From the IMG/VR virus record IMGVR_UViG_3300024272_000051, positions 40,405-104,404 of that record: a stretch of DNA of 64,000 nt. The stretch is one strand, 5' to 3'. The notes beneath the pieces are model-generated. The model was not told the DNA's origin, searched no databases, and was given only the letters and a program-made list of their open reading frames with translations. Positions 1 through 64,000 of the stretch are shown here, piece by piece (the stretch's first letter is position 1; every line of letters starts with the position of its first letter). The DNA is from a virus. Taxonomy: Duplodnaviria; Caudoviricetes. A program made the translations under genes and the position numbers.

Positions 1-1
1 G

Positions 2-2671
2 GTTTACCAGAACAAATATGCATTTAATGGGGCGTATAAGGAAGATGGGGAATCGTACATCGATTGCTTTATTCAAAGCGAGAGCGAAGTTAAGGAGCGA
101 CTCGGTTATTTAACCCCAGAGATTGTAGATGATGTTATTAGAACTACACACATCATCGCAGATAAGTGCAATGTTGAGCTACCACTTTCTGCACCAATTA
201 TGCCAAAAATGGATGTGCCACAAGAGTTTTCAGACAGTAAAGAATGGCTTATGTCGATTTGTGAAAATGGGTTTCGTACCAAGTTGAATATTGATGTAGC
301 CACGCGTTCTCAGGCTGACCCAAATAGAAAAATATTCCAACAGATTTTGAATGAAGATGGGGAGATTGTTGGGTACGAAGAAAAAGATCTATCACAAGAG
401 ACTATCGATGCATACATAAAGCGATATGAGTATGAATTAGACAGTCTAACACGAATGGGTTTTCTCGACTATATGCTTCTGGTTTATTCATATGCAAATG
501 TGGCGAAGCGTCGCGGAATCGCAAGAGGCTCCGGCGGAGGAAGTCTGATCTGTTATGTCTCCAACATTACGAACATTGACCCACTTGAGCACAAGCTTTA
601 TTTTGAGCGTTTCATTGATGTTGGGGCATTGCCGTTGCTTGAGAGCGGTGAAATAACTCCAAAGGAACTAAAAATACCAGACGTTGATCTCGACTTTTCT
701 GGAGAGTCTTGTGCAGAGGTCATGCGCTTTTTGTACGATACATATGGAGAAAAAAGAGTTGCCTCTATTGGAAAGTTTGGCACAAATAAAACAAAAGGCA
801 CAATTCGAGATATGTGCAAGGTTTTGGGAATTGATCTTCAGGCTGCAGACGAAATTGCGAAGTCTTTTGAGAGCTTTGAAATCAACGAAATTGACGCAAT
901 GATTTCCGGCGAGATGGATGTTGTACCAAGTGCAAAAGCGGCCATTGATAATGTGAAGACATATCCAGAACTGTTTGATTTTGTTAGAAAGCTAAATGGT
1001 CTGCCCAAGTCATTTGGTTTACATGCCTGTGGCAAGATTATCGCCAATAACGAATTAGATTATTATCTCCCATCAAGTTATGATGCAGAAGGAATTCGCT
1101 TCCTACAAGGGGATATGCACAGTGTGGATGATGTCGGATTGGTAAAAATTGACGTTCTTGGACTTCGAACTTTAGACCAAGAATATGACACTCTTGAAAT
1201 GTCTGGAGAGTCATTGGAGTTCATCAACCCAAAACAAGACTATGGAGACCCAAAAGTTTTGGACATTTTCCGAAATGGAGACACACTGGGGATTTTCCAG
1301 TTTTCTTCAAATGGAATGAAACAAACCCTCAAGAAAATGAACGTAAGTGGCATTGATGATTTGTCTGCAGCAAATGCACTGTTCAGACCTGGATCAATGG
1401 GATATATCGATAATTACTGCAACAGAAAAAGCGGCAAGGAAAAGTTTACTTATTTGCATCCGGACTTGGAAGGCATCTTGAACACAACATATGGAATTAT
1501 TGTCTTCCAGGAACAGCTGATTGAAATTGGTCGATTAGCCGGTATGCATAACCCAGACTTGTTGCGTAAGGCAACCGGCAAGAAAAACCCCAAGCTTCTG
1601 GCTCAAGTAAAACCAGAACTTGAAGAGAAGCTGAAGGCAAGGGGCTGGACTGATGAACAATTTAGTCAATTGTGGACAGATATGTTGGAATTCGCTAAAT
1701 ACTCGTTTAACAAGGCGCACTCAAGTGCATACGCAATTCTTGCGTATATTACAGCAAAACAAAAGGCATATTATCCAGCCGAATTCTATGCAGGGCTTTG
1801 CAATTCCTATATCGGGCAAAGTTCTTTTGTTAAAGATGATGCCGACGAAATTATTAGCGATATGTTTAAGCACAAAATCAGCATTGAGCCATTCAGCTTT
1901 AGAGATGATCATAGAAAATGTTGGGTCAAAGATAATAAAGTTGTGTATGCAATTCCTTTGATCAGAGACTGCAACCAAAATACAGCAGAGGTGTTGTATC
2001 AATTCCGAAACAGTAAACAGAAATACTTCTGGGCGCTTTGTGGAGATATGATACAGGCAGGTCTTGAAAAGTCTAAGCTTAAAATTTTGATCCTACTTGG
2101 TTTCTTTAAAGAGTATGGAAACACAAAGGAATTATTACGCATCATGGATATCTTCGAATTCTTTAAATTTGGAGAGCGAGCATCAATTAAGGTTTCTCAA
2201 ATCGTTGAAGACGGTTTTATGAATGTGGTTATTCCTCAGTATAGTGTTCGCCCCAAGACAAAGAGTGGAGAACTGTCAAAAACATATAAAGAACTAAATA
2301 TCCCTGCGATTATGAATGCGTATGAAGATAAGTTGTTATCTCTTGGTATTGACGAATTTAGCTACAGAGACATTATGGCTACACAGAAAGAGTACTTGGG
2401 ATTTGTCAGTCTTGTTTCTGGGAAAGAGGAAGATAGAACCAAGCTCCGCATTAAGGGTGTCTACCCAGTCTGTAGAAAGTCTGACGGAAAACTGTTCGGA
2501 TACAGCATCCTCACACAGTCTATAGGAAGTGGTAAAGAAAGCCGCATGACCGTTTTTAAAAAGCGGTTTGAAGAAAACCCCATCCAAGAAGGGGATATCA
2601 TCGACTGTAGAAGGTGGGAGCGTGACGGTATTTATTTCCGCCTGCTCGACTATGTACATTTGGTCGATTAA
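2..2671 (+). CDS. dnaE: DNA polymerase III alpha subunit (DnaE-type), 5' end outside the window
   Basis: Frame is open from base 2; motifs RGSGGGSL, LYFERF, PDVDLDF, GLHACG, KIDVLGL, YSFNKAHS. Confidence 0.95.
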   Translation, partial: VYQNKYAFNGAYKEDGESYIDCFIQSESEVKERLGYLTPEIVDDVIRTTHIIADKCNVELPLSAPIMPKMDVPQEFSDSKEWLMSICENGFRTKLNIDVATRSQADPNRKIFQQILNEDGEIVGYEEKDLSQETIDAYIKRYEYELDSLTRMGFLDYMLLVYSYANVAKRRGIARGSGGGSLICYVSNITNIDPLEHKLYFERFIDVGALPLLESGEITPKELKIPDVDLDFSGESCAEVMRFLYDTYGEKRVASIGKFGTNKTKGTIRDMCKVLGIDLQAADEIAKSFESFEINEIDAMISGEMDVVPSAKAAIDNVKTYPELFDFVRKLNGLPKSFGLHACGKIIANNELDYYLPSSYDAEGIRFLQGDMHSVDDVGLVKIDVLGLRTLDQEYDTLEMSGESLEFINPKQDYGDPKVLDIFRNGDTLGIFQFSSNGMKQTLKKMNVSGIDDLSAANALFRPGSMGYIDNYCNRKSGKEKFTYLHPDLEGILNTTYGIIVFQEQLIEIGRLAGMHNPDLLRKATGKKNPKLLAQVKPELEEKLKARGWTDEQFSQLWTDMLEFAKYSFNKAHSSAYAILAYITAKQKAYYPAEFYAGLCNSYIGQSSFVKDDADEIISDMFKHKISIEPFSFRDDHRKCWVKDNKVVYAIPLIRDCNQNTAEVLYQFRNSKQKYFWALCGDMIQAGLEKSKLKILILLGFFKEYGNTKELLRIMDIFEFFKFGERASIKVSQIVEDGFMNVVIPQYSVRPKTKSGELSKTYKELNIPAIMNAYEDKLLSLGIDEFSYRDIMATQKEYLGFVSLVSGKEEDRTKLRIKGVYPVCRKSDGKLFGYSILTQSIGSGKESRMTVFKKRFEENPIQEGDIIDCRRWERDGIYFRLLDYVHLVD

Positions 2672-2687
2672 ACAAAGGAAAAAAGAT

Positions 2688-3008
2688 ATGTACGAACACT
2701 TTGGTGTTAATGAATTTGCAAAAAATAGATGGGCTGTAGTTGGTTTTGATTATGATACAGCACTCCAACTTATATCAGATATCGAGACATCTTCTGAGAA
2801 AGAAGTGTTAAGAAAAACGCGAACAAAGCACGAAATACGCACAGAATTTACTGATGGCACTTTGTTAAGATGGGTGCCTGCTTATATTAATGCAAGAGGA
2901 CATAAGTTCGGTAAAATGTGGTGCGATAAAAGTATTAACGAAGAAGAGCTAAGATGTAGGATCATGCCGATGTATTTTGGCAAAAGAGAAGATATTACTT
3001 GGTTATAA
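2688..3008 (+). CDS. Hypothetical protein (106 aa)
   Basis: ATG at 2688 after AAAGGA; directly follows dnaE. Confidence 0.7.
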   Translation: MYEHFGVNEFAKNRWAVVGFDYDTALQLISDIETSSEKEVLRKTRTKHEIRTEFTDGTLLRWVPAYINARGHKFGKMWCDKSINEEELRCRIMPMYFGKREDITWL

Positions 3009-3041
3009 AATTGAGATTTCATAAAGGAGGTGCGCCTCTTC

Positions 3042-3257
3042 GTGATAAAACAGGTTTGTAATTTTTGCGGAAAAGATTTTGATATGTGGGACAAACAAGA
3101 AGCGTTTGGCCTTCATCACCATGTTGGCTACGGAAGCGAGTTTGACGGCAGTTATATTGATGTCGATATGTGCTGTTCTTGCTTTGACAAGCTGATGAAT
3201 ACATATGTCATTCCAAATTGTAAGATCTCGCCGGTGGGAGAGGTTGGTGAGACATAA
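3042..3257 (+). CDS. Small putative zinc-binding protein
   Basis: GGAGGT RBS then GTG; CNFC...CCSC motifs. Confidence 0.7.
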   Translation: MIKQVCNFCGKDFDMWDKQEAFGLHHHVGYGSEFDGSYIDVDMCCSCFDKLMNTYVIPNCKISPVGEVGET

Positions 3258-3261
3258 TAAG

Positions 3262-3699
3262 ATGATGACACTAAGAGAACTCGATAATATGCTTGCTGAA
3301 TTTGAATATAAAACAGGCAAGTATGCAACGAAAATATATTGCGGGGCAAAGGCACTGGTTAGCTTACTTAAATACTGTAATAACCATGAGCTTGGATATT
3401 TTGATCGGTTCGAACCTTATGTTGACGGACGTATTAAATATATGGGAATCCCAATAGAAGTTGTTCACAACCCAAATATTGGAGAAGAGTTCATTGTAAC
3501 AAACGAATCTGAGTGGACACCCCATCTACATTCTCCGCATGATTTGTATATTGACGATCTGGTTCAGAGACATCGAGAGTGGTTTGAGCCAATATATTAC
3601 GGGGAATGGGATGTCAACAAAGTTAGTAGTCTTTTCGATGAAGAAATAGACGATATTGATGATGCGGACTTAATGTCGATTTTAGGATTTGAAAGTTGA
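3262..3699 (+). CDS. Hypothetical protein with acidic C-terminus
   Basis: ORF fills the operon gap; start estimated. Confidence 0.6.
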   Translation: MMTLRELDNMLAEFEYKTGKYATKIYCGAKALVSLLKYCNNHELGYFDRFEPYVDGRIKYMGIPIEVVHNPNIGEEFIVTNESEWTPHLHSPHDLYIDDLVQRHREWFEPIYYGEWDVNKVSSLFDEEIDDIDDADLMSILGFES

Positions 3700-3707
3700 G
3701 GAATACT

Positions 3708-4367
3708 ATGGCAAAAATTGAAAACGTAGAAGTCTACGGTCTTGATAGCACCATCTACAGAAGTGGATATCCTATGATGGATGCCGCACCTACTAAAGAA
3801 GAATTTTGTGATGCGGTTTCTGAAATCGCCACTGCTCGTGTGGTTGGTGATTATAATAATCCGCATATTAAGAGAGCAATTGGTCTTGCAAATGCTAAAG
3901 GTGGCGGACACGACCAATTCCTTACTGGTATTGTAGTTAATTTCGACCTTACACTTTCCAACAAAGCGTGGGTTGAAGCAGAGCGGTACACATTCTTAAA
4001 CTTCATTTCTTCTATGAGCACCATGCATCGTGTTGCGATGTTCAAAATCGGGGATTGCTGCAATGGTCATGTGAGCGATGTAGAAGTTAAAGAGGCGGAA
4101 CGGCTACAGGATATCTACAACTCTATCGATGGCGAAAAAGAACCAAAAAGAAAGAAGATAGCATATCTCGATTTGTTGTACAATCTCCCATCTGGCTTTG
4201 AACTGATGGCTGGAATGACAACCAACTATCGTTGTCTAAAAAACATTTATGCACAGCGCCGTCATCATAGACTGCCTGATTGGCACGTTGTTTGCGACTG
4301 GATTGAGACTCTTCCTATGGCAGACTATCTGATCACAGGTGCTGCTACAAGAAAAGAGGTCAAATAA
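3708..4367 (+). CDS. Divergent ThyX-like (flavin-dependent thymidylate synthase fold) protein
   Basis: GHDQFL, LPSGF, TNYRCLKNIYAQRRHHRLPDW resemble ThyX-fold phage proteins; canonical RHR-x7-S motif absent; coupled to dNMP kinase. Confidence 0.6.
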   Translation: MAKIENVEVYGLDSTIYRSGYPMMDAAPTKEEFCDAVSEIATARVVGDYNNPHIKRAIGLANAKGGGHDQFLTGIVVNFDLTLSNKAWVEAERYTFLNFISSMSTMHRVAMFKIGDCCNGHVSDVEVKEAERLQDIYNSIDGEKEPKRKKIAYLDLLYNLPSGFELMAGMTTNYRCLKNIYAQRRHHRLPDWHVVCDWIETLPMADYLITGAATRKEVK

Positions 4368-4930
4368 TGAAAGTCATTTGTATTTCTGGAAAGGCACAGC
4401 ACGGAAAGGATACAACAGCATCACTTCTTCGGGATGCGCTTGAGAATGACGGATACACAGTCCTGATTGCGCATTATGGAGACTTGGTTAAGTATGTGTG
4501 CAAGACATTCTTTGGTTGGAATGGAGAAAAGGACGAATATGGACGCAGTTTGTTACAACATGTTGGGACAGATGTAATTCGGAATCAACAAGAAGATTAC
4601 TGGGTTGGATTCATTGGCGACATGCTTAGAATGTTCCCAGGTGAATGGGACTATGTACTGATCCCTGACTGCCGGTTCCCAAATGAGGTTGAGTACTTGA
4701 GGGGGCTGGGCTTTGATGTGACCCATGTTCGTGTCTTGAGAGAAAATTTTGTCAGTCCACTAACAGAGGAACAGCAAGCGCACTCGTCAGAAACTGCCCT
4801 GGATGATGTTGCTCCGGATTTTTGGGTCATCAATTACGGTTCATTGCAGGACTTGAAACATGCTATTAGTTCGCTGATTTCTTCAATGAACGGGTATCAT
4901 CAAATGCATATTGATGAGTTTGTGGGGTGA
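4367..4930 (+). CDS. Deoxynucleoside monophosphate kinase
   Basis: ISGKAQHGKDT P-loop, RSLLQHVGTD, IPDCRFPNE, HSSETALD. Confidence 0.85.
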   Translation: MKVICISGKAQHGKDTTASLLRDALENDGYTVLIAHYGDLVKYVCKTFFGWNGEKDEYGRSLLQHVGTDVIRNQQEDYWVGFIGDMLRMFPGEWDYVLIPDCRFPNEVEYLRGLGFDVTHVRVLRENFVSPLTEEQQAHSSETALDDVAPDFWVINYGSLQDLKHAISSLISSMNGYHQMHIDEFVG

Positions 4931-4933
4931 GAT

Positions 4934-5506
4934 ATGTTCGTAGATATCTACAACACAAACAACAAGTACGATCTCATAGTAGCAGATCCGCCCTGGAAAC
5001 AAAGTAAAGGCGGTAAAAAGGCGGTTAGAGCAAACTCAAGCGGAACACCGTTAGATTACCCAGTGTGTACACTTGATGAAATAAAGGAACATTTGCAAAA
5101 AGCAAACGAATGTACCGGTGAAAATGCGATATTGTTTCTGTGGACAATCGATAAATATTTGTTCGAAGCAGAACAAATAGCAAAGGAACTTGGATATAAG
5201 CTTCATGCCAGAATGGTGTGGAACAAAGTTACCGGAATTCCGGCTGCATTTACAATTCGATTTGGGCACGAATACCTATTGTATATGTACAAAGGACGAT
5301 TACTACCGGTCAACAAGGAGCAACGAGGAAAGATCCACTCGGTTTTTACGGAGCGTGTAAAAAGACATAGCCAAAAGCCAGAAATTTCCTACGATATTAT
5401 AAACTGCTTATACCCTCATGCAAAAAAAGTCGAGCTATATGCACGCCAAGAACGAGACGGTTTTGATAGTTGGGGAAATGAAATTGTGGGGTATATCCCG
5501 CAATAA
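4934..5506 (+). CDS. MT-A70 family N6-adenine methyltransferase
   Basis: ADPPW catalytic motif, LFLWT, HEYLL, HSQKP, ELYAR...WGNE. Confidence 0.9.
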   Translation: MFVDIYNTNNKYDLIVADPPWKQSKGGKKAVRANSSGTPLDYPVCTLDEIKEHLQKANECTGENAILFLWTIDKYLFEAEQIAKELGYKLHARMVWNKVTGIPAAFTIRFGHEYLLYMYKGRLLPVNKEQRGKIHSVFTERVKRHSQKPEISYDIINCLYPHAKKVELYARQERDGFDSWGNEIVGYIPQ

Positions 5507-5521
5507 CACAGGAGGATACAT

Positions 5522-6157
5522 ATGAAGAAACGTGGATATTACGATGTTGATGTTGAAATTGAAAAGGCTCTTATGGACGGAGCGCTTGTTGGCGAGCTCC
5601 TTTACTATAAAGACCTCAAGCAACGCAAGTTATTCTTAAGCGAAGATGTCTCTCAGTATAGTATTGGAGAAATCGCCAAACACATTCTCCAATATAACAG
5701 AGAAGATGTTGGGAAGAAAATCAAGGATAGACAGCCAATTATGCTTTACATCGCATCCAACGGTGGTGAAGTTGACGCAGGGTTTGAGTTAATCGATGTT
5801 ATTATAAGCAGCAAAACTCCGGTCTACACAATCAATATGGGATATCAGTATTCTATGGGCTTTCTGATTGGTTTGGCAGGACATAAGAGATACGCGTTCG
5901 CACACTCCAAATTTCTGATGCACGATGGATCAAACTTCATTTATAACTCTGGTGCTAAAGCTCAAGACCAGATGGAGTTCAACCGCCGAGTTGAAGAACG
6001 TATTAAGAAATATGTTCTGTCTATGAGTAAGGTGACCTCTGAAGAATACGATAGTAAGTTGCGTATCGAGTGGTATCTGTTTAGTGATGAAGCAAAGGAG
6101 AAAGGATTTGTCGATTATATCATCGGCGAAGACTGTGACATCGAAGATATTATTTAA
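5522..6157 (+). CDS. clpP: ClpP-like protease
   Basis: IMLYIASNGGEV, YSMG (catalytic Ser), LMHDG, EAKEKGFVDYI. Confidence 0.85.
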   Translation: MKKRGYYDVDVEIEKALMDGALVGELLYYKDLKQRKLFLSEDVSQYSIGEIAKHILQYNREDVGKKIKDRQPIMLYIASNGGEVDAGFELIDVIISSKTPVYTINMGYQYSMGFLIGLAGHKRYAFAHSKFLMHDGSNFIYNSGAKAQDQMEFNRRVEERIKKYVLSMSKVTSEEYDSKLRIEWYLFSDEAKEKGFVDYIIGEDCDIEDII

Positions 6158-6166
6158 GGAGGCTTT

Positions 6167-6997
6167 ATGGAAAACTATTTGGGATTTCAGACAGTCGTGA
6201 TGAACGATGAAACTCTTGCCTCTTTTTATGAAGATATGAATAGTGTCATATTGCCAGAGTGTCTGACTAATGAATACTTACTCGTGGAAAACGACCACGG
6301 AGAAATCGTCGAATATCTCAAGTTTAACGGAGAAGGCTTTATAAAGGTTCCGTATAAACAAATTGCCAGCAGATATCTTGGAAAGATTAAACCAAGAAAT
6401 CCTCAACAGCAATTAGCTATAGATATGCTGTATAGCCAAGATACAACCGTGAAAGTGATTACAGGAAAATTTGGAACGGGCAAAGATCTCTTGATGACTT
6501 CAGCCGCCATTGATCTTTTGGAAAAAGGAAAGTTTTCAAAAATTGTTTGGGTCAGAAACAATATTGAGGTTAAAAATTCTAAACCTATCGGTCATTTGCC
6601 CGGCGACTATAAGGATAAATTATTGCCATTCGCCATGCCACTCGCAGACCACCTTGGTGGAGTCGACAGCCTTGAATTAATGATGAACCAAGGAAAAATA
6701 GAAATTGTACACCTTGGCTTTATACGAGGCAGAGACATTAAAGACTCCATTATTATATGTTCTGAAGCAGAAAACATGACCAAAGAACACATACAGCTGT
6801 TGCTTGGCAGAGTTGGTGATGGTTCATCTTTGTGGATCAACGGAGACTATAAACAGGTAGACGAAAAGGTGTTCCGAGAAAACAATGGCCTGATTACAGC
6901 AATAGACAAGCTAAAAGGACACCATCGATTTGGGTTTGTTAAGTTGTTAAAAACAGAACGAAGTGAAACGGCTGCAATGGCCGATTTGCTTGATTAA
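6167..6997 (+). CDS. phoH: PhoH-family ATPase
   Basis: GKFGTGKD, GHLPG, FIRGR, SEAENMT, GDYKQVD, ERS. Confidence 0.9.
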   Translation: MENYLGFQTVVMNDETLASFYEDMNSVILPECLTNEYLLVENDHGEIVEYLKFNGEGFIKVPYKQIASRYLGKIKPRNPQQQLAIDMLYSQDTTVKVITGKFGTGKDLLMTSAAIDLLEKGKFSKIVWVRNNIEVKNSKPIGHLPGDYKDKLLPFAMPLADHLGGVDSLELMMNQGKIEIVHLGFIRGRDIKDSIIICSEAENMTKEHIQLLLGRVGDGSSLWINGDYKQVDEKVFRENNGLITAIDKLKGHHRFGFVKLLKTERSETAAMADLLD

Positions 6998-7003
6998 GTA
7001 TAT

Positions 7004-7552
7004 ATGAAAAGACTAACGATTTTAATAGATATGGACGATACTATTGCAGGTCTTGTCGAAGCATGGGTTTCATATCTAAATAGCCATTATGGCACAAAAG
7101 TATCGACACAAGATATCACGGATTGGAACATTAAGGACTTTTTCCCGGATATATCGGTGGACGATGTGTACGGAGCTCTTGAAGATGAGGAATTATGGAA
7201 AATGGTAAGACCAAAGGACGAGGCAGTTTACTATGTTAAAAAGCTTATCGATGATGGTCACCGAGTTTATATTCTGACCTCTTCTTATTACAAATCAATC
7301 GTCCAGAAAATGGAGCATGTGTTATTCAAATACTTTCCATATATCACTTGGAATGATGTAATAATCGCACACGTTGACGATGGCGTACATAACCATGAGG
7401 GTGGCAACCATATCGGCATCCTAATGGATGCACCGCACAATAAATGGTTTGATGCAACCGCAAATGGCATTACCAGAATGAAGACGTGGAAAGAGATTTA
7501 TCGCTATATTTGTGATATTTGTGAAGATAGAAATAGAGAGGTGGTTAAATGA
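7004..7552 (+). CDS. HAD-family 5'(3')-deoxyribonucleotidase, possibly with an internal deletion
   Basis: IDMDDTI motif I, ILTS motif II, VDD..HN motif IV, APHN. Confidence 0.8.
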   Translation: MKRLTILIDMDDTIAGLVEAWVSYLNSHYGTKVSTQDITDWNIKDFFPDISVDDVYGALEDEELWKMVRPKDEAVYYVKKLIDDGHRVYILTSSYYKSIVQKMEHVLFKYFPYITWNDVIIAHVDDGVHNHEGGNHIGILMDAPHNKWFDATANGITRMKTWKEIYRYICDICEDRNREVVK

Positions 7553-9801
7553 CAGTAAACGAATGGCTCGGAAATGAAAATGAACTTGGACTTAAAATAT
7601 ATGACAGCAAGTACAGACACAATGAAGAAGATTTTGAATGCTTTTTGGACAGAGTGAGTGGCGGAGACGAAGAACTTCGTAAGTATGTAAAGCAGAAAAA
7701 GATTTTGCTCGGCGGAAGAACGCTCACAAACAGAGGAACGGATAGCAGTGCGTCATATTTTAACTGTTACTCTCGTGGTTTTGTAGAAGACGACTATCGT
7801 GACATTATGCAGGCCGCTGTTGATATTGGTTTAACATTCAAGTCACAAGGTGGACAGGGTATTTCACTTAGTAAGTTAAGACCAAAGGGCACACCCATCG
7901 GAAAAGAGTACTCATCAGATGGTATCATCCCATTTATGAAGATCTACAATGAGGTCACCGCCGGAACAAGTCAGGGCGGCTCTCGAAAGGGTGCATTGAT
8001 GTTGTCTATCGATGCACGACACAAAGAAGCAATCGATTTTATCCATATCAAATCCACGGAGGGTTCTATCGAAAAGGCAAACTTGTCTCTTGAGATCGAC
8101 GATGAGTTTATGCGTGCAGTAGAGAAATACTACCAGACCGGCGAGATTGTTACTTTACATGAAAAGCGCAATTACAGTGGACATGTAGTAGAATATGATG
8201 TCGTTCCAATCAAAGTGTTTGAAGCACTTGTTCAGAACTCATATGACTGGGCAGACCCCGCATGTCTGTTTGTAGATGAGTTTAGAAACCACAATTTGAT
8301 GCAGTACGATCCCAATTATCAGATTGAGACATGTAATCCCTGCGGGGAACAACCTTTGCCCAAGCATGGCGCCTGTTGCCTTGCGTCACTTAACCTTTCT
8401 GAATTCGTCAAAAATCCATACACAGAACAGGCTCATGTCGATGTGTCAGATTTCGTAAATGCTGTGAGAGTTGGCATCGAAACACTTGATAAGCTCATTG
8501 ACGAGAATTACTCAAGACATCCTCTGGAAGAGCAACAGAAGATGTCTTACAACTACCGTAATATCGGACTCGGTATTTTTGGTTATGCTACGGCACTTAT
8601 GAAGCTTGGGATGAAATATGGTTCCAACGAAGCAATTAAGTTCACCGAAGAGATTTTTGGCATGATGTTTAAAGCTGCTGTCATCAAGAGTAATGAACTT
8701 GCCAAGGAGTATGGGCCGTTCCCAAAGTACAACGATTTGTTGTTCGATGCAGACATCCTTAAAGAGCACTTTACACAAGATGAGTTGGATGCAATGAAGC
8801 CGTATGGGCTAAGAAACTGCTCACTGCTTTCCATTGCGCCTACTGGCAGTATCTCAAATCTTCTGAATGAAAGTGGTGGCTGTGAGCCGGAATTTGCTCT
8901 CAAATATACAAGACGAACTATCGGCATGACCGAGGGGCAGGATACATACTTTGATGTTTACTGTAAGGCTGCAAGGGAATATATGGCTTTCACTGGAAAG
9001 CATGAACTGCCTGACTATTTTGTGAGTTCGAGCGACATTCCGTGGGAAGCTCGTATCGCAACACAGGCTGCCATGCAACGGCATGTTGATACGGCCATCT
9101 CATCTACAGTCAATCTTCCTGAGAGTGCGACGTGTGAAGACATTGCACAGCTTTATTTGGAGAGTTGGAAGCAAAAGCTAAAAGGTGTTACGATTTTCAG
9201 AAGCGGATGTAAGAGAATGCCAATCCTTTCTACAAAAGCCAACACTTCTACAAAAGAAGAACCGTACCGTGAGCTGAGTAGGGGAGATATTATTGAATGC
9301 TCCAATGAGCTTGTCGGCAAAAAGAGAAAGCTGACAACGGGCTGTGGCAGCCTTCATGTGATGGCATACTTTGACCCCGTTACAGCAGAATTACAAGAGT
9401 GCTTCCTTGCTAAAGGTTCGACCGGTGGGTGTGCCAACTTTATGACAGGCTTGAGCAGAACTATTTCGCTTCTCGCTCGTGCAGGTGTCAGTGTGTACAC
9501 CATCCAAGACCAGCTGAATAGTACGGGAACCTGTCCCTCATATGCAACACGAAGAGCCGTTTCTCACGATACATCAAAGGGATCTTGTTGCCCGATGGCA
9601 GTCGGAAATGCTCTTATCGAAATGTATGAGGAGATGTTGGATGAAGTTCTGTATGACGAAAGTGGCGATTGTGAAGAATGTGTATGTCACAACGATACCA
9701 GAGAGACAGTCAGTGACAAGTGTCCGCAGTGCGGAGAAAACGTGATTTATGAAGTCGGGTGTATGACTTGTAAATCGTGTGGATGGACAAAGTGTGAATA
9801 A
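7549..9801 (+). CDS. nrdJ: Class II (adenosylcobalamin-dependent) ribonucleotide reductase with C-terminal TSCPD and Zn-ribbon domains
   Basis: FNCY, TCNPCGEQ, CCLASLNL, IAPTGSIS, AISSTVNLP, TTGCGSLHV, CxxC...CxxC tail; no NrdB or NrdG partner nearby. Confidence 0.9.
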   Translation: MTVNEWLGNENELGLKIYDSKYRHNEEDFECFLDRVSGGDEELRKYVKQKKILLGGRTLTNRGTDSSASYFNCYSRGFVEDDYRDIMQAAVDIGLTFKSQGGQGISLSKLRPKGTPIGKEYSSDGIIPFMKIYNEVTAGTSQGGSRKGALMLSIDARHKEAIDFIHIKSTEGSIEKANLSLEIDDEFMRAVEKYYQTGEIVTLHEKRNYSGHVVEYDVVPIKVFEALVQNSYDWADPACLFVDEFRNHNLMQYDPNYQIETCNPCGEQPLPKHGACCLASLNLSEFVKNPYTEQAHVDVSDFVNAVRVGIETLDKLIDENYSRHPLEEQQKMSYNYRNIGLGIFGYATALMKLGMKYGSNEAIKFTEEIFGMMFKAAVIKSNELAKEYGPFPKYNDLLFDADILKEHFTQDELDAMKPYGLRNCSLLSIAPTGSISNLLNESGGCEPEFALKYTRRTIGMTEGQDTYFDVYCKAAREYMAFTGKHELPDYFVSSSDIPWEARIATQAAMQRHVDTAISSTVNLPESATCEDIAQLYLESWKQKLKGVTIFRSGCKRMPILSTKANTSTKEEPYRELSRGDIIECSNELVGKKRKLTTGCGSLHVMAYFDPVTAELQECFLAKGSTGGCANFMTGLSRTISLLARAGVSVYTIQDQLNSTGTCPSYATRRAVSHDTSKGSCCPMAVGNALIEMYEEMLDEVLYDESGDCEECVCHNDTRETVSDKCPQCGENVIYEVGCMTCKSCGWTKCE

Positions 9802-9813
9802 GAGGAGAATAAA

Positions 9814-10434
9814 ATGAATTTATATCAATATATCTCAGTCGGTATTCAACTGATTTTGGTAGTAGTTCTTGTTGCTCTAATGTGGGAAGACCGCAACAAG
9901 AGAAAGGTTGGAGAATTTGAAAAGGTCAGCTTTAAGCAGTTCTATTCTGCTATGAAAGACGAGTTTTATGAGCATTTAGCCCCAGAGGTAAGCGAAGTCG
10001 AGTATGTTGAACGTGTCAAAGAAATGTATGATGCGATTGAACTTCCTACCAGAGCTACAAAGGGAAGTGCTGGATACGATTTTAAGGCGCCGTTTTCATT
10101 TGAATTGATGCCCAGACACACCATTAAAATCCCGACAGGTATTCGTGTAAAGATTCGTAACGACTGGTGGCTTGGATGTCTTCCGAGAAGCAGCTTGGGA
10201 TTTAAGTACAGAGCGCAGCTTGACAATACCATGGGAGTTATTGACTCAGACTATTACTACTCAGACAATGAGGGTCATATCTTTGTTAAGATGACGAATG
10301 ACTCTGGAAACAAAAAGTTGATGGTTAATACCGGCGACGGCTTTGTACAGGGTATTTTTATGCCATATGGAACAACACAGTCAGACAAGACTACAGTTAC
10401 CAGAAATGGTGGCATTGGTTCTACAGGACGATAA
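9814..10434 (+). CDS. dut: Trimeric dUTPase with an N-terminal hydrophobic segment
   Basis: SAGYD, PRSS, GVIDSDY, QGIF, RNGGIGSTG; AGGAG RBS before 9814. Confidence 0.92.
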   Translation: MNLYQYISVGIQLILVVVLVALMWEDRNKRKVGEFEKVSFKQFYSAMKDEFYEHLAPEVSEVEYVERVKEMYDAIELPTRATKGSAGYDFKAPFSFELMPRHTIKIPTGIRVKIRNDWWLGCLPRSSLGFKYRAQLDNTMGVIDSDYYYSDNEGHIFVKMTNDSGNKKLMVNTGDGFVQGIFMPYGTTQSDKTTVTRNGGIGSTGR

Positions 10435-10463
10435 AAGAAAAGCCGCCCCTTTGTGGGGCGGCT
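10432..10463 (-). terminator. GC-rich hairpin with U-tract on the minus strand
   Basis: AGCCGCCCC-tttgt-GGGGCGGCT preceded by an A-run on the + strand. Confidence 0.55.
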
Positions 10464-10496
10464 ACACTGTTGTCTGCGCGAAAATGGAGATGGAAG

Positions 10497-10688
10497 ATGT
10501 TAAATGGTTTAGAAGTATATACAGTTAAGGAAATTCAGGAATTATTTAAGTGTGGAAAAAGACAAGCCTATGAACTTATGCGTTCTCCGTCATTTCCCTC
10601 AATCAAAGTTGGAGGAAGATACATAGTCGAAAAAAGTGCCCTGCAGCGCTGGTTTTCGACATATGAAGGATCATATTTCATCATTTGA
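10497..10688 (+). CDS. xis: Excisionase-like HTH protein
   Basis: YTVKEIQELFKCGKRQAYEL...FPSIKVGGRYIV; immediately upstream of the integrase. Confidence 0.85.
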   Translation: MLNGLEVYTVKEIQELFKCGKRQAYELMRSPSFPSIKVGGRYIVEKSALQRWFSTYEGSYFII

Positions 10689-10702
10689 GGAGGCGTATGT
10701 TT

Positions 10703-11821
10703 ATGGCAAAGTCTGGAAGTATTTCAAAAAGAGCAGATGGTCGGTGGACAGTAAAATACAAGAACAGGCAAACGACCTGCAAAACAGAAGCTGAAGCAAA
10801 ACGGAAGCTTAAAGAAATGAAAGCGGTAAGCATAATACAAGCTGTCCCGGTGGCAAAATTGACTGCTGAAGATGCTATAACGAAGTGGCTAAGTGTACAA
10901 CAAGTTAGGCTGAAACCGAGTAGTTTTGACAGGCTTGAGCAGGTTTGGGAAAACCAAGTAAAGCTGTATTTTGCAAAACAGCAGTTCAGTACAATCAAAA
11001 AAGGCGACATAGATGATATGCTGATTGATCTATGTAATAAGGGATACTCCTATTCGACGGTCAAGAAAGCATTTGAGCTTTTAAGCGGGTGTTTCAGATA
11101 TTATCTGGAACGAGAAACAATAACCAGTGATCCAACCACCTTTGTAAAAGTGCCATCTGTTAACAAGAAACCAAAAGGCGAAATCATATTCTATGAAGAA
11201 GACGAGCTACGCAAAATTTATGATGCGTCAACCAGAAAGTATTCCAATGGGGTGCCTGTGTTCAGACAGGGGTGGGCAATTGTTCTGCTCGGCAATACAG
11301 GACTACGCCTTGGTGAGCTTTGTGGGTTGACATGGGACAATGTTGACTTTAAGAAAAAACAAATTATAATCAAAGGAAATAGGGTATTGGTAAAGAACCG
11401 AGATGAGGGTGCAACAACCAGAAACAAGCTTGTTGACCAAAAGGTTACAAAGACACAGAATGGTATGCGCACAGTTCCTCTCAATGAGATGGCCGTAGAA
11501 GCACTCATAGAACTACAAAAGATAAAGAGTAGTAACTATGTGCTTGCATCGAGACACGGCAATCCGACATACCCTAAGGTGTTAGACACGACATTCCGCA
11601 GAGTGTTAAAAGCTGCGGGCATACCAGAAGATAGGATTTATGGTGTGCACTCTCTCAGACATTCGTTTGCGACTACGCTAATACGAAATGGAGTGTCGCC
11701 CAAGACAGTCTCCAAACTATTAGGGCATGGAGACATCAACATTACATTACAGACGTATGTTCATGCACTGCAAAATGACTACTCAGACGCAGTTGCGATG
11801 TTGGACAGAGCTATAAAATAG
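10703..11821 (+). CDS. int: Phage tyrosine integrase
   Basis: N-terminal arm-binding GSISKRADGRW; TGLRLGE, KT, HSLRH, LGH and TYVH catalytic set; adjacent to att site. Confidence 0.95.
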   Translation: MAKSGSISKRADGRWTVKYKNRQTTCKTEAEAKRKLKEMKAVSIIQAVPVAKLTAEDAITKWLSVQQVRLKPSSFDRLEQVWENQVKLYFAKQQFSTIKKGDIDDMLIDLCNKGYSYSTVKKAFELLSGCFRYYLERETITSDPTTFVKVPSVNKKPKGEIIFYEEDELRKIYDASTRKYSNGVPVFRQGWAIVLLGNTGLRLGELCGLTWDNVDFKKKQIIIKGNRVLVKNRDEGATTRNKLVDQKVTKTQNGMRTVPLNEMAVEALIELQKIKSSNYVLASRHGNPTYPKVLDTTFRRVLKAAGIPEDRIYGVHSLRHSFATTLIRNGVSPKTVSKLLGHGDINITLQTYVHALQNDYSDAVAMLDRAIK

Positions 11822-11910
11822 CTCAAAAAATTGGTGTCAAAATTGGTGTCAAAAATTTTTTCGATGGCTGAAAGCCAGTATTTTCAAGCGTTTGCGGAGT
11901 TTGGCGGATG

Positions 11911-11958
11911 GGTCTCCAAAACCGTAGGCTCAGGGTTCAAGTCCTTGTGCCCCTGCCA
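11911..11958 (+). pseudogene. 3' half of tRNA-Trp(CCA), the att core
   Basis: GGTCTCCAAAACC anticodon arm, GGTTCAAGTCC T-arm, TGCCCCTGCCA end; no 5' acceptor strand or D-arm upstream. Confidence 0.88.
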
Positions 11959-12018
11959 AACAAAGAAATCGGTAGATGCTTGGAAAGTTCAAGTTTCTTT
12001 CGGTTTCTTTGTTTTTTG
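11958..12018 (+). terminator. Long hairpin plus U-tract directly after the tRNA-Trp fragment
   Basis: AAACAAAGAAATCGG...TCGGTTTCTTTGTTT then T-run. Confidence 0.6.
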
Positions 12019-12301
12019 CTACCATTTTGCTTCTGAATGTTTCGGATATCAAGAGTGGGATTTTGCTTTGCATTCCGCATAGATTAGCTGCACTCGCTCG
12101 AAATTGTCCTATTTTATCCTTTTGTATCCCTTTTTATCCTCCGAAAAAGGTGTCAAAAAGGTGTCAAACTATTCGGAGTATTCTAAACTATTCCATTATC
12201 TTTTCTTCGTCTCAGCTATCATGTTGGGGCGAAATACATACTATATGTTCCTTTAAAAGATCGCTAATTTCGATTAACTATGTTTTAAGAGAATATTGTT
12301 T

Positions 12302-12401
12302 AAGGGCAGGGTAGAACTAAGCTTCTATCTTGCCCTTTATTTTTTTGCCGATTATGGCGCAAAAAAATGAGAGCCAACTCCGATATGGAGAAAGCTCTCA
12401 T
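12302..12401. terminator. Back-to-back convergent terminators between attP and the lysis cassette
   Basis: AAGGGCAGGGTAGAA/TTCTATCTTGCCCTT plus T-run (+ strand); ATGAGAGC.../GCTCTCAT with upstream A-run (- strand). Confidence 0.7.
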
Positions 12402-12445
12402 AAATACTTAGATATTTACACCCACAAATATCTGAATTTCAGTTA

Positions 12446-13069
12446 TCATTCGTATCCTCGGACATCCTCCAGGAACGTATGATTTTTCATGTGATTTTCA
12501 TAGGACTCAGTTATGATCCTATAAACAATATCAATCTCACCGTTTGTAAGTCCACGCTCTTCAAGGAAGACCTCGTATCTGTCGTAAACCTTAAAAATAC
12601 GATTAAACTCTTCTCTCGAAACAACTGCGTTTTCGTTACTAACTCTATTGGCAAAATCAATAATTCTATCTCTGCTGCTCTGAACAAACATTTCTTCTGT
12701 CATTTTAGTGTTGTCTCTCAGAGCCTCTGTTACATCGGCTAAATTTTTGCTGATTTCTACGATAGAATCATCATAGGTATCAGCCCTGTCATTTACCCAT
12801 TGCATCCACTTATCGCGTTTGGAGATATTGTCAGCTGAGTAATGGCTGTTTACATCGCTCAACAGCTGTCTCACTTCTTTTAGTGTTTGTGCTGCCTCTT
12901 CTTTTTCTCTTTTCTTTCTGGTAAATACTTTTCTGATCTTAAGGAACTCTGGTACTACTTTGCCCTTGAATTCCAAAATTTCTCCAATGCCTTGCATACC
13001 AAAAAAGACGACTGCTACTCCAATTGCGATTTTAGTTGGTACATTTAAATAATTAAGATAGTTCAGCAT
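12446..13069 (-). CDS. Lysis-cassette membrane protein (N-terminal TM helix plus coiled coil)
   Basis: IAIGVAVVFFG hydrophobic helix; last gene of the lysis block. Confidence 0.65.
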   Translation of the reverse strand: MLNYLNYLNVPTKIAIGVAVVFFGMQGIGEILEFKGKVVPEFLKIRKVFTRKKREKEEAAQTLKEVRQLLSDVNSHYSADNISKRDKWMQWVNDRADTYDDSIVEISKNLADVTEALRDNTKMTEEMFVQSSRDRIIDFANRVSNENAVVSREEFNRIFKVYDRYEVFLEERGLTNGEIDIVYRIITESYENHMKNHTFLEDVRGYE

Positions 13070-13379
13070 CTTGGGCTACCTCTGTTTCTGCGTCGGCCTC
13101 GACAAGGACGCCCTCTTCGACTTCAAACATATCAGAGATATACTCGATAATACCCTGCAATGCTGTGCCAATGGTGGATGCGCTGGCTGCGTCGATCTTA
13201 CCTTCGGTAACAATATATGTAATTGCAGAAATAAGAGCGGTAACGCAACCGGCAATAGCTTGAACATCACTTTCAGCTCCATTTCCACCAACTGCTAAAA
13301 TAACGCCAAGAACAATGCCTGCGATGGCGCACCATAACTTCGTGGACTTCAGCTTTTGCCAAAATGTACGTGTTTGCAT
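13053..13379 (-). CDS. Holin
   Basis: WQKLKSTKLW, two TM helices, YIVTEGKIDAA; GGAGG RBS. Confidence 0.75.
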   Translation of the reverse strand: MQTRTFWQKLKSTKLWCAIAGIVLGVILAVGGNGAESDVQAIAGCVTALISAITYIVTEGKIDAASASTIGTALQGIIEYISDMFEVEEGVLVEADAETEVAQDAELS

Positions 13380-13399
13380 ATTAGTTCCTCCCATGGATC

Positions 13400-13420
13400 G
13401 CCCTCCGCCGAAGCGGAGGG
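13400..13420 (-). promoter_or_regulatory. Stable cUUCGg hairpin just upstream of the holin RBS
   Basis: CCCTCCGC-TTCG-GCGGAGGG on the minus strand. Confidence 0.5.
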
Positions 13421-13425
13421 ATCTG

Positions 13426-13803
13426 TTATATTGATGGACTGTCTTTTGAAATAGATTGCTTTAAGAACCCTTTGGCTTGAGCAGAAGCAAAAGTAATACC
13501 ATCACCATTGCCACCCACATTTTCTGCCCTATTCTTATCGACCACACGGCTTATAGCAATGCTTACTGCTGTACCTATCGGAGTAAAGACAACTGTCCAG
13601 CACATAAGAGCGCCGGTATACCCAGTGGAAATACTCTTCAGGGCAAGATAAAAGCCGCCGACCAAACCGGCAGCAAGAAAGAGTAGTATGTAGAGGGCGA
13701 GTCGATTAGTAAAACCAAGCTTAGCAAAATGAGCCAATAGGGGACAGCCCTTCTTCTGCTTCTCTTTTTTGGGCTTTGTGTTTTTGCTAATCAAGACTAT
13801 CAC
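13426..13803 (-). CDS. Two-TM membrane protein (holin or antiholin candidate)
   Basis: Basic N-terminus and two hydrophobic helices; lies between endolysin and holin. Confidence 0.6.
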   Translation of the reverse strand: MIVLISKNTKPKKEKQKKGCPLLAHFAKLGFTNRLALYILLFLAAGLVGGFYLALKSISTGYTGALMCWTVVFTPIGTAVSIAISRVVDKNRAENVGGNGDGITFASAQAKGFLKQSISKDSPSI

Positions 13804-14603
13804 ACCTTACCCATCATCTTTGCAAATCTGTATAGGATGGTAGCCATCTGCTCTCTTGTGAGAACGTCTTCCCACATATAGTTGGGTTCACCGGTAGCAG
13901 TTACATTACCGCCAGTGATCAAACCAGAGTTAATAGCCCAGTCACGAGCTTCCTTGCTCCACTGTGCGGAATCATTATCCTGCAGACCTTCGCGCATCTG
14001 CAGCCACAGTTCTCTAAATCTTTCAACGTTCATATCATCATCCTCCTCGAACTCCATGCCCTCGACCAAGGAATAGTCGGGGCGACCATATCTGCCATAA
14101 CTAATTGGATAAGACTTGGGCGCAACACCACCGCCATTAGCGACTACGCCAGATGCTGCAGATGTATTGCCCTCGATTGTATAGACTCGTCCATCGCGTA
14201 CATCAATAACAAGACCAGTGTGGTAAGATGTAGCCCATCCATCGTTGCTGAAGAAAATTTGGTCTCCGGGCTTAGGCTCGGTCTTCAGCTGACCCTTTGC
14301 TTTGTAGTACTTCATAGAGAACTCACAGCCGGCACCAAGACCGCCCATGGGTTGACACAGAAGCTTCATGCCCATTTCAAGACCAAAAGCCTTGATAAAG
14401 CACCAGTCAACAAAGACATCACACCAGTGATATCCATTCTTGTTACCGTTGTAAACTCCGAGCTGAGCAAGATCTCTGGCATACTTAGTCCAGTTGTTAT
14501 AACCGGCATTGCCTGTGTGACTGTCGAGATTAGAGTTAGTTGCCTTTTCAAGATACCCAATCTCATTCTTTGCCACTTGAATTACTTTTTCAATTGCTGT
14601 CAA
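13800..14603 (-). CDS. Endolysin: CHAP domain plus SLH-like cell-binding domain
   Basis: EIGYLEK, WCDVFVDW, HTGLV, TIEGNT; C-terminal WSKEARDWA...LTREQMATILYRF; TTG start after AGGAGG. Confidence 0.9.
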   Translation of the reverse strand: MTAIEKVIQVAKNEIGYLEKATNSNLDSHTGNAGYNNWTKYARDLAQLGVYNGNKNGYHWCDVFVDWCFIKAFGLEMGMKLLCQPMGGLGAGCEFSMKYYKAKGQLKTEPKPGDQIFFSNDGWATSYHTGLVIDVRDGRVYTIEGNTSAASGVVANGGGVAPKSYPISYGRYGRPDYSLVEGMEFEEDDDMNVERFRELWLQMREGLQDNDSAQWSKEARDWAINSGLITGGNVTATGEPNYMWEDVLTREQMATILYRFAKMMGKV

Positions 14604-14650
14604 GAATATTCCTCCTTCCAAGCCAATCGATTTTTTAGAATGATTCCTAG

Positions 14651-14793
14651 AGCCATCAGATTCGTTTCTGGTGGCTTATTTTTTTACATAGAAAAAGACA
14701 CGCCCACATAACCTATCTCAGAAACTGATTCATCTGAGCAGGTGAGAGCATGTCTGTGCGGATATAACAATACCGGGCCCGATTGAGCCCGGT
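14651..14793. promoter_or_regulatory. Three-hairpin structured intergenic region upstream of the endolysin, including convergent terminators
   Basis: Hairpins at 14651-14676 (+ T-run), 14696-14755 (long stem, - strand T-run) and 14772-14793. Confidence 0.55.
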
Positions 14794-14815
14794 TATGTAT
14801 GAAATATTGGTTTTA

Positions 14816-15589
14816 TCAGCGAAATGTAACCGTGATTTGTGAAGGGTCATAGTCCTCCGGAACACTTCCACTAAACAACAGATTAATAAAAATGTACTTT
14901 CCACCAATTTCTGATATTGAAAAGCTGCCAGAGGTACCGCCGCCAAATCCAATCCTGCTCCAAGTTTGAGAATCTGCATCATAGCTTACAACAAAATAAC
15001 CATAGTTCGTTACAGCTAGTCCATGTCCCATGGTGTCAGATACACCTATATTCATATTAGTAGCATTATCGGGGATTTGTATGGGGTAATAGCCACTAAT
15101 ACTTAGGTTGTCTACATTCTTTGTAGAGGACGCAAATAAATATTTGTCATTTAGTGCAAAGCCAGCATAAACATCTACGGTAGTTATATGGTGTCCTACC
15201 CACAAATCAAAGTTCTCAACACGAACACGATTCACATTTATAGTAACGTCTTCTGTAATATTTTCAACTGTCACTAAATTGTCTGAATATGAAGATTGTG
15301 TAATATTATTTTCACCCATTGTTATATGTACATCAGACGAATTACATATAAAACCTACTGGCGGAGATAAAGTAGCGCTATAGTTATGTACTAAAGATAC
15401 ATTATTTAGATTACTATTTATATGTGTGCCCCCAGGACATTTTTCAATGTGATACCCGGCGATTAATGTATCTACCGCATCGGTCAAATTAATATTACTT
15501 ACGCCTGTTTTTTCATTTGCACTATCTAAGAGAGTGCGAAATTGGTTTTTTACTGATTGTGCTGTAATCACAATAATCACCTCACTCAC
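14816..15589 (-). CDS. Putative virion adsorption protein: N-terminal shared motif plus one Ig-like repeat
   Basis: SVKNQFRTLLDSANEKTG...LTDAVDTL; ITMGENNIT repeat; paralogous to 15586-16881. Confidence 0.6.
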   Translation of the reverse strand: MSEVIIVITAQSVKNQFRTLLDSANEKTGVSNINLTDAVDTLIAGYHIEKCPGGTHINSNLNNVSLVHNYSATLSPPVGFICNSSDVHITMGENNITQSSYSDNLVTVENITEDVTINVNRVRVENFDLWVGHHITTVDVYAGFALNDKYLFASSTKNVDNLSISGYYPIQIPDNATNMNIGVSDTMGHGLAVTNYGYFVVSYDADSQTWSRIGFGGGTSGSFSISEIGGKYIFINLLFSGSVPEDYDPSQITVTFR

Positions 15590-16881
15590 GAATAACGTAT
15601 CTTGGAGTTGGTGAGTTGACTAGCGGTAGATGTAGACCAATACGGGTCGCTAAACATATTAAATACGACATTAACACCGCCATCTTCTACAACTCCCCAA
15701 TCGCCCCATTTCTCTCTGCATATATCAATGGTTGTTGATAAATTGAGGTCATTTGTTGCTGTGCTTACAAACTCGTGGTTGGAAGAATATTTATTACCGG
15801 CAATAAATGCGGCTTCTACAGTGATCAACTCTGGACACATTGTATAAAGATGTATTTGCGATGCCCCAATTGGGATTGGTATCAAATAAACATTGCCATA
15901 TATGGTGTAAGCACTCGTTCTTGCTGTGCCACAACCCAATAAAGCACAATCATCATAAAGCTGACTGTTCGTACCACTAATACCGTTTGTAGTCGATGAC
16001 ACTTTAGTATTTGTAATTGCGCGCAAAGTTGATGCATACTCCACAGAAACTACAATATCTATATCTCCGCTTATACTTTCTATGAATATTTCAGCGGTCT
16101 TATAGTCTGCGGAAATAGCACAGCAATCTGATGTAATGTCTACACCACCCATGGTAACAACGATACTTCGATCATATAGAAGCCACCAGCTTGGGAGCGA
16201 TACGGTAACAGTGGTTGAAAAAGAACTGTTGCGATCTACGGTATCTGGCTGGTTGCTCAAAGTGACTCCGACAGGGGAGTATGTAACAGCATAGGAAGTA
16301 ATTTCGCCACACACGGCGGTAATCTCAATGTTCCCAGTAATGTTGTTGATTGTGATTGTCCCATCAGCATAAACATCCACTGTCACATCCTGCCCTCCCA
16401 TAGTAACAACAACAGATTGTAATTCATAACCATCGTCTGGAGTTAGCGTGGCCGAATATGATTGCTTTTCATATATGGTTGCAATATCGTTATTGGAAGA
16501 ACAATATGTCAGACAATTGTTAATAGAATATTGCTCCAAAGCTCTTGCATTTGCTACGATCTGCAGATCTCCAGTCAGGTCCTTGATAGATACTATGCCG
16601 TCTGCATAGGCCGTGCTTGTAATATCTACGCCATCCATAATAACAGCGACAGACCCTTCGTCTAATGTATAGCCCTCGTCAACAGACAGAGTCGCTTGAT
16701 ACGACCCTGTTAAAGAAACCAGTCCTGTATTTATAATATGTTTTCCGCCAACACAGTCACTTGCGCCAAAACCTTCAACAAGAGTGGCTATAGCATCTGA
16801 TATATTTGTATCGTTGGCGCCAGTTTCTGTATTGGAATTGAGCAACAATTCAGATAATTTTGTTTTAACGCTATTAATCAT
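15586..16881 (-). CDS. Putative virion adsorption protein: N-terminal shared motif plus three Ig-like repeats
   Basis: Three VTMGG.DIT-type repeats. Confidence 0.65.
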   Translation of the reverse strand: MINSVKTKLSELLLNSNTETGANDTNISDAIATLVEGFGASDCVGGKHIINTGLVSLTGSYQATLSVDEGYTLDEGSVAVIMDGVDITSTAYADGIVSIKDLTGDLQIVANARALEQYSINNCLTYCSSNNDIATIYEKQSYSATLTPDDGYELQSVVVTMGGQDVTVDVYADGTITINNITGNIEITAVCGEITSYAVTYSPVGVTLSNQPDTVDRNSSFSTTVTVSLPSWWLLYDRSIVVTMGGVDITSDCCAISADYKTAEIFIESISGDIDIVVSVEYASTLRAITNTKVSSTTNGISGTNSQLYDDCALLGCGTARTSAYTIYGNVYLIPIPIGASQIHLYTMCPELITVEAAFIAGNKYSSNHEFVSTATNDLNLSTTIDICREKWGDWGVVEDGGVNVVFNMFSDPYWSTSTASQLTNSKIRYS

Positions 16882-16896
16882 TGCTTTTACCTCATA

Positions 16897-17856
16897 CTAC
16901 AAAATTGGAGAATTATACTCAATGATAATTTCTATGTCTCCAGAGACTTCTGGGATATTTACAGACAAATTAGTCCCATCTATTGAAGACACAGTATTAG
17001 TTATATCCGTAGCCCCCATAAGAATTTGATACTTACAATCCGCATCAATCACATTCACTTCGTTAACATACGGATCGCCAGCAAAAACTGCTTTTAAAGC
17101 ATTGCTCATCGTAATACCGTCGCCCTGAAGGCTATTGTACGAAAGCGATACGGAATATGTTTTTGCAACAAGAGAGGCAACCTCTGCGACATACTCATTA
17201 AACATGGCATCTATCTCTGATGCCGTATAATAATTATCTGGGTCGGCGATAGTTGGAAGCGTTACTGATGTTGTAGTTCCATCTGTTTTTTTAAATCTCC
17301 AAGCTTTGTTACTATATGATACAGAGGATATTCCAACGCCATTCGATCCGGTATCTCCTTTTAGGTTTGCAGAGCTTGTTCCAGAAGCAGATGTAACAGT
17401 TAATGTAGTTCCATTCCAGGAATGAGTGCAAGAGGTGCCATCTGCACCGTTGCTGCCATTTTTGCCAGATGATCCGTTATACACATTAAAAGCAAACGAT
17501 GATCCGTCAGTTAGCGTAATAGTGATTGTGTTTACCCCGCTACTTACAAGACTTTCGGAAGTAAGTTCAATGCTCGAAATTCCGACACCATCATTGTAGT
17601 CTACGCCCTTGATAGGGGTATAGCCATCGTTTCCATTTTCGCCATTTGCACCATCTTTTCCATCAACACCATCTGTTCCAACAACCACTCCAAGATTAAT
17701 AGGTTGACCCTCAGAAAGTTCTAATATCAACTCATTGTCGTCGTTGATGTAGGCATTAGTGATGCTAACACCATCGTTGCCAGGATCTCCCTTATAGGAG
17801 TAAATTTCTGTGATTTTTCCGTCTTCGCCACGGACTCTCAAAATTGGATCTGCCAT
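16897..17856 (-). CDS. Collagen-like tail fibre/stalk protein with C-terminal Ig-like repeat
   Basis: Gly-X-Y runs (GTDGVDGKDGANGENGNDG), GYTPIKGVDY, GTSCTHSWNGT. Confidence 0.75.
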   Translation of the reverse strand: MADPILRVRGEDGKITEIYSYKGDPGNDGVSITNAYINDDNELILELSEGQPINLGVVVGTDGVDGKDGANGENGNDGYTPIKGVDYNDGVGISSIELTSESLVSSGVNTITITLTDGSSFAFNVYNGSSGKNGSNGADGTSCTHSWNGTTLTVTSASGTSSANLKGDTGSNGVGISSVSYSNKAWRFKKTDGTTTSVTLPTIADPDNYYTASEIDAMFNEYVAEVASLVAKTYSVSLSYNSLQGDGITMSNALKAVFAGDPYVNEVNVIDADCKYQILMGATDITNTVSSIDGTNLSVNIPEVSGDIEIIIEYNSPIL

Positions 17857-17867
17857 AGTATCACCCC

Positions 17868-20552
17868 CTAATCAATAACGCGAGCAAATAGATTTGCTCC
17901 ATCGTCAACACCACAACTAAATCGAATATAATGCATGTCGCTCCAAGATCCAGATACTGGAGCATTTGAACAAGTGCTGGAGTCCCAATATAAGTATGTA
18001 TCGTCGGTAGTACTATAAGCTGGGCCACCATATCCTTCTTTTAGCAAATTGGAATAATTAATCGCCTGTATTAAGGAGTGTGATGCATCATATACACATA
18101 CATAGGAAGCAGAGTTGTTCCAAGAACCACCAGTTACTTCAAGTTTTTGCCCATACTCGAATTCAATGAATCCGACAGCGGCAGAAGCTATTGAGGATGT
18201 GGTGACTTGACCACTGGAGTTCAATCTATATTCGTTTTTATATCCAGTACCATTGAAGATGTTGCCATTTTCATCTTCAGATGTTAAGACCACATTTGCT
18301 CCACTGCTTGTAGCAACGACTGTAATGATAATATTCCCGGTAACTTTATCAATAGATATGATACCGTCAGAATAGACAGTGTCTGATATATTGACTCCAC
18401 CCATAGTGACCACCACACTCTCAAGAACATACCCACTGGACGCAGTGATGTTAGCAGTGTACCTTTCGCCGTTGGAAATGGTAGTAGCACTGTTGTCGTT
18501 AGTTGCATATGTTAAGTTGTTAACAACCGACCACACATCTTCTACTTCATCGGCATATTTGATTTCCTCGTTTACAGTCAAAATACTGTTATCTGTAATA
18601 TTGGCGCAACAAACGCGAATAAATGCAGTGTTTTCTAAAGATACAGAGGCACCGCTAACTGTTGCACTAATAGAAGTATTAACTGTAAAGTCTGTGCAGT
18701 TTCCAGCATTATCTACCGTCGCATTCATTTGACCGAGATACCAAGCACTATTTGCCTGTATAAATGCTATATAATTCTTTTCAGAGTCATAGAAAACAAT
18801 ACGATGATTCCCGTCATTGGTAGAAAAAGACATGTCTTGCATACGGATAATATCTCCGTTTTTAACAGGAATAAATCCCGTGGTGCACACGGCAGCATTT
18901 GTACTTTCAACACCACCATTGATGTAGGTCTTTGCCTTATATCCTGTTCCGTTGTATACGTTGCCACTGGTGTCAGTAGAAATTGGGATTTGATTAGTGC
19001 AGGCAAGGGCGATTTCCGCACTTGCGGTAATAACTACATCTCCGATTACTGATCCAATGGTTATTATGCCGTCAGAATAAACAGAAGAGGTTATGTCTTC
19101 TCCGCCCATTGTTACAAAAACAGATGTAATAATACAATGTTCACTAGGTATTAGAGTTGCAGTAAAAGACTTACCTTCTTCGGCGCTCCCTGCCTCATTT
19201 GAAATCGTCAAATTCGACAAAGCGTTTGTGATACTATAATATACAGTGTCTCCATACCCAATTGTCCGATCCCTACCTGCTCCGTAGCAGAATGAATAGA
19301 TAATTTCTTCTGACGGATTAATAACATTAATTACAAAAGAAGTATCTTTGGCTGAGCCGACCGTCTTTAAATAATCAAGCTTTTCGCCATTAGAATCTTT
19401 TTCCTGAAAATCAATGTCTGTATAACTGCCAACTGTTGAGTAATAATTTTCTCTATTATACTGACCGTTTGGAACACAGATACGCCAAGCATCATACGAG
19501 ACAGAGCTACTGTTCTCATAGACACTAAGCTTGTCTGTCTTGAAATTATGGACATGCCCATGAAACTGTGCTATGAACTTTGCCATATTCGCGGAAGCGA
19601 AATCAATAATGTGACTTATCTCATCCTCTGAAGAAATTGTAATTGAACTGCCTTCAACATAAGCCTTAAACAGTTCGCTGAGTGGCATCGTATTACCATA
19701 ATCAGCGGGGTAGTGAGATAAAACTATAAAGCCCCATTCGGACGCATCGGTTTTACTATTCAAATCTAATAAGGCATTCGCAAGCCAAATGCGCTGAGAG
19801 CCAAGCGTTCCTTTATCGGTTTGGTTAACAACCAAGGATTCGCTGGTATTAAGCAGAAATACTCGTAGCTTTTTATCAGAAAAGTCACGATAACAGTAGC
19901 CTCCATTTTCTACCCCACCAACTACGGTGTCTTCACTTTCAGAAAGAGCAGTGTATTGACCATACAGATAATCGCCAGTCTCGGTATATGTACCACTGTT
20001 TCCATCACTAATCATCTGGTTATGATAGTAAATACCGGTATCATGATTGCCGATAGCATGAAAGCAGGGAATGCCCTCGTGAGATTCCTTTAGTAGTGAA
20101 AATGTATCAGATGCTTGAGATTGTAATAACTCGGAGGTTGTCTTTGCACTACCCCAAGTAGAGTCTCCTAAATGTGCCATGAAATCAAAATCTAAAATAT
20201 AAGAAAGGATCTTTGCTGCCATGGCACTATGTAGATTGCTTGTATTGGTTTGAACACCATCGGCATCTGTATATGTATCGCTGTCAGCTTGTGCACCATA
20301 TTGGTGGGTATCACTCATTGTAAGGAACACGATGCTTTCATCTCTTAAAACAGACTTCACTTCATTGGCAACACGCAAAGCTTCGGCCTTGACATAGTCT
20401 GGAATATTCGCATGAGCGATTTCCTCTGTTAGACTCAAAGCAGAAACCGCTGTTATCATATCGTCTAAGCTCAACTTAGCTGTTGTTCCTGTCTTTTCTC
20501 GGATGGCATTGGCAAGGTTTGTCATTTTTTGATTTACTTCATATACAGCCAT
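17868..20552 (-). CDS. Calcineurin-like metallophosphoesterase fused to Ig-like repeats (putatively virion-associated)
   Basis: SDTH, LGDS, GNHD, LSH, HGHVH motifs; two VTMGG repeats; two NGTGYK domains. Confidence 0.8.
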   Translation of the reverse strand: MAVYEVNQKMTNLANAIREKTGTTAKLSLDDMITAVSALSLTEEIAHANIPDYVKAEALRVANEVKSVLRDESIVFLTMSDTHQYGAQADSDTYTDADGVQTNTSNLHSAMAAKILSYILDFDFMAHLGDSTWGSAKTTSELLQSQASDTFSLLKESHEGIPCFHAIGNHDTGIYYHNQMISDGNSGTYTETGDYLYGQYTALSESEDTVVGGVENGGYCYRDFSDKKLRVFLLNTSESLVVNQTDKGTLGSQRIWLANALLDLNSKTDASEWGFIVLSHYPADYGNTMPLSELFKAYVEGSSITISSEDEISHIIDFASANMAKFIAQFHGHVHNFKTDKLSVYENSSSVSYDAWRICVPNGQYNRENYYSTVGSYTDIDFQEKDSNGEKLDYLKTVGSAKDTSFVINVINPSEEIIYSFCYGAGRDRTIGYGDTVYYSITNALSNLTISNEAGSAEEGKSFTATLIPSEHCIITSVFVTMGGEDITSSVYSDGIITIGSVIGDVVITASAEIALACTNQIPISTDTSGNVYNGTGYKAKTYINGGVESTNAAVCTTGFIPVKNGDIIRMQDMSFSTNDGNHRIVFYDSEKNYIAFIQANSAWYLGQMNATVDNAGNCTDFTVNTSISATVSGASVSLENTAFIRVCCANITDNSILTVNEEIKYADEVEDVWSVVNNLTYATNDNSATTISNGERYTANITASSGYVLESVVVTMGGVNISDTVYSDGIISIDKVTGNIIITVVATSSGANVVLTSEDENGNIFNGTGYKNEYRLNSSGQVTTSSIASAAVGFIEFEYGQKLEVTGGSWNNSASYVCVYDASHSLIQAINYSNLLKEGYGGPAYSTTDDTYLYWDSSTCSNAPVSGSWSDMHYIRFSCGVDDGANLFARVID

Positions 20553-21376
20553 TACCATTCACCACCTAAAATAAGAGTATCCACATAGTTTTTGATTTCG
20601 TCTTTATCTGATTCGGTCCAATAATCAATTCCCTTTTGTGGAGTATATCCATCCTCTCCATCTTGACCTTTCAAATCAACAGATGTTTCTCCGGAAGCAG
20701 ATTTGATAGTCAAAACAGTTCCGTTCCAAGAGTGTGTGCAAGAAGTACCAGGCACACCATCTTGGCCGTCCTCTCCATTTTTAATGACAACTGTATTAGA
20801 TCCATTTTTATCTGTGATAGTTATGGTCGAGCCATCATCTGTTTTTTCTACAGTAATAGTGGGTGAAAAACCATCATCACCATCAGTTCCGCTTTCTCCA
20901 GAGGGGATCGTAATTATTTGATCTGAAACCTCGTTCATACCGTCCAAATTTGCTCTAAAAGAGATTTTGATTGTGTTTGCGTCAACTTGCGAGACTGTGG
21001 GTGTATAGTATCCACCATCTCCAACAGTTGGCGCAACGGTATTGCCACCGCTCGGCAAAATTTGAATCCTACAATCATCCGGCATGTCACCATCACCGAT
21101 ATAGATGTCCGCAATACCATCTGTACCATTTCTAACAGTAAAGTCAACAACCTTGCCATTCGCCAGTGTAAAAGTGATCTTATTTTCACCACCGCTGGCA
21201 TCGCTCTCTTCTGTTGTGATATCAACAACGCCAGCCTCTGCAATCTCTTTTAATATTCGATCAATCTTTACAATATTAGAATCGTCGGCAGAACTATTCA
21301 TTTTTGCTCTCCAATCCTTAAAGAGCGTGGAACTGTCGTCTTCGACATACAGCCCATAATTAATTGTTTCAGCCAT
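20552..21376 (-). CDS. Collagen-like tail fibre/stalk protein
   Basis: Gly-X-Y runs, GFSPTITV, GTSCTHSWNGT, GYTPQKGIDYWTESDK. Confidence 0.75.
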   Translation of the reverse strand: MAETINYGLYVEDDSSTLFKDWRAKMNSSADDSNIVKIDRILKEIAEAGVVDITTEESDASGGENKITFTLANGKVVDFTVRNGTDGIADIYIGDGDMPDDCRIQILPSGGNTVAPTVGDGGYYTPTVSQVDANTIKISFRANLDGMNEVSDQIITIPSGESGTDGDDGFSPTITVEKTDDGSTITITDKNGSNTVVIKNGEDGQDGVPGTSCTHSWNGTVLTIKSASGETSVDLKGQDGEDGYTPQKGIDYWTESDKDEIKNYVDTLILGGEW

Positions 21377-21424
21377 TTTTACCTCCTTTCATACATGCTT
21401 GTATAAAATGACAGTTTGGCCTAA

Positions 21425-21586
21425 TTAGTATTCAACGCCGTAAAGATCAAAAAGATCTTTTACGGCGTTGGTTTTTAATATTTTCTTTTGTTGCCCTTGG
21501 TTTAAGGCATCATATACTGTTTGTAAGGCCAATTTTGTATTCGTTTTTGCCTCTTGTACAGCCAAAGTCAATTCTTCTTTTGTCAT
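21425..21586 (-). CDS. 53-aa protein not in the ORF track (possible fibre chaperone)
   Basis: MTKEELTLAVQEAKTNTKLALQTVYDALNQGQQKKILKTNAVKDLFDLYGVEY; ATG overlaps the previous stop; GGGGTGA RBS. Confidence 0.7.
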   Translation of the reverse strand: MTKEELTLAVQEAKTNTKLALQTVYDALNQGQQKKILKTNAVKDLFDLYGVEY

Positions 21587-21828
21587 AGTTTCACCCCAAA
21601 TTCTGCAAGGGCCATTTCATAATCAGACGTAGTGGCCAATTCAGTATCACAAAAAGCACTATCTGGTGTTAATATCGGCACATCGGTCTCATTATATACC
21701 CTATTACTCCCGATAGGATCGATTGCCTCATCATACAAAACATCGTCACGTTCAATCATATAACCACTGTCTGAGTATTTTTGTAAAAACTCAACATCGT
21801 CAATGACTATTGTTTTTTGTACAATCAT
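21583..21828 (-). CDS. Small tail-fibre-associated protein
   Basis: YSDSGYMIERDDVLYDEAIDP; GGAGG RBS; follows the LRR protein. Confidence 0.65.
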   Translation of the reverse strand: MIVQKTIVIDDVEFLQKYSDSGYMIERDDVLYDEAIDPIGSNRVYNETDVPILTPDSAFCDTELATTSDYEMALAEFGVKL

Positions 21829-21831
21829 ACG

Positions 21832-24800
21832 TTATACACCTCCGCAAATATCCTGATAATCTTCGATAGCTCTAAACCTTTTTGATAAAGTGCTCCAGTT
21901 AGTTGCAGACTTGTATTCGGACAGTAAGGCTTTTGGAACATATATATATCCGGTAGTTGTCAGAGAGCTGCTTGCAAAAGCTGTTGTAGACGCTAATGCG
22001 CATACAGTGTCGCTCCTGAGAATTAACGCATCTAACGGTGTATAATTAAACGAGTTACCCTCTATTTTTGTTGCGACATGAAAATCTGCCTTTGTTAAAA
22101 ATTCACACTTCCAGAATGAGCTTGTTGTTACGGTCTGTAGTTTTGTGCATACGACGCTTGTAAGTCCAGATTGAGAAAATGTGCTACTACCAAGAAATTT
22201 CTTGATATTTGAAAAGTCAAAATTTGTTAAAGAAGAGCATTTTGAGAAAACCGCTCCGGGCAACTCTTCTATAGCAGGTGAAAGTTTAACACTTTGTAGA
22301 TTGGTACACCCGTAAAACGCGCTTCCCTCCAATTCGACAACTCCTGGTAAATAGACCTCTTTTAGATCAACGCACCCATTGAATGCGCTATATCCAACTT
22401 TACTTACATTTTCAGCATGTATACTGGACAAAGACTTGCAATCCATGAATGCACACTCTCCAATATGTGTTGCGCTTGGAAGATCGGCGACTTTTAACGA
22501 TGAGCATCGCGCAAAACAACGATCAGCCACCACGTTTAAAAGAGGGAAGGGGGTAGACTCAATGTTTGACCATTCAAATGCACCCTCATACCCATAATCA
22601 CCTTCGCCAACATCGATAAACTCAACAAGGGGGGAGTTTATGCTGTATAGATTTTTACATCCAAAAAATGCCGCTCCACCTATTGTGCGCACGCGAGGAA
22701 AATCTACATACAATAGACTGGTATTCCTATAAAATGCATATGGAGCAATTTCGCCCAAACTGTTACTACTCATATTGAAACTTGATCGAGAAATAAGATC
22801 GTCATAAACAGATATTTCCCAATCAAGCATCGGTAAATTACCAGTATACACAAACCCGAATATTTCTGCAAAGTCCAATCCGCACATATGTTCATGTTCC
22901 ACATCAATTGCAACGTCTTCATAGTGGTCATCGGCCTGAATGTTAAACGGCTTTCTGCTAACACCCCTCAAATATGCGACATTATTATAGCTTCCGACAG
23001 AGGTGCTTCTACATGTTACATATATCGCGCTACCTGCATAAAAGTCATTTTCGTCAATTATTCCATCCTCGTTTGTATCTATGTTGCGCTCAATATAATC
23101 AGCTGCACCAGCAGTGAAACAATTGTGTACATAGAAACTTTCTATTTGCGTTTCACCAAAAAGACCAGCAGAATGCCAGCGGCTTGTTCCGTCTAGCGAA
23201 TGACTTCCATAGTTTCCAGTATTATAGCAATTGTTTACTATTGTCGTGCGAGTTGATGTATCAATATCGCCTACAGCAGTAGCAAACAAGTCTACAAGGT
23301 ATTCGGATTTATTTCGATCATACAGTCTTATCCAGGCATTCTCAGCTCTACCAGATCTATATGTTATATTACAGTAAGTGTCGTTATCGGTGCGCATCGA
23401 TACATCTATAAAATCATTATTTGATATTATATCAATGTCATCAATAGAAGAGCCTGCATTTTCTAAGATGCCTTTGGCTTCAAATTCAATAGTCTTTCCG
23501 CTGATAACCTCTATATCGTTGGCTTGAATTAATTTTATGCTGTTTAACATAATCGTTGGTCTTGAGCCATAACTGGGGTCAGAATGTTCTATGCTTATAG
23601 TGGAAATACCTTTCTTTAAATTAATTCCACGTATATAGTCTTCTTTCCTTTGGGATGATGTCCCCCTGAATATATAATCTTTATATAAAAGCTCGCCATC
23701 AACATAGATATCAGCGCATCCGCCACCGGCGTTTCCGCCAGTAATAATGTTGGAGTTACCGGTTGAACTTTCGGCGTACAAATCTATGACAAGCTGATAA
23801 CGACCATCTTCTGGAACAACAACTTTTAAACACAAATCTGCACGATTTGCATTAACGGAGTTGTTCGTATAAGTCATATATGGGTAATACCCAACTCGCC
23901 ATTGATACTCTGGATTGTTGTTAAAGAACAGCCTTTTACGAAATTCCTTTCTCTTAAAACCAGAAACAGTTTCGTCTATCCACCAGTTGTGATTGAGCTT
24001 CAAATATTCGTTTAAACTATCATAAGCAGCTATTTGCTCGGTAGTCATGGCCGTATTCCCATCTTTACATCCAACATACTTTACATTTTCATCAGATGTT
24101 GGTGCAAGATCATTCCACCAATCTTGGTTAGACATTCCAGAAACTGAGGCAGAAAAATCTATTTCCACAATATCTCCAGTGTCTTTGTATCTGTGTGTAC
24201 AGCCGCCAAGTCGACCGATTAAACAACCGGTAATGTCATAGCCATCAATCCTTCCTTTGTTACAACTGCATGTAACTTTGGATGGCACATCAGAATCTTC
24301 CATATAACCGATTAAACCGCCAACATACATTCCGCTGATATACATATCTGCCTCATTAGAGCATTCATGTACAACAACAGACTTAGCATAGCCAATAATG
24401 CCACCGATATTGGTGTAGAAAAGATGCTGGTATGCCCCTGGATTTGTGTTCAGTGGACTGTTAATGCTAACCTTGTTACAGCATCTAACAAATGTAGAGT
24501 TTTTTGCAACAGCACAAATGCCTCCAATCTTACTATTTTCACAATGGCGACCAGTAATAGTGGCTGAGCCTGATACGGTTATATTTCTTATAGTTGCACC
24601 ATTAACAGTTCCGAACAAACCAACACGGAAATCTCGGTATTTATCCTCTACTTTGTCGAAAACATTGTTAAAGGACATTTCGATTCCAGATATTGTGTGT
24701 CCTTGACCGTCGAATGTACCGCAGTATGGAGTATCTGAGGTGCCAATAGCATGGCTTGACATATCTTCAATCCATTTGGTAGCACTCATATCAATATCAT

Positions 24801-25008
24801 CTGTCAGGACAGCACAAAGGTTTGATCTTCCGGCATTTACCTCGTTAGAAAAGTGCAATAGGTCTTCTGCGGACGATATAGAAATTGGCTTCATATCTTT
24901 TAGGGCTTGTATTGCTTCTGTTAGATTTTCATGCTTAAGCCCGGTAGCATTTTCGATGCGGTTCTTTACGGCTTCAATTCTCTGCACGCTTTCAAATTTA
25001 ATACTCAT
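21832..25008 (-). CDS. Multidomain adhesin-like protein: GLUG-type repeats, inserted CBM-like module, EF-hand-like motif, BspA-type LRRs
   Basis: LTDDIDM/GTFDGQGHTISG/VGLFG/GGIIG; IG..AF..C..L repeats; YVPKALLSEYKSATNW. Confidence 0.8.
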   Translation of the reverse strand: MSIKFESVQRIEAVKNRIENATGLKHENLTEAIQALKDMKPISISSAEDLLHFSNEVNAGRSNLCAVLTDDIDMSATKWIEDMSSHAIGTSDTPYCGTFDGQGHTISGIEMSFNNVFDKVEDKYRDFRVGLFGTVNGATIRNITVSGSATITGRHCENSKIGGICAVAKNSTFVRCCNKVSINSPLNTNPGAYQHLFYTNIGGIIGYAKSVVVHECSNEADMYISGMYVGGLIGYMEDSDVPSKVTCSCNKGRIDGYDITGCLIGRLGGCTHRYKDTGDIVEIDFSASVSGMSNQDWWNDLAPTSDENVKYVGCKDGNTAMTTEQIAAYDSLNEYLKLNHNWWIDETVSGFKRKEFRKRLFFNNNPEYQWRVGYYPYMTYTNNSVNANRADLCLKVVVPEDGRYQLVIDLYAESSTGNSNIITGGNAGGGCADIYVDGELLYKDYIFRGTSSQRKEDYIRGINLKKGISTISIEHSDPSYGSRPTIMLNSIKLIQANDIEVISGKTIEFEAKGILENAGSSIDDIDIISNNDFIDVSMRTDNDTYCNITYRSGRAENAWIRLYDRNKSEYLVDLFATAVGDIDTSTRTTIVNNCYNTGNYGSHSLDGTSRWHSAGLFGETQIESFYVHNCFTAGAADYIERNIDTNEDGIIDENDFYAGSAIYVTCRSTSVGSYNNVAYLRGVSRKPFNIQADDHYEDVAIDVEHEHMCGLDFAEIFGFVYTGNLPMLDWEISVYDDLISRSSFNMSSNSLGEIAPYAFYRNTSLLYVDFPRVRTIGGAAFFGCKNLYSINSPLVEFIDVGEGDYGYEGAFEWSNIESTPFPLLNVVADRCFARCSSLKVADLPSATHIGECAFMDCKSLSSIHAENVSKVGYSAFNGCVDLKEVYLPGVVELEGSAFYGCTNLQSVKLSPAIEELPGAVFSKCSSLTNFDFSNIKKFLGSSTFSQSGLTSVVCTKLQTVTTSSFWKCEFLTKADFHVATKIEGNSFNYTPLDALILRSDTVCALASTTAFASSSLTTTGYIYVPKALLSEYKSATNWSTLSKRFRAIEDYQDICGGV

Positions 25009-25892
25009 TGTAAAACCCCCGTTCCGATAGAGGCAATTAATTTTTCATCCAATAAGCCGGCAGCTTGTTCGGCAATGTCGCGCTTGTCTGTTTCTGTTAA
25101 AACATAATCGTTGCCAACTGCATCTACACCAAGAGACTTCCACGTCTTTCCATTGTCATACGACACCATCCATTGTTCAGATGACTCGTCAATGTTAATA
25201 ACGGGGGTGTTACCATCTTTCCCGTCTTTGCCATTGGCTCCAACAATTACGCCAAGATTGTTCTCAACCCCGTTGGAGTAAGTGAGGACTAACTCATTAT
25301 TTTCGTTAATCACTGCGGAAACAACACTTACGCCATCTTTACCGTCTTCTGGCATATTAACCAAAATACCATTCCACTTATCAACATCGCCGCTTAATAT
25401 TTTTGCAAGCTCGTCCATATTGGCGTGGTTATGCGAGTCGTTTTTTAGTTCCTCGATGTTGTCTTCTGCAAAAGTCACGCGATCCTGCAGGTCTGGAAAG
25501 GCCGCGTCATCATAGTCCGCAAAGTCCTTTGAGTCTTGGATGGTTAAAGTACACTCTCCGCTCTTAACTACAATTTGCTCAGAAGAATGTGGAATGAAGT
25601 GAAGCCAAGTACAGATGTCACCGGCAACATTTGTAATTTTACGATCAACAGGAACGGTGTATTGGCAATAGTTGTCATTATACATAGCTCCTGTATTTTC
25701 TAATTTGATAACATTGGGAATGCCGTCGCTGCGTATATAATTTAAATATACACGAGATGTTGTGACATCGATATCGTCGATCATTTTGGGTATCAAGTAA
25801 ATTATTTTCTTGTTTAGGTTTTCTCCACGATAAATTGGTTCTTTTGCGGTTATAACCAAAGACTCGTCTTTTTCAAGTTTAATATAAAACAA
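25005..25892 (-). CDS. BppU-like baseplate-anchored collagen-like stalk protein
   Basis: N-terminal YRGENL...IYLIP domain, HNHANMDEL, Gly-X-Y run, DYVLTETDK. Confidence 0.65.
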   Translation of the reverse strand: MFYIKLEKDESLVITAKEPIYRGENLNKKIIYLIPKMIDDIDVTTSRVYLNYIRSDGIPNVIKLENTGAMYNDNYCQYTVPVDRKITNVAGDICTWLHFIPHSSEQIVVKSGECTLTIQDSKDFADYDDAAFPDLQDRVTFAEDNIEELKNDSHNHANMDELAKILSGDVDKWNGILVNMPEDGKDGVSVVSAVINENNELVLTYSNGVENNLGVIVGANGKDGKDGNTPVINIDESSEQWMVSYDNGKTWKSLGVDAVGNDYVLTETDKRDIAEQAAGLLDEKLIASIGTGVLQ

Positions 25893-25968
25893 CGGTTTCA
25901 CCTCCGTTTTTTTGTTTTCAAGTTGGGTTGTAGAGTATACTTTTGCACATACACCCTACAACCGGTAT

Positions 25969-26676
25969 TTATTGCTCAACAAATCCAAGATCATCCAGAG
26001 AAAGAGCATCAAGGTCAAACAATGTATTTAGATCTGTCTCTCCATCTAAATCAATCAATGCACGATAACATCCGCTTGAAAGCGTGGCTTCTATCGAAAA
26101 CTGCATATTAGACCCCGCCGCAATCAACTTCGCTACAAGTTCATCAACTTCCGCTTGTGATACAAGCATATTGGAGATGTCGACAAATTTGATTGTTTCA
26201 AGATTGTCCAAGTCAGCAACTCCAATAATGGTCTCAGATGTGTTGGCATCCAACAGATACTGTAAGAACAAATGTATTGGATCTACATCAATATTCAACG
26301 AGCCATCTACATCAATAGGAAACTTAGAAACAATGTTGAGATCATCAGTCGAAATATAAAAGGCATTTTCTAATGATATGCTTCTAATTGCAGCCAATTG
26401 TGCAGAAACTTCGATCTTACCAGAAAGAGTAAGGTGCTCGAAGCACCGTTTGACCATTTGGTCAATGTGTGCAACAACATCCATTCTACTCTCTTTTAAT
26501 GCTAGTACTTTTTGAATGCTGTATTCTGCAAGACAACAATCCAATAAGATTTTGGCGTCAATAGAAAGAGTATCTTTAAGTGTAATGGCATGGACGATAA
26601 TATCACACACAGTCAACCGATTTCTTAAATAGACATCATAAGAGCGGTCGGTTAAGTAAACATCATATCTCTTCAT
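25969..26676 (-). CDS. Hypothetical tail/baseplate protein
   Basis: Position in tail module; GAGGGTGG RBS. Confidence 0.55.
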   Translation of the reverse strand: MKRYDVYLTDRSYDVYLRNRLTVCDIIVHAITLKDTLSIDAKILLDCCLAEYSIQKVLALKESRMDVVAHIDQMVKRCFEHLTLSGKIEVSAQLAAIRSISLENAFYISTDDLNIVSKFPIDVDGSLNIDVDPIHLFLQYLLDANTSETIIGVADLDNLETIKFVDISNMLVSQAEVDELVAKLIAAGSNMQFSIEATLSSGCYRALIDLDGETDLNTLFDLDALSLDDLGFVEQ

Positions 26677-26695
26677 ATACGACCACCCTCATAAA

Positions 26696-27094
26696 TTATG
26701 GGTTACTCACACTCAGCTTTAGCGCCCCAGGCTTAAGTGTCATAATTGTGTCCGGTTCAACAGTTCGAGGGGTGGTGAGAGCACCATACATCAAAAGGTT
26801 GCCGCCAGTTTGCGCATCATAAATAACAAAGTGTGTTACAGTACCCCAATTGGTTTCGCTTGTTGGAAAATCAATTGAGGACGTGTTAGAAATGAGGCCG
26901 TCAGTCGGAGCGCCAAGCTTTCCTGAAAGAGCCTGTCTAACATAGTCGCTGCCTGCAGGTTCTTTTGCGCCAGTACCTGCAATAGTAGGTGTTGCCGTAC
27001 TAAGTCCAACATAATATGCAGTTGGAAGAGCAGGACTGGTCTTTGTCTTAAATACATTTCCAGAAACACAGTTAAGGAAATAGGTTGTATTCAT
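26696..27094 (-). CDS. Small tail/baseplate structural protein
   Basis: YVGLST..P, SDYVRQ, NWGTVTHFVIYDAQTGGNLL. Confidence 0.65.
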   Translation of the reverse strand: MNTTYFLNCVSGNVFKTKTSPALPTAYYVGLSTATPTIAGTGAKEPAGSDYVRQALSGKLGAPTDGLISNTSSIDFPTSETNWGTVTHFVIYDAQTGGNLLMYGALTTPRTVEPDTIMTLKPGALKLSVSNP

Positions 27095-27152
27095 AGTTCC
27101 ATCCTCCTTTGTGGACATAAATAAGAAAGCCGAGAGTGTTTACTCTCGACTA

Positions 27153-27527
27153 TTATGCAAAGTAATCTTTATGGATATTGTTCGAGATATACATGATGCC
27201 TTGTTTTACCTCTGTATCTCCGTCTGTATCCTTAATAATGATTTGATATATATATTTGCCATACAGGTCAACTGACTCTGTTGGAGTCAGAACAACGGTC
27301 AGCATATTCTGAGTCTGACCATCACTTGAATCAATGGTCATTGATTTTTTTACAATTGGATCGCCGTACTTATTGGTATAGCTGACAATAGAAAAGTTGG
27401 AGGTACAACCATCCAACCCGCACGGCCTTTTACTGCCCCCATGATAAATGTTGAAGGCAAGACGCTGTGTCTCGCCCCCAACAAAATCAATTGTCGGCAG
27501 TGTGTATGGACTATGTTCGCAATTCAC
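27153..27527 (-). CDS. BppU N-terminal-like baseplate protein
   Basis: FVGGET...VVLTPTES..L.GKYIYQI. Confidence 0.55.
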   Translation of the reverse strand: MNCEHSPYTLPTIDFVGGETQRLAFNIYHGGSKRPCGLDGCTSNFSIVSYTNKYGDPIVKKSMTIDSSDGQTQNMLTVVLTPTESVDLYGKYIYQIIIKDTDGDTEVKQGIMYISNNIHKDYFA

Positions 27528-27551
27528 ACATCCACCGCCTTTCTTACCAAA

Positions 27552-27743
27552 TTATTCTTTGGTACTATTTTTTTCTTCTTCAACCACCGGTTTTGTGAAC
27601 TGAATTTGATTGATAATATTTCGAACTTCTTCGATTAGAGCGATGCTACCGCTGAGATTTGTAAGGTTGCTTTTTCCATGAACGCTGACTTGCTCTAATG
27701 CATTAAGAACAGCGGTTAACCTTCCTGTAATTTCGTTCTTCAT
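27552..27743 (-). CDS. Small hypothetical tail protein
   Basis: GGAGG RBS; abuts the tail-tip gene. Confidence 0.55.
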   Translation of the reverse strand: MKNEITGRLTAVLNALEQVSVHGKSNLTNLSGSIALIEEVRNIINQIQFTKPVVEEEKNSTKE

Positions 27744-30700
27744 TTATCCTCCAAGACTGTTATTTAAACTTCCAAAAATGCGGTATTGTTGTTCGTCAAA
27801 ATTAAACAGTATTCCGCAGGTTTGATTTTCGTTTCCGATCCAGAGCCAGCTGTCACTACTTTCATATTTTTTCATGATATAAGCTCGATTACTGTTTCCC
27901 AATTTTAATGCAACGTATTCGCGTTGGCGAGAACCCTCATAACTATATTCGCTACCATAATCCATTACCAGTTTTTCGTATCCATCTTCCCAAAATGACA
28001 TGTACTGGCCACTGTATTCTGCATATGTCAGAGGATCTCCATCATCGTCCAGAGTCGCGACGAATTTTGGACTGTAAATACAGTCTCCATTTATAAAGGT
28101 TCCACCCTCATATTCTCCGTTTGCAAGTGCGTCTACGCTCTCAACAGCTGCGTCAGCGGCGTCTTCAGCGCCGTCCGCCTTATCCCATGCTTCGTCAGCT
28201 AAATCATATGCAGCACTTCCGCTTTCGTCAACATTATCCCAATCGATAGCAATACTGCCTCTCATATAGACGTTACCATATTTGTCGACTTGGAAATTTG
28301 GTGAAGAAGATGTTCCGCCGATCTTTATTTGACCACTCTCAATGCTTGCTCCATTAATTTTTGTCGTACTGTTGCCCTCTAAATTGCTAATGGTGACATA
28401 TCCGCTCAAATCAATGTTCGTTGCACTCATATTAATTTTACTTGTGCCATCATTTATAGAAGCAACAATGGATGCAGCAGTAACTTTGCCGTCTGATCCA
28501 GTCACGCCTTGCACGATAGCTTTAATTTCATTCGATGTTTGGGTGAGAGTAGACGATGTGACATAATTACCTTCTATGGTTTCGACTCTGCTCTCAATTC
28601 CACTTGCTGTTTGGGTGAGCTCGGAAGATGTAATATAGTCATCTTCCACGGCTTTTAATCTTGTGCTTAATTCTTGCGCACTTGCGCTAATTGCCGCTGT
28701 GTACTCTTCTTTTATTTTGTTTGCAGAGTTCGTAATTGCTTGGGTATATTGAGCAGTAAGCCCCTTTTCAGAAGAGTCGATTGCCGCCGTATATTCCTCG
28801 GTTATTCCGTTGGACAACTCGACAGTATCGAGATATTCAAGTAAGAACTGGCCACTTGAGTTGGTCATTGGCTTGCCTGAACTTGTCTGAAATTGTGCGC
28901 CTTTTACTGTTCCTGAGAAAGTTCCAGAGCTTGCTTGTATTTCTCCTGTAAATTTGCCGCTCGTTGCGTAAACAGTGCCTCTAAAATATGCATTACCAGA
29001 ATCTATATCTAGGTAGAAATTGGAATTCTTTGGCATACCATCTGCATCTTTGGTTATAGTCCCGTTTGAATAAAAAGACGGCACAACGTTTGTACCATTC
29101 AGATTATATAGGTTTTTGTTTCCTGCAACAATACCGTACTTCGGGTCAATGATTATTTCTCCGCCATTGGTTTTTGTGGACTGTAAAACAAATGTAGAGT
29201 CTCTTAACCATGCACCAGAAGAATCAACCCTAAACTGCATAACACCATCGTCGTTCATATTTTCAACAATAAGGTTATTGCCAATAAGCAGTTTGCCGCC
29301 GATAACATCGGCATTTACGCCGAAGTATTCGCCGACTTCATCAGACACAAATTTACCGATAGCTAGTTTTGCGCTGTTCCACCCATTATCACTCATGGCA
29401 ATCATGCCATTTGTAAGGCGTAATTCACAATCCTTTAGTTTGTCAGCCATACTATTGCCAGCCAGTTCACGAATCGCTTCTTCGTCAACACCAATGCTGA
29501 TACCAGAACCATCGATACGAACTTGCTGGTTAGATGCTCCAAGAATTGCATTCTTTGCAGCATCTAAAGAACCGTTCATAAACTCTGTGATAGCTGATAC
29601 CTCGCCGAGAGATTGGTTGTAAAGATATTTGCTTGCATCAAAGCTACGACCAGACGAATAACCCTTTTCGAGCATGTCTTTCAATGAGTTAACATTATCA
29701 TGACGCTTAAAACGATTGGAAAATACAAGAGAGAAACTGTCCTGCTTCTCAAATTCGAACTCCATTTCAATAAGCAGGGGAGTGATCGTTTGTTCATCGC
29801 TGAGCTTTAGGTAAATACCTCGGCCAAGCTCTAACTTATTACGGAACGGCTCAAACTCTTTTGAGAATAAGAAGTTGCCGGAGCTAACACTAAACTCATA
29901 GGTGTATACAGATAAATCATTTAGTACACCTTGCGCATATTCCAACAATTCAGACTGTACGGAATATTTTTGAAACTCACTTGCATTTGTAGTGATGTAC
30001 ATTGTGGTGGTATGGCTAATTGTGACAGACCAAGAATTGGCACGAGGGTCGGAGGTTGTGCCTTTACCGGCAAATGTGATCAATCCGCTGGATACCCTTG
30101 CGTCGCCGAGCTGAATATTAGAAGCATATATACTTAACACAAATTCATTGGAACCAGTCTTTCTATCAAGTACTCCCTTAACGACATCACAAGATAATTC
30201 AACCTTGTCGCAATTATAAATTCTAAAAGTGCACCCAGAGATTGTAAACATTTCTCTGTCTACGTCATCGGGCAAGTCAACCAATTCAATTTTGCCTGCC
30301 TCAACATCGTCTTCTGCCCCCTTTTTGTAAAAGTAAAGCATAGTCCCCTTAGCAGACGGTTCGATATACGCCGTCTGACCGGACGTAACCGTGTTAAGAT
30401 CAGTTGCAACAAAGGTGCTCTCAGTAACATCTTGTTCTACAAAATACTCTCTAAGAATATTTAGCTCATCTTCGGAAAAATAAGTTTCGATATTCAAAGA
30501 CTCTGCGATAGAATTTGTTTTTACAGCATAAGAATTTACAGTACCCTCAGCCTCCGCTATCTCGACCTCTTTTGCCTCAACAAGCGCTGTTTGCGCAGAA
30601 ATCTTGTCGTTAACGGTAGCGAGATTTGTTTGCTGAGTTTCTTTTCCTTTTTCTGTAGTCTCCATTGCAATGGCTTGAATAATAACACTCTGTTGATTAG

Positions 30701-31658
30701 TAAGGTTAGTTAACTCTCCCTTTAAATCTGTTAACTCTGCTTTTAGTGTTAAAAGGCGAGAAGTAGCAGATGCTCTAAGAGCGCAGTAGCCAGAATAGGC
30801 AGACCTTTGACTGTCAACTGCTTTTTGCCATTTGCTCCATTTTGCCGCAATACTTTCTGGAATATCTCCATTAGAAATGAAGTGATCTATGTTATAAATC
30901 CAGTTTGAACCTGTTGGATTGACCGATCTGATATCAAGTTCATCCGCACCATATGGACGCAATGCAGTTACCAGCTCATCGCTAAGTTCTTCTACTTCGA
31001 TTTCTTCCAACAGATTATCGAAATCAAGATAAATTGGGAGGGCGGTTCGTTCCTCGTCTGCGTCATAGACATTGATGGTTTTTTCATATGGATCGAACAC
31101 AAACACGCACCGATACTTCTCAGGAGCTGTATTATAAATAAATGACAACAGATAATCGTCGTACTGATCGAATGTTCGATATCTATTCCAGAGGGTGGCG
31201 GAGACGTAGCCGATTTTCCAACCCTTTGCGATCTCCAAAATACGAGACAAAACTGTGTCTGCCCCAGACATCGGCGAATAGAAATTAAAGGTTCCTTCTT
31301 CTAAGAAAAAGCGTTTGTCCTCAAGCCGTTTTTCGATAGAATATCCCTTGACGGATTTGATGTCAGAAATTCCATCGGAAGACTTAGAAGGTTTCATTGT
31401 GACATAGACACCATAATTCTTAGTATAGATAAGTTTGCGCCCTTCAACTTTGTGATACAAAGGATTGGGCTTGCCTTTAACCACCGAGGGGATATCAAAG
31501 GAAATTTCACTTGGCTCGGATAATTTAATGTTAAATTTCAGATTGTTGACCCCAGACAGAAGGCCAATGGAACGCTCATTTAGAGTTTGAAGCATCAATT
31601 CTGGGACTTCTGGTCTGCCATACGCATCAAACTCCAATTTAGAATAATCAAGATACAT
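27744..31658 (-). CDS. Tail-tip/baseplate hub (Tal-like) protein
   Basis: 1304 aa after Dit; SEISFDIP, VTALRPYG, coiled coil, GNAYFRGTVYATSGKFTG. Confidence 0.75.
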   Translation of the reverse strand: MYLDYSKLEFDAYGRPEVPELMLQTLNERSIGLLSGVNNLKFNIKLSEPSEISFDIPSVVKGKPNPLYHKVEGRKLIYTKNYGVYVTMKPSKSSDGISDIKSVKGYSIEKRLEDKRFFLEEGTFNFYSPMSGADTVLSRILEIAKGWKIGYVSATLWNRYRTFDQYDDYLLSFIYNTAPEKYRCVFVFDPYEKTINVYDADEERTALPIYLDFDNLLEEIEVEELSDELVTALRPYGADELDIRSVNPTGSNWIYNIDHFISNGDIPESIAAKWSKWQKAVDSQRSAYSGYCALRASATSRLLTLKAELTDLKGELTNLTNQQSVIIQAIAMETTEKGKETQQTNLATVNDKISAQTALVEAKEVEIAEAEGTVNSYAVKTNSIAESLNIETYFSEDELNILREYFVEQDVTESTFVATDLNTVTSGQTAYIEPSAKGTMLYFYKKGAEDDVEAGKIELVDLPDDVDREMFTISGCTFRIYNCDKVELSCDVVKGVLDRKTGSNEFVLSIYASNIQLGDARVSSGLITFAGKGTTSDPRANSWSVTISHTTTMYITTNASEFQKYSVQSELLEYAQGVLNDLSVYTYEFSVSSGNFLFSKEFEPFRNKLELGRGIYLKLSDEQTITPLLIEMEFEFEKQDSFSLVFSNRFKRHDNVNSLKDMLEKGYSSGRSFDASKYLYNQSLGEVSAITEFMNGSLDAAKNAILGASNQQVRIDGSGISIGVDEEAIRELAGNSMADKLKDCELRLTNGMIAMSDNGWNSAKLAIGKFVSDEVGEYFGVNADVIGGKLLIGNNLIVENMNDDGVMQFRVDSSGAWLRDSTFVLQSTKTNGGEIIIDPKYGIVAGNKNLYNLNGTNVVPSFYSNGTITKDADGMPKNSNFYLDIDSGNAYFRGTVYATSGKFTGEIQASSGTFSGTVKGAQFQTSSGKPMTNSSGQFLLEYLDTVELSNGITEEYTAAIDSSEKGLTAQYTQAITNSANKIKEEYTAAISASAQELSTRLKAVEDDYITSSELTQTASGIESRVETIEGNYVTSSTLTQTSNEIKAIVQGVTGSDGKVTAASIVASINDGTSKINMSATNIDLSGYVTISNLEGNSTTKINGASIESGQIKIGGTSSSPNFQVDKYGNVYMRGSIAIDWDNVDESGSAAYDLADEAWDKADGAEDAADAAVESVDALANGEYEGGTFINGDCIYSPKFVATLDDDGDPLTYAEYSGQYMSFWEDGYEKLVMDYGSEYSYEGSRQREYVALKLGNSNRAYIMKKYESSDSWLWIGNENQTCGILFNFDEQQYRIFGSLNNSLGG

Positions 31659-31669
31659 TCCACACCTCC

Positions 31670-32449
31670 TTATCCTGCAACATTATGTAGGAAGCGACCT
31701 GAAATTGTAACAGAGCTCGCTCCAGATATTGTAAGCCGATTGTCACCCGGTACAAGCCGGAACAAATTCATGTTAAATCCATCATACAGATTGTATGCAT
31801 CGTTTTCGTCTCGGATAATGCCGTTGAGATTATCTACATAAATTGTTGTTGCTGCAGATGGTAGTCCCGTCAGTTCAAATACACGACCTCCGTCGCTCAT
31901 ATTTACAATTCTCAAAGTTGTTGATCCGACTGGTGAAACCAGAGTTAAGTCTGGTCTTAAATACTCTCTTACACTGCTTTCATTGCGGAATACCACGGAA
32001 GTTCCCGAAACTGTCTTACTAAATGGATGCCCATAAGCATATGAACAGTCACAAACAACCTCGGCCTCAAATGCAACGGGTAGCCACCCGTGAGAAAGCG
32101 GTGTCAGGGAAGTGATCAGACATTTGAACTGTACATGTTCCATATCGGGCTGATCGATGGAAAGCCATTGATAATCATTGTAACCCGTAAGCCACATAGA
32201 TATTTCTTCCAATGTATATCGGTCCATTGCTTCCTCTGCACCAAACACAAGTTTAAATTTTAGAGGGTCTTTATGATAGTTCACACCGTAATGGATTGGC
32301 TGAATTCTGTTGTTAACTCGGGTTTCGGATACAGTTGCTTTATTTCCAAAGCTAACGTCATCCTGACCTCGTCCGTTAAAATCATAAAGCTTCAAGCCGT
32401 ACATAACGGATGATTCCCCCGCAAAAGTGAATTCATAACTATTGAACAC
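31670..32449 (-). CDS. Distal tail protein (Dit-like)
   Basis: FTFAGESS, LVPGDNRLTISG; directly follows the TMP; AGGAGGTG RBS. Confidence 0.75.
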   Translation of the reverse strand: MFNSYEFTFAGESSVMYGLKLYDFNGRGQDDVSFGNKATVSETRVNNRIQPIHYGVNYHKDPLKFKLVFGAEEAMDRYTLEEISMWLTGYNDYQWLSIDQPDMEHVQFKCLITSLTPLSHGWLPVAFEAEVVCDCSYAYGHPFSKTVSGTSVVFRNESSVREYLRPDLTLVSPVGSTTLRIVNMSDGGRVFELTGLPSAATTIYVDNLNGIIRDENDAYNLYDGFNMNLFRLVPGDNRLTISGASSVTISGRFLHNVAG

Positions 32450-32505
32450 TGTGCTGAACACCTCCTTTTTAAAGTGATAGAGAGGGGTGTAAACCCCTCT
32501 CAAAA

Positions 32506-35500
32506 TTAACGCTTAATATTCAAATACTCAAAGATCTTGTTTACTTGAGACCGAGCAATATCCTGATGTTGTTTTATGGTGTCCTCCGGCATACCGCTAA
32601 TATAAGTGTCACCAATTGAAATTTGAACTGCTCTTGAATTAGCTGCTGAAAGTATTCTCTGATTGTTGTTAGACATAATGTCTGCTACACGATTTCCAAT
32701 GGTTAGACCAGATGAGTCAAGCAACTTACCGGCAAAGTTGGCGAATTTAGCCATCAAAGACATATGTCTCGTGAGATTATCAACCATATTCTCACTAAGA
32801 ACCCACTCTCTCTCTTTTAATAGAGCAAATTGCTCGTTTGATTTTATGTCTCCACCGCCAACAATGCCACCAGTGTGATATACTTTGTATAGTTGCTCTC
32901 CACCCTCGTGGTCGATATACCATACACCATCACTGCCTCGCACAGCAGTAATACCATACTTCGCCAATTCGACAGTGCCAAGACGATATGTTTCCGCCGA
33001 TAATTCTGCTTGCCGCTCTTTTGATGCTGAGTGCCATGTCTGAGAATTGGTTTTCATTCTGCCAACGATTGAGCGGATGTGATCTTCGTCAGAAGCTTCG
33101 TGGTCATAACTTGGGGTTTCTCCAAGGTCAAAGTTATCGTATTTGGAACCACCGGAAGAACTATTGATTTTTTCGTCAATATCGTCGATGTCGTCCTGAA
33201 TATTTTGTAAAGCTTCTAAATAGCTGCCATATTCCTTAGCGGCATCAAGTGCGCTATCCCATGCAGAAACCAGTTCGTCAGTCAGTACAGAACCATACTC
33301 ATAGTTCCAATTAATTAACGTATCTTTTAGATCTTCCCAATTGGATTCTATGTATTCGATAGCCATATCGTAAAGCTTTTGTTGCGAAGAAATTGATGCT
33401 TCCAATTCTTTAATTTCATCATCTTTAGCATCTTCGTATGCTTCCTGCATCTTGTCGAGCGATTCTTTTTGAGCTTCGATAGCATGATCACCTTGGAGTT
33501 CTGCAAGTTCTTCTTGTAAATCTGCCATCTCTTCCTGCAGGGCGATCCTTTGCGCCTGTGCATCACGACTGTCGTCAAGAGACAGGATGTTGATACGCTC
33601 TTGAAGCTTGGCAAGCTCTTTAACCTTATCTGCAACTTCTTCCTGATAATCAGACTCTTCTTTCGTTGCATCTAACGCTTCTTTTTTAAGTTCGATTATT
33701 TCTGCATAATCTTCTTTCTGCTGCTCTAATGCTTCAATTTGCTGCTCAACTTCATGTTCGAGCATTTCCATGGTGTACTCAAGAATATCATTAACACCGG
33801 ACTGCATCTTTTCCAACTCTTCTCGTGTTTCTTTTAATGCGTCAGTAGTGTTGTCCGCAGTTTCGAAGATGCTTCGTTGTGCAGACTCGGACATTGCACG
33901 AAGAGAATCAATAACGTGGAGTGCGGCCCGATTTTGATCCTCGTCAAGACCTTCAAGTGCAAGGGTAGCATAGACCAATCCCCATTGTGCGCTTGTAACA
34001 TCTTGTGTGGCATGTAGCAAACGATTGAGCTCAGTAACATTATTCTCTGCGTTTGCCGCATGGATTGCCTCAACATATGCAAGGGCTGTTTCAACCGCCA
34101 TTTGCTCTGTGCGGGCAGCTATGACATTTTTAATATTCTCTTCGTTAATGGTAAGTTGTCCATTCTCGTCTTGAAGTAATGATAAGTATTCAACACCGTG
34201 AGAGATGATTTCCTGCAGGGTATCAACGGCAATATATCCAGAAGAAGCATACTCATCAGCTGCTTTGTGTAGTGTATCATACACAGACTGCATTGAGTCA
34301 ATTGCTTCGCCAAAGGCATCAACAATTGCAGAGGTCATGCGATCAACCGCATCTTTAACGTCCTTTGTGGCATCTAAGTAATCGTTCGTAAGATCTTGAA
34401 CCTGAGATTGCTGTTCAATAGCACCTTCGCTCATACCTTGTCCGCGATAATACTCTTTTACAGACTCAAGAGCGCTTGCTGCCTCACGCTGAATTTGCTG
34501 ATAGTAAGCAACCTGTTGCATAAGAGATTTTCGCATTACTTCGGAGTCTAAGTTCTTCTTGCCATTTTCAAAGAACTCTTCTTCCTTTTGAATGCTTATC
34601 TCGATTGAGGAAGATAATGCATCAAATGCGTCTTTTATATTGTCTGCAGGCGTCTTAGAAGAACCGCCGCCACCGCTACTTGATGATGATGATGATGTTA
34701 TCTTAAACTCTTGTAAGCCGTCATAGAATGACAATTCTTCCTGTAGTTTGGATCTTTGATCCATCAATCCAGAAAACGCGTCCTCATCAAAGTCAAGTCC
34801 GGCGGCTCTATCTGATAACATACTGTTGATATTGCTATTAACTTTGTTTATGCTCTGTGTCACTTTATCAATAGAAATATCCAGATTAATGCCACCCAGC
34901 CCCAATATTGCTGCTTTTGCAGCTTCTGCAGAATTGCCAATAGCATACATTCCGGTCTCTACGTTATACAGCTGTGCCACAAGGGTTGGGCAATGCATTG
35001 CAAGCTGTGCCATAGCGCTTTGAGCTTGATAGCTATCTCCACCATACTTTTCTACTGCGCTTACAACATCACTCATAGCATCAGCAATACGAGAAGCCTT
35101 TAGGGCGCGGCCTGCTTTTGTAATTGATTTTATTAATGCTTCTTGTGCCTCTAATGGATCAACACCGTTCTCCAGCGCTTCTTGGTAAGCGATGAACTCA
35201 GTACGAAGTTCAGGCATCAGCTCCAACAAATAGTCAAAGTCTTCTTCTGTTAATCTTGAAATAGCATCATACGCACTGTCAGCAGGATTGCTTAATTTTT
35301 CTAAGACAGCGTCTAATTTTTCTATGTCCGTTTTTGTTTTAGACACGGCCTGATCTAAAGCTGAAATCTGCTCTTGGGTAGAGCCAGACTCATAAAATCT
35401 TGAAAACTGCGCTTGACCTTTAAGTACACCATCAATCGCATCGGCCACGTCTTGTGATGTTCCAACAAAGGTGCCGCTTTCAATGGCTGCAGCTGATACA

Positions 35501-38500
35501 CTTCTGCGAAACGCATCAAATTCTTCCGCTGTTTCTGGTATTCCGGAAGATATTGTCTCATTCAGAACATACTGCGATGCAAGATTTGCATTTAGCTCAT
35601 CTCTTGAAGTTATAATACTTTCGGCATAATCTTTTATACCCAGATATCCTTCATACATCTCTTGGTATAAGATATTTTCTGTTCCGACCTCGTCGGCAAG
35701 AATCTTTAGAGATCGCTGATAGGTTTCATATTGATGAATGGCATTAGCAGCATTTCTACCATATGCTTCTATCATCTCTGTAGGTGGTTCACTAAAAAAC
35801 GGCGTAATACCCTCTAGTACCGTTGTCTCGCCAGGAGTTTCATTTTCCAAAATCCACCAGCCAGTTGTGGAGGCTCCTTCGGTACGAACGGCCCAATCCT
35901 CATAAGATAATTTGTACTTATTTGGTAGTGCATCATTCAATACTTGTAGAGCATTTAACAACTCAGTCTCTTTGTCCGAACCTTTTGTGACCGCAAAGCC
36001 TGAAGTTGCTTCGTTGTAGCTGCCTACATGATATGCTGGCTGTGTATCGTTGAAAAAATTTACGGCTTCATTATAGCCACCACGAAGGTCTATCTCGTCA
36101 TTTGCAAGTTTGGATACCGACACACTTGCAACTGCTTTATCATAACTACCATATTTATCAATCAGTTTTTGTAGCTCATCTTGTTCAATTTTTAATCCAT
36201 CAATCAAATCTTCTCTAGCCTGTATACATTCGTCTAAAGTTCCAGTAAGGTCGTTTAGTTTATTACTTGCATCAAGATAGCCAAATGCCAAGTCAGATAT
36301 AGTTTTTGAGCTATCTGCTGCAGAATCGGCAAGACTCTTGATTTTCTGAGAAGCTTCGTCTGTTTCTTCGGCCAAGCCCTCAACGGATTCTTCGCTTCCA
36401 GAAATCCAGTTAATAAATGTTGGAATTAAACTGATTAAAAGTATAATCCATCCCACTGGATTAGATGCTAGTAACGACTTGATACTTAGGTTTAATGCAT
36501 CAGTTGCAGTTTTTGCGCCCATGGTCGCAGAAGTATAACCAAGCTTAGCGACTATATTTCTATAGTCTTCTTTGGTCAATGTCCCCTCGGAAAGTGCCAA
36601 AGTCAAATTTGTCAGAACTGCCTTTTGCTTTTCTGTATTAAGCGCCTGATATGAAATAACCATAGCGTCATTAACACCTTTTTCAGCCATAATTCTCTGT
36701 GTCAAAGATGCTACAGCAGCGTTCTCTGCAGATGTTACTAACGCAGCAGCTTTTGCTTTTTGATATGATTTAAATGCAACAACAGCAGCAATAATTGTGG
36801 GTAGGAATAAATCAATCTTTGCCATTGCTGATGCAGCACTCATCAATGCCGTGCCGAAATCCACAACAATTTTAACAGTTTCGGCTTCAATGAAGTTCAG
36901 TGAAAAGTCTTGGAATGTTGCTTTGAACTGATTTATTTTGCCTTGAATACTATCAAGCTGTTTTTCATTTTCCTTCATAGCAGAACCGGAAGCACCTGCT
37001 GCGGCGATTAGAACCTCTTCGACAGTTTCATAGTTTGAAATAAGTGCATTAATAACATTGGCATTTCTAACGCCGCCACCAATCAACTCAGTGATGTTTG
37101 TTCGAGATGTGTCTGTTAATGAGTCCCAAACTTTTGCTAATTCCCCTATAATTTCTACAGTGCTCTTAAAAGTGTTGTCATCAACCATGATGTCAACTCT
37201 ATTTCCTGTCAGATCAAGAATTTCTTGTCTCAATTCAGACACGCTGTTGGCCATGCCATCTGTTGCAATGCCAGCTTCCTCAGCCTCTGTTTTTGAGGCG
37301 CGAATATACATGGACATTGTTTTCAGTGCGGTGCCGACTTTTTCAGGGTTCTGAATAACTTCGTTTGCTGCCGCAATCAAAGCAATACTTTCGTCAAGAG
37401 TATTACCAGCGGCATGCAATGACGCTGCAGAATTTAAAAGAGCATCGCCGATGCCGGCAGAGCTGATCGCAAAATTGTTGCCAATGTGGTTAAATTTATC
37501 CACAATTGTCATTACATTGCTTGCTTCAATCCCAAATGCCTGCATCGTAGAAATAATACTTTCAGATGCTTGTGAAATATCTTCTATACCATCGCCGATA
37601 TTTTTATAAACAATAGCTGCATCTGCAAGAACAGCTGCATCTTCAATCCCGTGGCCCAATCTTGCAAAGTCAGCAGTTGCACTGACGGTATCAGAAATTG
37701 TTGCACCAAGCTTCTTAGCTCTATCCCCAGCATTGTCGAGAAACTTTTCATAAGCAGCATCTGTCTCATTTGTAACTTTGCGCAACTCGGTCATAGCAGT
37801 GTCTACATCTATTACAGCAGTAACCATTCGCCTTAAGGCGCGATACAACATCATTATAACTTGGGAAACAGTAAGCCAAGATGCGAATTTAGATGCTAGT
37901 CCACCAAACCTATCGGCAAACGATTTTGTGTTTTCTGAGCACTGTCTAATTGCTGACGCCGTAGTTGTAAAATTACTGTTAATTGAAGATAGCCTTGCCT
38001 TAAAGTCATCTATCGACATTCCGCCTCTTTGCAGATCGGTTATAAGCTGATTTAAACTTTGATCATACGTTGCAAGTTTTGCGTATTCAGCACTTGATTG
38101 GCCATTCTTGGCCTTTGTCCAGTCTTCCTGTGCTTTACGGACACGAACAAGTAAGTCTGTCGCCTGTTTTATTGCGTTATTGTATTCTAAAGAGCCAATA
38201 GTTAGTTCTTTTGTTTCGGCTGTACTTCTGTCTTTTTGTGCCGCTTCTTTAGTGAGCTCGATTTGTTTCTGTTGGAGCGCAGCAATCTCTGCCTGAAGCG
38301 CAACCGCTTCTTGCTGAAGTGCTTCTACATATCCAATATCTTTATGTTTAGAAGAATTAACTGCCTCAATTTTTGTTTTAAGCTCTGTATATTTTGCAGT
38401 TATAGTATTTAGTTCAGCAATAAGTGCTTCATTTGTAACGCCGTTCTTTTTGCCGGGCATAGCACTTTGATACACCGTAGCCAAAGATCGCATTGTTTCT

Positions 38501-38907
38501 TTTAGAACACTTATTCTGGCATTAAATTGATCAGCTTTATTTGAGCCATCCGCAATTGCATCATTTACACTTGTGAGATCTGTTTTTAGTGATCCAACAC
38601 CAGATGGATCAACTAAGCCCGTAATTGTAACTCCGTTTGAAATGCTCAGGGAATTAATTATGCTTTGTAGATCTCTACGCAAACCTGCCATTGCGCCACT
38701 GCAGTCGATTTTGTTAATTCTGATCGGTGCCTTGTTAAGCATGATCTGCGCATCTTTTCTGACGCGATCCATATCTTTCTGCAGAACAGTAAACTTATTG
38801 CTGATTTTAATTTGTTTGATTAGGGTGTTGATTTGTTGGTTAAACTCCGCCTTGGCAGCAGAAGACCGATCAACAGTAAGTTTGACCTTTGCGCCAAAAC
38901 CTGCCAT
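32506..38907 (-). CDS. Tail tape measure protein
   Basis: About 2130 aa, Ala-rich; DTAMTELRKV, FARLG, VGTALKT core; long coiled coils; YHTGG. Confidence 0.95.
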   Translation of the reverse strand: MAGFGAKVKLTVDRSSAAKAEFNQQINTLIKQIKISNKFTVLQKDMDRVRKDAQIMLNKAPIRINKIDCSGAMAGLRRDLQSIINSLSISNGVTITGLVDPSGVGSLKTDLTSVNDAIADGSNKADQFNARISVLKETMRSLATVYQSAMPGKKNGVTNEALIAELNTITAKYTELKTKIEAVNSSKHKDIGYVEALQQEAVALQAEIAALQQKQIELTKEAAQKDRSTAETKELTIGSLEYNNAIKQATDLLVRVRKAQEDWTKAKNGQSSAEYAKLATYDQSLNQLITDLQRGGMSIDDFKARLSSINSNFTTTASAIRQCSENTKSFADRFGGLASKFASWLTVSQVIMMLYRALRRMVTAVIDVDTAMTELRKVTNETDAAYEKFLDNAGDRAKKLGATISDTVSATADFARLGHGIEDAAVLADAAIVYKNIGDGIEDISQASESIISTMQAFGIEASNVMTIVDKFNHIGNNFAISSAGIGDALLNSAASLHAAGNTLDESIALIAAANEVIQNPEKVGTALKTMSMYIRASKTEAEEAGIATDGMANSVSELRQEILDLTGNRVDIMVDDNTFKSTVEIIGELAKVWDSLTDTSRTNITELIGGGVRNANVINALISNYETVEEVLIAAAGASGSAMKENEKQLDSIQGKINQFKATFQDFSLNFIEAETVKIVVDFGTALMSAASAMAKIDLFLPTIIAAVVAFKSYQKAKAAALVTSAENAAVASLTQRIMAEKGVNDAMVISYQALNTEKQKAVLTNLTLALSEGTLTKEDYRNIVAKLGYTSATMGAKTATDALNLSIKSLLASNPVGWIILLISLIPTFINWISGSEESVEGLAEETDEASQKIKSLADSAADSSKTISDLAFGYLDASNKLNDLTGTLDECIQAREDLIDGLKIEQDELQKLIDKYGSYDKAVASVSVSKLANDEIDLRGGYNEAVNFFNDTQPAYHVGSYNEATSGFAVTKGSDKETELLNALQVLNDALPNKYKLSYEDWAVRTEGASTTGWWILENETPGETTVLEGITPFFSEPPTEMIEAYGRNAANAIHQYETYQRSLKILADEVGTENILYQEMYEGYLGIKDYAESIITSRDELNANLASQYVLNETISSGIPETAEEFDAFRRSVSAAAIESGTFVGTSQDVADAIDGVLKGQAQFSRFYESGSTQEQISALDQAVSKTKTDIEKLDAVLEKLSNPADSAYDAISRLTEEDFDYLLELMPELRTEFIAYQEALENGVDPLEAQEALIKSITKAGRALKASRIADAMSDVVSAVEKYGGDSYQAQSAMAQLAMHCPTLVAQLYNVETGMYAIGNSAEAAKAAILGLGGINLDISIDKVTQSINKVNSNINSMLSDRAAGLDFDEDAFSGLMDQRSKLQEELSFYDGLQEFKITSSSSSSSGGGGSSKTPADNIKDAFDALSSSIEISIQKEEEFFENGKKNLDSEVMRKSLMQQVAYYQQIQREAASALESVKEYYRGQGMSEGAIEQQSQVQDLTNDYLDATKDVKDAVDRMTSAIVDAFGEAIDSMQSVYDTLHKAADEYASSGYIAVDTLQEIISHGVEYLSLLQDENGQLTINEENIKNVIAARTEQMAVETALAYVEAIHAANAENNVTELNRLLHATQDVTSAQWGLVYATLALEGLDEDQNRAALHVIDSLRAMSESAQRSIFETADNTTDALKETREELEKMQSGVNDILEYTMEMLEHEVEQQIEALEQQKEDYAEIIELKKEALDATKEESDYQEEVADKVKELAKLQERINILSLDDSRDAQAQRIALQEEMADLQEELAELQGDHAIEAQKESLDKMQEAYEDAKDDEIKELEASISSQQKLYDMAIEYIESNWEDLKDTLINWNYEYGSVLTDELVSAWDSALDAAKEYGSYLEALQNIQDDIDDIDEKINSSSGGSKYDNFDLGETPSYDHEASDEDHIRSIVGRMKTNSQTWHSASKERQAELSAETYRLGTVELAKYGITAVRGSDGVWYIDHEGGEQLYKVYHTGGIVGGGDIKSNEQFALLKEREWVLSENMVDNLTRHMSLMAKFANFAGKLLDSSGLTIGNRVADIMSNNNQRILSAANSRAVQISIGDTYISGMPEDTIKQHQDIARSQVNKIFEYLNIKR

Positions 38908-38960
38908 TTTATCACCGTCCTTTAAAAAACGGGCAAGCAAAATTGCTTACCCGTACAAAA

Positions 38961-39434
38961 TCACTTATTAAGCTCCAACCGAATCAAATCGTTAATTCTG
39001 GAGCTTGTATTAATCTCCTTTTGTGCGTTGCCAATTGCTGGCCGAGCAAAACCGCCGCGCCACAATCCCATATTTCCACTTTCCAATAGTTTTAGGAAAG
39101 CACCGGGATATCGATTATGAAAGCTCCAACCCTTTGCGATTGCAGGGGACGCGGTTACTCTGCTTGTGATTATAATTTCATCTCCGGAAATAAATTCATG
39201 ATAGATGTTTCCTTTGCTGTCAAGCAAATGTCTGCGTCGATAGGTGGTGCGGCTTCCATTTTTTGTAACCCAACCATTCTCTTTTGGAGTGTATGCACCA
39301 TAAATATCGCTAACAATATGTTTAAGCACGATTTCTTTAGCAATCGGTGCAATCTTCTTATCTAATATTTGGATGCATTTTTGCTGAGCAGCATTAGTTA
39401 ACTGCTCCCAATTTTCACAGTTCATGCTTGACAC
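38961..39434 (-). CDS. Tail-module protein (HK97 gp10-like neck candidate)
   Basis: VSDIY..YTP...YRR...ARPA pattern; precedes the TMP. Confidence 0.5.
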   Translation of the reverse strand: MSSMNCENWEQLTNAAQQKCIQILDKKIAPIAKEIVLKHIVSDIYGAYTPKENGWVTKNGSRTTYRRRHLLDSKGNIYHEFISGDEIIITSRVTASPAIAKGWSFHNRYPGAFLKLLESGNMGLWRGGFARPAIGNAQKEINTSSRINDLIRLELNK

Positions 39435-39452
39435 AAAAGACCCTCCCGTTAT

Positions 39453-40106
39453 TTACTTTTCTTCACCTGTAGGAAATGGAATTACATTAGTGTTGGTTGT
39501 GGGCGCATCTGAAGCCTGCGTAGTTTTTCCTTGCGCCTCAAACACAGCCTTAACCAACGCCTCTTCAGTCATATTTTTCATGCCACTCAATCCACGCATT
39601 ACATTTCCGATTTCTTCTCCGGAAATGCCGTCAAACATATCGGTAAACTGCTTTGCCAAAACCTCAATGTTGTGAATTAGTTCGTTGGTTTTAATTGCTA
39701 CGGTGCTTTCCAACATCTTTACAGTGTGGTCGATACGAGCATCAATTGCTTCTCTGATTTCATCAAGCTGAGAATGATTAATGTGCTCCATCACTTGTTC
39801 TAATGCCCGTGTTCCGTACAGTAGTGCATACTGTTTTTCAGCACTAGAAGGAAGATTAAAATTGGCATAAGTAGTTAAAATGGATGACTTAATAACAAAC
39901 TCTTTAATTTCAGGGGTATATGATCCAGCCATATCAACACAGGAAGAAACAACATCTTCTACGAACTGCATCATATCCTTTAAGGGAAGCGTTTTGCGAA
40001 TTACAATGTCAACTCCATCAACTCCATCCATAGGGACAACAATGATATTGTCCTGTAAGGTGCTTTCAAGCTTGTTAATAGAAATGCGAACATCTTTCTT
40101 TGCCAT
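39453..40106 (-). CDS. Putative tail assembly chaperone
   Basis: Position between tail tube and TMP; AGGAG RBS. Confidence 0.45.
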   Translation of the reverse strand: MAKKDVRISINKLESTLQDNIIVVPMDGVDGVDIVIRKTLPLKDMMQFVEDVVSSCVDMAGSYTPEIKEFVIKSSILTTYANFNLPSSAEKQYALLYGTRALEQVMEHINHSQLDEIREAIDARIDHTVKMLESTVAIKTNELIHNIEVLAKQFTDMFDGISGEEIGNVMRGLSGMKNMTEEALVKAVFEAQGKTTQASDAPTTNTNVIPFPTGEEK

Positions 40107-40120
40107 AATTAAATTCTCCT

Positions 40121-40678
40121 TTATTTCTGTTTAGCCGACTTTTCGGCCTTCGTGTTTACGATCTCGACCATATTGGTAATATAGTGACCAATACAAATTG
40201 CATCGGCCAGATTATCATTTTCTGTTTCAATACCAAACTGGTCTTTTACAAATTGAATAGATAGGACTTTAGATTCCTTCTTATTAGTTTCATTTATAGA
40301 GAGCACCTGTGATTTGACCTCTTTTGAGTTTCGACCTCGTGCTCGACAAAAGTTTTGCCACTGCGTTGGGGCGATAAAACCATACAAGTATTCGTTCTTT
40401 TCAAAAAAATTTACGAGTACGCCCTGAAGCTGTGCCAGCCTCTTGAATGCCTGGACATTTGCCCGAAGGTTGATGTCCTCAACAAATACTGCGGATATGT
40501 CATATGCTTTCAATACAGTTGAGATTAACTCTTCAATGTGCATAATTGCCTTTGCATATGTATACTTTTTATTATCGAATGAAAATGTGCCATATCCGAC
40601 CAGTTCTTTTTTTTCGTAATCAAATACAGACCAAGCGCCATTTCGTGCTTGGTCTATTGCTAAAATATTCAGACTCAA
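40121..40678 (-). CDS. RuvC-like Holliday junction resolvase
   Basis: ILAIDQ, VFVED, LAQLQG, PTQW, DNLADAICIG. Confidence 0.8.
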   Translation of the reverse strand: MSLNILAIDQARNGAWSVFDYEKKELVGYGTFSFDNKKYTYAKAIMHIEELISTVLKAYDISAVFVEDINLRANVQAFKRLAQLQGVLVNFFEKNEYLYGFIAPTQWQNFCRARGRNSKEVKSQVLSINETNKKESKVLSIQFVKDQFGIETENDNLADAICIGHYITNMVEIVNTKAEKSAKQK

Positions 40679-40774
40679 TCACCATCCGTAAAAAAAGAAA
40701 AGGGAGGGGAGAACTATAGTTTTTCTCCGCCTCCCCATATTAATTTGAGATGATAATCTCCTTAGATAAAACGC

Positions 40775-41038
40775 CTATTCAGATACCTTAGTGGTATTTT
40801 CTACAATGGCATCCTGTGCTACAGGAATATTCTTAGAAACAGTTGTCTTTGCCTTTTTCTTAGCCTTTGGTTCTTCAGATGTGCTTCTTGAAGCTATTAT
40901 TCTTTCAAGATAAACGGCGCCGCATTCTGGAGAACACGCCACCTCACGCCAGTTAAAGGTGCTGCTTCCGGTTCTGACGCTATTACATGCATCGTAAGTA
41001 GTTCCACATACTCGGCAAGTTTTTGTCTGCTTCGACAT
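40775..41038 (-). CDS. Small Cys-rich protein
   Basis: CRVCG...C...WREVACSPECG. Confidence 0.7.
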   Translation of the reverse strand: MSKQTKTCRVCGTTYDACNSVRTGSSTFNWREVACSPECGAVYLERIIASRSTSEEPKAKKKAKTTVSKNIPVAQDAIVENTTKVSE

Positions 41039-41054
41039 CTAAATCACCTCTTAA

Positions 41055-41852
41055 TTACGCAGCATCCGTTGCATTTTCTCCAAAGATGGTATAAGTCCAC
41101 AGAGCGCCGCTGGTGCCGCAAGCACCTGCCAGAGAACGAGCCTCGAAGGCGTGAACGCTCTGACTGTCGCCCATCTGGATGTCGAAATTGCCGTTAAAAT
41201 CAGCCTTGGGAATATGGAACTGCACGCGATACACATTGCCACACTTGTCTTCGGCAAAGGCGTCGATATACAGAGCGACCTTCTCGGAATAATTGTCGGA
41301 GAGGTTTTCCAGAACATCCGCCTGAATCTTGCGGAAGTAGTACACTGCAATCTCGGTACCATCTGCAATTTTACCCTCTGCAAAGGTCAGCTTCTTGCTA
41401 GTTGCGTCATATGTAAAGGTGTCATCAGCTGCAGTAGCGTCCTGGGTCAGAATTTTACCCAGAGTACCATTAGCATTGCGCACATAGACAGCTTCAATCT
41501 CATTGCCGGCAGTGCCAGTGGCCTTGTAAGTTGTGGTTGCAGAATTACCGGAAACGGTAATGTAGTCGGGATACATAACGGAAGTTGCTTTGTTTTCAAA
41601 CTCCTTACCAACCTGAGTAGACAGCAGACCGCCAGAAATCAGGCCATTGTTGCCACTAACAGTAACAGCCTTATTGCGCTTCAGCGTATTCAGCAAACGA
41701 CCCTGCTTACCGGTAATATCAGTGGTTTCCTGAGTGTTTGCGATAGTTGCGTTCTGCAGCTCGTCGAGAACCCACTTAAATGCGCCAGTAACAATGTCAA
41801 ACGCAGAAATGGTCTCAAGACTGGTAATGGTAATATCGTTAACATTAACCAT
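41055..41852 (-). CDS. Major tail tube protein
   Basis: Strong codon bias, GGAGG RBS, position, beta-rich composition. Confidence 0.75.
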   Translation of the reverse strand: MVNVNDITITSLETISAFDIVTGAFKWVLDELQNATIANTQETTDITGKQGRLLNTLKRNKAVTVSGNNGLISGGLLSTQVGKEFENKATSVMYPDYITVSGNSATTTYKATGTAGNEIEAVYVRNANGTLGKILTQDATAADDTFTYDATSKKLTFAEGKIADGTEIAVYYFRKIQADVLENLSDNYSEKVALYIDAFAEDKCGNVYRVQFHIPKADFNGNFDIQMGDSQSVHAFEARSLAGACGTSGALWTYTIFGENATDAA

Positions 41853-41865
41853 TGTTTTCATCCTC

Positions 41866-42579
41866 CTATTTTGATGTTAGCCAGTTCAGTTGATCCTGAC
41901 TTATTTCTTTCATATTGATCGTGCCCGCATAACAGCCAATCATGATATCGTCATAGTTAACTTTCTTGATGATTTGATAAACGCTGGCATTGAACTGATA
42001 TATCGTAAGACTAAGAGTTTCTTCGTATCCATACTTGTAATGCTCTGTGTTTACCATCGCAACAATTAAATCCTCTAACTGAGATACCCATGGTTTTCTT
42101 GAAGCTCTGAGTTGCTTAATTTTTGCGCGCTCAATCATGTATTTTTTGGCCTCTTCGTTGGCCGGTTTTCGATCATTTTTTTCAAGGTGGTTGATCTTTC
42201 GTATCACCCTGCAAATCTGGTCGTGAATTGCTCTGTCGATTGTAATATCATTGTCTTCATCCCTCAGAACAATTGTTCCGTTTTGAGTGTTGACGGCAAC
42301 CTTAAATTTTGAGAGATCGAGGTCGCCAAACACAAGGTGAGTGTCGACAGATTTCAATCCATCAAACAACATTACAAACATGTCAAACGCAGAAATTTTA
42401 GAAAAATCGATTTTGGCTTCATCAAGTTGTACCATGAAATCAGATGGCGTTGCTGTTACGGCCATTATTAAGTTGTAATATGCGCGCTCATCTTCTAAAA
42501 TTTCCCCGACAGTTGGGATAGCAATAGAGATTTTATCGTTTACAGGGTAGTCGCGAGCATAAAGATATCCTTTAGCCAC
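41866..42579 (-). CDS. Tail/neck-associated protein
   Basis: Position in structural operon; LTIYQF. Confidence 0.5.
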   Translation of the reverse strand: MAKGYLYARDYPVNDKISIAIPTVGEILEDERAYYNLIMAVTATPSDFMVQLDEAKIDFSKISAFDMFVMLFDGLKSVDTHLVFGDLDLSKFKVAVNTQNGTIVLRDEDNDITIDRAIHDQICRVIRKINHLEKNDRKPANEEAKKYMIERAKIKQLRASRKPWVSQLEDLIVAMVNTEHYKYGYEETLSLTIYQFNASVYQIIKKVNYDDIMIGCYAGTINMKEISQDQLNWLTSK

Positions 42580-43084
42580 GCTGCTTCCTGTTTGCCGGAG
42601 GCTTCTTGGTTGAATTTAGACGATTAAAGTCCTTGGCATAATAAGTCAGAACTCTTCCTTGATAGTCTGTAATTGGAGAAAACCTACTCACTGAGTACAG
42701 ATCCAGTTCACCTAAACCAAAATATCTGCTCCCGTTTAATTCTTTATTAATCTCAACTGCAATTTGATCTGTTCGAATGCCACCTTCACTCAAACGCATC
42801 TTGCTTTTATGTGTGAAAATCCACACATACAGAACAGGGACATAATATGTCTTGTCCACAACTTCTGCGATATCAACATCAAAGCAAATAAAAGTTGTGC
42901 CGTCATCCACTGTTTCCGGCACAAATTCAAAGGGGTAAATCTGGGTGTATGCAAGATTGTAATTTGGAACAGGCGCTTTTTTGCTGTCTGTAACCAACCG
43001 AACAATTTCAGAATTACAACAAAGCATCTTCATTAGTTCGTTTTTATAATCAAAGAATTCATCGAGAAACATTATTACAACCAC
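42572..43084 (-). CDS. Putative tail terminator
   Basis: Position; RTDQIA...LNG...GLG. Confidence 0.5.
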   Translation of the reverse strand: MVVIMFLDEFFDYKNELMKMLCCNSEIVRLVTDSKKAPVPNYNLAYTQIYPFEFVPETVDDGTTFICFDVDIAEVVDKTYYVPVLYVWIFTHKSKMRLSEGGIRTDQIAVEINKELNGSRYFGLGELDLYSVSRFSPITDYQGRVLTYYAKDFNRLNSTKKPPANRKQRG

Positions 43085-43914
43085 ACCTTTCTGTTATCAA
43101 TCGTTGTGGACATGTTTTCTTGACGTTCCTTTGCATCAGAAACGATTTGTTCCAATGAGGCGTTTGTCTGATTGTCTGGAATATGTTTGTCTGTTTTTGG
43201 CGCCCAATTGTAGTAGTCCGCAATACGAAGCTCCACATTGTCATCGTCAGTTACATTAACCTCATTTAAAATAAATCGGAAAACGCCTTTCCCGTTATAG
43301 ACATTGTAAAGCTTGTTAGGCTTTGTAATTTGATAAGCCAGAACTTCCGCTGAATCCATATCGTCAATCAAAAAACGCCGACCACGATTGAGCTTGCAAG
43401 TGTCTTCATCTTTACCAATTGTGACAGCAATTCTGGCATCGCCGATTGCCATCATATCGCTTTGTTTTTCACCAATTAGATACTTAGTACCATCCTCTAC
43501 AACAGACCAGCGACAAACCAAATTACCATTGTCATCAATCCATTTGAGATAGTAGTTACATCTACGCATTTTACCCTCGGTATATAATTCTTTATGGGCA
43601 TTCACTTCTGTAATAAGCCAAGTGGAATCTGCCCACAATACCAATGCCCCGTGTGGAAGCTCCTCTCCAGGGAGCGAAAAAATCTTTTTTGTATTAAAGT
43701 CGTCTGCTACATCAGTGATTGCAACTTCTTGATCCTTGTTTGCTATCGAAACTCTTTTATATGACAATGAAGAAACGAGTTTGCGGAGCAATCGACTTTG
43801 AGTGTGATTATATGTAGAATCTCTTTGAGGATCATTTTCTGAAGATCCGGACACTCCGAGTCTTGCTTCATAAGTGCTCCAACCACACATATGGATCACA
43901 CTCCTTTTCCACAA
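43075..43914 (-). CDS. Putative head closure / head-tail joining protein
   Basis: Position; CNYYLKW, ELRIADYY. Confidence 0.5.
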   Translation of the reverse strand: MWKRSVIHMCGWSTYEARLGVSGSSENDPQRDSTYNHTQSRLLRKLVSSLSYKRVSIANKDQEVAITDVADDFNTKKIFSLPGEELPHGALVLWADSTWLITEVNAHKELYTEGKMRRCNYYLKWIDDNGNLVCRWSVVEDGTKYLIGEKQSDMMAIGDARIAVTIGKDEDTCKLNRGRRFLIDDMDSAEVLAYQITKPNKLYNVYNGKGVFRFILNEVNVTDDDNVELRIADYYNWAPKTDKHIPDNQTNASLEQIVSDAKERQENMSTTIDNRKVWL

Positions 43915-44225
43915 TATTTCATTTGCAGTTTTTTACAGATAGAAATTGCCTTAAACACCTCTCGCTTTACGATTGGAGTATCACAGTCGGTTTCAATTAA
44001 ATACTGTAGAATAGAAAGTAGGCTCATATACATAGAATCATTATTGAGATCGACCATCAACCCTTTGCATCCAAGGAGTTCTGCCTGCAGGCTGCACATA
44101 AATTCTTTCAAAGAGGGTTCTCCACTCTCTTTGATAGGAAGAATTTTAAAAAATTGATTTACAAGCCCAGATAAATAGTTGCCAACCATTTCTGTTGGAA
44201 TATCATAGTTGTTTACTGTCTTCAT
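43896..44225 (-). CDS. Hypothetical head-tail protein
   Basis: FFKILP..E; VKREVFKAI. Confidence 0.55.
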   Translation of the reverse strand: MKTVNNYDIPTEMVGNYLSGLVNQFFKILPIKESGEPSLKEFMCSLQAELLGCKGLMVDLNNDSMYMSLLSILQYLIETDCDTPIVKREVFKAISICKKLQMKYCGKGV

Positions 44226-44668
44226 AAGGATAAATCACCCAGGTCTCCGTGATTATAGGAATAATCCTTAATCATGTTTTTAAAATCTCTCTTTGCTGCG
44301 GTATACGCATTTGTAATGCGATACAACAGCTCAGCAGGGGAGTACTGGGAAAAATCAGCCGTATTGAGCACATTTTCCAGATTGTCAGCGCGATAGAAAT
44401 ATGGCTTCATCCACTGAACAAGCATACCTTCTGAGACAATATCTACAATTTCATCTATTTCATCCTCTGGAATTGTAGCTATTAGTTCGCGCAGAACATC
44501 GTCACCATTTATAAGATCATACTTACATATGCGGTTAAACTGAGCGCAAGCTCTTTTCATATATCCGTCAACAGTACTATTCCGATCATAGTCATCAAAT
44601 CTAAGAAAATCATACTCAGTTACCTTATCGAGAAAGGCGTCTCTGAACAAATTGTAAGAGATGCTCAT
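44222..44668 (-). CDS. Putative head-tail adaptor
   Basis: FLDKVTEYD...MLVQW...DFSQYSPA. Confidence 0.55.
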   Translation of the reverse strand: MSISYNLFRDAFLDKVTEYDFLRFDDYDRNSTVDGYMKRACAQFNRICKYDLINGDDVLRELIATIPEDEIDEIVDIVSEGMLVQWMKPYFYRADNLENVLNTADFSQYSPAELLYRITNAYTAAKRDFKNMIKDYSYNHGDLGDLSL

Positions 44669-44680
44669 AACACACCTCCA

Positions 44681-45271
44681 TTAATGTTCAATCAATTCCA
44701 CAGATAGACTTTTTTCCAGAGCAGCAATCACCTTGATGGAATCAATAGTCCCATCTGCGATGAGCTGTCTTGCACGAAATGCAACCGACTTTTTCTGGCC
44801 GTCAGACAATCCATTAACTGTCTTTTCGATTTCTGCCGGGCTCTTTTCGAACAACTTATCAAAAGAAGCGGAATTCAAAGCATATTTGTAGTACTGCCCC
44901 ATCCCAAGCCATTCAACAATTGCTGGATCATCAAACAAGAACCAGTTATTTACAAAGAATGTCTTATAAGAATTCTTTGCTGCTTTTAGTTCAGACAGTT
45001 CAATTTCCTGTTCATCGCCGAAATCTTCCCAGACAAAACGCTCTCCAGTTTTCTTACTCTTATAAACAAGCGTTCCGTTGAAGCCGTTCTTTACTGTTAC
45101 ATACATGCTTGGGTCGAGAGACTCCTTTACCTTGTATGATTTCTTTTTATCTGAAACGGTTTCGACTGTCTGTTCAACAGCTTCGATTTCAGATGCTTCT
45201 GATGCGCCAAAAGTTGCTGCAGTCTTTCGTGCTTTAGTACTTGTAGTAGCCATAATATATAGTCCTTTCAT
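44681..45271 (-). CDS. Hypothetical protein following the capsid gene
   Basis: Position; IDSIKVIAALE. Confidence 0.55.
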   Translation of the reverse strand: MKGLYIMATTSTKARKTAATFGASEASEIEAVEQTVETVSDKKKSYKVKESLDPSMYVTVKNGFNGTLVYKSKKTGERFVWEDFGDEQEIELSELKAAKNSYKTFFVNNWFLFDDPAIVEWLGMGQYYKYALNSASFDKLFEKSPAEIEKTVNGLSDGQKKSVAFRARQLIADGTIDSIKVIAALEKSLSVELIEH

Positions 45272-45280
45272 TCATAGTAA

Positions 45281-45316
45281 GTGGCAGCCCCACAACGGAG
45301 CTGCCACAAAAAATAT
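45281..45316 (-). terminator. Terminator-like hairpin after the major capsid gene
   Basis: GTGGCAGC...GCTGCCAC stem. Confidence 0.5.
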
Positions 45317-45320
45317 TTAG

Positions 45321-46334
45321 TTACGCAATTTCGTAACGACCGATGCCCGCATTGCCGCCGGCCAGAACGATGCCCATGCCGTACTTTTCGCCATACAGGT
45401 ATTCCTGAGTGAAGTCACGGTTCTGAGTGGGGTCGCCAAGCAGGACGGTGGACTGACCTTCATAGACAACCTTGATAGGCTTGTCATCGCCAGCGATAAC
45501 AGTCAGTACATTGTCGGGGAAGATAAACTCAACAGAGTTTACCTTATGACGCTGAGGAGTCACAACAACAGGAGTTCCATAGAACTTGCCGTAGTAGCCC
45601 ATGTTGTGCAGTTCGTCCTTAGCACCATCGGACTGAATGGATTCCTTCAGGTTGCGAATTGCCTTCTTGGTACCAATAATGGTGGCAGGCTTGCCGCCGG
45701 CAGCAGCTTCGACATGAGCGATCAGGTCAAGCAGTGTATCTTCATCGTATGCACCAGCCGCAGGGAAGTAAGTAGCACCACCAAAGTCATCGGCAGTTGC
45801 AGTGCTCCACAGAGCATAAGCATCGTCCAGCAGCTTCTTGCGGAAGGACTCTGCGACCTTGTTAATGAAGTAGTTAAAGTCAACTTGACCGGACAGAACA
45901 CGGTTCAGCTCCTCATAGATACGCACAACCTTGAAGGAAGTGGGAATAGAGGTTTCGCTGACGCCGCCCAGTCTCTGACGACGGATGCCCTGAGTACCAT
46001 CAGCAGCATCGGAGACCACAAACAGATCGCAGTCCTCGACTTTAAAGATATTCTTGTCGCCAAGAGCGATGTTACGGAAGTCAATCAGAGCGTTAAAGTA
46101 TTCGTCGCCCTGGAAACCTTCGACGATGGTCCGAGTCAGAATCTCTTCGACTAGAGTAAACAGACCGGCGCACTTACCGTCGCGGATATCTTTGTAATTT
46201 AGAGTAGTGGAGCCGTTATTTGCAGCCACCAGTGCCTGGCGCAGTGTGTCCATAGACTCACTGACACTATACTTGGTAGGAGTGCCATGATAAGCATCAA
46301 TAGCAACTCTGACAATTTCATTCATATCAGCCAT
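45321..46334 (-). CDS. Major capsid protein
   Basis: 337 aa with strong codon bias; follows scaffold and decoration genes; AGGAGG RBS. Confidence 0.85.
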   Translation of the reverse strand: MADMNEIVRVAIDAYHGTPTKYSVSESMDTLRQALVAANNGSTTLNYKDIRDGKCAGLFTLVEEILTRTIVEGFQGDEYFNALIDFRNIALGDKNIFKVEDCDLFVVSDAADGTQGIRRQRLGGVSETSIPTSFKVVRIYEELNRVLSGQVDFNYFINKVAESFRKKLLDDAYALWSTATADDFGGATYFPAAGAYDEDTLLDLIAHVEAAAGGKPATIIGTKKAIRNLKESIQSDGAKDELHNMGYYGKFYGTPVVVTPQRHKVNSVEFIFPDNVLTVIAGDDKPIKVVYEGQSTVLLGDPTQNRDFTQEYLYGEKYGMGIVLAGGNAGIGRYEIA

Positions 46335-46364
46335 TGTAATTTTCCTCCTTTATCAGATTTTTAC

Positions 46365-46862
46365 TTAAGCTTCAGTGTTGCCAACCTTGACAACATAGTA
46401 GGTATAGCGACCTGCGGGTTCGACTGCCATAATGGTGCCAAGACCGGTACCAGCAGCGTCAATCTTGCCACCTTCACCGATACCAACTTTTGCGTTCTTA
46501 TCGGCAACTACGCCACCAACAAAGCCTTCCTTGGTGACGGAATACATATTGCGGCTGCGAGGAATATAACCACGGCAGATAGAACCTGGTTCGTTAATAA
46601 ACTCGTCCAGATTCTTTTTGCGCTCATCGTACATAACCTCAACGGTGCCAATGATGGCACAATCAGACAGCTTGCTAGAAGCGGTTGCCAGAACGGCCTT
46701 CATCACTTCGCGCTCGCCCTCTTCGTAGCCTTGCAGCTCAACGATGGTGCCGTTTTCAACGGCGATTGCATTGCCTTCAGCGTCATAAACGCGGCAAGAA
46801 ACCAGATCAGCAGCCACATCGGTGCCACTGAGCAGGTCAGATCTAAACACGGTATAAGCCAT
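46365..46862 (-). CDS. Capsid decoration protein
   Basis: VENGTIV...LDEFIN; lies between scaffold and capsid genes. Confidence 0.6.
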   Translation of the reverse strand: MAYTVFRSDLLSGTDVAADLVSCRVYDAEGNAIAVENGTIVELQGYEEGEREVMKAVLATASSKLSDCAIIGTVEVMYDERKKNLDEFINEPGSICRGYIPRSRNMYSVTKEGFVGGVVADKNAKVGIGEGGKIDAAGTGLGTIMAVEPAGRYTYYVVKVGNTEA

Positions 46863-46882
46863 AACTTTATCCTCCTTAAAAA

Positions 46883-48457
46883 TTATCGGTTGGGCGGAAA
46901 TTCAACGAACAATCCGCCGTAAGGCTCGCCTGCGAGCTTGTTCTTTTCAACAGGTAGGCGAGGTGACTTCTGCTTCTGAGCAGAGAAAGTGTGTGCTGTA
47001 TTGCGTCCACGAATTGCGAAGCACTTGTCCTCAAGCTCCTCAATAGAAAGCTCAGAACAATTACTCTTCAAATCCTCAAAAGCTTCAATGCCATTCAGGT
47101 CTGTAAACATAGCAAAAACTGCGTCCTCATCAGCAGTACGCTTGTTGTCAAGCTGTTCCTGCTTATACTGGCGCAGTTCTTCAAGTTCTGTGTTCATATT
47201 ATTAATTGTGTCGGAGGCGGCATTGTATTTTTCCTCCAACTCGGTTTTTGCGGCTTCAAATTCAGCATTAAGTTCTGAAGCCTTAGCAGATACGGAAGCT
47301 TCTACAACAACATCAAACATTGCTTTATAAGACTGCTCGGTGTCGCCCTCATCGAAGTCTACGATGGAGAACTTTTTGCGCTTCTTAGACTCAAAGTCAA
47401 TCACAACGTTGTCGCCATTCATAGAGTAATGGAAACCATACAGCTTCCAGTCTTCCAGATCATAGCAGAATACTTCCATAGCATCGGAGTCATAGTCGCA
47501 ATACATATAACGACACATTTCGCCCCATTCGGTTTTCACCTTTTCTGCACACAGTGCGCCAAGCAATTCGTCTCTAAACTGCTCGCCGGACAGTGCAAAC
47601 TGATCATTAGTGTCCTTGCTGGGGTCGTCCCCAACAGGCTCATCAGGATGATTGTTATTGAAACGTGTATTTAATTCGGCCTCAAGGTCTTCCACAGACA
47701 TTGCTTCAATATCAAAATCAAGCTGATCTACACTTAGACCAAACTTGGTAAGCAACTCCATCTTCTGTTCCAAGTGCTCTTCTCCTCCTTCCATCAGAAT
47801 TTGTGGGTGTATGTCAACCTCAAGTGAGGCATTGACCTTTTTAAAATTGTTTTTGAACTCTTCCATCATTTCTGCATATCTTTCCTTGAAAGTATCCAGG
47901 CCAAACATGGCGAGACTGGCGGATTCATAACAGGGTTCTGCGGCTTCAAGTAGGCAGAAAGCCAGAAACTCAAATGAGTCAATAACATAGATACCGTCTT
48001 CCATGCGACCACTTTTTACGCGGATCTCCATAGACTCATCGGTTATTACATTGTTTTTGATTTTTTCATAGGCTTCTTGGCGTTTCCAAATGAGGGCTTC
48101 AATGCATAAATACTCATGTGTGCCACTATCATCTTCGAAGTATTCCCACCAGTATTTAGCGCTTTCGGGAATTACGCCGACTGGTTGAGTAATATTAACG
48201 ATTCTCGCAGAGCCATCTTTCATTACAACTTCAACGTCATGGCTACCAATCTCGTCGCGCTCTCGGTTGTAGTTGCAAACAATTGGGCAGTTATAGATCG
48301 TACTCATACTTCGCTCAAAAGCATCTTTGGAGATGCTTGAACCATTTCGGTTGTTTCCAACATAAGCGACTTTAAGCACTCCTGCATCAAATGAACTATT
48401 AACCTCGCACAGTTGCTCGACAGAAGAGCTGTATGTAATTTTCATATGTTCGTGCAA
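46883..48457 (-). CDS. Prohead protease/scaffold fusion
   Basis: GNNRNGS, HD, ESMEI, FCLL, EPCYESA; acidic coiled-coil C-terminus. Confidence 0.75.
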   Translation of the reverse strand: MHEHMKITYSSSVEQLCEVNSSFDAGVLKVAYVGNNRNGSSISKDAFERSMSTIYNCPIVCNYNRERDEIGSHDVEVVMKDGSARIVNITQPVGVIPESAKYWWEYFEDDSGTHEYLCIEALIWKRQEAYEKIKNNVITDESMEIRVKSGRMEDGIYVIDSFEFLAFCLLEAAEPCYESASLAMFGLDTFKERYAEMMEEFKNNFKKVNASLEVDIHPQILMEGGEEHLEQKMELLTKFGLSVDQLDFDIEAMSVEDLEAELNTRFNNNHPDEPVGDDPSKDTNDQFALSGEQFRDELLGALCAEKVKTEWGEMCRYMYCDYDSDAMEVFCYDLEDWKLYGFHYSMNGDNVVIDFESKKRKKFSIVDFDEGDTEQSYKAMFDVVVEASVSAKASELNAEFEAAKTELEEKYNAASDTINNMNTELEELRQYKQEQLDNKRTADEDAVFAMFTDLNGIEAFEDLKSNCSELSIEELEDKCFAIRGRNTAHTFSAQKQKSPRLPVEKNKLAGEPYGGLFVEFPPNR

Positions 48458-48510
48458 TTACATCACCGCCTCTTCGAAAATATAGTTAGAGGTGGGATGT
48501 AATTCCCACC

Positions 48511-48702
48511 TCAGAATGTAAGCGTATCTGACAAAATAAATGAAATCCCAGCATTGGAGATCTCATCTTCGGACGCAAATGTAGCCACATCTTTGTTTTC
48601 AAATACCCACATGTGGTTACGCACATCCTCCTTGATCAACGAATATCCCATCGCGACCAGCTTGTCTTTGTCTTCTTCCTTCATTACATAAATGAAACGC
48701 AT
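48511..48702 (-). CDS. Small hypothetical protein
   Basis: AGGAGG RBS; between portal and protease. Confidence 0.65.
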   Translation of the reverse strand: MRFIYVMKEEDKDKLVAMGYSLIKEDVRNHMWVFENKDVATFASEDEISNAGISFILSDTLTF

Positions 48703-48717
48703 AATTGTTTCCTCCTT

Positions 48718-50229
48718 TTATTCGTTGTTGTCTCCGTCTCCGGTTTCTCTGGATTGCTCGCCTGAGTCACTCAGTTCACCGATATCTTTTTGAGGAGCAC
48801 CGGCGTTTTTTGAACTCATTGTGGCGGAACTCATCAATGGCTTAAATCTTGATTTTAGATTAAGCACATTGTCTTCAAGGAAATTCATGCAATCCATTTC
48901 TGCCTGAGATACTCCTTGTGAAGCACAATAGTAAGAAATAGTAGGCAACCCGTACTGAGCGGCTTTTAGATATTGTTCTCCAATCTCCTTGCGATTGTAT
49001 GGACTAGAATCAAGGAATGTAACCTTGAAATTCTTGCCATGTGAGTAACTTTGTATAAAGCGATTAACAACACCTTCAAGACTCTTGACAATGCCATAAG
49101 TAATCGCTTGGTCTGCCTTAATTGACAAAAGTAAAGCATTGCTTGAAGCCTTGTCGTTATTGAACAACAGGGTAGAAACACCCGCTGCGGTAAACAAGTT
49201 CTGCTCAGCTTCTGCAATCGTATCGCTATCGCCAGCGGTAGATTTGTCAAAACTGATTTTGCTTATTTCCATCGGAGACAGAACAGCGCCAACCTCTTCT
49301 GGCAAAACATTGTCCAGATTGCGGTAGAACTCTTTCGCCTTGTCAAGATCCATTTCCCACTCGCCATCAGAATTGATACCAAGCTTCATTACCAGCATGG
49401 CATAATTCTCCAGCTCTGTTTTGGTCATCTTGAGTTGCTTATAATCTTCCAGATCATATACTTCTCTGAACATTCCCGCGAATGGTGGAATGGAGTAATT
49501 CAAAATGTCCGTATTACACTTCACAGCAAATGAAGTAGGAGAGTCCAACTCCTGCCACTTCATCTTTGTGCGATCCTTCTCATACAGCCTGTACTTCTTC
49601 TCAAATTCAGGTGGGTATAACGCTAAATACTCACCATTGGAATCAAAATATGAGAAATCAAACGAAACATTCAAAACATTTCCTTCAACGACTGCAATAT
49701 CGCAGTAATCGGATGGCAACTGCTGAATAGTAATGTTGTCATTTGTGACCCACATGGTTCCATAGAATGTGTCTTCACGTAAACAAACTGTAATAATCTT
49801 TGGGAACTGATTCTTAATATCCATCGCAGAAAGCATATTTAATGTTTTTCTGTATTGCTTTCCAATAGTTGCAGGCTTCACAGTGCTTGTGTCAATTTTG
49901 TGCGGAGACAGCACATATGACAAATCGGTCAACCCAGTAAAATACTGGATTAACCGACGAAAATGTGAGCTTGCACCATAAATATAGATAGCAGCATTTC
50001 GCAGATTTTTTTGGTTACTATAAGGATTCTGTAGAAATGTTGAAATCTGATCTTTAGTGTATAAATAGAAAGTCGGGTTTCTCGAAGTGCCATTCAGATC
50101 TCTGGTAATCAGCCGATTAAGTGCCGCAAACCTATGTGGCAAATGGATCATACCATCAATATTGAAATTAGAACTCGTCGCTGCCGACCCAGAAGTGTTT
50201 TCGGTCACTTCAACAATCTTTTTTTCCAC
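48718..50229 (-). CDS. Portal protein
   Basis: 503 aa directly after TerL; QQLPSDYC, AGVSTLLFN, PLMSSAT. Confidence 0.85.
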   Translation of the reverse strand: MEKKIVEVTENTSGSAATSSNFNIDGMIHLPHRFAALNRLITRDLNGTSRNPTFYLYTKDQISTFLQNPYSNQKNLRNAAIYIYGASSHFRRLIQYFTGLTDLSYVLSPHKIDTSTVKPATIGKQYRKTLNMLSAMDIKNQFPKIITVCLREDTFYGTMWVTNDNITIQQLPSDYCDIAVVEGNVLNVSFDFSYFDSNGEYLALYPPEFEKKYRLYEKDRTKMKWQELDSPTSFAVKCNTDILNYSIPPFAGMFREVYDLEDYKQLKMTKTELENYAMLVMKLGINSDGEWEMDLDKAKEFYRNLDNVLPEEVGAVLSPMEISKISFDKSTAGDSDTIAEAEQNLFTAAGVSTLLFNNDKASSNALLLSIKADQAITYGIVKSLEGVVNRFIQSYSHGKNFKVTFLDSSPYNRKEIGEQYLKAAQYGLPTISYYCASQGVSQAEMDCMNFLEDNVLNLKSRFKPLMSSATMSSKNAGAPQKDIGELSDSGEQSRETGDGDNNE

Positions 50230-51972
50230 TTATCTCACCCGCCTTCCTTGTTTAACTTTTGGTGCTCTAAACATAAACACCTGATCACTCTCAGAAGATG
50301 AACCGTTTCTTTTTTTGAGTTTGTTTTCAAGCTGGCAAGCAACCCAATAACTGTAACTCAAGCTGGAATAGCGGTCTTTTCGCACACCCTTTTTGCGGGT
50401 AATTTTGACGAAGCCGCTTGTTTCGTCATGTTGTAAGTTAATCAGCTCATTGATCAAAAGAGTGGTATTGATATACGGCATCTGAAGCTGCCATTTATCA
50501 GACGCGTCAAGCGATCCATAGCCACGAATGCTCGCAAGACTTGTTTCACCATCATACTCGGATGTAAGCAGTCTTACTCTACCGGCCCTAAATCCATCAC
50601 GAAGTAAAATTGCACACTCAGAATTAAACTTGTCTGTTGCGTTAATAACCCACAGCGCCTTCTCGGCACCATAAGGGGCACGGGCAGCCCATTCTGTATT
50701 GTTACAACAGGAGAGGGCGGGATACACTTCACCAGTATCTGGATCGTTAATATCTCTAACCAAGCTGTCAGCAACACCAAAGCCGACGCCCTTAACGTCA
50801 ATTACAATATAGTCGCACATATACATTTCGTATAGTTTACGAACACGCAATGCCTGATCAGCAGTATGCGCGCCCTCAGAAGATTCTGTGTATACAAGAT
50901 TATTTGTATATCGCCCTGCCTTTGTAGGCAGCAACTGATTGATGAAAATAGCAGATGCGTCGTTTTTGTTCTTTGTACTTGCCATCAAAGCCAAGTCAAC
51001 TGAAAGAATACGCTTTTCGCCATTCTGCTTTGGTGGAATCTTAACCTTTTTGGAGTCTGTTAGTTTGATCGACACATCATCGGGCAGCATAGGGTAAGTA
51101 ATCTTTCTGTTTTTTGATACGGTGTCAAAATCGAAGAAAGTGCCGTCCAAATCGCCAAACCAGAGGCATTCCATTTCCATACTCCACTTAGTTTCGTTAA
51201 ACCCGGCCTCAGACATTTCATCCGCGACAGCATTGTTGTCAAGTAACCCTTCTTTGATAGAAAGTTGATATGGCAATCCACAGACGAAATACTTTGTTGC
51301 ATCGTCCAACATTTTGTCGGTGTAGTCTTTAACCTTTTCGTATGACCAATGACTCTTAAAATATGCACTGGAAAGGTATACTTCTTTATTGCGTTCTTTA
51401 AGATGGGCATATCTTGGATTATGAAGATATCCTGGCATACGAGGGGCTGTTAAGAAACGGCGAAGAACAGTTTCGATAGTATCTTTGTTAACCATTCGGA
51501 ACTCGTCCACCAACAAAATATTAGCACGGTTGCTTCGAGCCGAGTCAGATGCGGTAACAACCTTAATAGACGAGCCGTTTTTAAAATCAACATACGCATT
51601 TGTGCTCGAAATGACCAAAGTCTCAATCTCATTTTTCAACAATGGAGAATTTGGCAAGAGCTCAATCTTAATCTTCTCAAGAATATTGATACTCTGACCT
51701 CGTGTGCCAGAGGCAATACATATTTTTGTACCGGGGTATAGAATGCATCGAATACAGCAAAAAACAGCAAGAAGCCATGATTTGCCTTGGCCTCTTGCGG
51801 CGATGTAACAGAAGAAATGGCAAATATTCATCATGTAAAGCAAGATCTTCTGGAACAATCGCAGATGTACATTTAGATAGTCTTCTGCAAAGCGGTGTGG
51901 ATTAGCTCTATAAAAAGAAGCCCAAGCATCCACGCCGGCCAGAATCCTACCTTCTCTTGTTTCACTCGCCAT
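50230..51972 (-). CDS. terL: Terminase large subunit
   Basis: AARGQGKS Walker A, LLVDEF Walker B, YLSSA, SVDLA, RKDRYSS. Confidence 0.93.
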   Translation of the reverse strand: MASETREGRILAGVDAWASFYRANPHRFAEDYLNVHLRLFQKILLYMMNICHFFCYIAARGQGKSWLLAVFCCIRCILYPGTKICIASGTRGQSINILEKIKIELLPNSPLLKNEIETLVISSTNAYVDFKNGSSIKVVTASDSARSNRANILLVDEFRMVNKDTIETVLRRFLTAPRMPGYLHNPRYAHLKERNKEVYLSSAYFKSHWSYEKVKDYTDKMLDDATKYFVCGLPYQLSIKEGLLDNNAVADEMSEAGFNETKWSMEMECLWFGDLDGTFFDFDTVSKNRKITYPMLPDDVSIKLTDSKKVKIPPKQNGEKRILSVDLALMASTKNKNDASAIFINQLLPTKAGRYTNNLVYTESSEGAHTADQALRVRKLYEMYMCDYIVIDVKGVGFGVADSLVRDINDPDTGEVYPALSCCNNTEWAARAPYGAEKALWVINATDKFNSECAILLRDGFRAGRVRLLTSEYDGETSLASIRGYGSLDASDKWQLQMPYINTTLLINELINLQHDETSGFVKITRKKGVRKDRYSSLSYSYWVACQLENKLKKRNGSSSESDQVFMFRAPKVKQGRRVR

Positions 51973-53029
51973 TTAACTCACCGTCAAAATCAGTTCCGTT
52001 CTCATCGGCTCTGGCAAAAATGTCTTCAAACACCGCTTCCTCTTCTTCGCCCTCATATTCGGGTCGCTCAACACGAAGTCGCGCCATTTCTTCTTCGTAC
52101 AGACGACTGTATTTATTTTCGATTTTCATCATCTTACAAAGATGGCCGAAGAACCAAACGGAAACATATTTTGCAATTCCATCAACGTCTTTAAGCTGTG
52201 GGTCAGGTTCGGCAATGGGCCGAGTGTTTTCAATCTTGCGAATCCACACGCCAAAGGGAGTTGACTCTGCTGCTGCGTCGAGATTCTCTTCCTTCTTTTT
52301 TTGGACGGGTTTCAAGTTTGCACTACCAAGCAATGTGTTTAGTGCATTAATAGACTTGTCTGTCGATTTGCCTACAGCGGTGTCACGAGTAATTGTGACT
52401 TCCAACATGCAGATCTGCCTAATGATGGCGCACTCACTAACATCCATTGAGTAACGGTCTGTGTCGCCACACCAGTATTTCAAACGCCTCTCCAAATCAA
52501 TATAAAAGGAAGGAGCGAAACCATCACCCCAGAACTCGACGATTTCGCTCGAAATTGTAATTTCTTCATTATTGTCCGTAATAATTTCGTCTAAAACTAC
52601 GTCAGACGACCTATGTATCAGTCCATTTTCTTCATCTAATGTATCGTCAAAAGTCTTGCCAACAAACTGGTAAAGGTTCGATTTACTGATATAGCTCAAA
52701 ACACGTGAGCTTGTCGTACTGCTTTTGTTGAGCATGTTGTAAATCCTATCATTCCAGTAAATATCAAACTTCATGCAGATACGTCGAATTGCGGCTTTCT
52801 CGTCGTTGAGTACGGACTTGTAATGTTGATACATTTCTTCAACGCAGTGCCTACAAACAGGAAGATATCCACCATTTTCTCGGTAGATTGGGCTCTGTGA
52901 AGCTGGAAAATTTCCTTTTTGCTTCGTATAATCTCTTGGACACCTTGTGCAGTAATACTTTTCCGGTCGATCCTTGATAGGAGTTGCATTACCCGGTTTG
53001 GAGCTGGTTATCTTACTCTGTTTGGGCAT
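51962..53029 (-). CDS. Putative terminase small subunit with N-terminal Zn finger
   Basis: CTRC...CRHC; overlaps the TerL start; FGVWIRKIENTRP. Confidence 0.6.
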   Translation of the reverse strand: MPKQSKITSSKPGNATPIKDRPEKYYCTRCPRDYTKQKGNFPASQSPIYRENGGYLPVCRHCVEEMYQHYKSVLNDEKAAIRRICMKFDIYWNDRIYNMLNKSSTTSSRVLSYISKSNLYQFVGKTFDDTLDEENGLIHRSSDVVLDEIITDNNEEITISSEIVEFWGDGFAPSFYIDLERRLKYWCGDTDRYSMDVSECAIIRQICMLEVTITRDTAVGKSTDKSINALNTLLGSANLKPVQKKKEENLDAAAESTPFGVWIRKIENTRPIAEPDPQLKDVDGIAKYVSVWFFGHLCKMMKIENKYSRLYEEEMARLRVERPEYEGEEEEAVFEDIFARADENGTDFDGELNGE

Positions 53030-53040
53030 GACGACTCACC

Positions 53041-53331
53041 TCAATCTCGGATGATTCCTTCTTTGACCTCACGCTTCAGCAGCTTACCTGCAGTAAAATG
53101 AGGAGAGCGATAGGGAGGAATCACAATGCGCTCCTTTGTTTGTGGGCAGAGCCCCTCTCTGGAGGCGCGCTCACGAACATCGAAAGTACCAAAACCACGG
53201 AACATAACTGACTCTCCCGCAACAAGGATTTCTTCCAAGGTTCGGATAAAGTCATCCATAATCACACCTGCATCATGCTTTGTGTAGCCTTTCTGTGCAA
53301 GGCGCTCAATAAAATCATCTCTCTGTAACAT
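53041..53331 (-). CDS. hup: HU-like DNA-binding protein
   Basis: GESVMFRGFGTFDVRERASREG..PQT...P.FTAGKLLK. Confidence 0.9.
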   Translation of the reverse strand: MLQRDDFIERLAQKGYTKHDAGVIMDDFIRTLEEILVAGESVMFRGFGTFDVRERASREGLCPQTKERIVIPPYRSPHFTAGKLLKREVKEGIIRD

Positions 53332-53358
53332 ATAAACACCCTTTCGTTTTTCCTTTTG

Positions 53359-54390
53359 TTATAAGTCCGACAGCTTTGTTGGCTGTGCAGCCTTAATACC
53401 GTTTTCGTCAAAATATTGATCAAGTTGTTCTTCCGTTGTTAAATCCTTGTAGATTCGCACCATATCGCTGGAAGTCCAACCAATAATCTCCTGAATTACA
53501 CCATCTGGCAATCCTGAGCGTGCAAGACTTGTAGTAAAATAATGTCGCATTGCGTGCCAATAAAAATCAACATTGATCAAATTGCCAAATGTGATCGCCC
53601 AACTATTTAATGTCTCTGGCTTCATCTGTTTTGAATAATCTTCTTTGAGCGGGAAGAGCCATACACTATCTATTCCTTGCTCTTTGCGCTGCTTCAACCA
53701 GCGATCAAGATATGGTTTAAACTTTTTTGCTAAAGTATAACAGTAGATATATTTTCCAAGGCCAAAACCCTTTGTTTTAATAGTCTCACTGGTTTTGTAC
53801 AGTGCGCCACCACACACAAGATTCTCCTCTTTAAAATCGTCAACCTTAAATCGAACAAGTTCCGATTTTCTGCGCCCAGAAAACATAGCGAGCGCAAGCA
53901 TACACGCTTTCTCGTAGTGCCCTTTTTCTGTTAGAATGTCTAGCAGATCGTCAAGCTGTGAATCTGACAAGACTGTTTTTTCACGTACTTGCTGATTGAC
54001 TGGGGACTCAATTTTTCTAACAATAGAACGAAAATCCTTAAACTCTGGCTCGTCATCTAAAATTGCCTCAATAAAATTAGACAAAGAAGAAATCGCAGAT
54101 TTTATTCTGCGAACTCTCGATGGAGAATTCTCATTTTCGTTAATGAGCCAGTTTTGAAAAGAAACAAGATCTCGTTTGCTTACTTCGGAAAAATTCTTGT
54201 TGCCAAGATTTTTCATACAGTACACAAAGAAGATATCGAGATCGTTGTCGTATCCACGTATTGTCCCAGGACTTCGCTGAACAGACTTCAGATAGTCTAA
54301 AAAGTCCTTTTTTAAGCGTAAGTTGTCTGGATTGATTTGAGAGACAAGTTCGGGGCTTGTCAGGTCGTTCATTTTTGTTTTTCTTGGCAT
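53359..54390 (-). CDS. Xer-like tyrosine recombinase
   Basis: N-terminal core-binding domain (SPGTIRGY), SGRRKSE, KTKG, HAMRH, IGW, RIY. Confidence 0.88.
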   Translation of the reverse strand: MPRKTKMNDLTSPELVSQINPDNLRLKKDFLDYLKSVQRSPGTIRGYDNDLDIFFVYCMKNLGNKNFSEVSKRDLVSFQNWLINENENSPSRVRRIKSAISSLSNFIEAILDDEPEFKDFRSIVRKIESPVNQQVREKTVLSDSQLDDLLDILTEKGHYEKACMLALAMFSGRRKSELVRFKVDDFKEENLVCGGALYKTSETIKTKGFGLGKYIYCYTLAKKFKPYLDRWLKQRKEQGIDSVWLFPLKEDYSKQMKPETLNSWAITFGNLINVDFYWHAMRHYFTTSLARSGLPDGVIQEIIGWTSSDMVRIYKDLTTEEQLDQYFDENGIKAAQPTKLSDL

Positions 54391-54415
54391 ACAAGCCACC
54401 TCCTTGTCTTAAACT

Positions 54416-54490
54416 TGGGTGCGAAGGCTGGATTCGAACCAGCGTCTACGGCTCATGAGGCCATCAAGGAAACCACTCCTCCACTCCGCA
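54416..54490 (-). tRNA. tRNA with CAT anticodon (initiator-Met-like, atypical)
   Basis: Full 75-nt cloverleaf: TGCGGAG/CTTCGCA, GAGG/CCTT, ATGGC-CTCATGA-GCCGT, GCTGG-TTCGAAT-CCAGC, C-CCA. Confidence 0.88.
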
Positions 54491-54494
54491 ATAC

Positions 54495-54533
54495 AAAAAA
54501 TAAGCGGGATGGGGTTGTTAGCCCCTCCCGCTC
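54495..54533 (-). terminator. Terminator between the phosphoesterase and the tRNA
   Basis: AGCGGGA(T)GGGG...CCCCTCCCGCT stem with minus-strand T-run. Confidence 0.55.
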
Positions 54534-54536
54534 GCT

Positions 54537-55730
54537 TTAGCTCAATTTGATATCATATGAACACCGAATTCCAGTATGGTCACAAACACAGACCATCTGT
54601 TCCGGTTGTCCATAAATTCTTTTACTAACACAGAAATCATCCATACCAAGGAAGCTTCCCGCCATTATAGTCTTCACACCCTGCACCTCATCGATCTTGT
54701 TATGGTGTAAGTGTCCTGATAGTACTGCATACAACGGTCTGCGCGCCATAGTTTGTAAGGCTTGCACTTTTGCAGCACTTCCATCGTAGTCTCCATGTAT
54801 ACCACAGTATGTATTATCACGAATATCGATAAGATACATCGTAGAGTCAACCTTGTCACAATCGCCAATTAAAACATTGTCAAATGCTTGTAGCCGTGCT
54901 TGTAGATACCACTCAACAAGATCATCAAGACGCTCGTCTTTTAGAGCGCGATCTTTAATATCAATACGAGAATGATTGCCGGCAACGCTCACATATCGAA
55001 CAACCGTAAAATGTTTGCTTAACTCAGCAAGAAACTCCGCAATCAATTCGGAGACACCAGTAATTTGCTCAATTACATTTTCTTTATTTGTAACAGCAAT
55101 TGAATTATGAATGTTCCCACTAATTTCGTCGCCATTTGCCCACACAATGCAGTTTTCGCTTCCGTGTATTTTCCCAATTTCAATGATCTGGTCAAGATAA
55201 CGACACATCATCTCTCTGCAAATATCTGAGTTATACTTATTCCAGTAATTGTCAACGACAGCTCCGTAGTGAATATCATTCAAACTAACCAAAAGATCAT
55301 TGTCTGATACTATTGGAGTGGCGGGGGAATAGTTCAGTGATGGCAGATTTCCGTTTAGCACAACAGATGTGATGATTTCGTTGAGTTCTTCCTGTCTGGC
55401 TCTGTCTCGAACCAATTTATTCAATGCAACTCGCTGATCGTAAAACTTTTGACGCTCCTTTTGGACTTCTACTTTTTTTGCGTCCATCTCGCTTAAGATG
55501 TCGTCGGATGTAATTGCTCGTTCAGCATCCATATCCAACAACTCTAAGGTACGACGACTGCCATACATCATACGTCTTGCAACATCTGAGCTGTATTCTT
55601 TTCCGTAAACATATGGTGCCAATTCAGAATAATCCTCATCAGCAAGAGTGCCATCGACCAGCTTTCCGTAAATCAGGCGCTTGTGATACGCCAATTCTGT
55701 TTCGTGTTGTCTTTTTGAAAGCTTGTCCAT
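54537..55730 (-). CDS. Metallophosphoesterase (YonJ-like)
   Basis: NDIHYG, NGDEISG, AGNHSR, IHGD, GHLHH. Confidence 0.85.
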   Translation of the reverse strand: MDKLSKRQHETELAYHKRLIYGKLVDGTLADEDYSELAPYVYGKEYSSDVARRMMYGSRRTLELLDMDAERAITSDDILSEMDAKKVEVQKERQKFYDQRVALNKLVRDRARQEELNEIITSVVLNGNLPSLNYSPATPIVSDNDLLVSLNDIHYGAVVDNYWNKYNSDICREMMCRYLDQIIEIGKIHGSENCIVWANGDEISGNIHNSIAVTNKENVIEQITGVSELIAEFLAELSKHFTVVRYVSVAGNHSRIDIKDRALKDERLDDLVEWYLQARLQAFDNVLIGDCDKVDSTMYLIDIRDNTYCGIHGDYDGSAAKVQALQTMARRPLYAVLSGHLHHNKIDEVQGVKTIMAGSFLGMDDFCVSKRIYGQPEQMVCVCDHTGIRCSYDIKLS

Positions 55731-55742
55731 TCCAGTCCTCCT

Positions 55743-55904
55743 TTACGCAGGTCTGCGAAGGTCTTTTAGCAGTCGCATGGCGCTTTTACTCTCTTCCATA
55801 TAATACTTATGGCGTTTAGACTTCTGCTTAACAGTCCTTCGAATATGGACATCTGGTAGTCTTTTAGAAATGATTTCCTTTTCATTCGCGCTGATAATAA
55901 TCAC
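55743..55904 (-). CDS. Small basic protein, probable first late gene
   Basis: AAAGGGAG RBS then GTG; KSKRHKYYMEES. Confidence 0.6.
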   Translation of the reverse strand: MIIISANEKEIISKRLPDVHIRRTVKQKSKRHKYYMEESKSAMRLLKDLRRPA

Positions 55905-56059
55905 AAAATTCTCCCTTTCAATCTGGTTATTCGCCACATAAAATGGCGTTGATACATTATTATACTATAATAGGAATACTGCATTGGGTGCTGTAAAGCC
56001 CTTGTTTTCGAGCTTTACAGACACCCTCTATTTAAAAGTTTCTTGAAATGGGGCCGAAG

Positions 56060-56824
56060 TCAAGCCACCACTTCGCTATGATAATTATCGAGAGCTCTCT
56101 GCCGATTGATATCAATGGCACAATCACGACAGTACTTCTGCACATTACTCGTGCGCTTTATTACAACACCACAAGAAGAGCATTCAAAATACGGCTCTCC
56201 GCAATATCTCATATACTGATATCCAAGATTGCGGAAATCTGAAATTTGCAAGAGTGGCTCACTGTCATAGTCAAGACACTGTACATTGATGTTAATGTTG
56301 TCGACTTTGCGACTAAATCGGACCAAGCCAGCCTCGCGCAGATCGTTTAGCATCAAAGACTGTCGCTTAATCGAGGTTACCACATTTGCCAACTTGAAAA
56401 TTTCTTTGTCTTGTCGGTTAACCCAATTGTCATTTTTAACACTTACCGCATTAGAATACTTTGCAAGGCAGATTAACGAAAACATTAATCGACGCATCTG
56501 CTTGCCGGGCAAGCTGTCACATACTGTAAGCTCTTTTTTTGTGACTGGAATACTATCCAACTCAATGAGAGTTGTCTTGTCTGCGGCCTTTATCTGTCTA
56601 TCAATGGCGTCCTGCCACTTAACAATGTTAATGGTGGGGTCGCATTTAAGCATAAAATCTTCTAATAGAGAACGAATTTCCTGTTTTTTGTATCCCTCTG
56701 CACTGTAGTATTTAGCAACTCTTCCCAACGTCTCAAGTGGCTTTGGGTCAAGCGAACATCTGTTCAAAGCATCAATTGCAAAATCTCTCTCATTCAGCAC
56801 AATGCTCATTAGCTTTCCCTCCAA
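56060..56824 (-). CDS. RNAP-associated hypothetical protein with C-terminal Zn ribbon
   Basis: Overlaps the RNAP stop; CSSC...YCRDC. Confidence 0.7.
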   Translation of the reverse strand: MEGKLMSIVLNERDFAIDALNRCSLDPKPLETLGRVAKYYSAEGYKKQEIRSLLEDFMLKCDPTINIVKWQDAIDRQIKAADKTTLIELDSIPVTKKELTVCDSLPGKQMRRLMFSLICLAKYSNAVSVKNDNWVNRQDKEIFKLANVVTSIKRQSLMLNDLREAGLVRFSRKVDNININVQCLDYDSEPLLQISDFRNLGYQYMRYCGEPYFECSSCGVVIKRTSNVQKYCRDCAIDINRQRALDNYHSEVVA

Positions 56825-59546
56825 TCTGCTTTATAGAAAACGAGAAGCGTTCTCCACCGAAAGCAACATCTCCATGCTCACAAATAACGGGGTAGGAAAT
56901 ATAATAGCCATTCTTTCGAAGGAGATTCTCGATGATTTCCTCGCTTGCAAGATCCCAAGCAAATTGCTTAGAACCTTCTTTTTTATAACAAATATCAAGC
57001 AAAATGTCGCACAACTGATATCTGTTGGAACAAACTGCCTGACACTCACTCTTAAATTCCTGAATCATCATAGATCGCTGACTGCTCAACATATCTTCGT
57101 CCAGTCGCTCTTTTTTAGAATACTGCATATAATCTTGAACACGTCGATCATAAGCGTTATAAAGTCTTAGAATTGCATTGTACTGAGTATCTGTGTACTC
57201 TTGACCACTTTGCATAATTGTATAATCAAATTCGCTGTCACTGCGATGTTTAACGATGTATCCATCAAACTCTGCTTCAAACCGCTTGCAGATGCGGTTC
57301 ATAACACAATCATTCACGCCGACTGGCATCTTCATATGATAGTAACGAATAAACTCTCGCTCTTCTTTGCTGAGCTGGTCGTCGGGCTTATTGAGTAGTT
57401 CTTCCATTGTCATTCTGAACTCTCTGATTGCCTTTTTGTTTGTGTTCGATATGTATGTATTGTACTGCTTCATCATGGTGGGATATATATAGCGCATAAA
57501 ATAAGGCTTCTTATCCGCAATCACACTCAAATTAAACTGTCGTAAAGCATCATCTTCTATGTCGCAGCTTCTATTGGCATTCCTATCATACCATTCTTTT
57601 GGCATTGGCTTAGCAATAATACCCTTAGCCTTGTCAATGGCGTTCTGCTGGAAAAGCTGACCACATTTGATGCGGTAGTCCAAAGTTTGGTACTCGACAC
57701 TCCCTTTTTCAAATTGCGCAATCACATCAAACATAGAGGTAATTCGATTGGTTGTTTTACCTATGTCGTCACCAAAACTGTCAATATTGGATTGGATCAT
57801 ATCGTCCTCTGTGGCAACGCACTTTCTTGCTCTGCGTTGCACACACATAATAGCCGGCAACTCTACAAGATTGTTTACCAACACTCGATTGTCAGTCAGC
57901 ATAACCATGTCGCCATCGAAATCGCATCCATTCAGGGCGTGCGAAGAAGTGTCCCACGCATTCAATATAGTGCAAGTCTTCATATGCTGGTACCAATACT
58001 GCGCATCGTCGGTATTTGCAACCCTCATCAAACGAATATTGTTGTGACAAGTCATGGGCGCTCTAAAACAAGCAAGCTGATCAGCGCCATCGTCGAGCCA
58101 GTATTTGTTGTAGATCTGTCCGGCTTTCAACAACCCGGTCACTTCCATTCCAAACATACTCTGGCACAGAGCATAAGGGTCGCCAGAAATAATTGAGTAG
58201 TTGCCATGAACTTTGATGACGCCGATTTTTGCGTCTGTGATACGCTTCTTGATTAGGCCGTATATCTTTCTTCGAACAAACGGATCTTCCATCATTCTGC
58301 GATCTACCATAATTGCTTTTGCAAAATCTGGATCAACATACTCTATGTTTTCATCTGATAATCCAACACCCTTCAAGAAAAGCACAGCCTTGCGCCAATC
58401 AAGTTTAAGAATATCGTGGATTTCGTTGATGGTTGGCGAGATCAGCTCTTCGATCTGTTCGTCTGACAGTTCGTAACTCTGAATAAATTGGTAGTTTAAG
58501 TTACGCTCGTTTTCCAACTTCTTTGGACAAGTCTTAGCAACACCAAATGAGTAATCATTCTCTGCACAATTGCGAAGGTAGTCCTCGCAACTGTCGTAAC
58601 TATCCCAAAGTTTAAGCATGGAGGTGGTAAGGATCAGCTCGACGTTGGTCAGATCCACTTCATTGCCCCAGGCATCTTTGATAATGCGGGTGCCGGCCAC
58701 CTTGTCTGCAAAGTCAAGGAAGTCGAATGTGAACACCATACCCTTTTCCCAAGAGAAACGAGTGTTAACGCCACTGACAACATAATCAAGATGAAGATCC
58801 TCAGACCATCTACTTGCCAGAGAGGGGAGCATTAGACCGAACCCATCTGATGCGTTTAGTTCAATGTCAACGTCACTCATAGGTGTCATTACAGGTTCGC
58901 CTGGTGCTTCATCATTGATGTTAATGACATCTGACTTGAAGTGGGTAATACAGTCATTCACCACAGCAATGCCGACCGGCATCGATACAGGGATGGAACC
59001 GCTGCACACCAGAGCCTGATATGCTTCAAGCTTAGCAGGAACCAGTTCCTTTTCTTTGTCGCGACCGTTGTCAATTCTGCGGCGCAACTCTGGCGCTAAG
59101 CGTTCGCTGACAAAAACAATTGTTGAGTTCTTTATACCGCCGTTTGTACCAAGCAGTCTAACATACTTGATACCATTGATTTTAAACCCTTTGCGTGCCC
59201 TCCAATAATCTTTCTCACGGTCAATTACAAGGCACATATAGTCTGGTTTGTACTGAATTTCGTCTAATTTTTCGTATAATTTCTTGATTTTTCTGCGGTT
59301 TTGCAAAGAATTTGGCTGTTTTCTGACCATTTTTATCTCATTTTTTATGTTTTTTGCAACCGCATCGCTATTTTCAATGCCATTCAGCATATCTATGAAG
59401 CGCAGCATCTGGCTATCGCTTAAGGAAATCACCTCGTCATTTCTCCGAGCTTCAGAAATAGGGAGAGTGAGATTCCATCTCGCCTTGCGTAAGCGTGCGC
59501 TATGTATCTTATAAATAAACTTTTGGCAAGACTGTTGTTTAGAAAT
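56790..59546 (-). CDS. YonO-like single-subunit double-psi-barrel DNA-dependent RNA polymerase
   Basis: About 920 aa; SDGFG, FRAP, NGCDFDGD catalytic motif, AIDKAKG, KPYFMRY; SPbeta-like position; start codon uncertain (59546 ATT or 59585). Confidence 0.9.
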   Translation of the reverse strand: MSKQQSCQKFIYKIHSARLRKARWNLTLPISEARRNDEVISLSDSQMLRFIDMLNGIENSDAVAKNIKNEIKMVRKQPNSLQNRRKIKKLYEKLDEIQYKPDYMCLVIDREKDYWRARKGFKINGIKYVRLLGTNGGIKNSTIVFVSERLAPELRRRIDNGRDKEKELVPAKLEAYQALVCSGSIPVSMPVGIAVVNDCITHFKSDVININDEAPGEPVMTPMSDVDIELNASDGFGLMLPSLASRWSEDLHLDYVVSGVNTRFSWEKGMVFTFDFLDFADKVAGTRIIKDAWGNEVDLTNVELILTTSMLKLWDSYDSCEDYLRNCAENDYSFGVAKTCPKKLENERNLNYQFIQSYELSDEQIEELISPTINEIHDILKLDWRKAVLFLKGVGLSDENIEYVDPDFAKAIMVDRRMMEDPFVRRKIYGLIKKRITDAKIGVIKVHGNYSIISGDPYALCQSMFGMEVTGLLKAGQIYNKYWLDDGADQLACFRAPMTCHNNIRLMRVANTDDAQYWYQHMKTCTILNAWDTSSHALNGCDFDGDMVMLTDNRVLVNNLVELPAIMCVQRRARKCVATEDDMIQSNIDSFGDDIGKTTNRITSMFDVIAQFEKGSVEYQTLDYRIKCGQLFQQNAIDKAKGIIAKPMPKEWYDRNANRSCDIEDDALRQFNLSVIADKKPYFMRYIYPTMMKQYNTYISNTNKKAIREFRMTMEELLNKPDDQLSKEEREFIRYYHMKMPVGVNDCVMNRICKRFEAEFDGYIVKHRSDSEFDYTIMQSGQEYTDTQYNAILRLYNAYDRRVQDYMQYSKKERLDEDMLSSQRSMMIQEFKSECQAVCSNRYQLCDILLDICYKKEGSKQFAWDLASEEIIENLLRKNGYYISYPVICEHGDVAFGGERFSFSIKQIGGKANEHCAE

Positions 59547-59594
59547 ATTGCCCACCTGCCTCATAAAATAGTGTTGATATGTCAAAAAAATAAA

Positions 59595-59756
59595 TCAGTT
59601 ATTTGCTTCTGGGACATAAATGTTCCACTCTCCACGGAACTCATAGCGTCCCTCTTCAATCATTTGTTCCACATCGACATCGATCGGTGTGTAATCAGTA
59701 CATTCACCCATGGTGCGACACTTGTCTCCCCACAAGCACTTATCACATGCAGCCAC
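59595..59756 (-). CDS. 53-aa Cys-rich protein not in the ORF track
   Basis: GGAGGTGA RBS then GTG; MAACDKCLWGDKCRTMGECTDYTP...EANN. Confidence 0.7.
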   Translation of the reverse strand: MAACDKCLWGDKCRTMGECTDYTPIDVDVEQMIEEGRYEFRGEWNIYVPEANN

Positions 59757-60972
59757 TTTTGCTCACCTCCTTGATCCAGTTGGTTAGCAAATCGCGCATG
59801 CGCTTGCTTGGCACATAAAGCCAGATTTCTTTGCCATCACGGATAGCACTTCTCCATATCCATTGGACCATAATTGAGAGGGCGTAATCGTCTTCAAAAA
59901 CATCTACGCCATTATCTTGATAAAACAGTTTTTGTCCTACGTTCATAAAAATGTTTACACAGTAGGCTGCAGCGGTTCTATCCTTAAAGTTGTTGGTCGC
60001 TTTTTTATTAAATGGAATAAAGCCGTTAGAGTATCCTTTACCACGTAGCTTATATTCTGCATCGGCATATGTGCTCCACATGCGTTCAGCTGAGCCTACC
60101 GCACAAATGTTATGGAAAAAGTTGTACACATTGTTTTTTAACTTCCCAATGTCTGACTGTTCTTTACCAAACCAGCTCAGCGACAATGCGAAGTTGTCGT
60201 CTCCAATTTGGTTCAGTTTTTTATTGTCGATAATATGTATCATATCATGTAATGTGCGCACATAGTCTGGCACATATCTAGACGTATCACTGAAGCGAAA
60301 CACGCCGTCGGTTTTGTCGATGCCGATGAACTCATATGGAATATCGTACATCTCCAAAAAGTGGTGCAGGCTTTGTCCATTAAACAAATACGTCAAAATA
60401 AACACTTCCTCAAAGGAAGTAATCAGCTCCGGCGGAAGCTGCCAGTAGAAGAATGACTCTTTCTTTTCCCCAACGACCTTAATCAGGTCTCTCGTCCGTA
60501 AAACTCGGAACAGATCGCGGTGAAGTTTGCCGGTGTACACATCCTTAACAAGGTGATACACGCCGCTACGAGTTTCTTCGATATAGCCTGCGTCAATCGC
60601 CATCTGGATATCTGCAGGATCTTCATCAAGTGTTTCCAGAACATCCACGTTCTCATCGATGATCAATGTGTACCGCTTCTCTTTAACAAGATCGAGCAGT
60701 TCTTGTGGATAGAAGCGAAATGCCTGGTGTGTTGTGGCGATATTCTCTCCTCGACTTACCAGATCAATAGTGTGTAATGTTTTAGAGCCGGAGAACTGCG
60801 TAATCTTCTGTGGTTCAAAAAACTGTGTCTTCTCACACGATGTTGCAATACGGTTCGCTTCTTCCAGATATGGAGTGATGTAAATGAAGCGCTTCTCTGG
60901 GTGTTCGTTCATGTAGGTGATAGCAGCGGAACTCTTACCGGTGCCCATAATAGCGTCACATACTTTTACCAA
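59743..60972 (-). CDS. YonV-like SF2 helicase/ATPase-like protein
   Basis: DAIMGTGKS, YITPYLEE, LIIDE, LTYLF, QWIWRSAIRDG, PSKRMR. Confidence 0.75.
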   Translation of the reverse strand: MVKVCDAIMGTGKSSAAITYMNEHPEKRFIYITPYLEEANRIATSCEKTQFFEPQKITQFSGSKTLHTIDLVSRGENIATTHQAFRFYPQELLDLVKEKRYTLIIDENVDVLETLDEDPADIQMAIDAGYIEETRSGVYHLVKDVYTGKLHRDLFRVLRTRDLIKVVGEKKESFFYWQLPPELITSFEEVFILTYLFNGQSLHHFLEMYDIPYEFIGIDKTDGVFRFSDTSRYVPDYVRTLHDMIHIIDNKKLNQIGDDNFALSLSWFGKEQSDIGKLKNNVYNFFHNICAVGSAERMWSTYADAEYKLRGKGYSNGFIPFNKKATNNFKDRTAAAYCVNIFMNVGQKLFYQDNGVDVFEDDYALSIMVQWIWRSAIRDGKEIWLYVPSKRMRDLLTNWIKEVSKSGCM

Positions 60973-61352
60973 TAGATCACATCTCCCGTCTTCTTGTTGT
61001 AAAAGTGTCCGCTGTCTCCGTCCTCAACCCACTCGTACCCGATGCGACCAACTGACCACGCTGCAGAGCCACATGGATCACAAGCTGTTACCTTATTGGG
61101 TGAGATATAATCGAAAACGCCGTCAGTGTCGGATTCATCCATTCTGCTAACCACCTTGTAACACACGGGAACACCATAAATGTTACGAATGATGCCGACC
61201 ACAATTCCGAACTGGTAGCACCCCTCATCTCCTGCAGCAATTTCATCGCCAATGGAGATCGGATGCGACTGTCCGTAACCGAAGTCGTCAAAGTCTCTTC
61301 TTGCGACGGCAATACTATCTTCATCTGCCTGCAAGATCCAGTTGTTTTTCAT
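60966..61352 (-). CDS. Hypothetical protein
   Basis: GAGGT RBS; overlaps the next gene. Confidence 0.6.
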   Translation of the reverse strand: MKNNWILQADEDSIAVARRDFDDFGYGQSHPISIGDEIAAGDEGCYQFGIVVGIIRNIYGVPVCYKVVSRMDESDTDGVFDYISPNKVTACDPCGSAAWSVGRIGYEWVEDGDSGHFYNKKTGDVIYW

Positions 61353-61568
61353 AGTTTTTGCTACCTCTTTTCTGATTTTACTACCACCAGGGTGGTAAAA
61401 TGAATTTTTCGGCCTTTGATCTCGGCCTTAACTGGGGGTATCCCTTAAAGAGAATCTCTGTCAGACAATAGAGAAAACAAAGAGCTCTTGAGGGACGTTG
61501 TATCTAATAGACTGTGGTTATCATATGAGGCAACAAGTGCCTGTTTGTCAAGGTACACTTTGTATCTG

Positions 61569-62390
61569 TTAGCAGACTGTCTGCTTCTCTCCAATGACGC
61601 TGTCTACCAGATACGGAGTTCTACGAGATCCAAGATTGAGCTCCATGTATGCAGCTTCAATCTCTTCACCGGTAATGCCGATGTAGTCCAGTGTCTGAGC
61701 CGCTGTACTGTGTCCAAACATCTTTTGGAGAAGTAGTAGCTTTCTCGGATCATTGTTGCTAATCAGCATCTGATGATAAGCAAATGATTTACGCAAGGTG
61801 TGTGTCGCTATGTGAGCTTCGATACCTAAGGCTTCACCAACTTCCTTGAGGATACGTTCAACGGAGTTTCGATGCATTGGCTTGTTAGCATTGCCACACC
61901 GGTTGCTTTCTCCTCTGAACATATAGTCACTCAGCTTCACACCGGGAGTGTTCTCCAGATACAGCGTGATAGCATCACAGACTGCATCGTTGATTGTGAT
62001 GTATCGGTTCTTCTGTACCTTCCTTGTGTTCTTGGTTTTCTTTTCCAGAATAGGGAACGTAGTCTTGAACCTGAACTGATCATCGATCAGATGGGAGAAC
62101 CGGAGTGTCAGCAGGTCACTGACTCTAAGACCAAAGTTGATGCCAACGATGAAGAGCATATTGTCTCTATATCTCTTTCTGGTAAGGAACCAGTCTGAGA
62201 TTGCATAGATGGTATCGATGTCTTTGATTGGTTCACTGGTGTGTTCGTTGGCAATCTGGTACGATGTGTCTTCGACAGCCGGAGCGATCATACCCTCTCG
62301 GAGAAGTCTCCTTGACTGGCTGACTGCTACCGTATCGATTACCTGCTCTTGGTGCATGGCGGTGAAGTCTATCTGTATTACCTTACCCAT
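61569..62390 (-). CDS. Tyrosine recombinase, catalytic domain only
   Basis: NFGLRVSD, EKKT, HTLRK, FGH, LDY; AGGAGG RBS. Confidence 0.88.
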   Translation of the reverse strand: MGKVIQIDFTAMHQEQVIDTVAVSQSRRLLREGMIAPAVEDTSYQIANEHTSEPIKDIDTIYAISDWFLTRKRYRDNMLFIVGINFGLRVSDLLTLRFSHLIDDQFRFKTTFPILEKKTKNTRKVQKNRYITINDAVCDAITLYLENTPGVKLSDYMFRGESNRCGNANKPMHRNSVERILKEVGEALGIEAHIATHTLRKSFAYHQMLISNNDPRKLLLLQKMFGHSTAAQTLDYIGITGEEIEAAYMELNLGSRRTPYLVDSVIGEKQTVC

Positions 62391-62446
62391 GCTTCTTTGT
62401 TACCTCCTTAACTCTTCGCTGTAAATGTTATTGTTGACCTAATACT

Positions 62447-62474
62447 ATTATACACATTCCTGGAGAAATGTCAA
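62447..62474 (-). promoter_or_regulatory. Consensus sigmaA promoter for the recombinase/YonV/RNAP block
   Basis: TTGACA-16 bp-TATAAT on the minus strand. Confidence 0.8.
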
Positions 62475-62779
62475 GCATTTTCTTCATAAAAAATTGTTGA
62501 TTTTAAAAACTGAGTCTTAAGGAGTAAATTTGGGGCTTAGCAACGATGGGGCTTTTTCTTATCCTCAAGAGACAACAGTGTTAACAGCTTGATCTCCACA
62601 CTCTTTCCGATAAGAAAAAGCTTGAAAACACAAGGCTTTGAGGGTGGTTTCGGATCTGGGAAATTGAGTGTGTATGTGATGTGGCAACTGGTAGAAAATG
62701 TAGGGGAGGAAATGAGGGTAAATATGGAAACTATGCCCCTATGTTGCATAGTGCTGAATTGCAACATACACACAATACA

Positions 62780-62805
62780 CAATGACACACCGCCGACCCA
62801 CTACA
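62780..62805 (+). repeat. 26-bp motif, copy 1 (CAATGACACACCGCCGACCCACTACA)
   Basis: Identical to the starts of 63908 and 63959. Confidence 0.9.
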
Positions 62806-62836
62806 CAATGAATAGATACCGCTGTAAATATTTTTG

Positions 62837-62865
62837 TTGACATTGTTTCAAATCGGTGGTATCTT
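62837..62865 (+). promoter_or_regulatory. sigmaA promoter for the sigma-like gene
   Basis: TTGACA-17 bp-TATCTT with TG extended -10. Confidence 0.7.
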
Positions 62866-62947
62866 ATTTATGCTGATATGTGGCTTGTGACTGCAATCAC
62901 AAAGTCAAATCTAATATACTAACATATCAGAAAGAAAGGAACACACC

Positions 62948-63850
62948 ATGGAAAAACTGAATAACTATCAAATCTGTTTTGTGACCACCAACGGCAAAAC
63001 AACCAAATGCACTGGCACGGAAACAATCACGGCGGAAAGTTTAGCGGACGCATATTTGACCGCTAACGAAAGCCATGGCGAAACATCGGACTTTTTCGTT
63101 TATCCTCTGGCAACATTCACAGACGGCGAAAGCCAGTATAGACTGGCAGACTATTGCCGTAAACAGTTCTGGAAATGGGAAGTCAGAAACAACAATGCAG
63201 TCATGTCCGCTTTGAACCGCTCCACATGGGACAAAGAGGACGAAAGACAAGACGCCGTTACGGAAGTGTGGGAATGTTTGGTAAAAAATCCGAGTGCGAC
63301 AATGTTTGAAGCATACCACAAAGCTATGAACAAACTTTCTGCAAATCGTGACAAGCTGTTTAGAAAGAATGAATATGAATATAACCCAAACGCATTATTT
63401 ACAAACCCATTTGTAGAATATGTCGCAATGGCTACATACCCCAAATTAAACGCACTAATCAAAACGGCGAAGGACAAAGCCGACTTGACCGAAAAGCAAC
63501 TTGAAATACTGGAACTATACGAAAAAGGGATTGCACCTTCCGACATTCAGACACAACTGGACATTGCAAAACGCACCTATTATCAGCATTACTATACAGC
63601 AGTTTACAAGATCCTTCGTACCGCCGTTGAACTTGACGGAAACGGCACACCGACCTTCGCAGAAAGCGGACTTGATAGCGCAGATATAGCGGAGGCAGTT
63701 CTGGCATACGCAAAGAGGGCGCGCGCAAAACTGGACGACGAAACAACCAAAGAGTACAACACGGAAGTGTGGGCAAAGGCGATTGCAAAGGCGATTGCAA
63801 AGGCAGTTACAAAAGCAAAGGCAAAAGCCGACACGGAAACAGAAAATTAA
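62948..63850 (+). CDS. Sigma-70/ECF-like factor with N- and C-terminal extensions
   Basis: Region-2-like DKEDERQDAVTEVWECL; region-4 HTH LTEKQLEILELYEKG.....I...LDIAKRTYYQH; AAAGGA RBS. Confidence 0.6.
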   Translation: MEKLNNYQICFVTTNGKTTKCTGTETITAESLADAYLTANESHGETSDFFVYPLATFTDGESQYRLADYCRKQFWKWEVRNNNAVMSALNRSTWDKEDERQDAVTEVWECLVKNPSATMFEAYHKAMNKLSANRDKLFRKNEYEYNPNALFTNPFVEYVAMATYPKLNALIKTAKDKADLTEKQLEILELYEKGIAPSDIQTQLDIAKRTYYQHYYTAVYKILRTAVELDGNGTPTFAESGLDSADIAEAVLAYAKRARAKLDDETTKEYNTEVWAKAIAKAIAKAVTKAKAKADTETEN

Positions 63851-63861
63851 ACACAACGCAA

Positions 63862-63893
63862 GGGAGGACGGCAAAAGCCGTCCTTCTTTTTTT
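63862..63893 (+). terminator. Rho-independent terminator
   Basis: GGAGGACGGC-aaaa-GCCGTCCTTC plus T-run. Confidence 0.85.
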
Positions 63894-63907
63894 GTCCTTG
63901 CCGTCTC

Positions 63908-64000
63908 CAATGACACACCGCCGACCCACTACATAGTGACGGCAAGTCAAAGCCACGGCAATGACACACCGCCGACCCACTACATAGTGACGGCAAGTCA
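63908..64000 (+). repeat. 51-bp-period tandem repeat (42-bp identical unit seen twice), cut off by the window end
   Basis: CAATGACACACCGCCGACCCACTACATAGTGACGGCAAGTCA at 63908 and 63959. Confidence 0.9.

What the first reader, a model, noticed from the sequence alone, without database searches (positions are those of the whole stretch)
14816..25892. Candidate plug-and-socket virion display system: collagen stalks paired with cargo proteins that share an N-terminal docking motif
Seen: the same gene pattern occurs three times. A collagen-like stalk gene carries a related helical motif at or near its C-terminus: 25005-25892 GNDYVLTETDKRDIAEQAA; 20552-21376 GIDYWTESDKDEIKNYVD; 16897-17856 PDNYYTASEIDAMFNEYV. 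Each stalk is followed, with overlapping or near-adjacent stop/start codons, by cargo genes that begin with a similar ~35-aa motif: SVQRIEAVKNRIENATG-LKHENLTEAIQAL; VNQKMTNLANAIREKTG-TTAKLSLDDMITAV; SVKTKLSELLLNSNTETG-ANDTNISDAIATL; SVKNQFRTLLDSANEKTG-VSNINLTDAVDTL. The cargos otherwise differ: an LRR/GLUG adhesin, a metallophosphoesterase and Ig-repeat proteins. Known: branched receptor-binding systems with anchor peptides exist in some enterobacterial phages. Inference: stalk tips act as sockets and the helix-TG-helix motif as a plug, so interchangeable enzymes or adhesins can be mounted on the virion. I do not recognise this as a described system in SPbeta-like phages.
Basis: partly seen in the sequence, partly recalled or inferred. 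Interest (0 to 1): 0.8.

Follow-up and report, generated by a model that had tools for sequence, protein, structure and literature searches.

The report
Two-part connector joining phage fibre proteins
A roughly 104-kb gut phage splits its tail fibres into shaft genes and head genes. The shaft's last helix and the head's first ~40 residues look like a matched, reusable connector that recurs at the same gene boundary in hundreds of uncultured Clostridia phages, but physical binding has not been shown.

Summary
After Dit and Tal, three shaft genes (A1 25005-25901, B1 20552-21376, C1 16897-17856) are followed by four genes (A2, B2, C2, C3) that open with a helix-TG-helix module.

A profile of that module finds 490 protein clusters among 1.84 billion, mostly at residues 2-43. 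No Pfam family covers it, and I found no paper describing it.

Outside this phage, 28 non-redundant genes start with the module. In 20 of them (23 counting a 'TALG' variant by eye) the gene just upstream ends in a helix capped by L-[ILV]-G-G, against 2 of 849 control ORFs.

Four further results link the two halves:
- Natural fusions carry cap and module contiguously, once in tandem.
- One 65-aa protein is only module plus cap, and sits between a capped gene and a module-led gene.
- Each subtype in the window recurs as the same pair in other phages.
- In ten related loci the junction is 79-85% identical while its flanks are about 30%.

The A1 N-domain has the BppU/FibU ring fold that anchors fibres on baseplates.

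Best reading: a split helical joint that mounts exchangeable heads (BspA-type LRR, metallophosphoesterase, beta-repeat proteins) on fibre shafts. This is a new sequence family doing what T2/T6 gp37-gp38 and TP901-1 BppU-BppL do.

Caveats:
- Binding is untested.
- The three shaft motifs are not significantly alike.
- The window has four plugs for three sockets.

This scan noted similar stalk-plus-head pairs earlier on other DNA.

The parts
25005..25901 (-). A1: shaft/anchor protein. It has a BppU/FibU-like N-terminal Ig domain, a helical linker, short collagen-like and beta segments, and a C-terminal socket.
   Evidence: ORF. The AF2 model has pLDDT 75-93 over residues 1-120. Foldseek top hits are 80alpha baseplate 6v8i, NF5 9m8o, TP901-1 4v96 and 3uh8. 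The N-domain family carries many alternative C-terminal tails.
25008..25127 (-). Socket A: the last ~40 residues of A1, a helix ending in ...IGTGVLQ.
   Evidence: Conserved at 59-62% identity in relatives, each followed by an A-type plug gene (L048, L049).
21832..25008 (-). A2: head protein with an N-terminal plug and C-terminal BspA-type LRRs.
   Evidence: LRR_5 at 112 bits. Its start overlaps the A1 stop.
24880..24996 (-). Plug A (A2 residues ~5-43).
   Evidence: Profile hit. The independent HMM gives E 1e-3.
21583..21828 (-). Small 81-aa gene after A2. A ~53-aa ORF follows it. Possible assembly factors.
   Evidence: Conserved after head genes in L048 and L005. No family hit.
20552..21376 (-). 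B1: shaft with short collagen-like runs, a CFSR-like beta domain and a C-terminal socket B (...LILGGEW).
   Evidence: The same ending precedes B-type plugs in L005, L048 and L046.
20555..20635 (-). Socket B (last ~27 residues of B1).
17868..20558 (-). B2: head with a B-type plug, an intact metallophosphoesterase, two ~75-aa beta repeats and two C-terminal domains.
   Evidence: Metallophos at 23.1 bits against a 21.5 cut-off. phrog_7158 matches residues 10-345. The catalytic motifs are visible in the translation.
20418..20546 (-). Plug B ('AIREKTG' subtype).
16897..17856 (-). C1: collagen-like/CFSR shaft whose socket is internal and is followed by one beta-repeat domain.
   Evidence: In relatives L005 and L048 the homologue stops right after the socket.
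17170..17238 (-). Socket C (type a, ...EID..F..Y...V..L...).
   Evidence: The only significant hit of the foreign socket HMM in the window, E 8e-7.
15586..16881 (-). C2: head with a plug, 3-4 beta repeats and a C-terminal domain.
16759..16881 (-). Plug C2.
   Evidence: E 6e-15 with the independent HMM.
14816..15589 (-). C3: head with a plug, one beta repeat and a C-terminal domain. No socket-ended gene lies directly upstream.
15449..15565 (-). Plug C3.
   Evidence: E 6e-19 with the independent HMM.
27744..32503 (-). Context: Tal (27744-31658) and Dit (31670-32503). They place the cluster in the baseplate/fibre module.
   Evidence: phrog_6211 and phrog_33.

Best explanation
The region encodes multi-subunit tail fibres assembled from separately translated shaft and head proteins.

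The two halves of the connector:
- Each shaft ends in an amphipathic helix closed by a Gly-rich cap (L-[ILV]-G-G plus 0-8 residues). This is the 'socket'.
- Each head begins with a ~40-residue helix-TG-helix module, usually followed by GYGxGG. This is the 'plug'.

Inferred mechanism: the socket helix and the two plug helices pack into one helical joint, probably around the fibre's three-fold axis. The joint is in effect a small helical domain split between two polypeptides.

How the parts fit together:
- A1 is fixed to the baseplate by a BppU/FibU-type ring domain and carries the LRR head A2.
- B1 carries the phosphoesterase head B2.
- The C1 helix, or a shared socket, carries C2 and C3.
- Overlapping stop and start codons couple the synthesis of the partners.
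- The joint is conserved while the shafts and heads on either side vary, so recombination can exchange heads (adhesins or wall-polymer-cleaving enzymes) without disturbing assembly.

Shown here: the motifs, their adjacency, the fusions, the co-variation and the A1 fold. Inferred: binding, stoichiometry, position on the virion and the roles of the heads.
For: 1. Family size and position. There are 490 clusters at E<=1e-3. In most of the top 150 the module is at residues 2-43. In about 25 it is internal.

2. Fusions.
- In internal cases such as P0006, P0033, P0008 and the P0016/21/30 group, a socket-like helix plus GG directly precedes the plug.
- P0006 has two tandem socket-plug units.

3. Adjacency.
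- Of 28 non-redundant plug-led genes from four collections, 20 have an upstream ORF ending in the capped helix, against 2 of 849 background ORFs (Fisher 3e-32).
- Three more upstream ORFs end in 'TALG', read by eye from the listing.
- The search pattern touched only the plug.

4. Connector-only protein. In L050 the order is socket-ended gene, then a 65-aa plug+socket protein, then a plug-led gene, all with overlapping stops and starts.

5. Cognate subtypes.
- A-type pairs recur in L048 and L049.
- B-type pairs recur in L005, L048 and L046, with a related ending (...NG.Y) in L011 and L044.
- C-type pairs recur in L005, L048, L008, L009 and L018.
- In L005 the A1 homologue has a different tail and its downstream gene a different N-terminus.

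6. Conservation island. In ten type-b loci the socket is 79% and the plug 85% identical, against 34-36% for the shaft and 28% for the head.

7. Upstream partners hit tail-fibre, tailspike or virion PHROGs.

8. The A1 N-domain matches the 80alpha FibL/FibU and TP901-1 BppU ring domains. That fold is described as a general device for attaching structures to tails (PMC7048315).

9. Heads are mostly BspA LRR proteins: 27 of 60.
Against: - No interaction or structure test was possible. Only single chains can be folded here, and the fused protein P0006 folded poorly (pLDDT 43, though helices fall where expected).
- The cap regular expression was written after seeing the data.
- 10 of the 28 loci belong to one clade.
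- Exceptions exist: L022 has no helix cap, and in L010 the cap lies 10 residues from the end.
- In the window there are four plugs for three sockets. C1's socket is internal, and C2 has no socket although C3 follows it.
- A1, B1 and C1 sockets are not significantly similar to each other.
- How B1 and C1 reach the virion is unknown.
Confidence: 0.66

Rival explanations
1. The plug attaches the heads to some other virion part, for example the BppU-like ring, Tal or Dit. The shaft's capped helix is only a trimerisation or termination element. Adjacency would then reflect the usual gene order of fibre modules, not contact between the two ends.
For: The window has more plugs than sockets, and C3 follows a gene without a socket. 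A group of proteins carries the plug after a ~110-aa N-domain with no socket-like helix in front (P0012, P0013, P0020). No binding test was done.
Against: Socket and plug are contiguous in fusions and tandem units. The 65-aa plug+socket protein makes little sense without end-to-end joining. Socket and plug subtypes co-vary.
Confidence: 0.15
2. The conserved junction is mainly a DNA-level recombination linker. It would be a homology patch that lets fibre modules be shuffled, with no protein-protein role.
For: There is a sharp island of conservation flanked by divergent sequence on both sides. This is the pattern expected at recombination junctions.
Against: Conservation holds at the protein level across subtypes whose DNA cannot be alike: profile hits span 490 clusters at 50% identity. 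The helix/Gly-cap and helix-TG-helix patterns persist across subtypes. The two readings are also not exclusive.
Confidence: 0.1
3. The downstream proteins are not virion parts. They would be accessory proteins released at lysis or displayed by the lysogen (moron-type adhesins or enzymes).
For: BspA LRR proteins and phosphoesterases are common cell-surface or secreted proteins. No signal of virion incorporation was measured.
Against: The genes sit between Tal and the lysis genes in one co-directional operon, with overlapping stop and start codons. No signal peptides are evident at the N-termini, which are occupied by the plug. Upstream partners are fibre or spike proteins.
Confidence: 0.05

Closest known systems
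T2/T6-type long tail fibre tip gp37 with the separately encoded adhesin gp38 (PMC3157838)
   Same: The head is encoded just after the fibre gene. Its conserved N-terminal attachment domain binds the fibre tip, and its C-terminal part is variable. Fibre C-terminal subtypes are each tied to one adhesin N-terminal subtype ('lock and key').
   Different: There is no sequence relation. Here the joint is helical and also occurs fused, in tandem and as a stand-alone adaptor. Heads are large LRR or enzyme proteins. The hosts are Gram-positive Clostridia. No gp37-type C-terminal processing is evident.
Lactococcal TP901-1/Tuc2009 BppU holding BppL (and BppA), and S. aureus 80alpha FibU/FibL (PMC4742702, PMC7048315)
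   Same: The gene order is Dit, Tal, holder, receptor-binding protein. The A1 N-domain has the BppU/FibU Ig-like ring fold. FibU also continues as a collagen-like fibre. The holder's C-terminus carries separately encoded binding proteins.
   Different: The BppU C-terminal domain that grips three BppL trimers is absent, and no BppU_N Pfam hit is found. B1 and C1 lack the ring domain. The connector here is a short terminal helix plus an N-terminal hairpin that is reused on many shaft types.
Anchor/branch receptor-binding systems of Klebsiella and coliphages (for example PMC13579863; G7C and CBA120 from my own knowledge)
   Same: Several different binding or enzymatic proteins are mounted on one virion through short conserved N-terminal peptides, which allows modular exchange.
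   Different: Those systems use a T4gp10-like branching domain on the first tailspike. No such domain was detected here. Here the join is end to end at a fibre tip.
T4 long tail fibre gp34-gp35-gp36-gp37 (text of PMC3157838, and my own knowledge)
   Same: The fibre is built from consecutive polypeptides joined N-terminus to C-terminus.
   Different: The T4 joints are unrelated in sequence, each is unique, and they are not known as a reusable cassette.

Membership tests
BppU/FibU-type baseplate holder | N-terminal Ig-like ring-forming domain | tested here: met
   The A1 model (residues 1-120, pLDDT 75-93) matches 6v8i chains, 9m8o, 4v96 and 3uh8 by Foldseek (E 2e-5 to 1e-2). By sequence, Pfam gives no BppU_N hit.
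BppU/FibU-type baseplate holder | C-terminal domain that binds trimers of the receptor-binding protein (TP901-1 tripod) | tested here: not met
   A1's C-terminal half is helical linker, beta and short collagen-like segments plus the socket. Foldseek matches cover only the N-domain.
BppU/FibU-type baseplate holder | Gene placed after Dit and Tal | tested here: met
   The order is Dit, Tal, three small genes, then A1.
gp37-gp38 type fibre tip plus adhesin | Adhesin N-terminal subtypes tied one-to-one to fibre C-terminal subtypes | tested here: met
   A-, B- and C-type pairs recur as pairs in L005, L046, L048, L049 and L008-L018. This is an analogy only.
gp37-gp38 type fibre tip plus adhesin | Sequence homology to gp38 or the gp37 tip | tested here: not met
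   No Pfam, PHROG or PDB-sequence hit of the plug or sockets to such proteins.
Anchor/branch RBP systems | T4gp10-like branching domain on the primary spike | tested here: not met
   No such Pfam or PHROG hit in any of the seven proteins.
Collagen-like tail fibre (PF01391, CFSR PF19079) | Gly-X-Y repeat region reaching the family cut-off | tested here: inconclusive
   Runs are only 3-7 triplets long. Collagen scores E 0.05 in C1, and CFSR scores 17.6-19.5 bits against a cut-off of 27. phrog_1806 'collagen like minor tail' scores E 3e-4 in C1.
BspA-type LRR protein (PF13306) | LRR_5 repeats above the gathering score | tested here: met
   A2 scores 111.8 bits against 27.7.
Calcineurin-like metallophosphoesterase (PF00149) | Domain above cut-off with metal-binding motifs | tested here: met
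   B2 scores 23.1 bits against 21.5. The D-x-H, GD, GNHD and GH-x-H motifs are visible in the translation.

The most novel reading that the evidence does not exclude
The socket and plug are two halves of one small helical domain completed in trans, chain by chain. This would be a chainable 'Lego' connector.

If true:
- stand-alone plug+socket adaptors could extend fibres;
- one trimeric shaft could carry up to three different monomeric heads, so the window's four heads (LRR adhesin, phosphoesterase, two beta-repeat proteins) could be displayed combinatorially on three shafts;
- the same connector would be usable on any shaft type across Clostridia phages.
Probability: 0.2. Interest if true: 0.75.

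Novelty: new variant of a known kind. Interest (0 to 1): 0.58.

Why it matters
Receptor-binding proteins of gut Clostridia phages are almost entirely unannotated.

- **Annotation.** A sequence signature that marks the boundary 'shaft ends here, exchangeable head starts here' would let head genes be found in metagenomes. Here they are mostly BspA-type LRR proteins, plus enzymes such as a phosphoesterase.
- **Biology.** It would explain how these phages shuffle specificity modules.
- **Structure.** It would give structural biologists a compact, testable joint.
- **Tools.** If the joint proves to be a self-assembling split helical domain, it could serve as a tool for attaching proteins to fibres in laboratory phage-host pairs.

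Tried and rejected
Searches that found nothing useful:
- The search for related loci with the motif alignments or with B2 found nothing usable: the alignments were too degenerate, or tblastn confirmation failed.
- The word-indexed protein search with the motif returned only the phage's own proteins and one relative.
- tblastn of B1, B2, P0083, P0106 and P0142 against GenBank phages matched only LRR, beta-repeat or CFSR parts and never the plug. No cultured or annotated phage with the module was found.
- PDB sequence searches with A1, B1 and the plug profile gave only chance hits.
- The ESM Atlas gave only unnamed viral clusters.
- Five literature searches found no description of this module.

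Ideas tested and dropped:
- phrog_7158 suggested a fused stalk+head, but its first 156 positions do not match B1.
It has a different shared N-terminus.
- The AF2 fold of the fused protein P0006 without an alignment was too poor to use.

Rejected explanations:
- Chance similarity.
- Frameshift fusion of shaft and head. The junctions differ in overlap and frame and show no shared slippery site.

Not run:
It was redone from loci.
- Two context look-ups failed for technical reasons.


Full report
**What is in the window.**
The window is the 3' 64 kb of a 104-kb IMG/VR phage record estimated 88% complete. On the minus strand lies one late operon:
- a 2144-aa tape measure;
- Dit (31670-32503);
- a 1304-aa Tal (27744-31658);
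- three small genes;
- the seven genes of the finding;
- a CHAP endolysin (13800-14621).

I call the three shafts A1 (25005-25901), B1 (20552-21376) and C1 (16897-17856). The four heads are A2 (21832-25008), B2 (17868-20558), C2 (15586-16881) and C3 (14816-15589).

The A1/A2, B1/B2 and C2/C3 stop and start codons overlap. C1/C2 are 15 nt apart and have a ribosome-binding site.

**What the heads are.**
- A2 has BspA-type LRRs (112 bits).
- B2 has an intact calcineurin-like phosphoesterase.
- B2 and C2 share a ~75-aa beta repeat (E 2e-15), with a weak copy at the end of C1.
- GLUG is below threshold in A2.
- The collagen-like runs are short: 3-7 Gly-X-Y triplets flanking CFSR-like beta domains.

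**Is the head motif real?**
- Pairwise, only C2/C3 are clearly alike. C3 links weakly to A2 and B2.
- A six-sequence profile was searched against 1.84 billion representative proteins. It found 490 clusters at E<=1e-3.
- In most of the 150 best hits the match lies at residues 2-43.
- An HMM built only from 99 foreign members picks out C3, C2 and, weakly, A2, and nothing else among the window's 1088 frames.
- B2 belongs to a second subtype ('AIREKTG'). Profile-profile comparison relates it to the first with probability 75% and E 2.5e-5.
- The module has no Pfam, NCBI-style or PDB counterpart, and the ESM Atlas shows only unnamed viral clusters.
- Of 60 family members scanned, 27 carry BspA LRRs. 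Others carry DUF285, Big_3 or lectin domains.

**Is the shaft motif real?**
The three shaft motifs are not significantly similar to one another.

What recurs is position and form: an amphipathic helix at the very C-terminus, closed by a Gly-rich cap. A socket HMM made from five foreign loci finds only C1's copy (17170-17238, E 8e-7). A1 and B1 carry other subtypes.

**Do the two ends go together?**
I collected contexts in three ways. None of them used the socket.
- Exact look-ups of profile hits.
- One DNA pattern for the plug, run on IMG/VR, GTDB genomes and JGI metagenomes.
- Relatives of the phage.

Results:
- Of 28 non-redundant plug-led genes outside this phage, 20 have an upstream ORF ending in the capped helix, against 2 of 849 other ORFs.
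- Three more upstream ORFs end in 'TALG', read by eye from that call's listing.
- One of the two control matches looks like a genuine socket.
- The regular expression was written after seeing the data, and ten loci form one clade, so the P value is descriptive. The effect is nonetheless very large and spans some nine shaft families.
- Upstream proteins match tail-fibre, tailspike or virion-structural PHROGs. One is a collagen plus pectate-lyase-like spike. A collagen stalk is therefore not a defining part.

**Four further lines tie the ends to each other.**
1. Fusions. In P0006, P0033, P0008 and a dozen proteins of the P0016 group, a socket-like helix plus GG runs straight into the plug. P0006 has two tandem socket-plug units.
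2. A connector-only protein. In L050 a 65-aa protein consists of a plug and a socket. It lies between a socket-ended gene and a plug-led gene, with overlapping stop and start codons at both junctions.
3. Cognate subtypes. A-type pairs recur in L048 and L049. B-type pairs recur in L005, L048 and L046, with a related form in L011 and L044. C-type pairs recur in L005, L048, L008, L009 and L018. In L005 the A1 homologue has a different tail and its neighbour a different N-terminus.
4. A conservation island. In ten type-b loci the socket (79%) and the plug (85%) are conserved between shafts (34-36%) and heads (28%).

**Anchoring.**
- With a 27-sequence alignment, the N-terminal 120 residues of A1 fold confidently.
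- They match the ring-forming Ig-like domains of 80alpha FibL/FibU, phage NF5 and TP901-1 BppU.
- That fold is described as a general device for attaching structures to phage tails. FibU also continues as a collagen-like fibre (PMC7048315).
- The A1 N-domain family carries at least five kinds of C-terminal tail. This fits a constant anchor with exchangeable connectors.
- How B1 and C1 attach is unknown.

**Mechanism proposed.**
The socket helix and the plug hairpin form one helical joint that is split between two polypeptides. The joint is covalently continuous in fused homologues and can be chained through small adaptors. Translational coupling supplies the partners together.

The heads are probably receptor-binding adhesins. 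In the case of B2 the head may be an enzyme acting on phosphodiester-linked wall polymers. That last point is inference only.

**Open problems.**
- The window has four plugs and three sockets.
- C1's socket is followed in frame by a beta domain, whereas its homologues in L005 and L048 stop right after the cap.
- C2 has no socket although C3 follows it.
- Either heads share sockets, or C2 and C3 pack around C1's internal helix.

**Comparison with what is known.**
- The logic matches T2/T6 gp37-gp38. [quoted passage not shown]
- It also matches BppU holding BppL in TP901-1 and Tuc2009 (PMC4742702).
- It differs in sequence, in being a short helical joint reused on many shaft types, and in occurring fused, in tandem and as a stand-alone adaptor.
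- I found no paper or annotated phage with this module.
- Earlier notes of this scan report similar stalk-plus-head pairs on other DNA. I treated them as leads only. One suggested relative, phiC2 p31/p32, does not carry this plug.

**Hosts.**
Genome hits are Clostridia/Eubacteriales MAGs, one titled as from roe-deer rectum. The other contexts come from uncultured metagenome assemblies.

**Verdict.**
- It is a new variant of a known kind.

Noticed in passing
window 16897-17856 (C1), compared with L048:15933-16619 and L005:12728-13294: In two related phages the C1 homologue stops right after the socket cap and a plug-led gene overlaps it. In this phage the socket runs on in frame into a ~90-aa beta-repeat domain, so this C1 is a shaft-plus-head fusion that bypasses the plug.
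   Followed up: partly
window 21583-21828 and about 21425-21586: An 81-aa gene and a ~53-aa ORF follow the head gene A2. The same pair follows head genes in L048 (81 and 53 aa) and L005 (70 and 55 aa, plus a 58-aa paralogue). No family hit was found. They may be fibre assembly factors.
   Followed up: partly
window 17868-20558 (B2): The phosphoesterase domain keeps all canonical metal-binding motifs. phrog_7158 covers plug plus enzyme but has about 156 further N-terminal positions that match nothing here, so other phages have a longer fused form.
   Followed up: partly
proteins P0155-P0178 (relatives of A1): The BppU-like N-domain of A1 is joined in other phages to at least five unrelated C-terminal tails. 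These include acidic Trp-containing endings and repeated '...VIEF/VIRF' endings, which may be further connector types.
   Followed up: no
L044:184-786 and neighbours: A B-type plug protein with two tandem plugs lies just before Prp protease and scaffold (DUF4355) genes. The cassette is therefore not always in the tail module.
   Followed up: no
L028:4626-7322: An 899-aa collagen plus pectate-lyase-like tailspike protein ends in a socket and is followed by a plug-led gene. An enzymatic spike can therefore itself serve as the shaft.
   Followed up: partly
window 26696-27118: The 140-aa gene between Tal and A1 matches phrog_240 ('head protein'), and its L048 homologue carries PF23140 (Gp80). This is an odd annotation for a gene in the baseplate block.
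   Followed up: no
plug-bearing proteins C2, C3 and many family members: Right after the plug and its GYGxGG linker, many members share a short Cys-x-G-G/K-H-I motif. It is present in C2, C3 and the L048 homologue. Its role is unknown.
   Followed up: no
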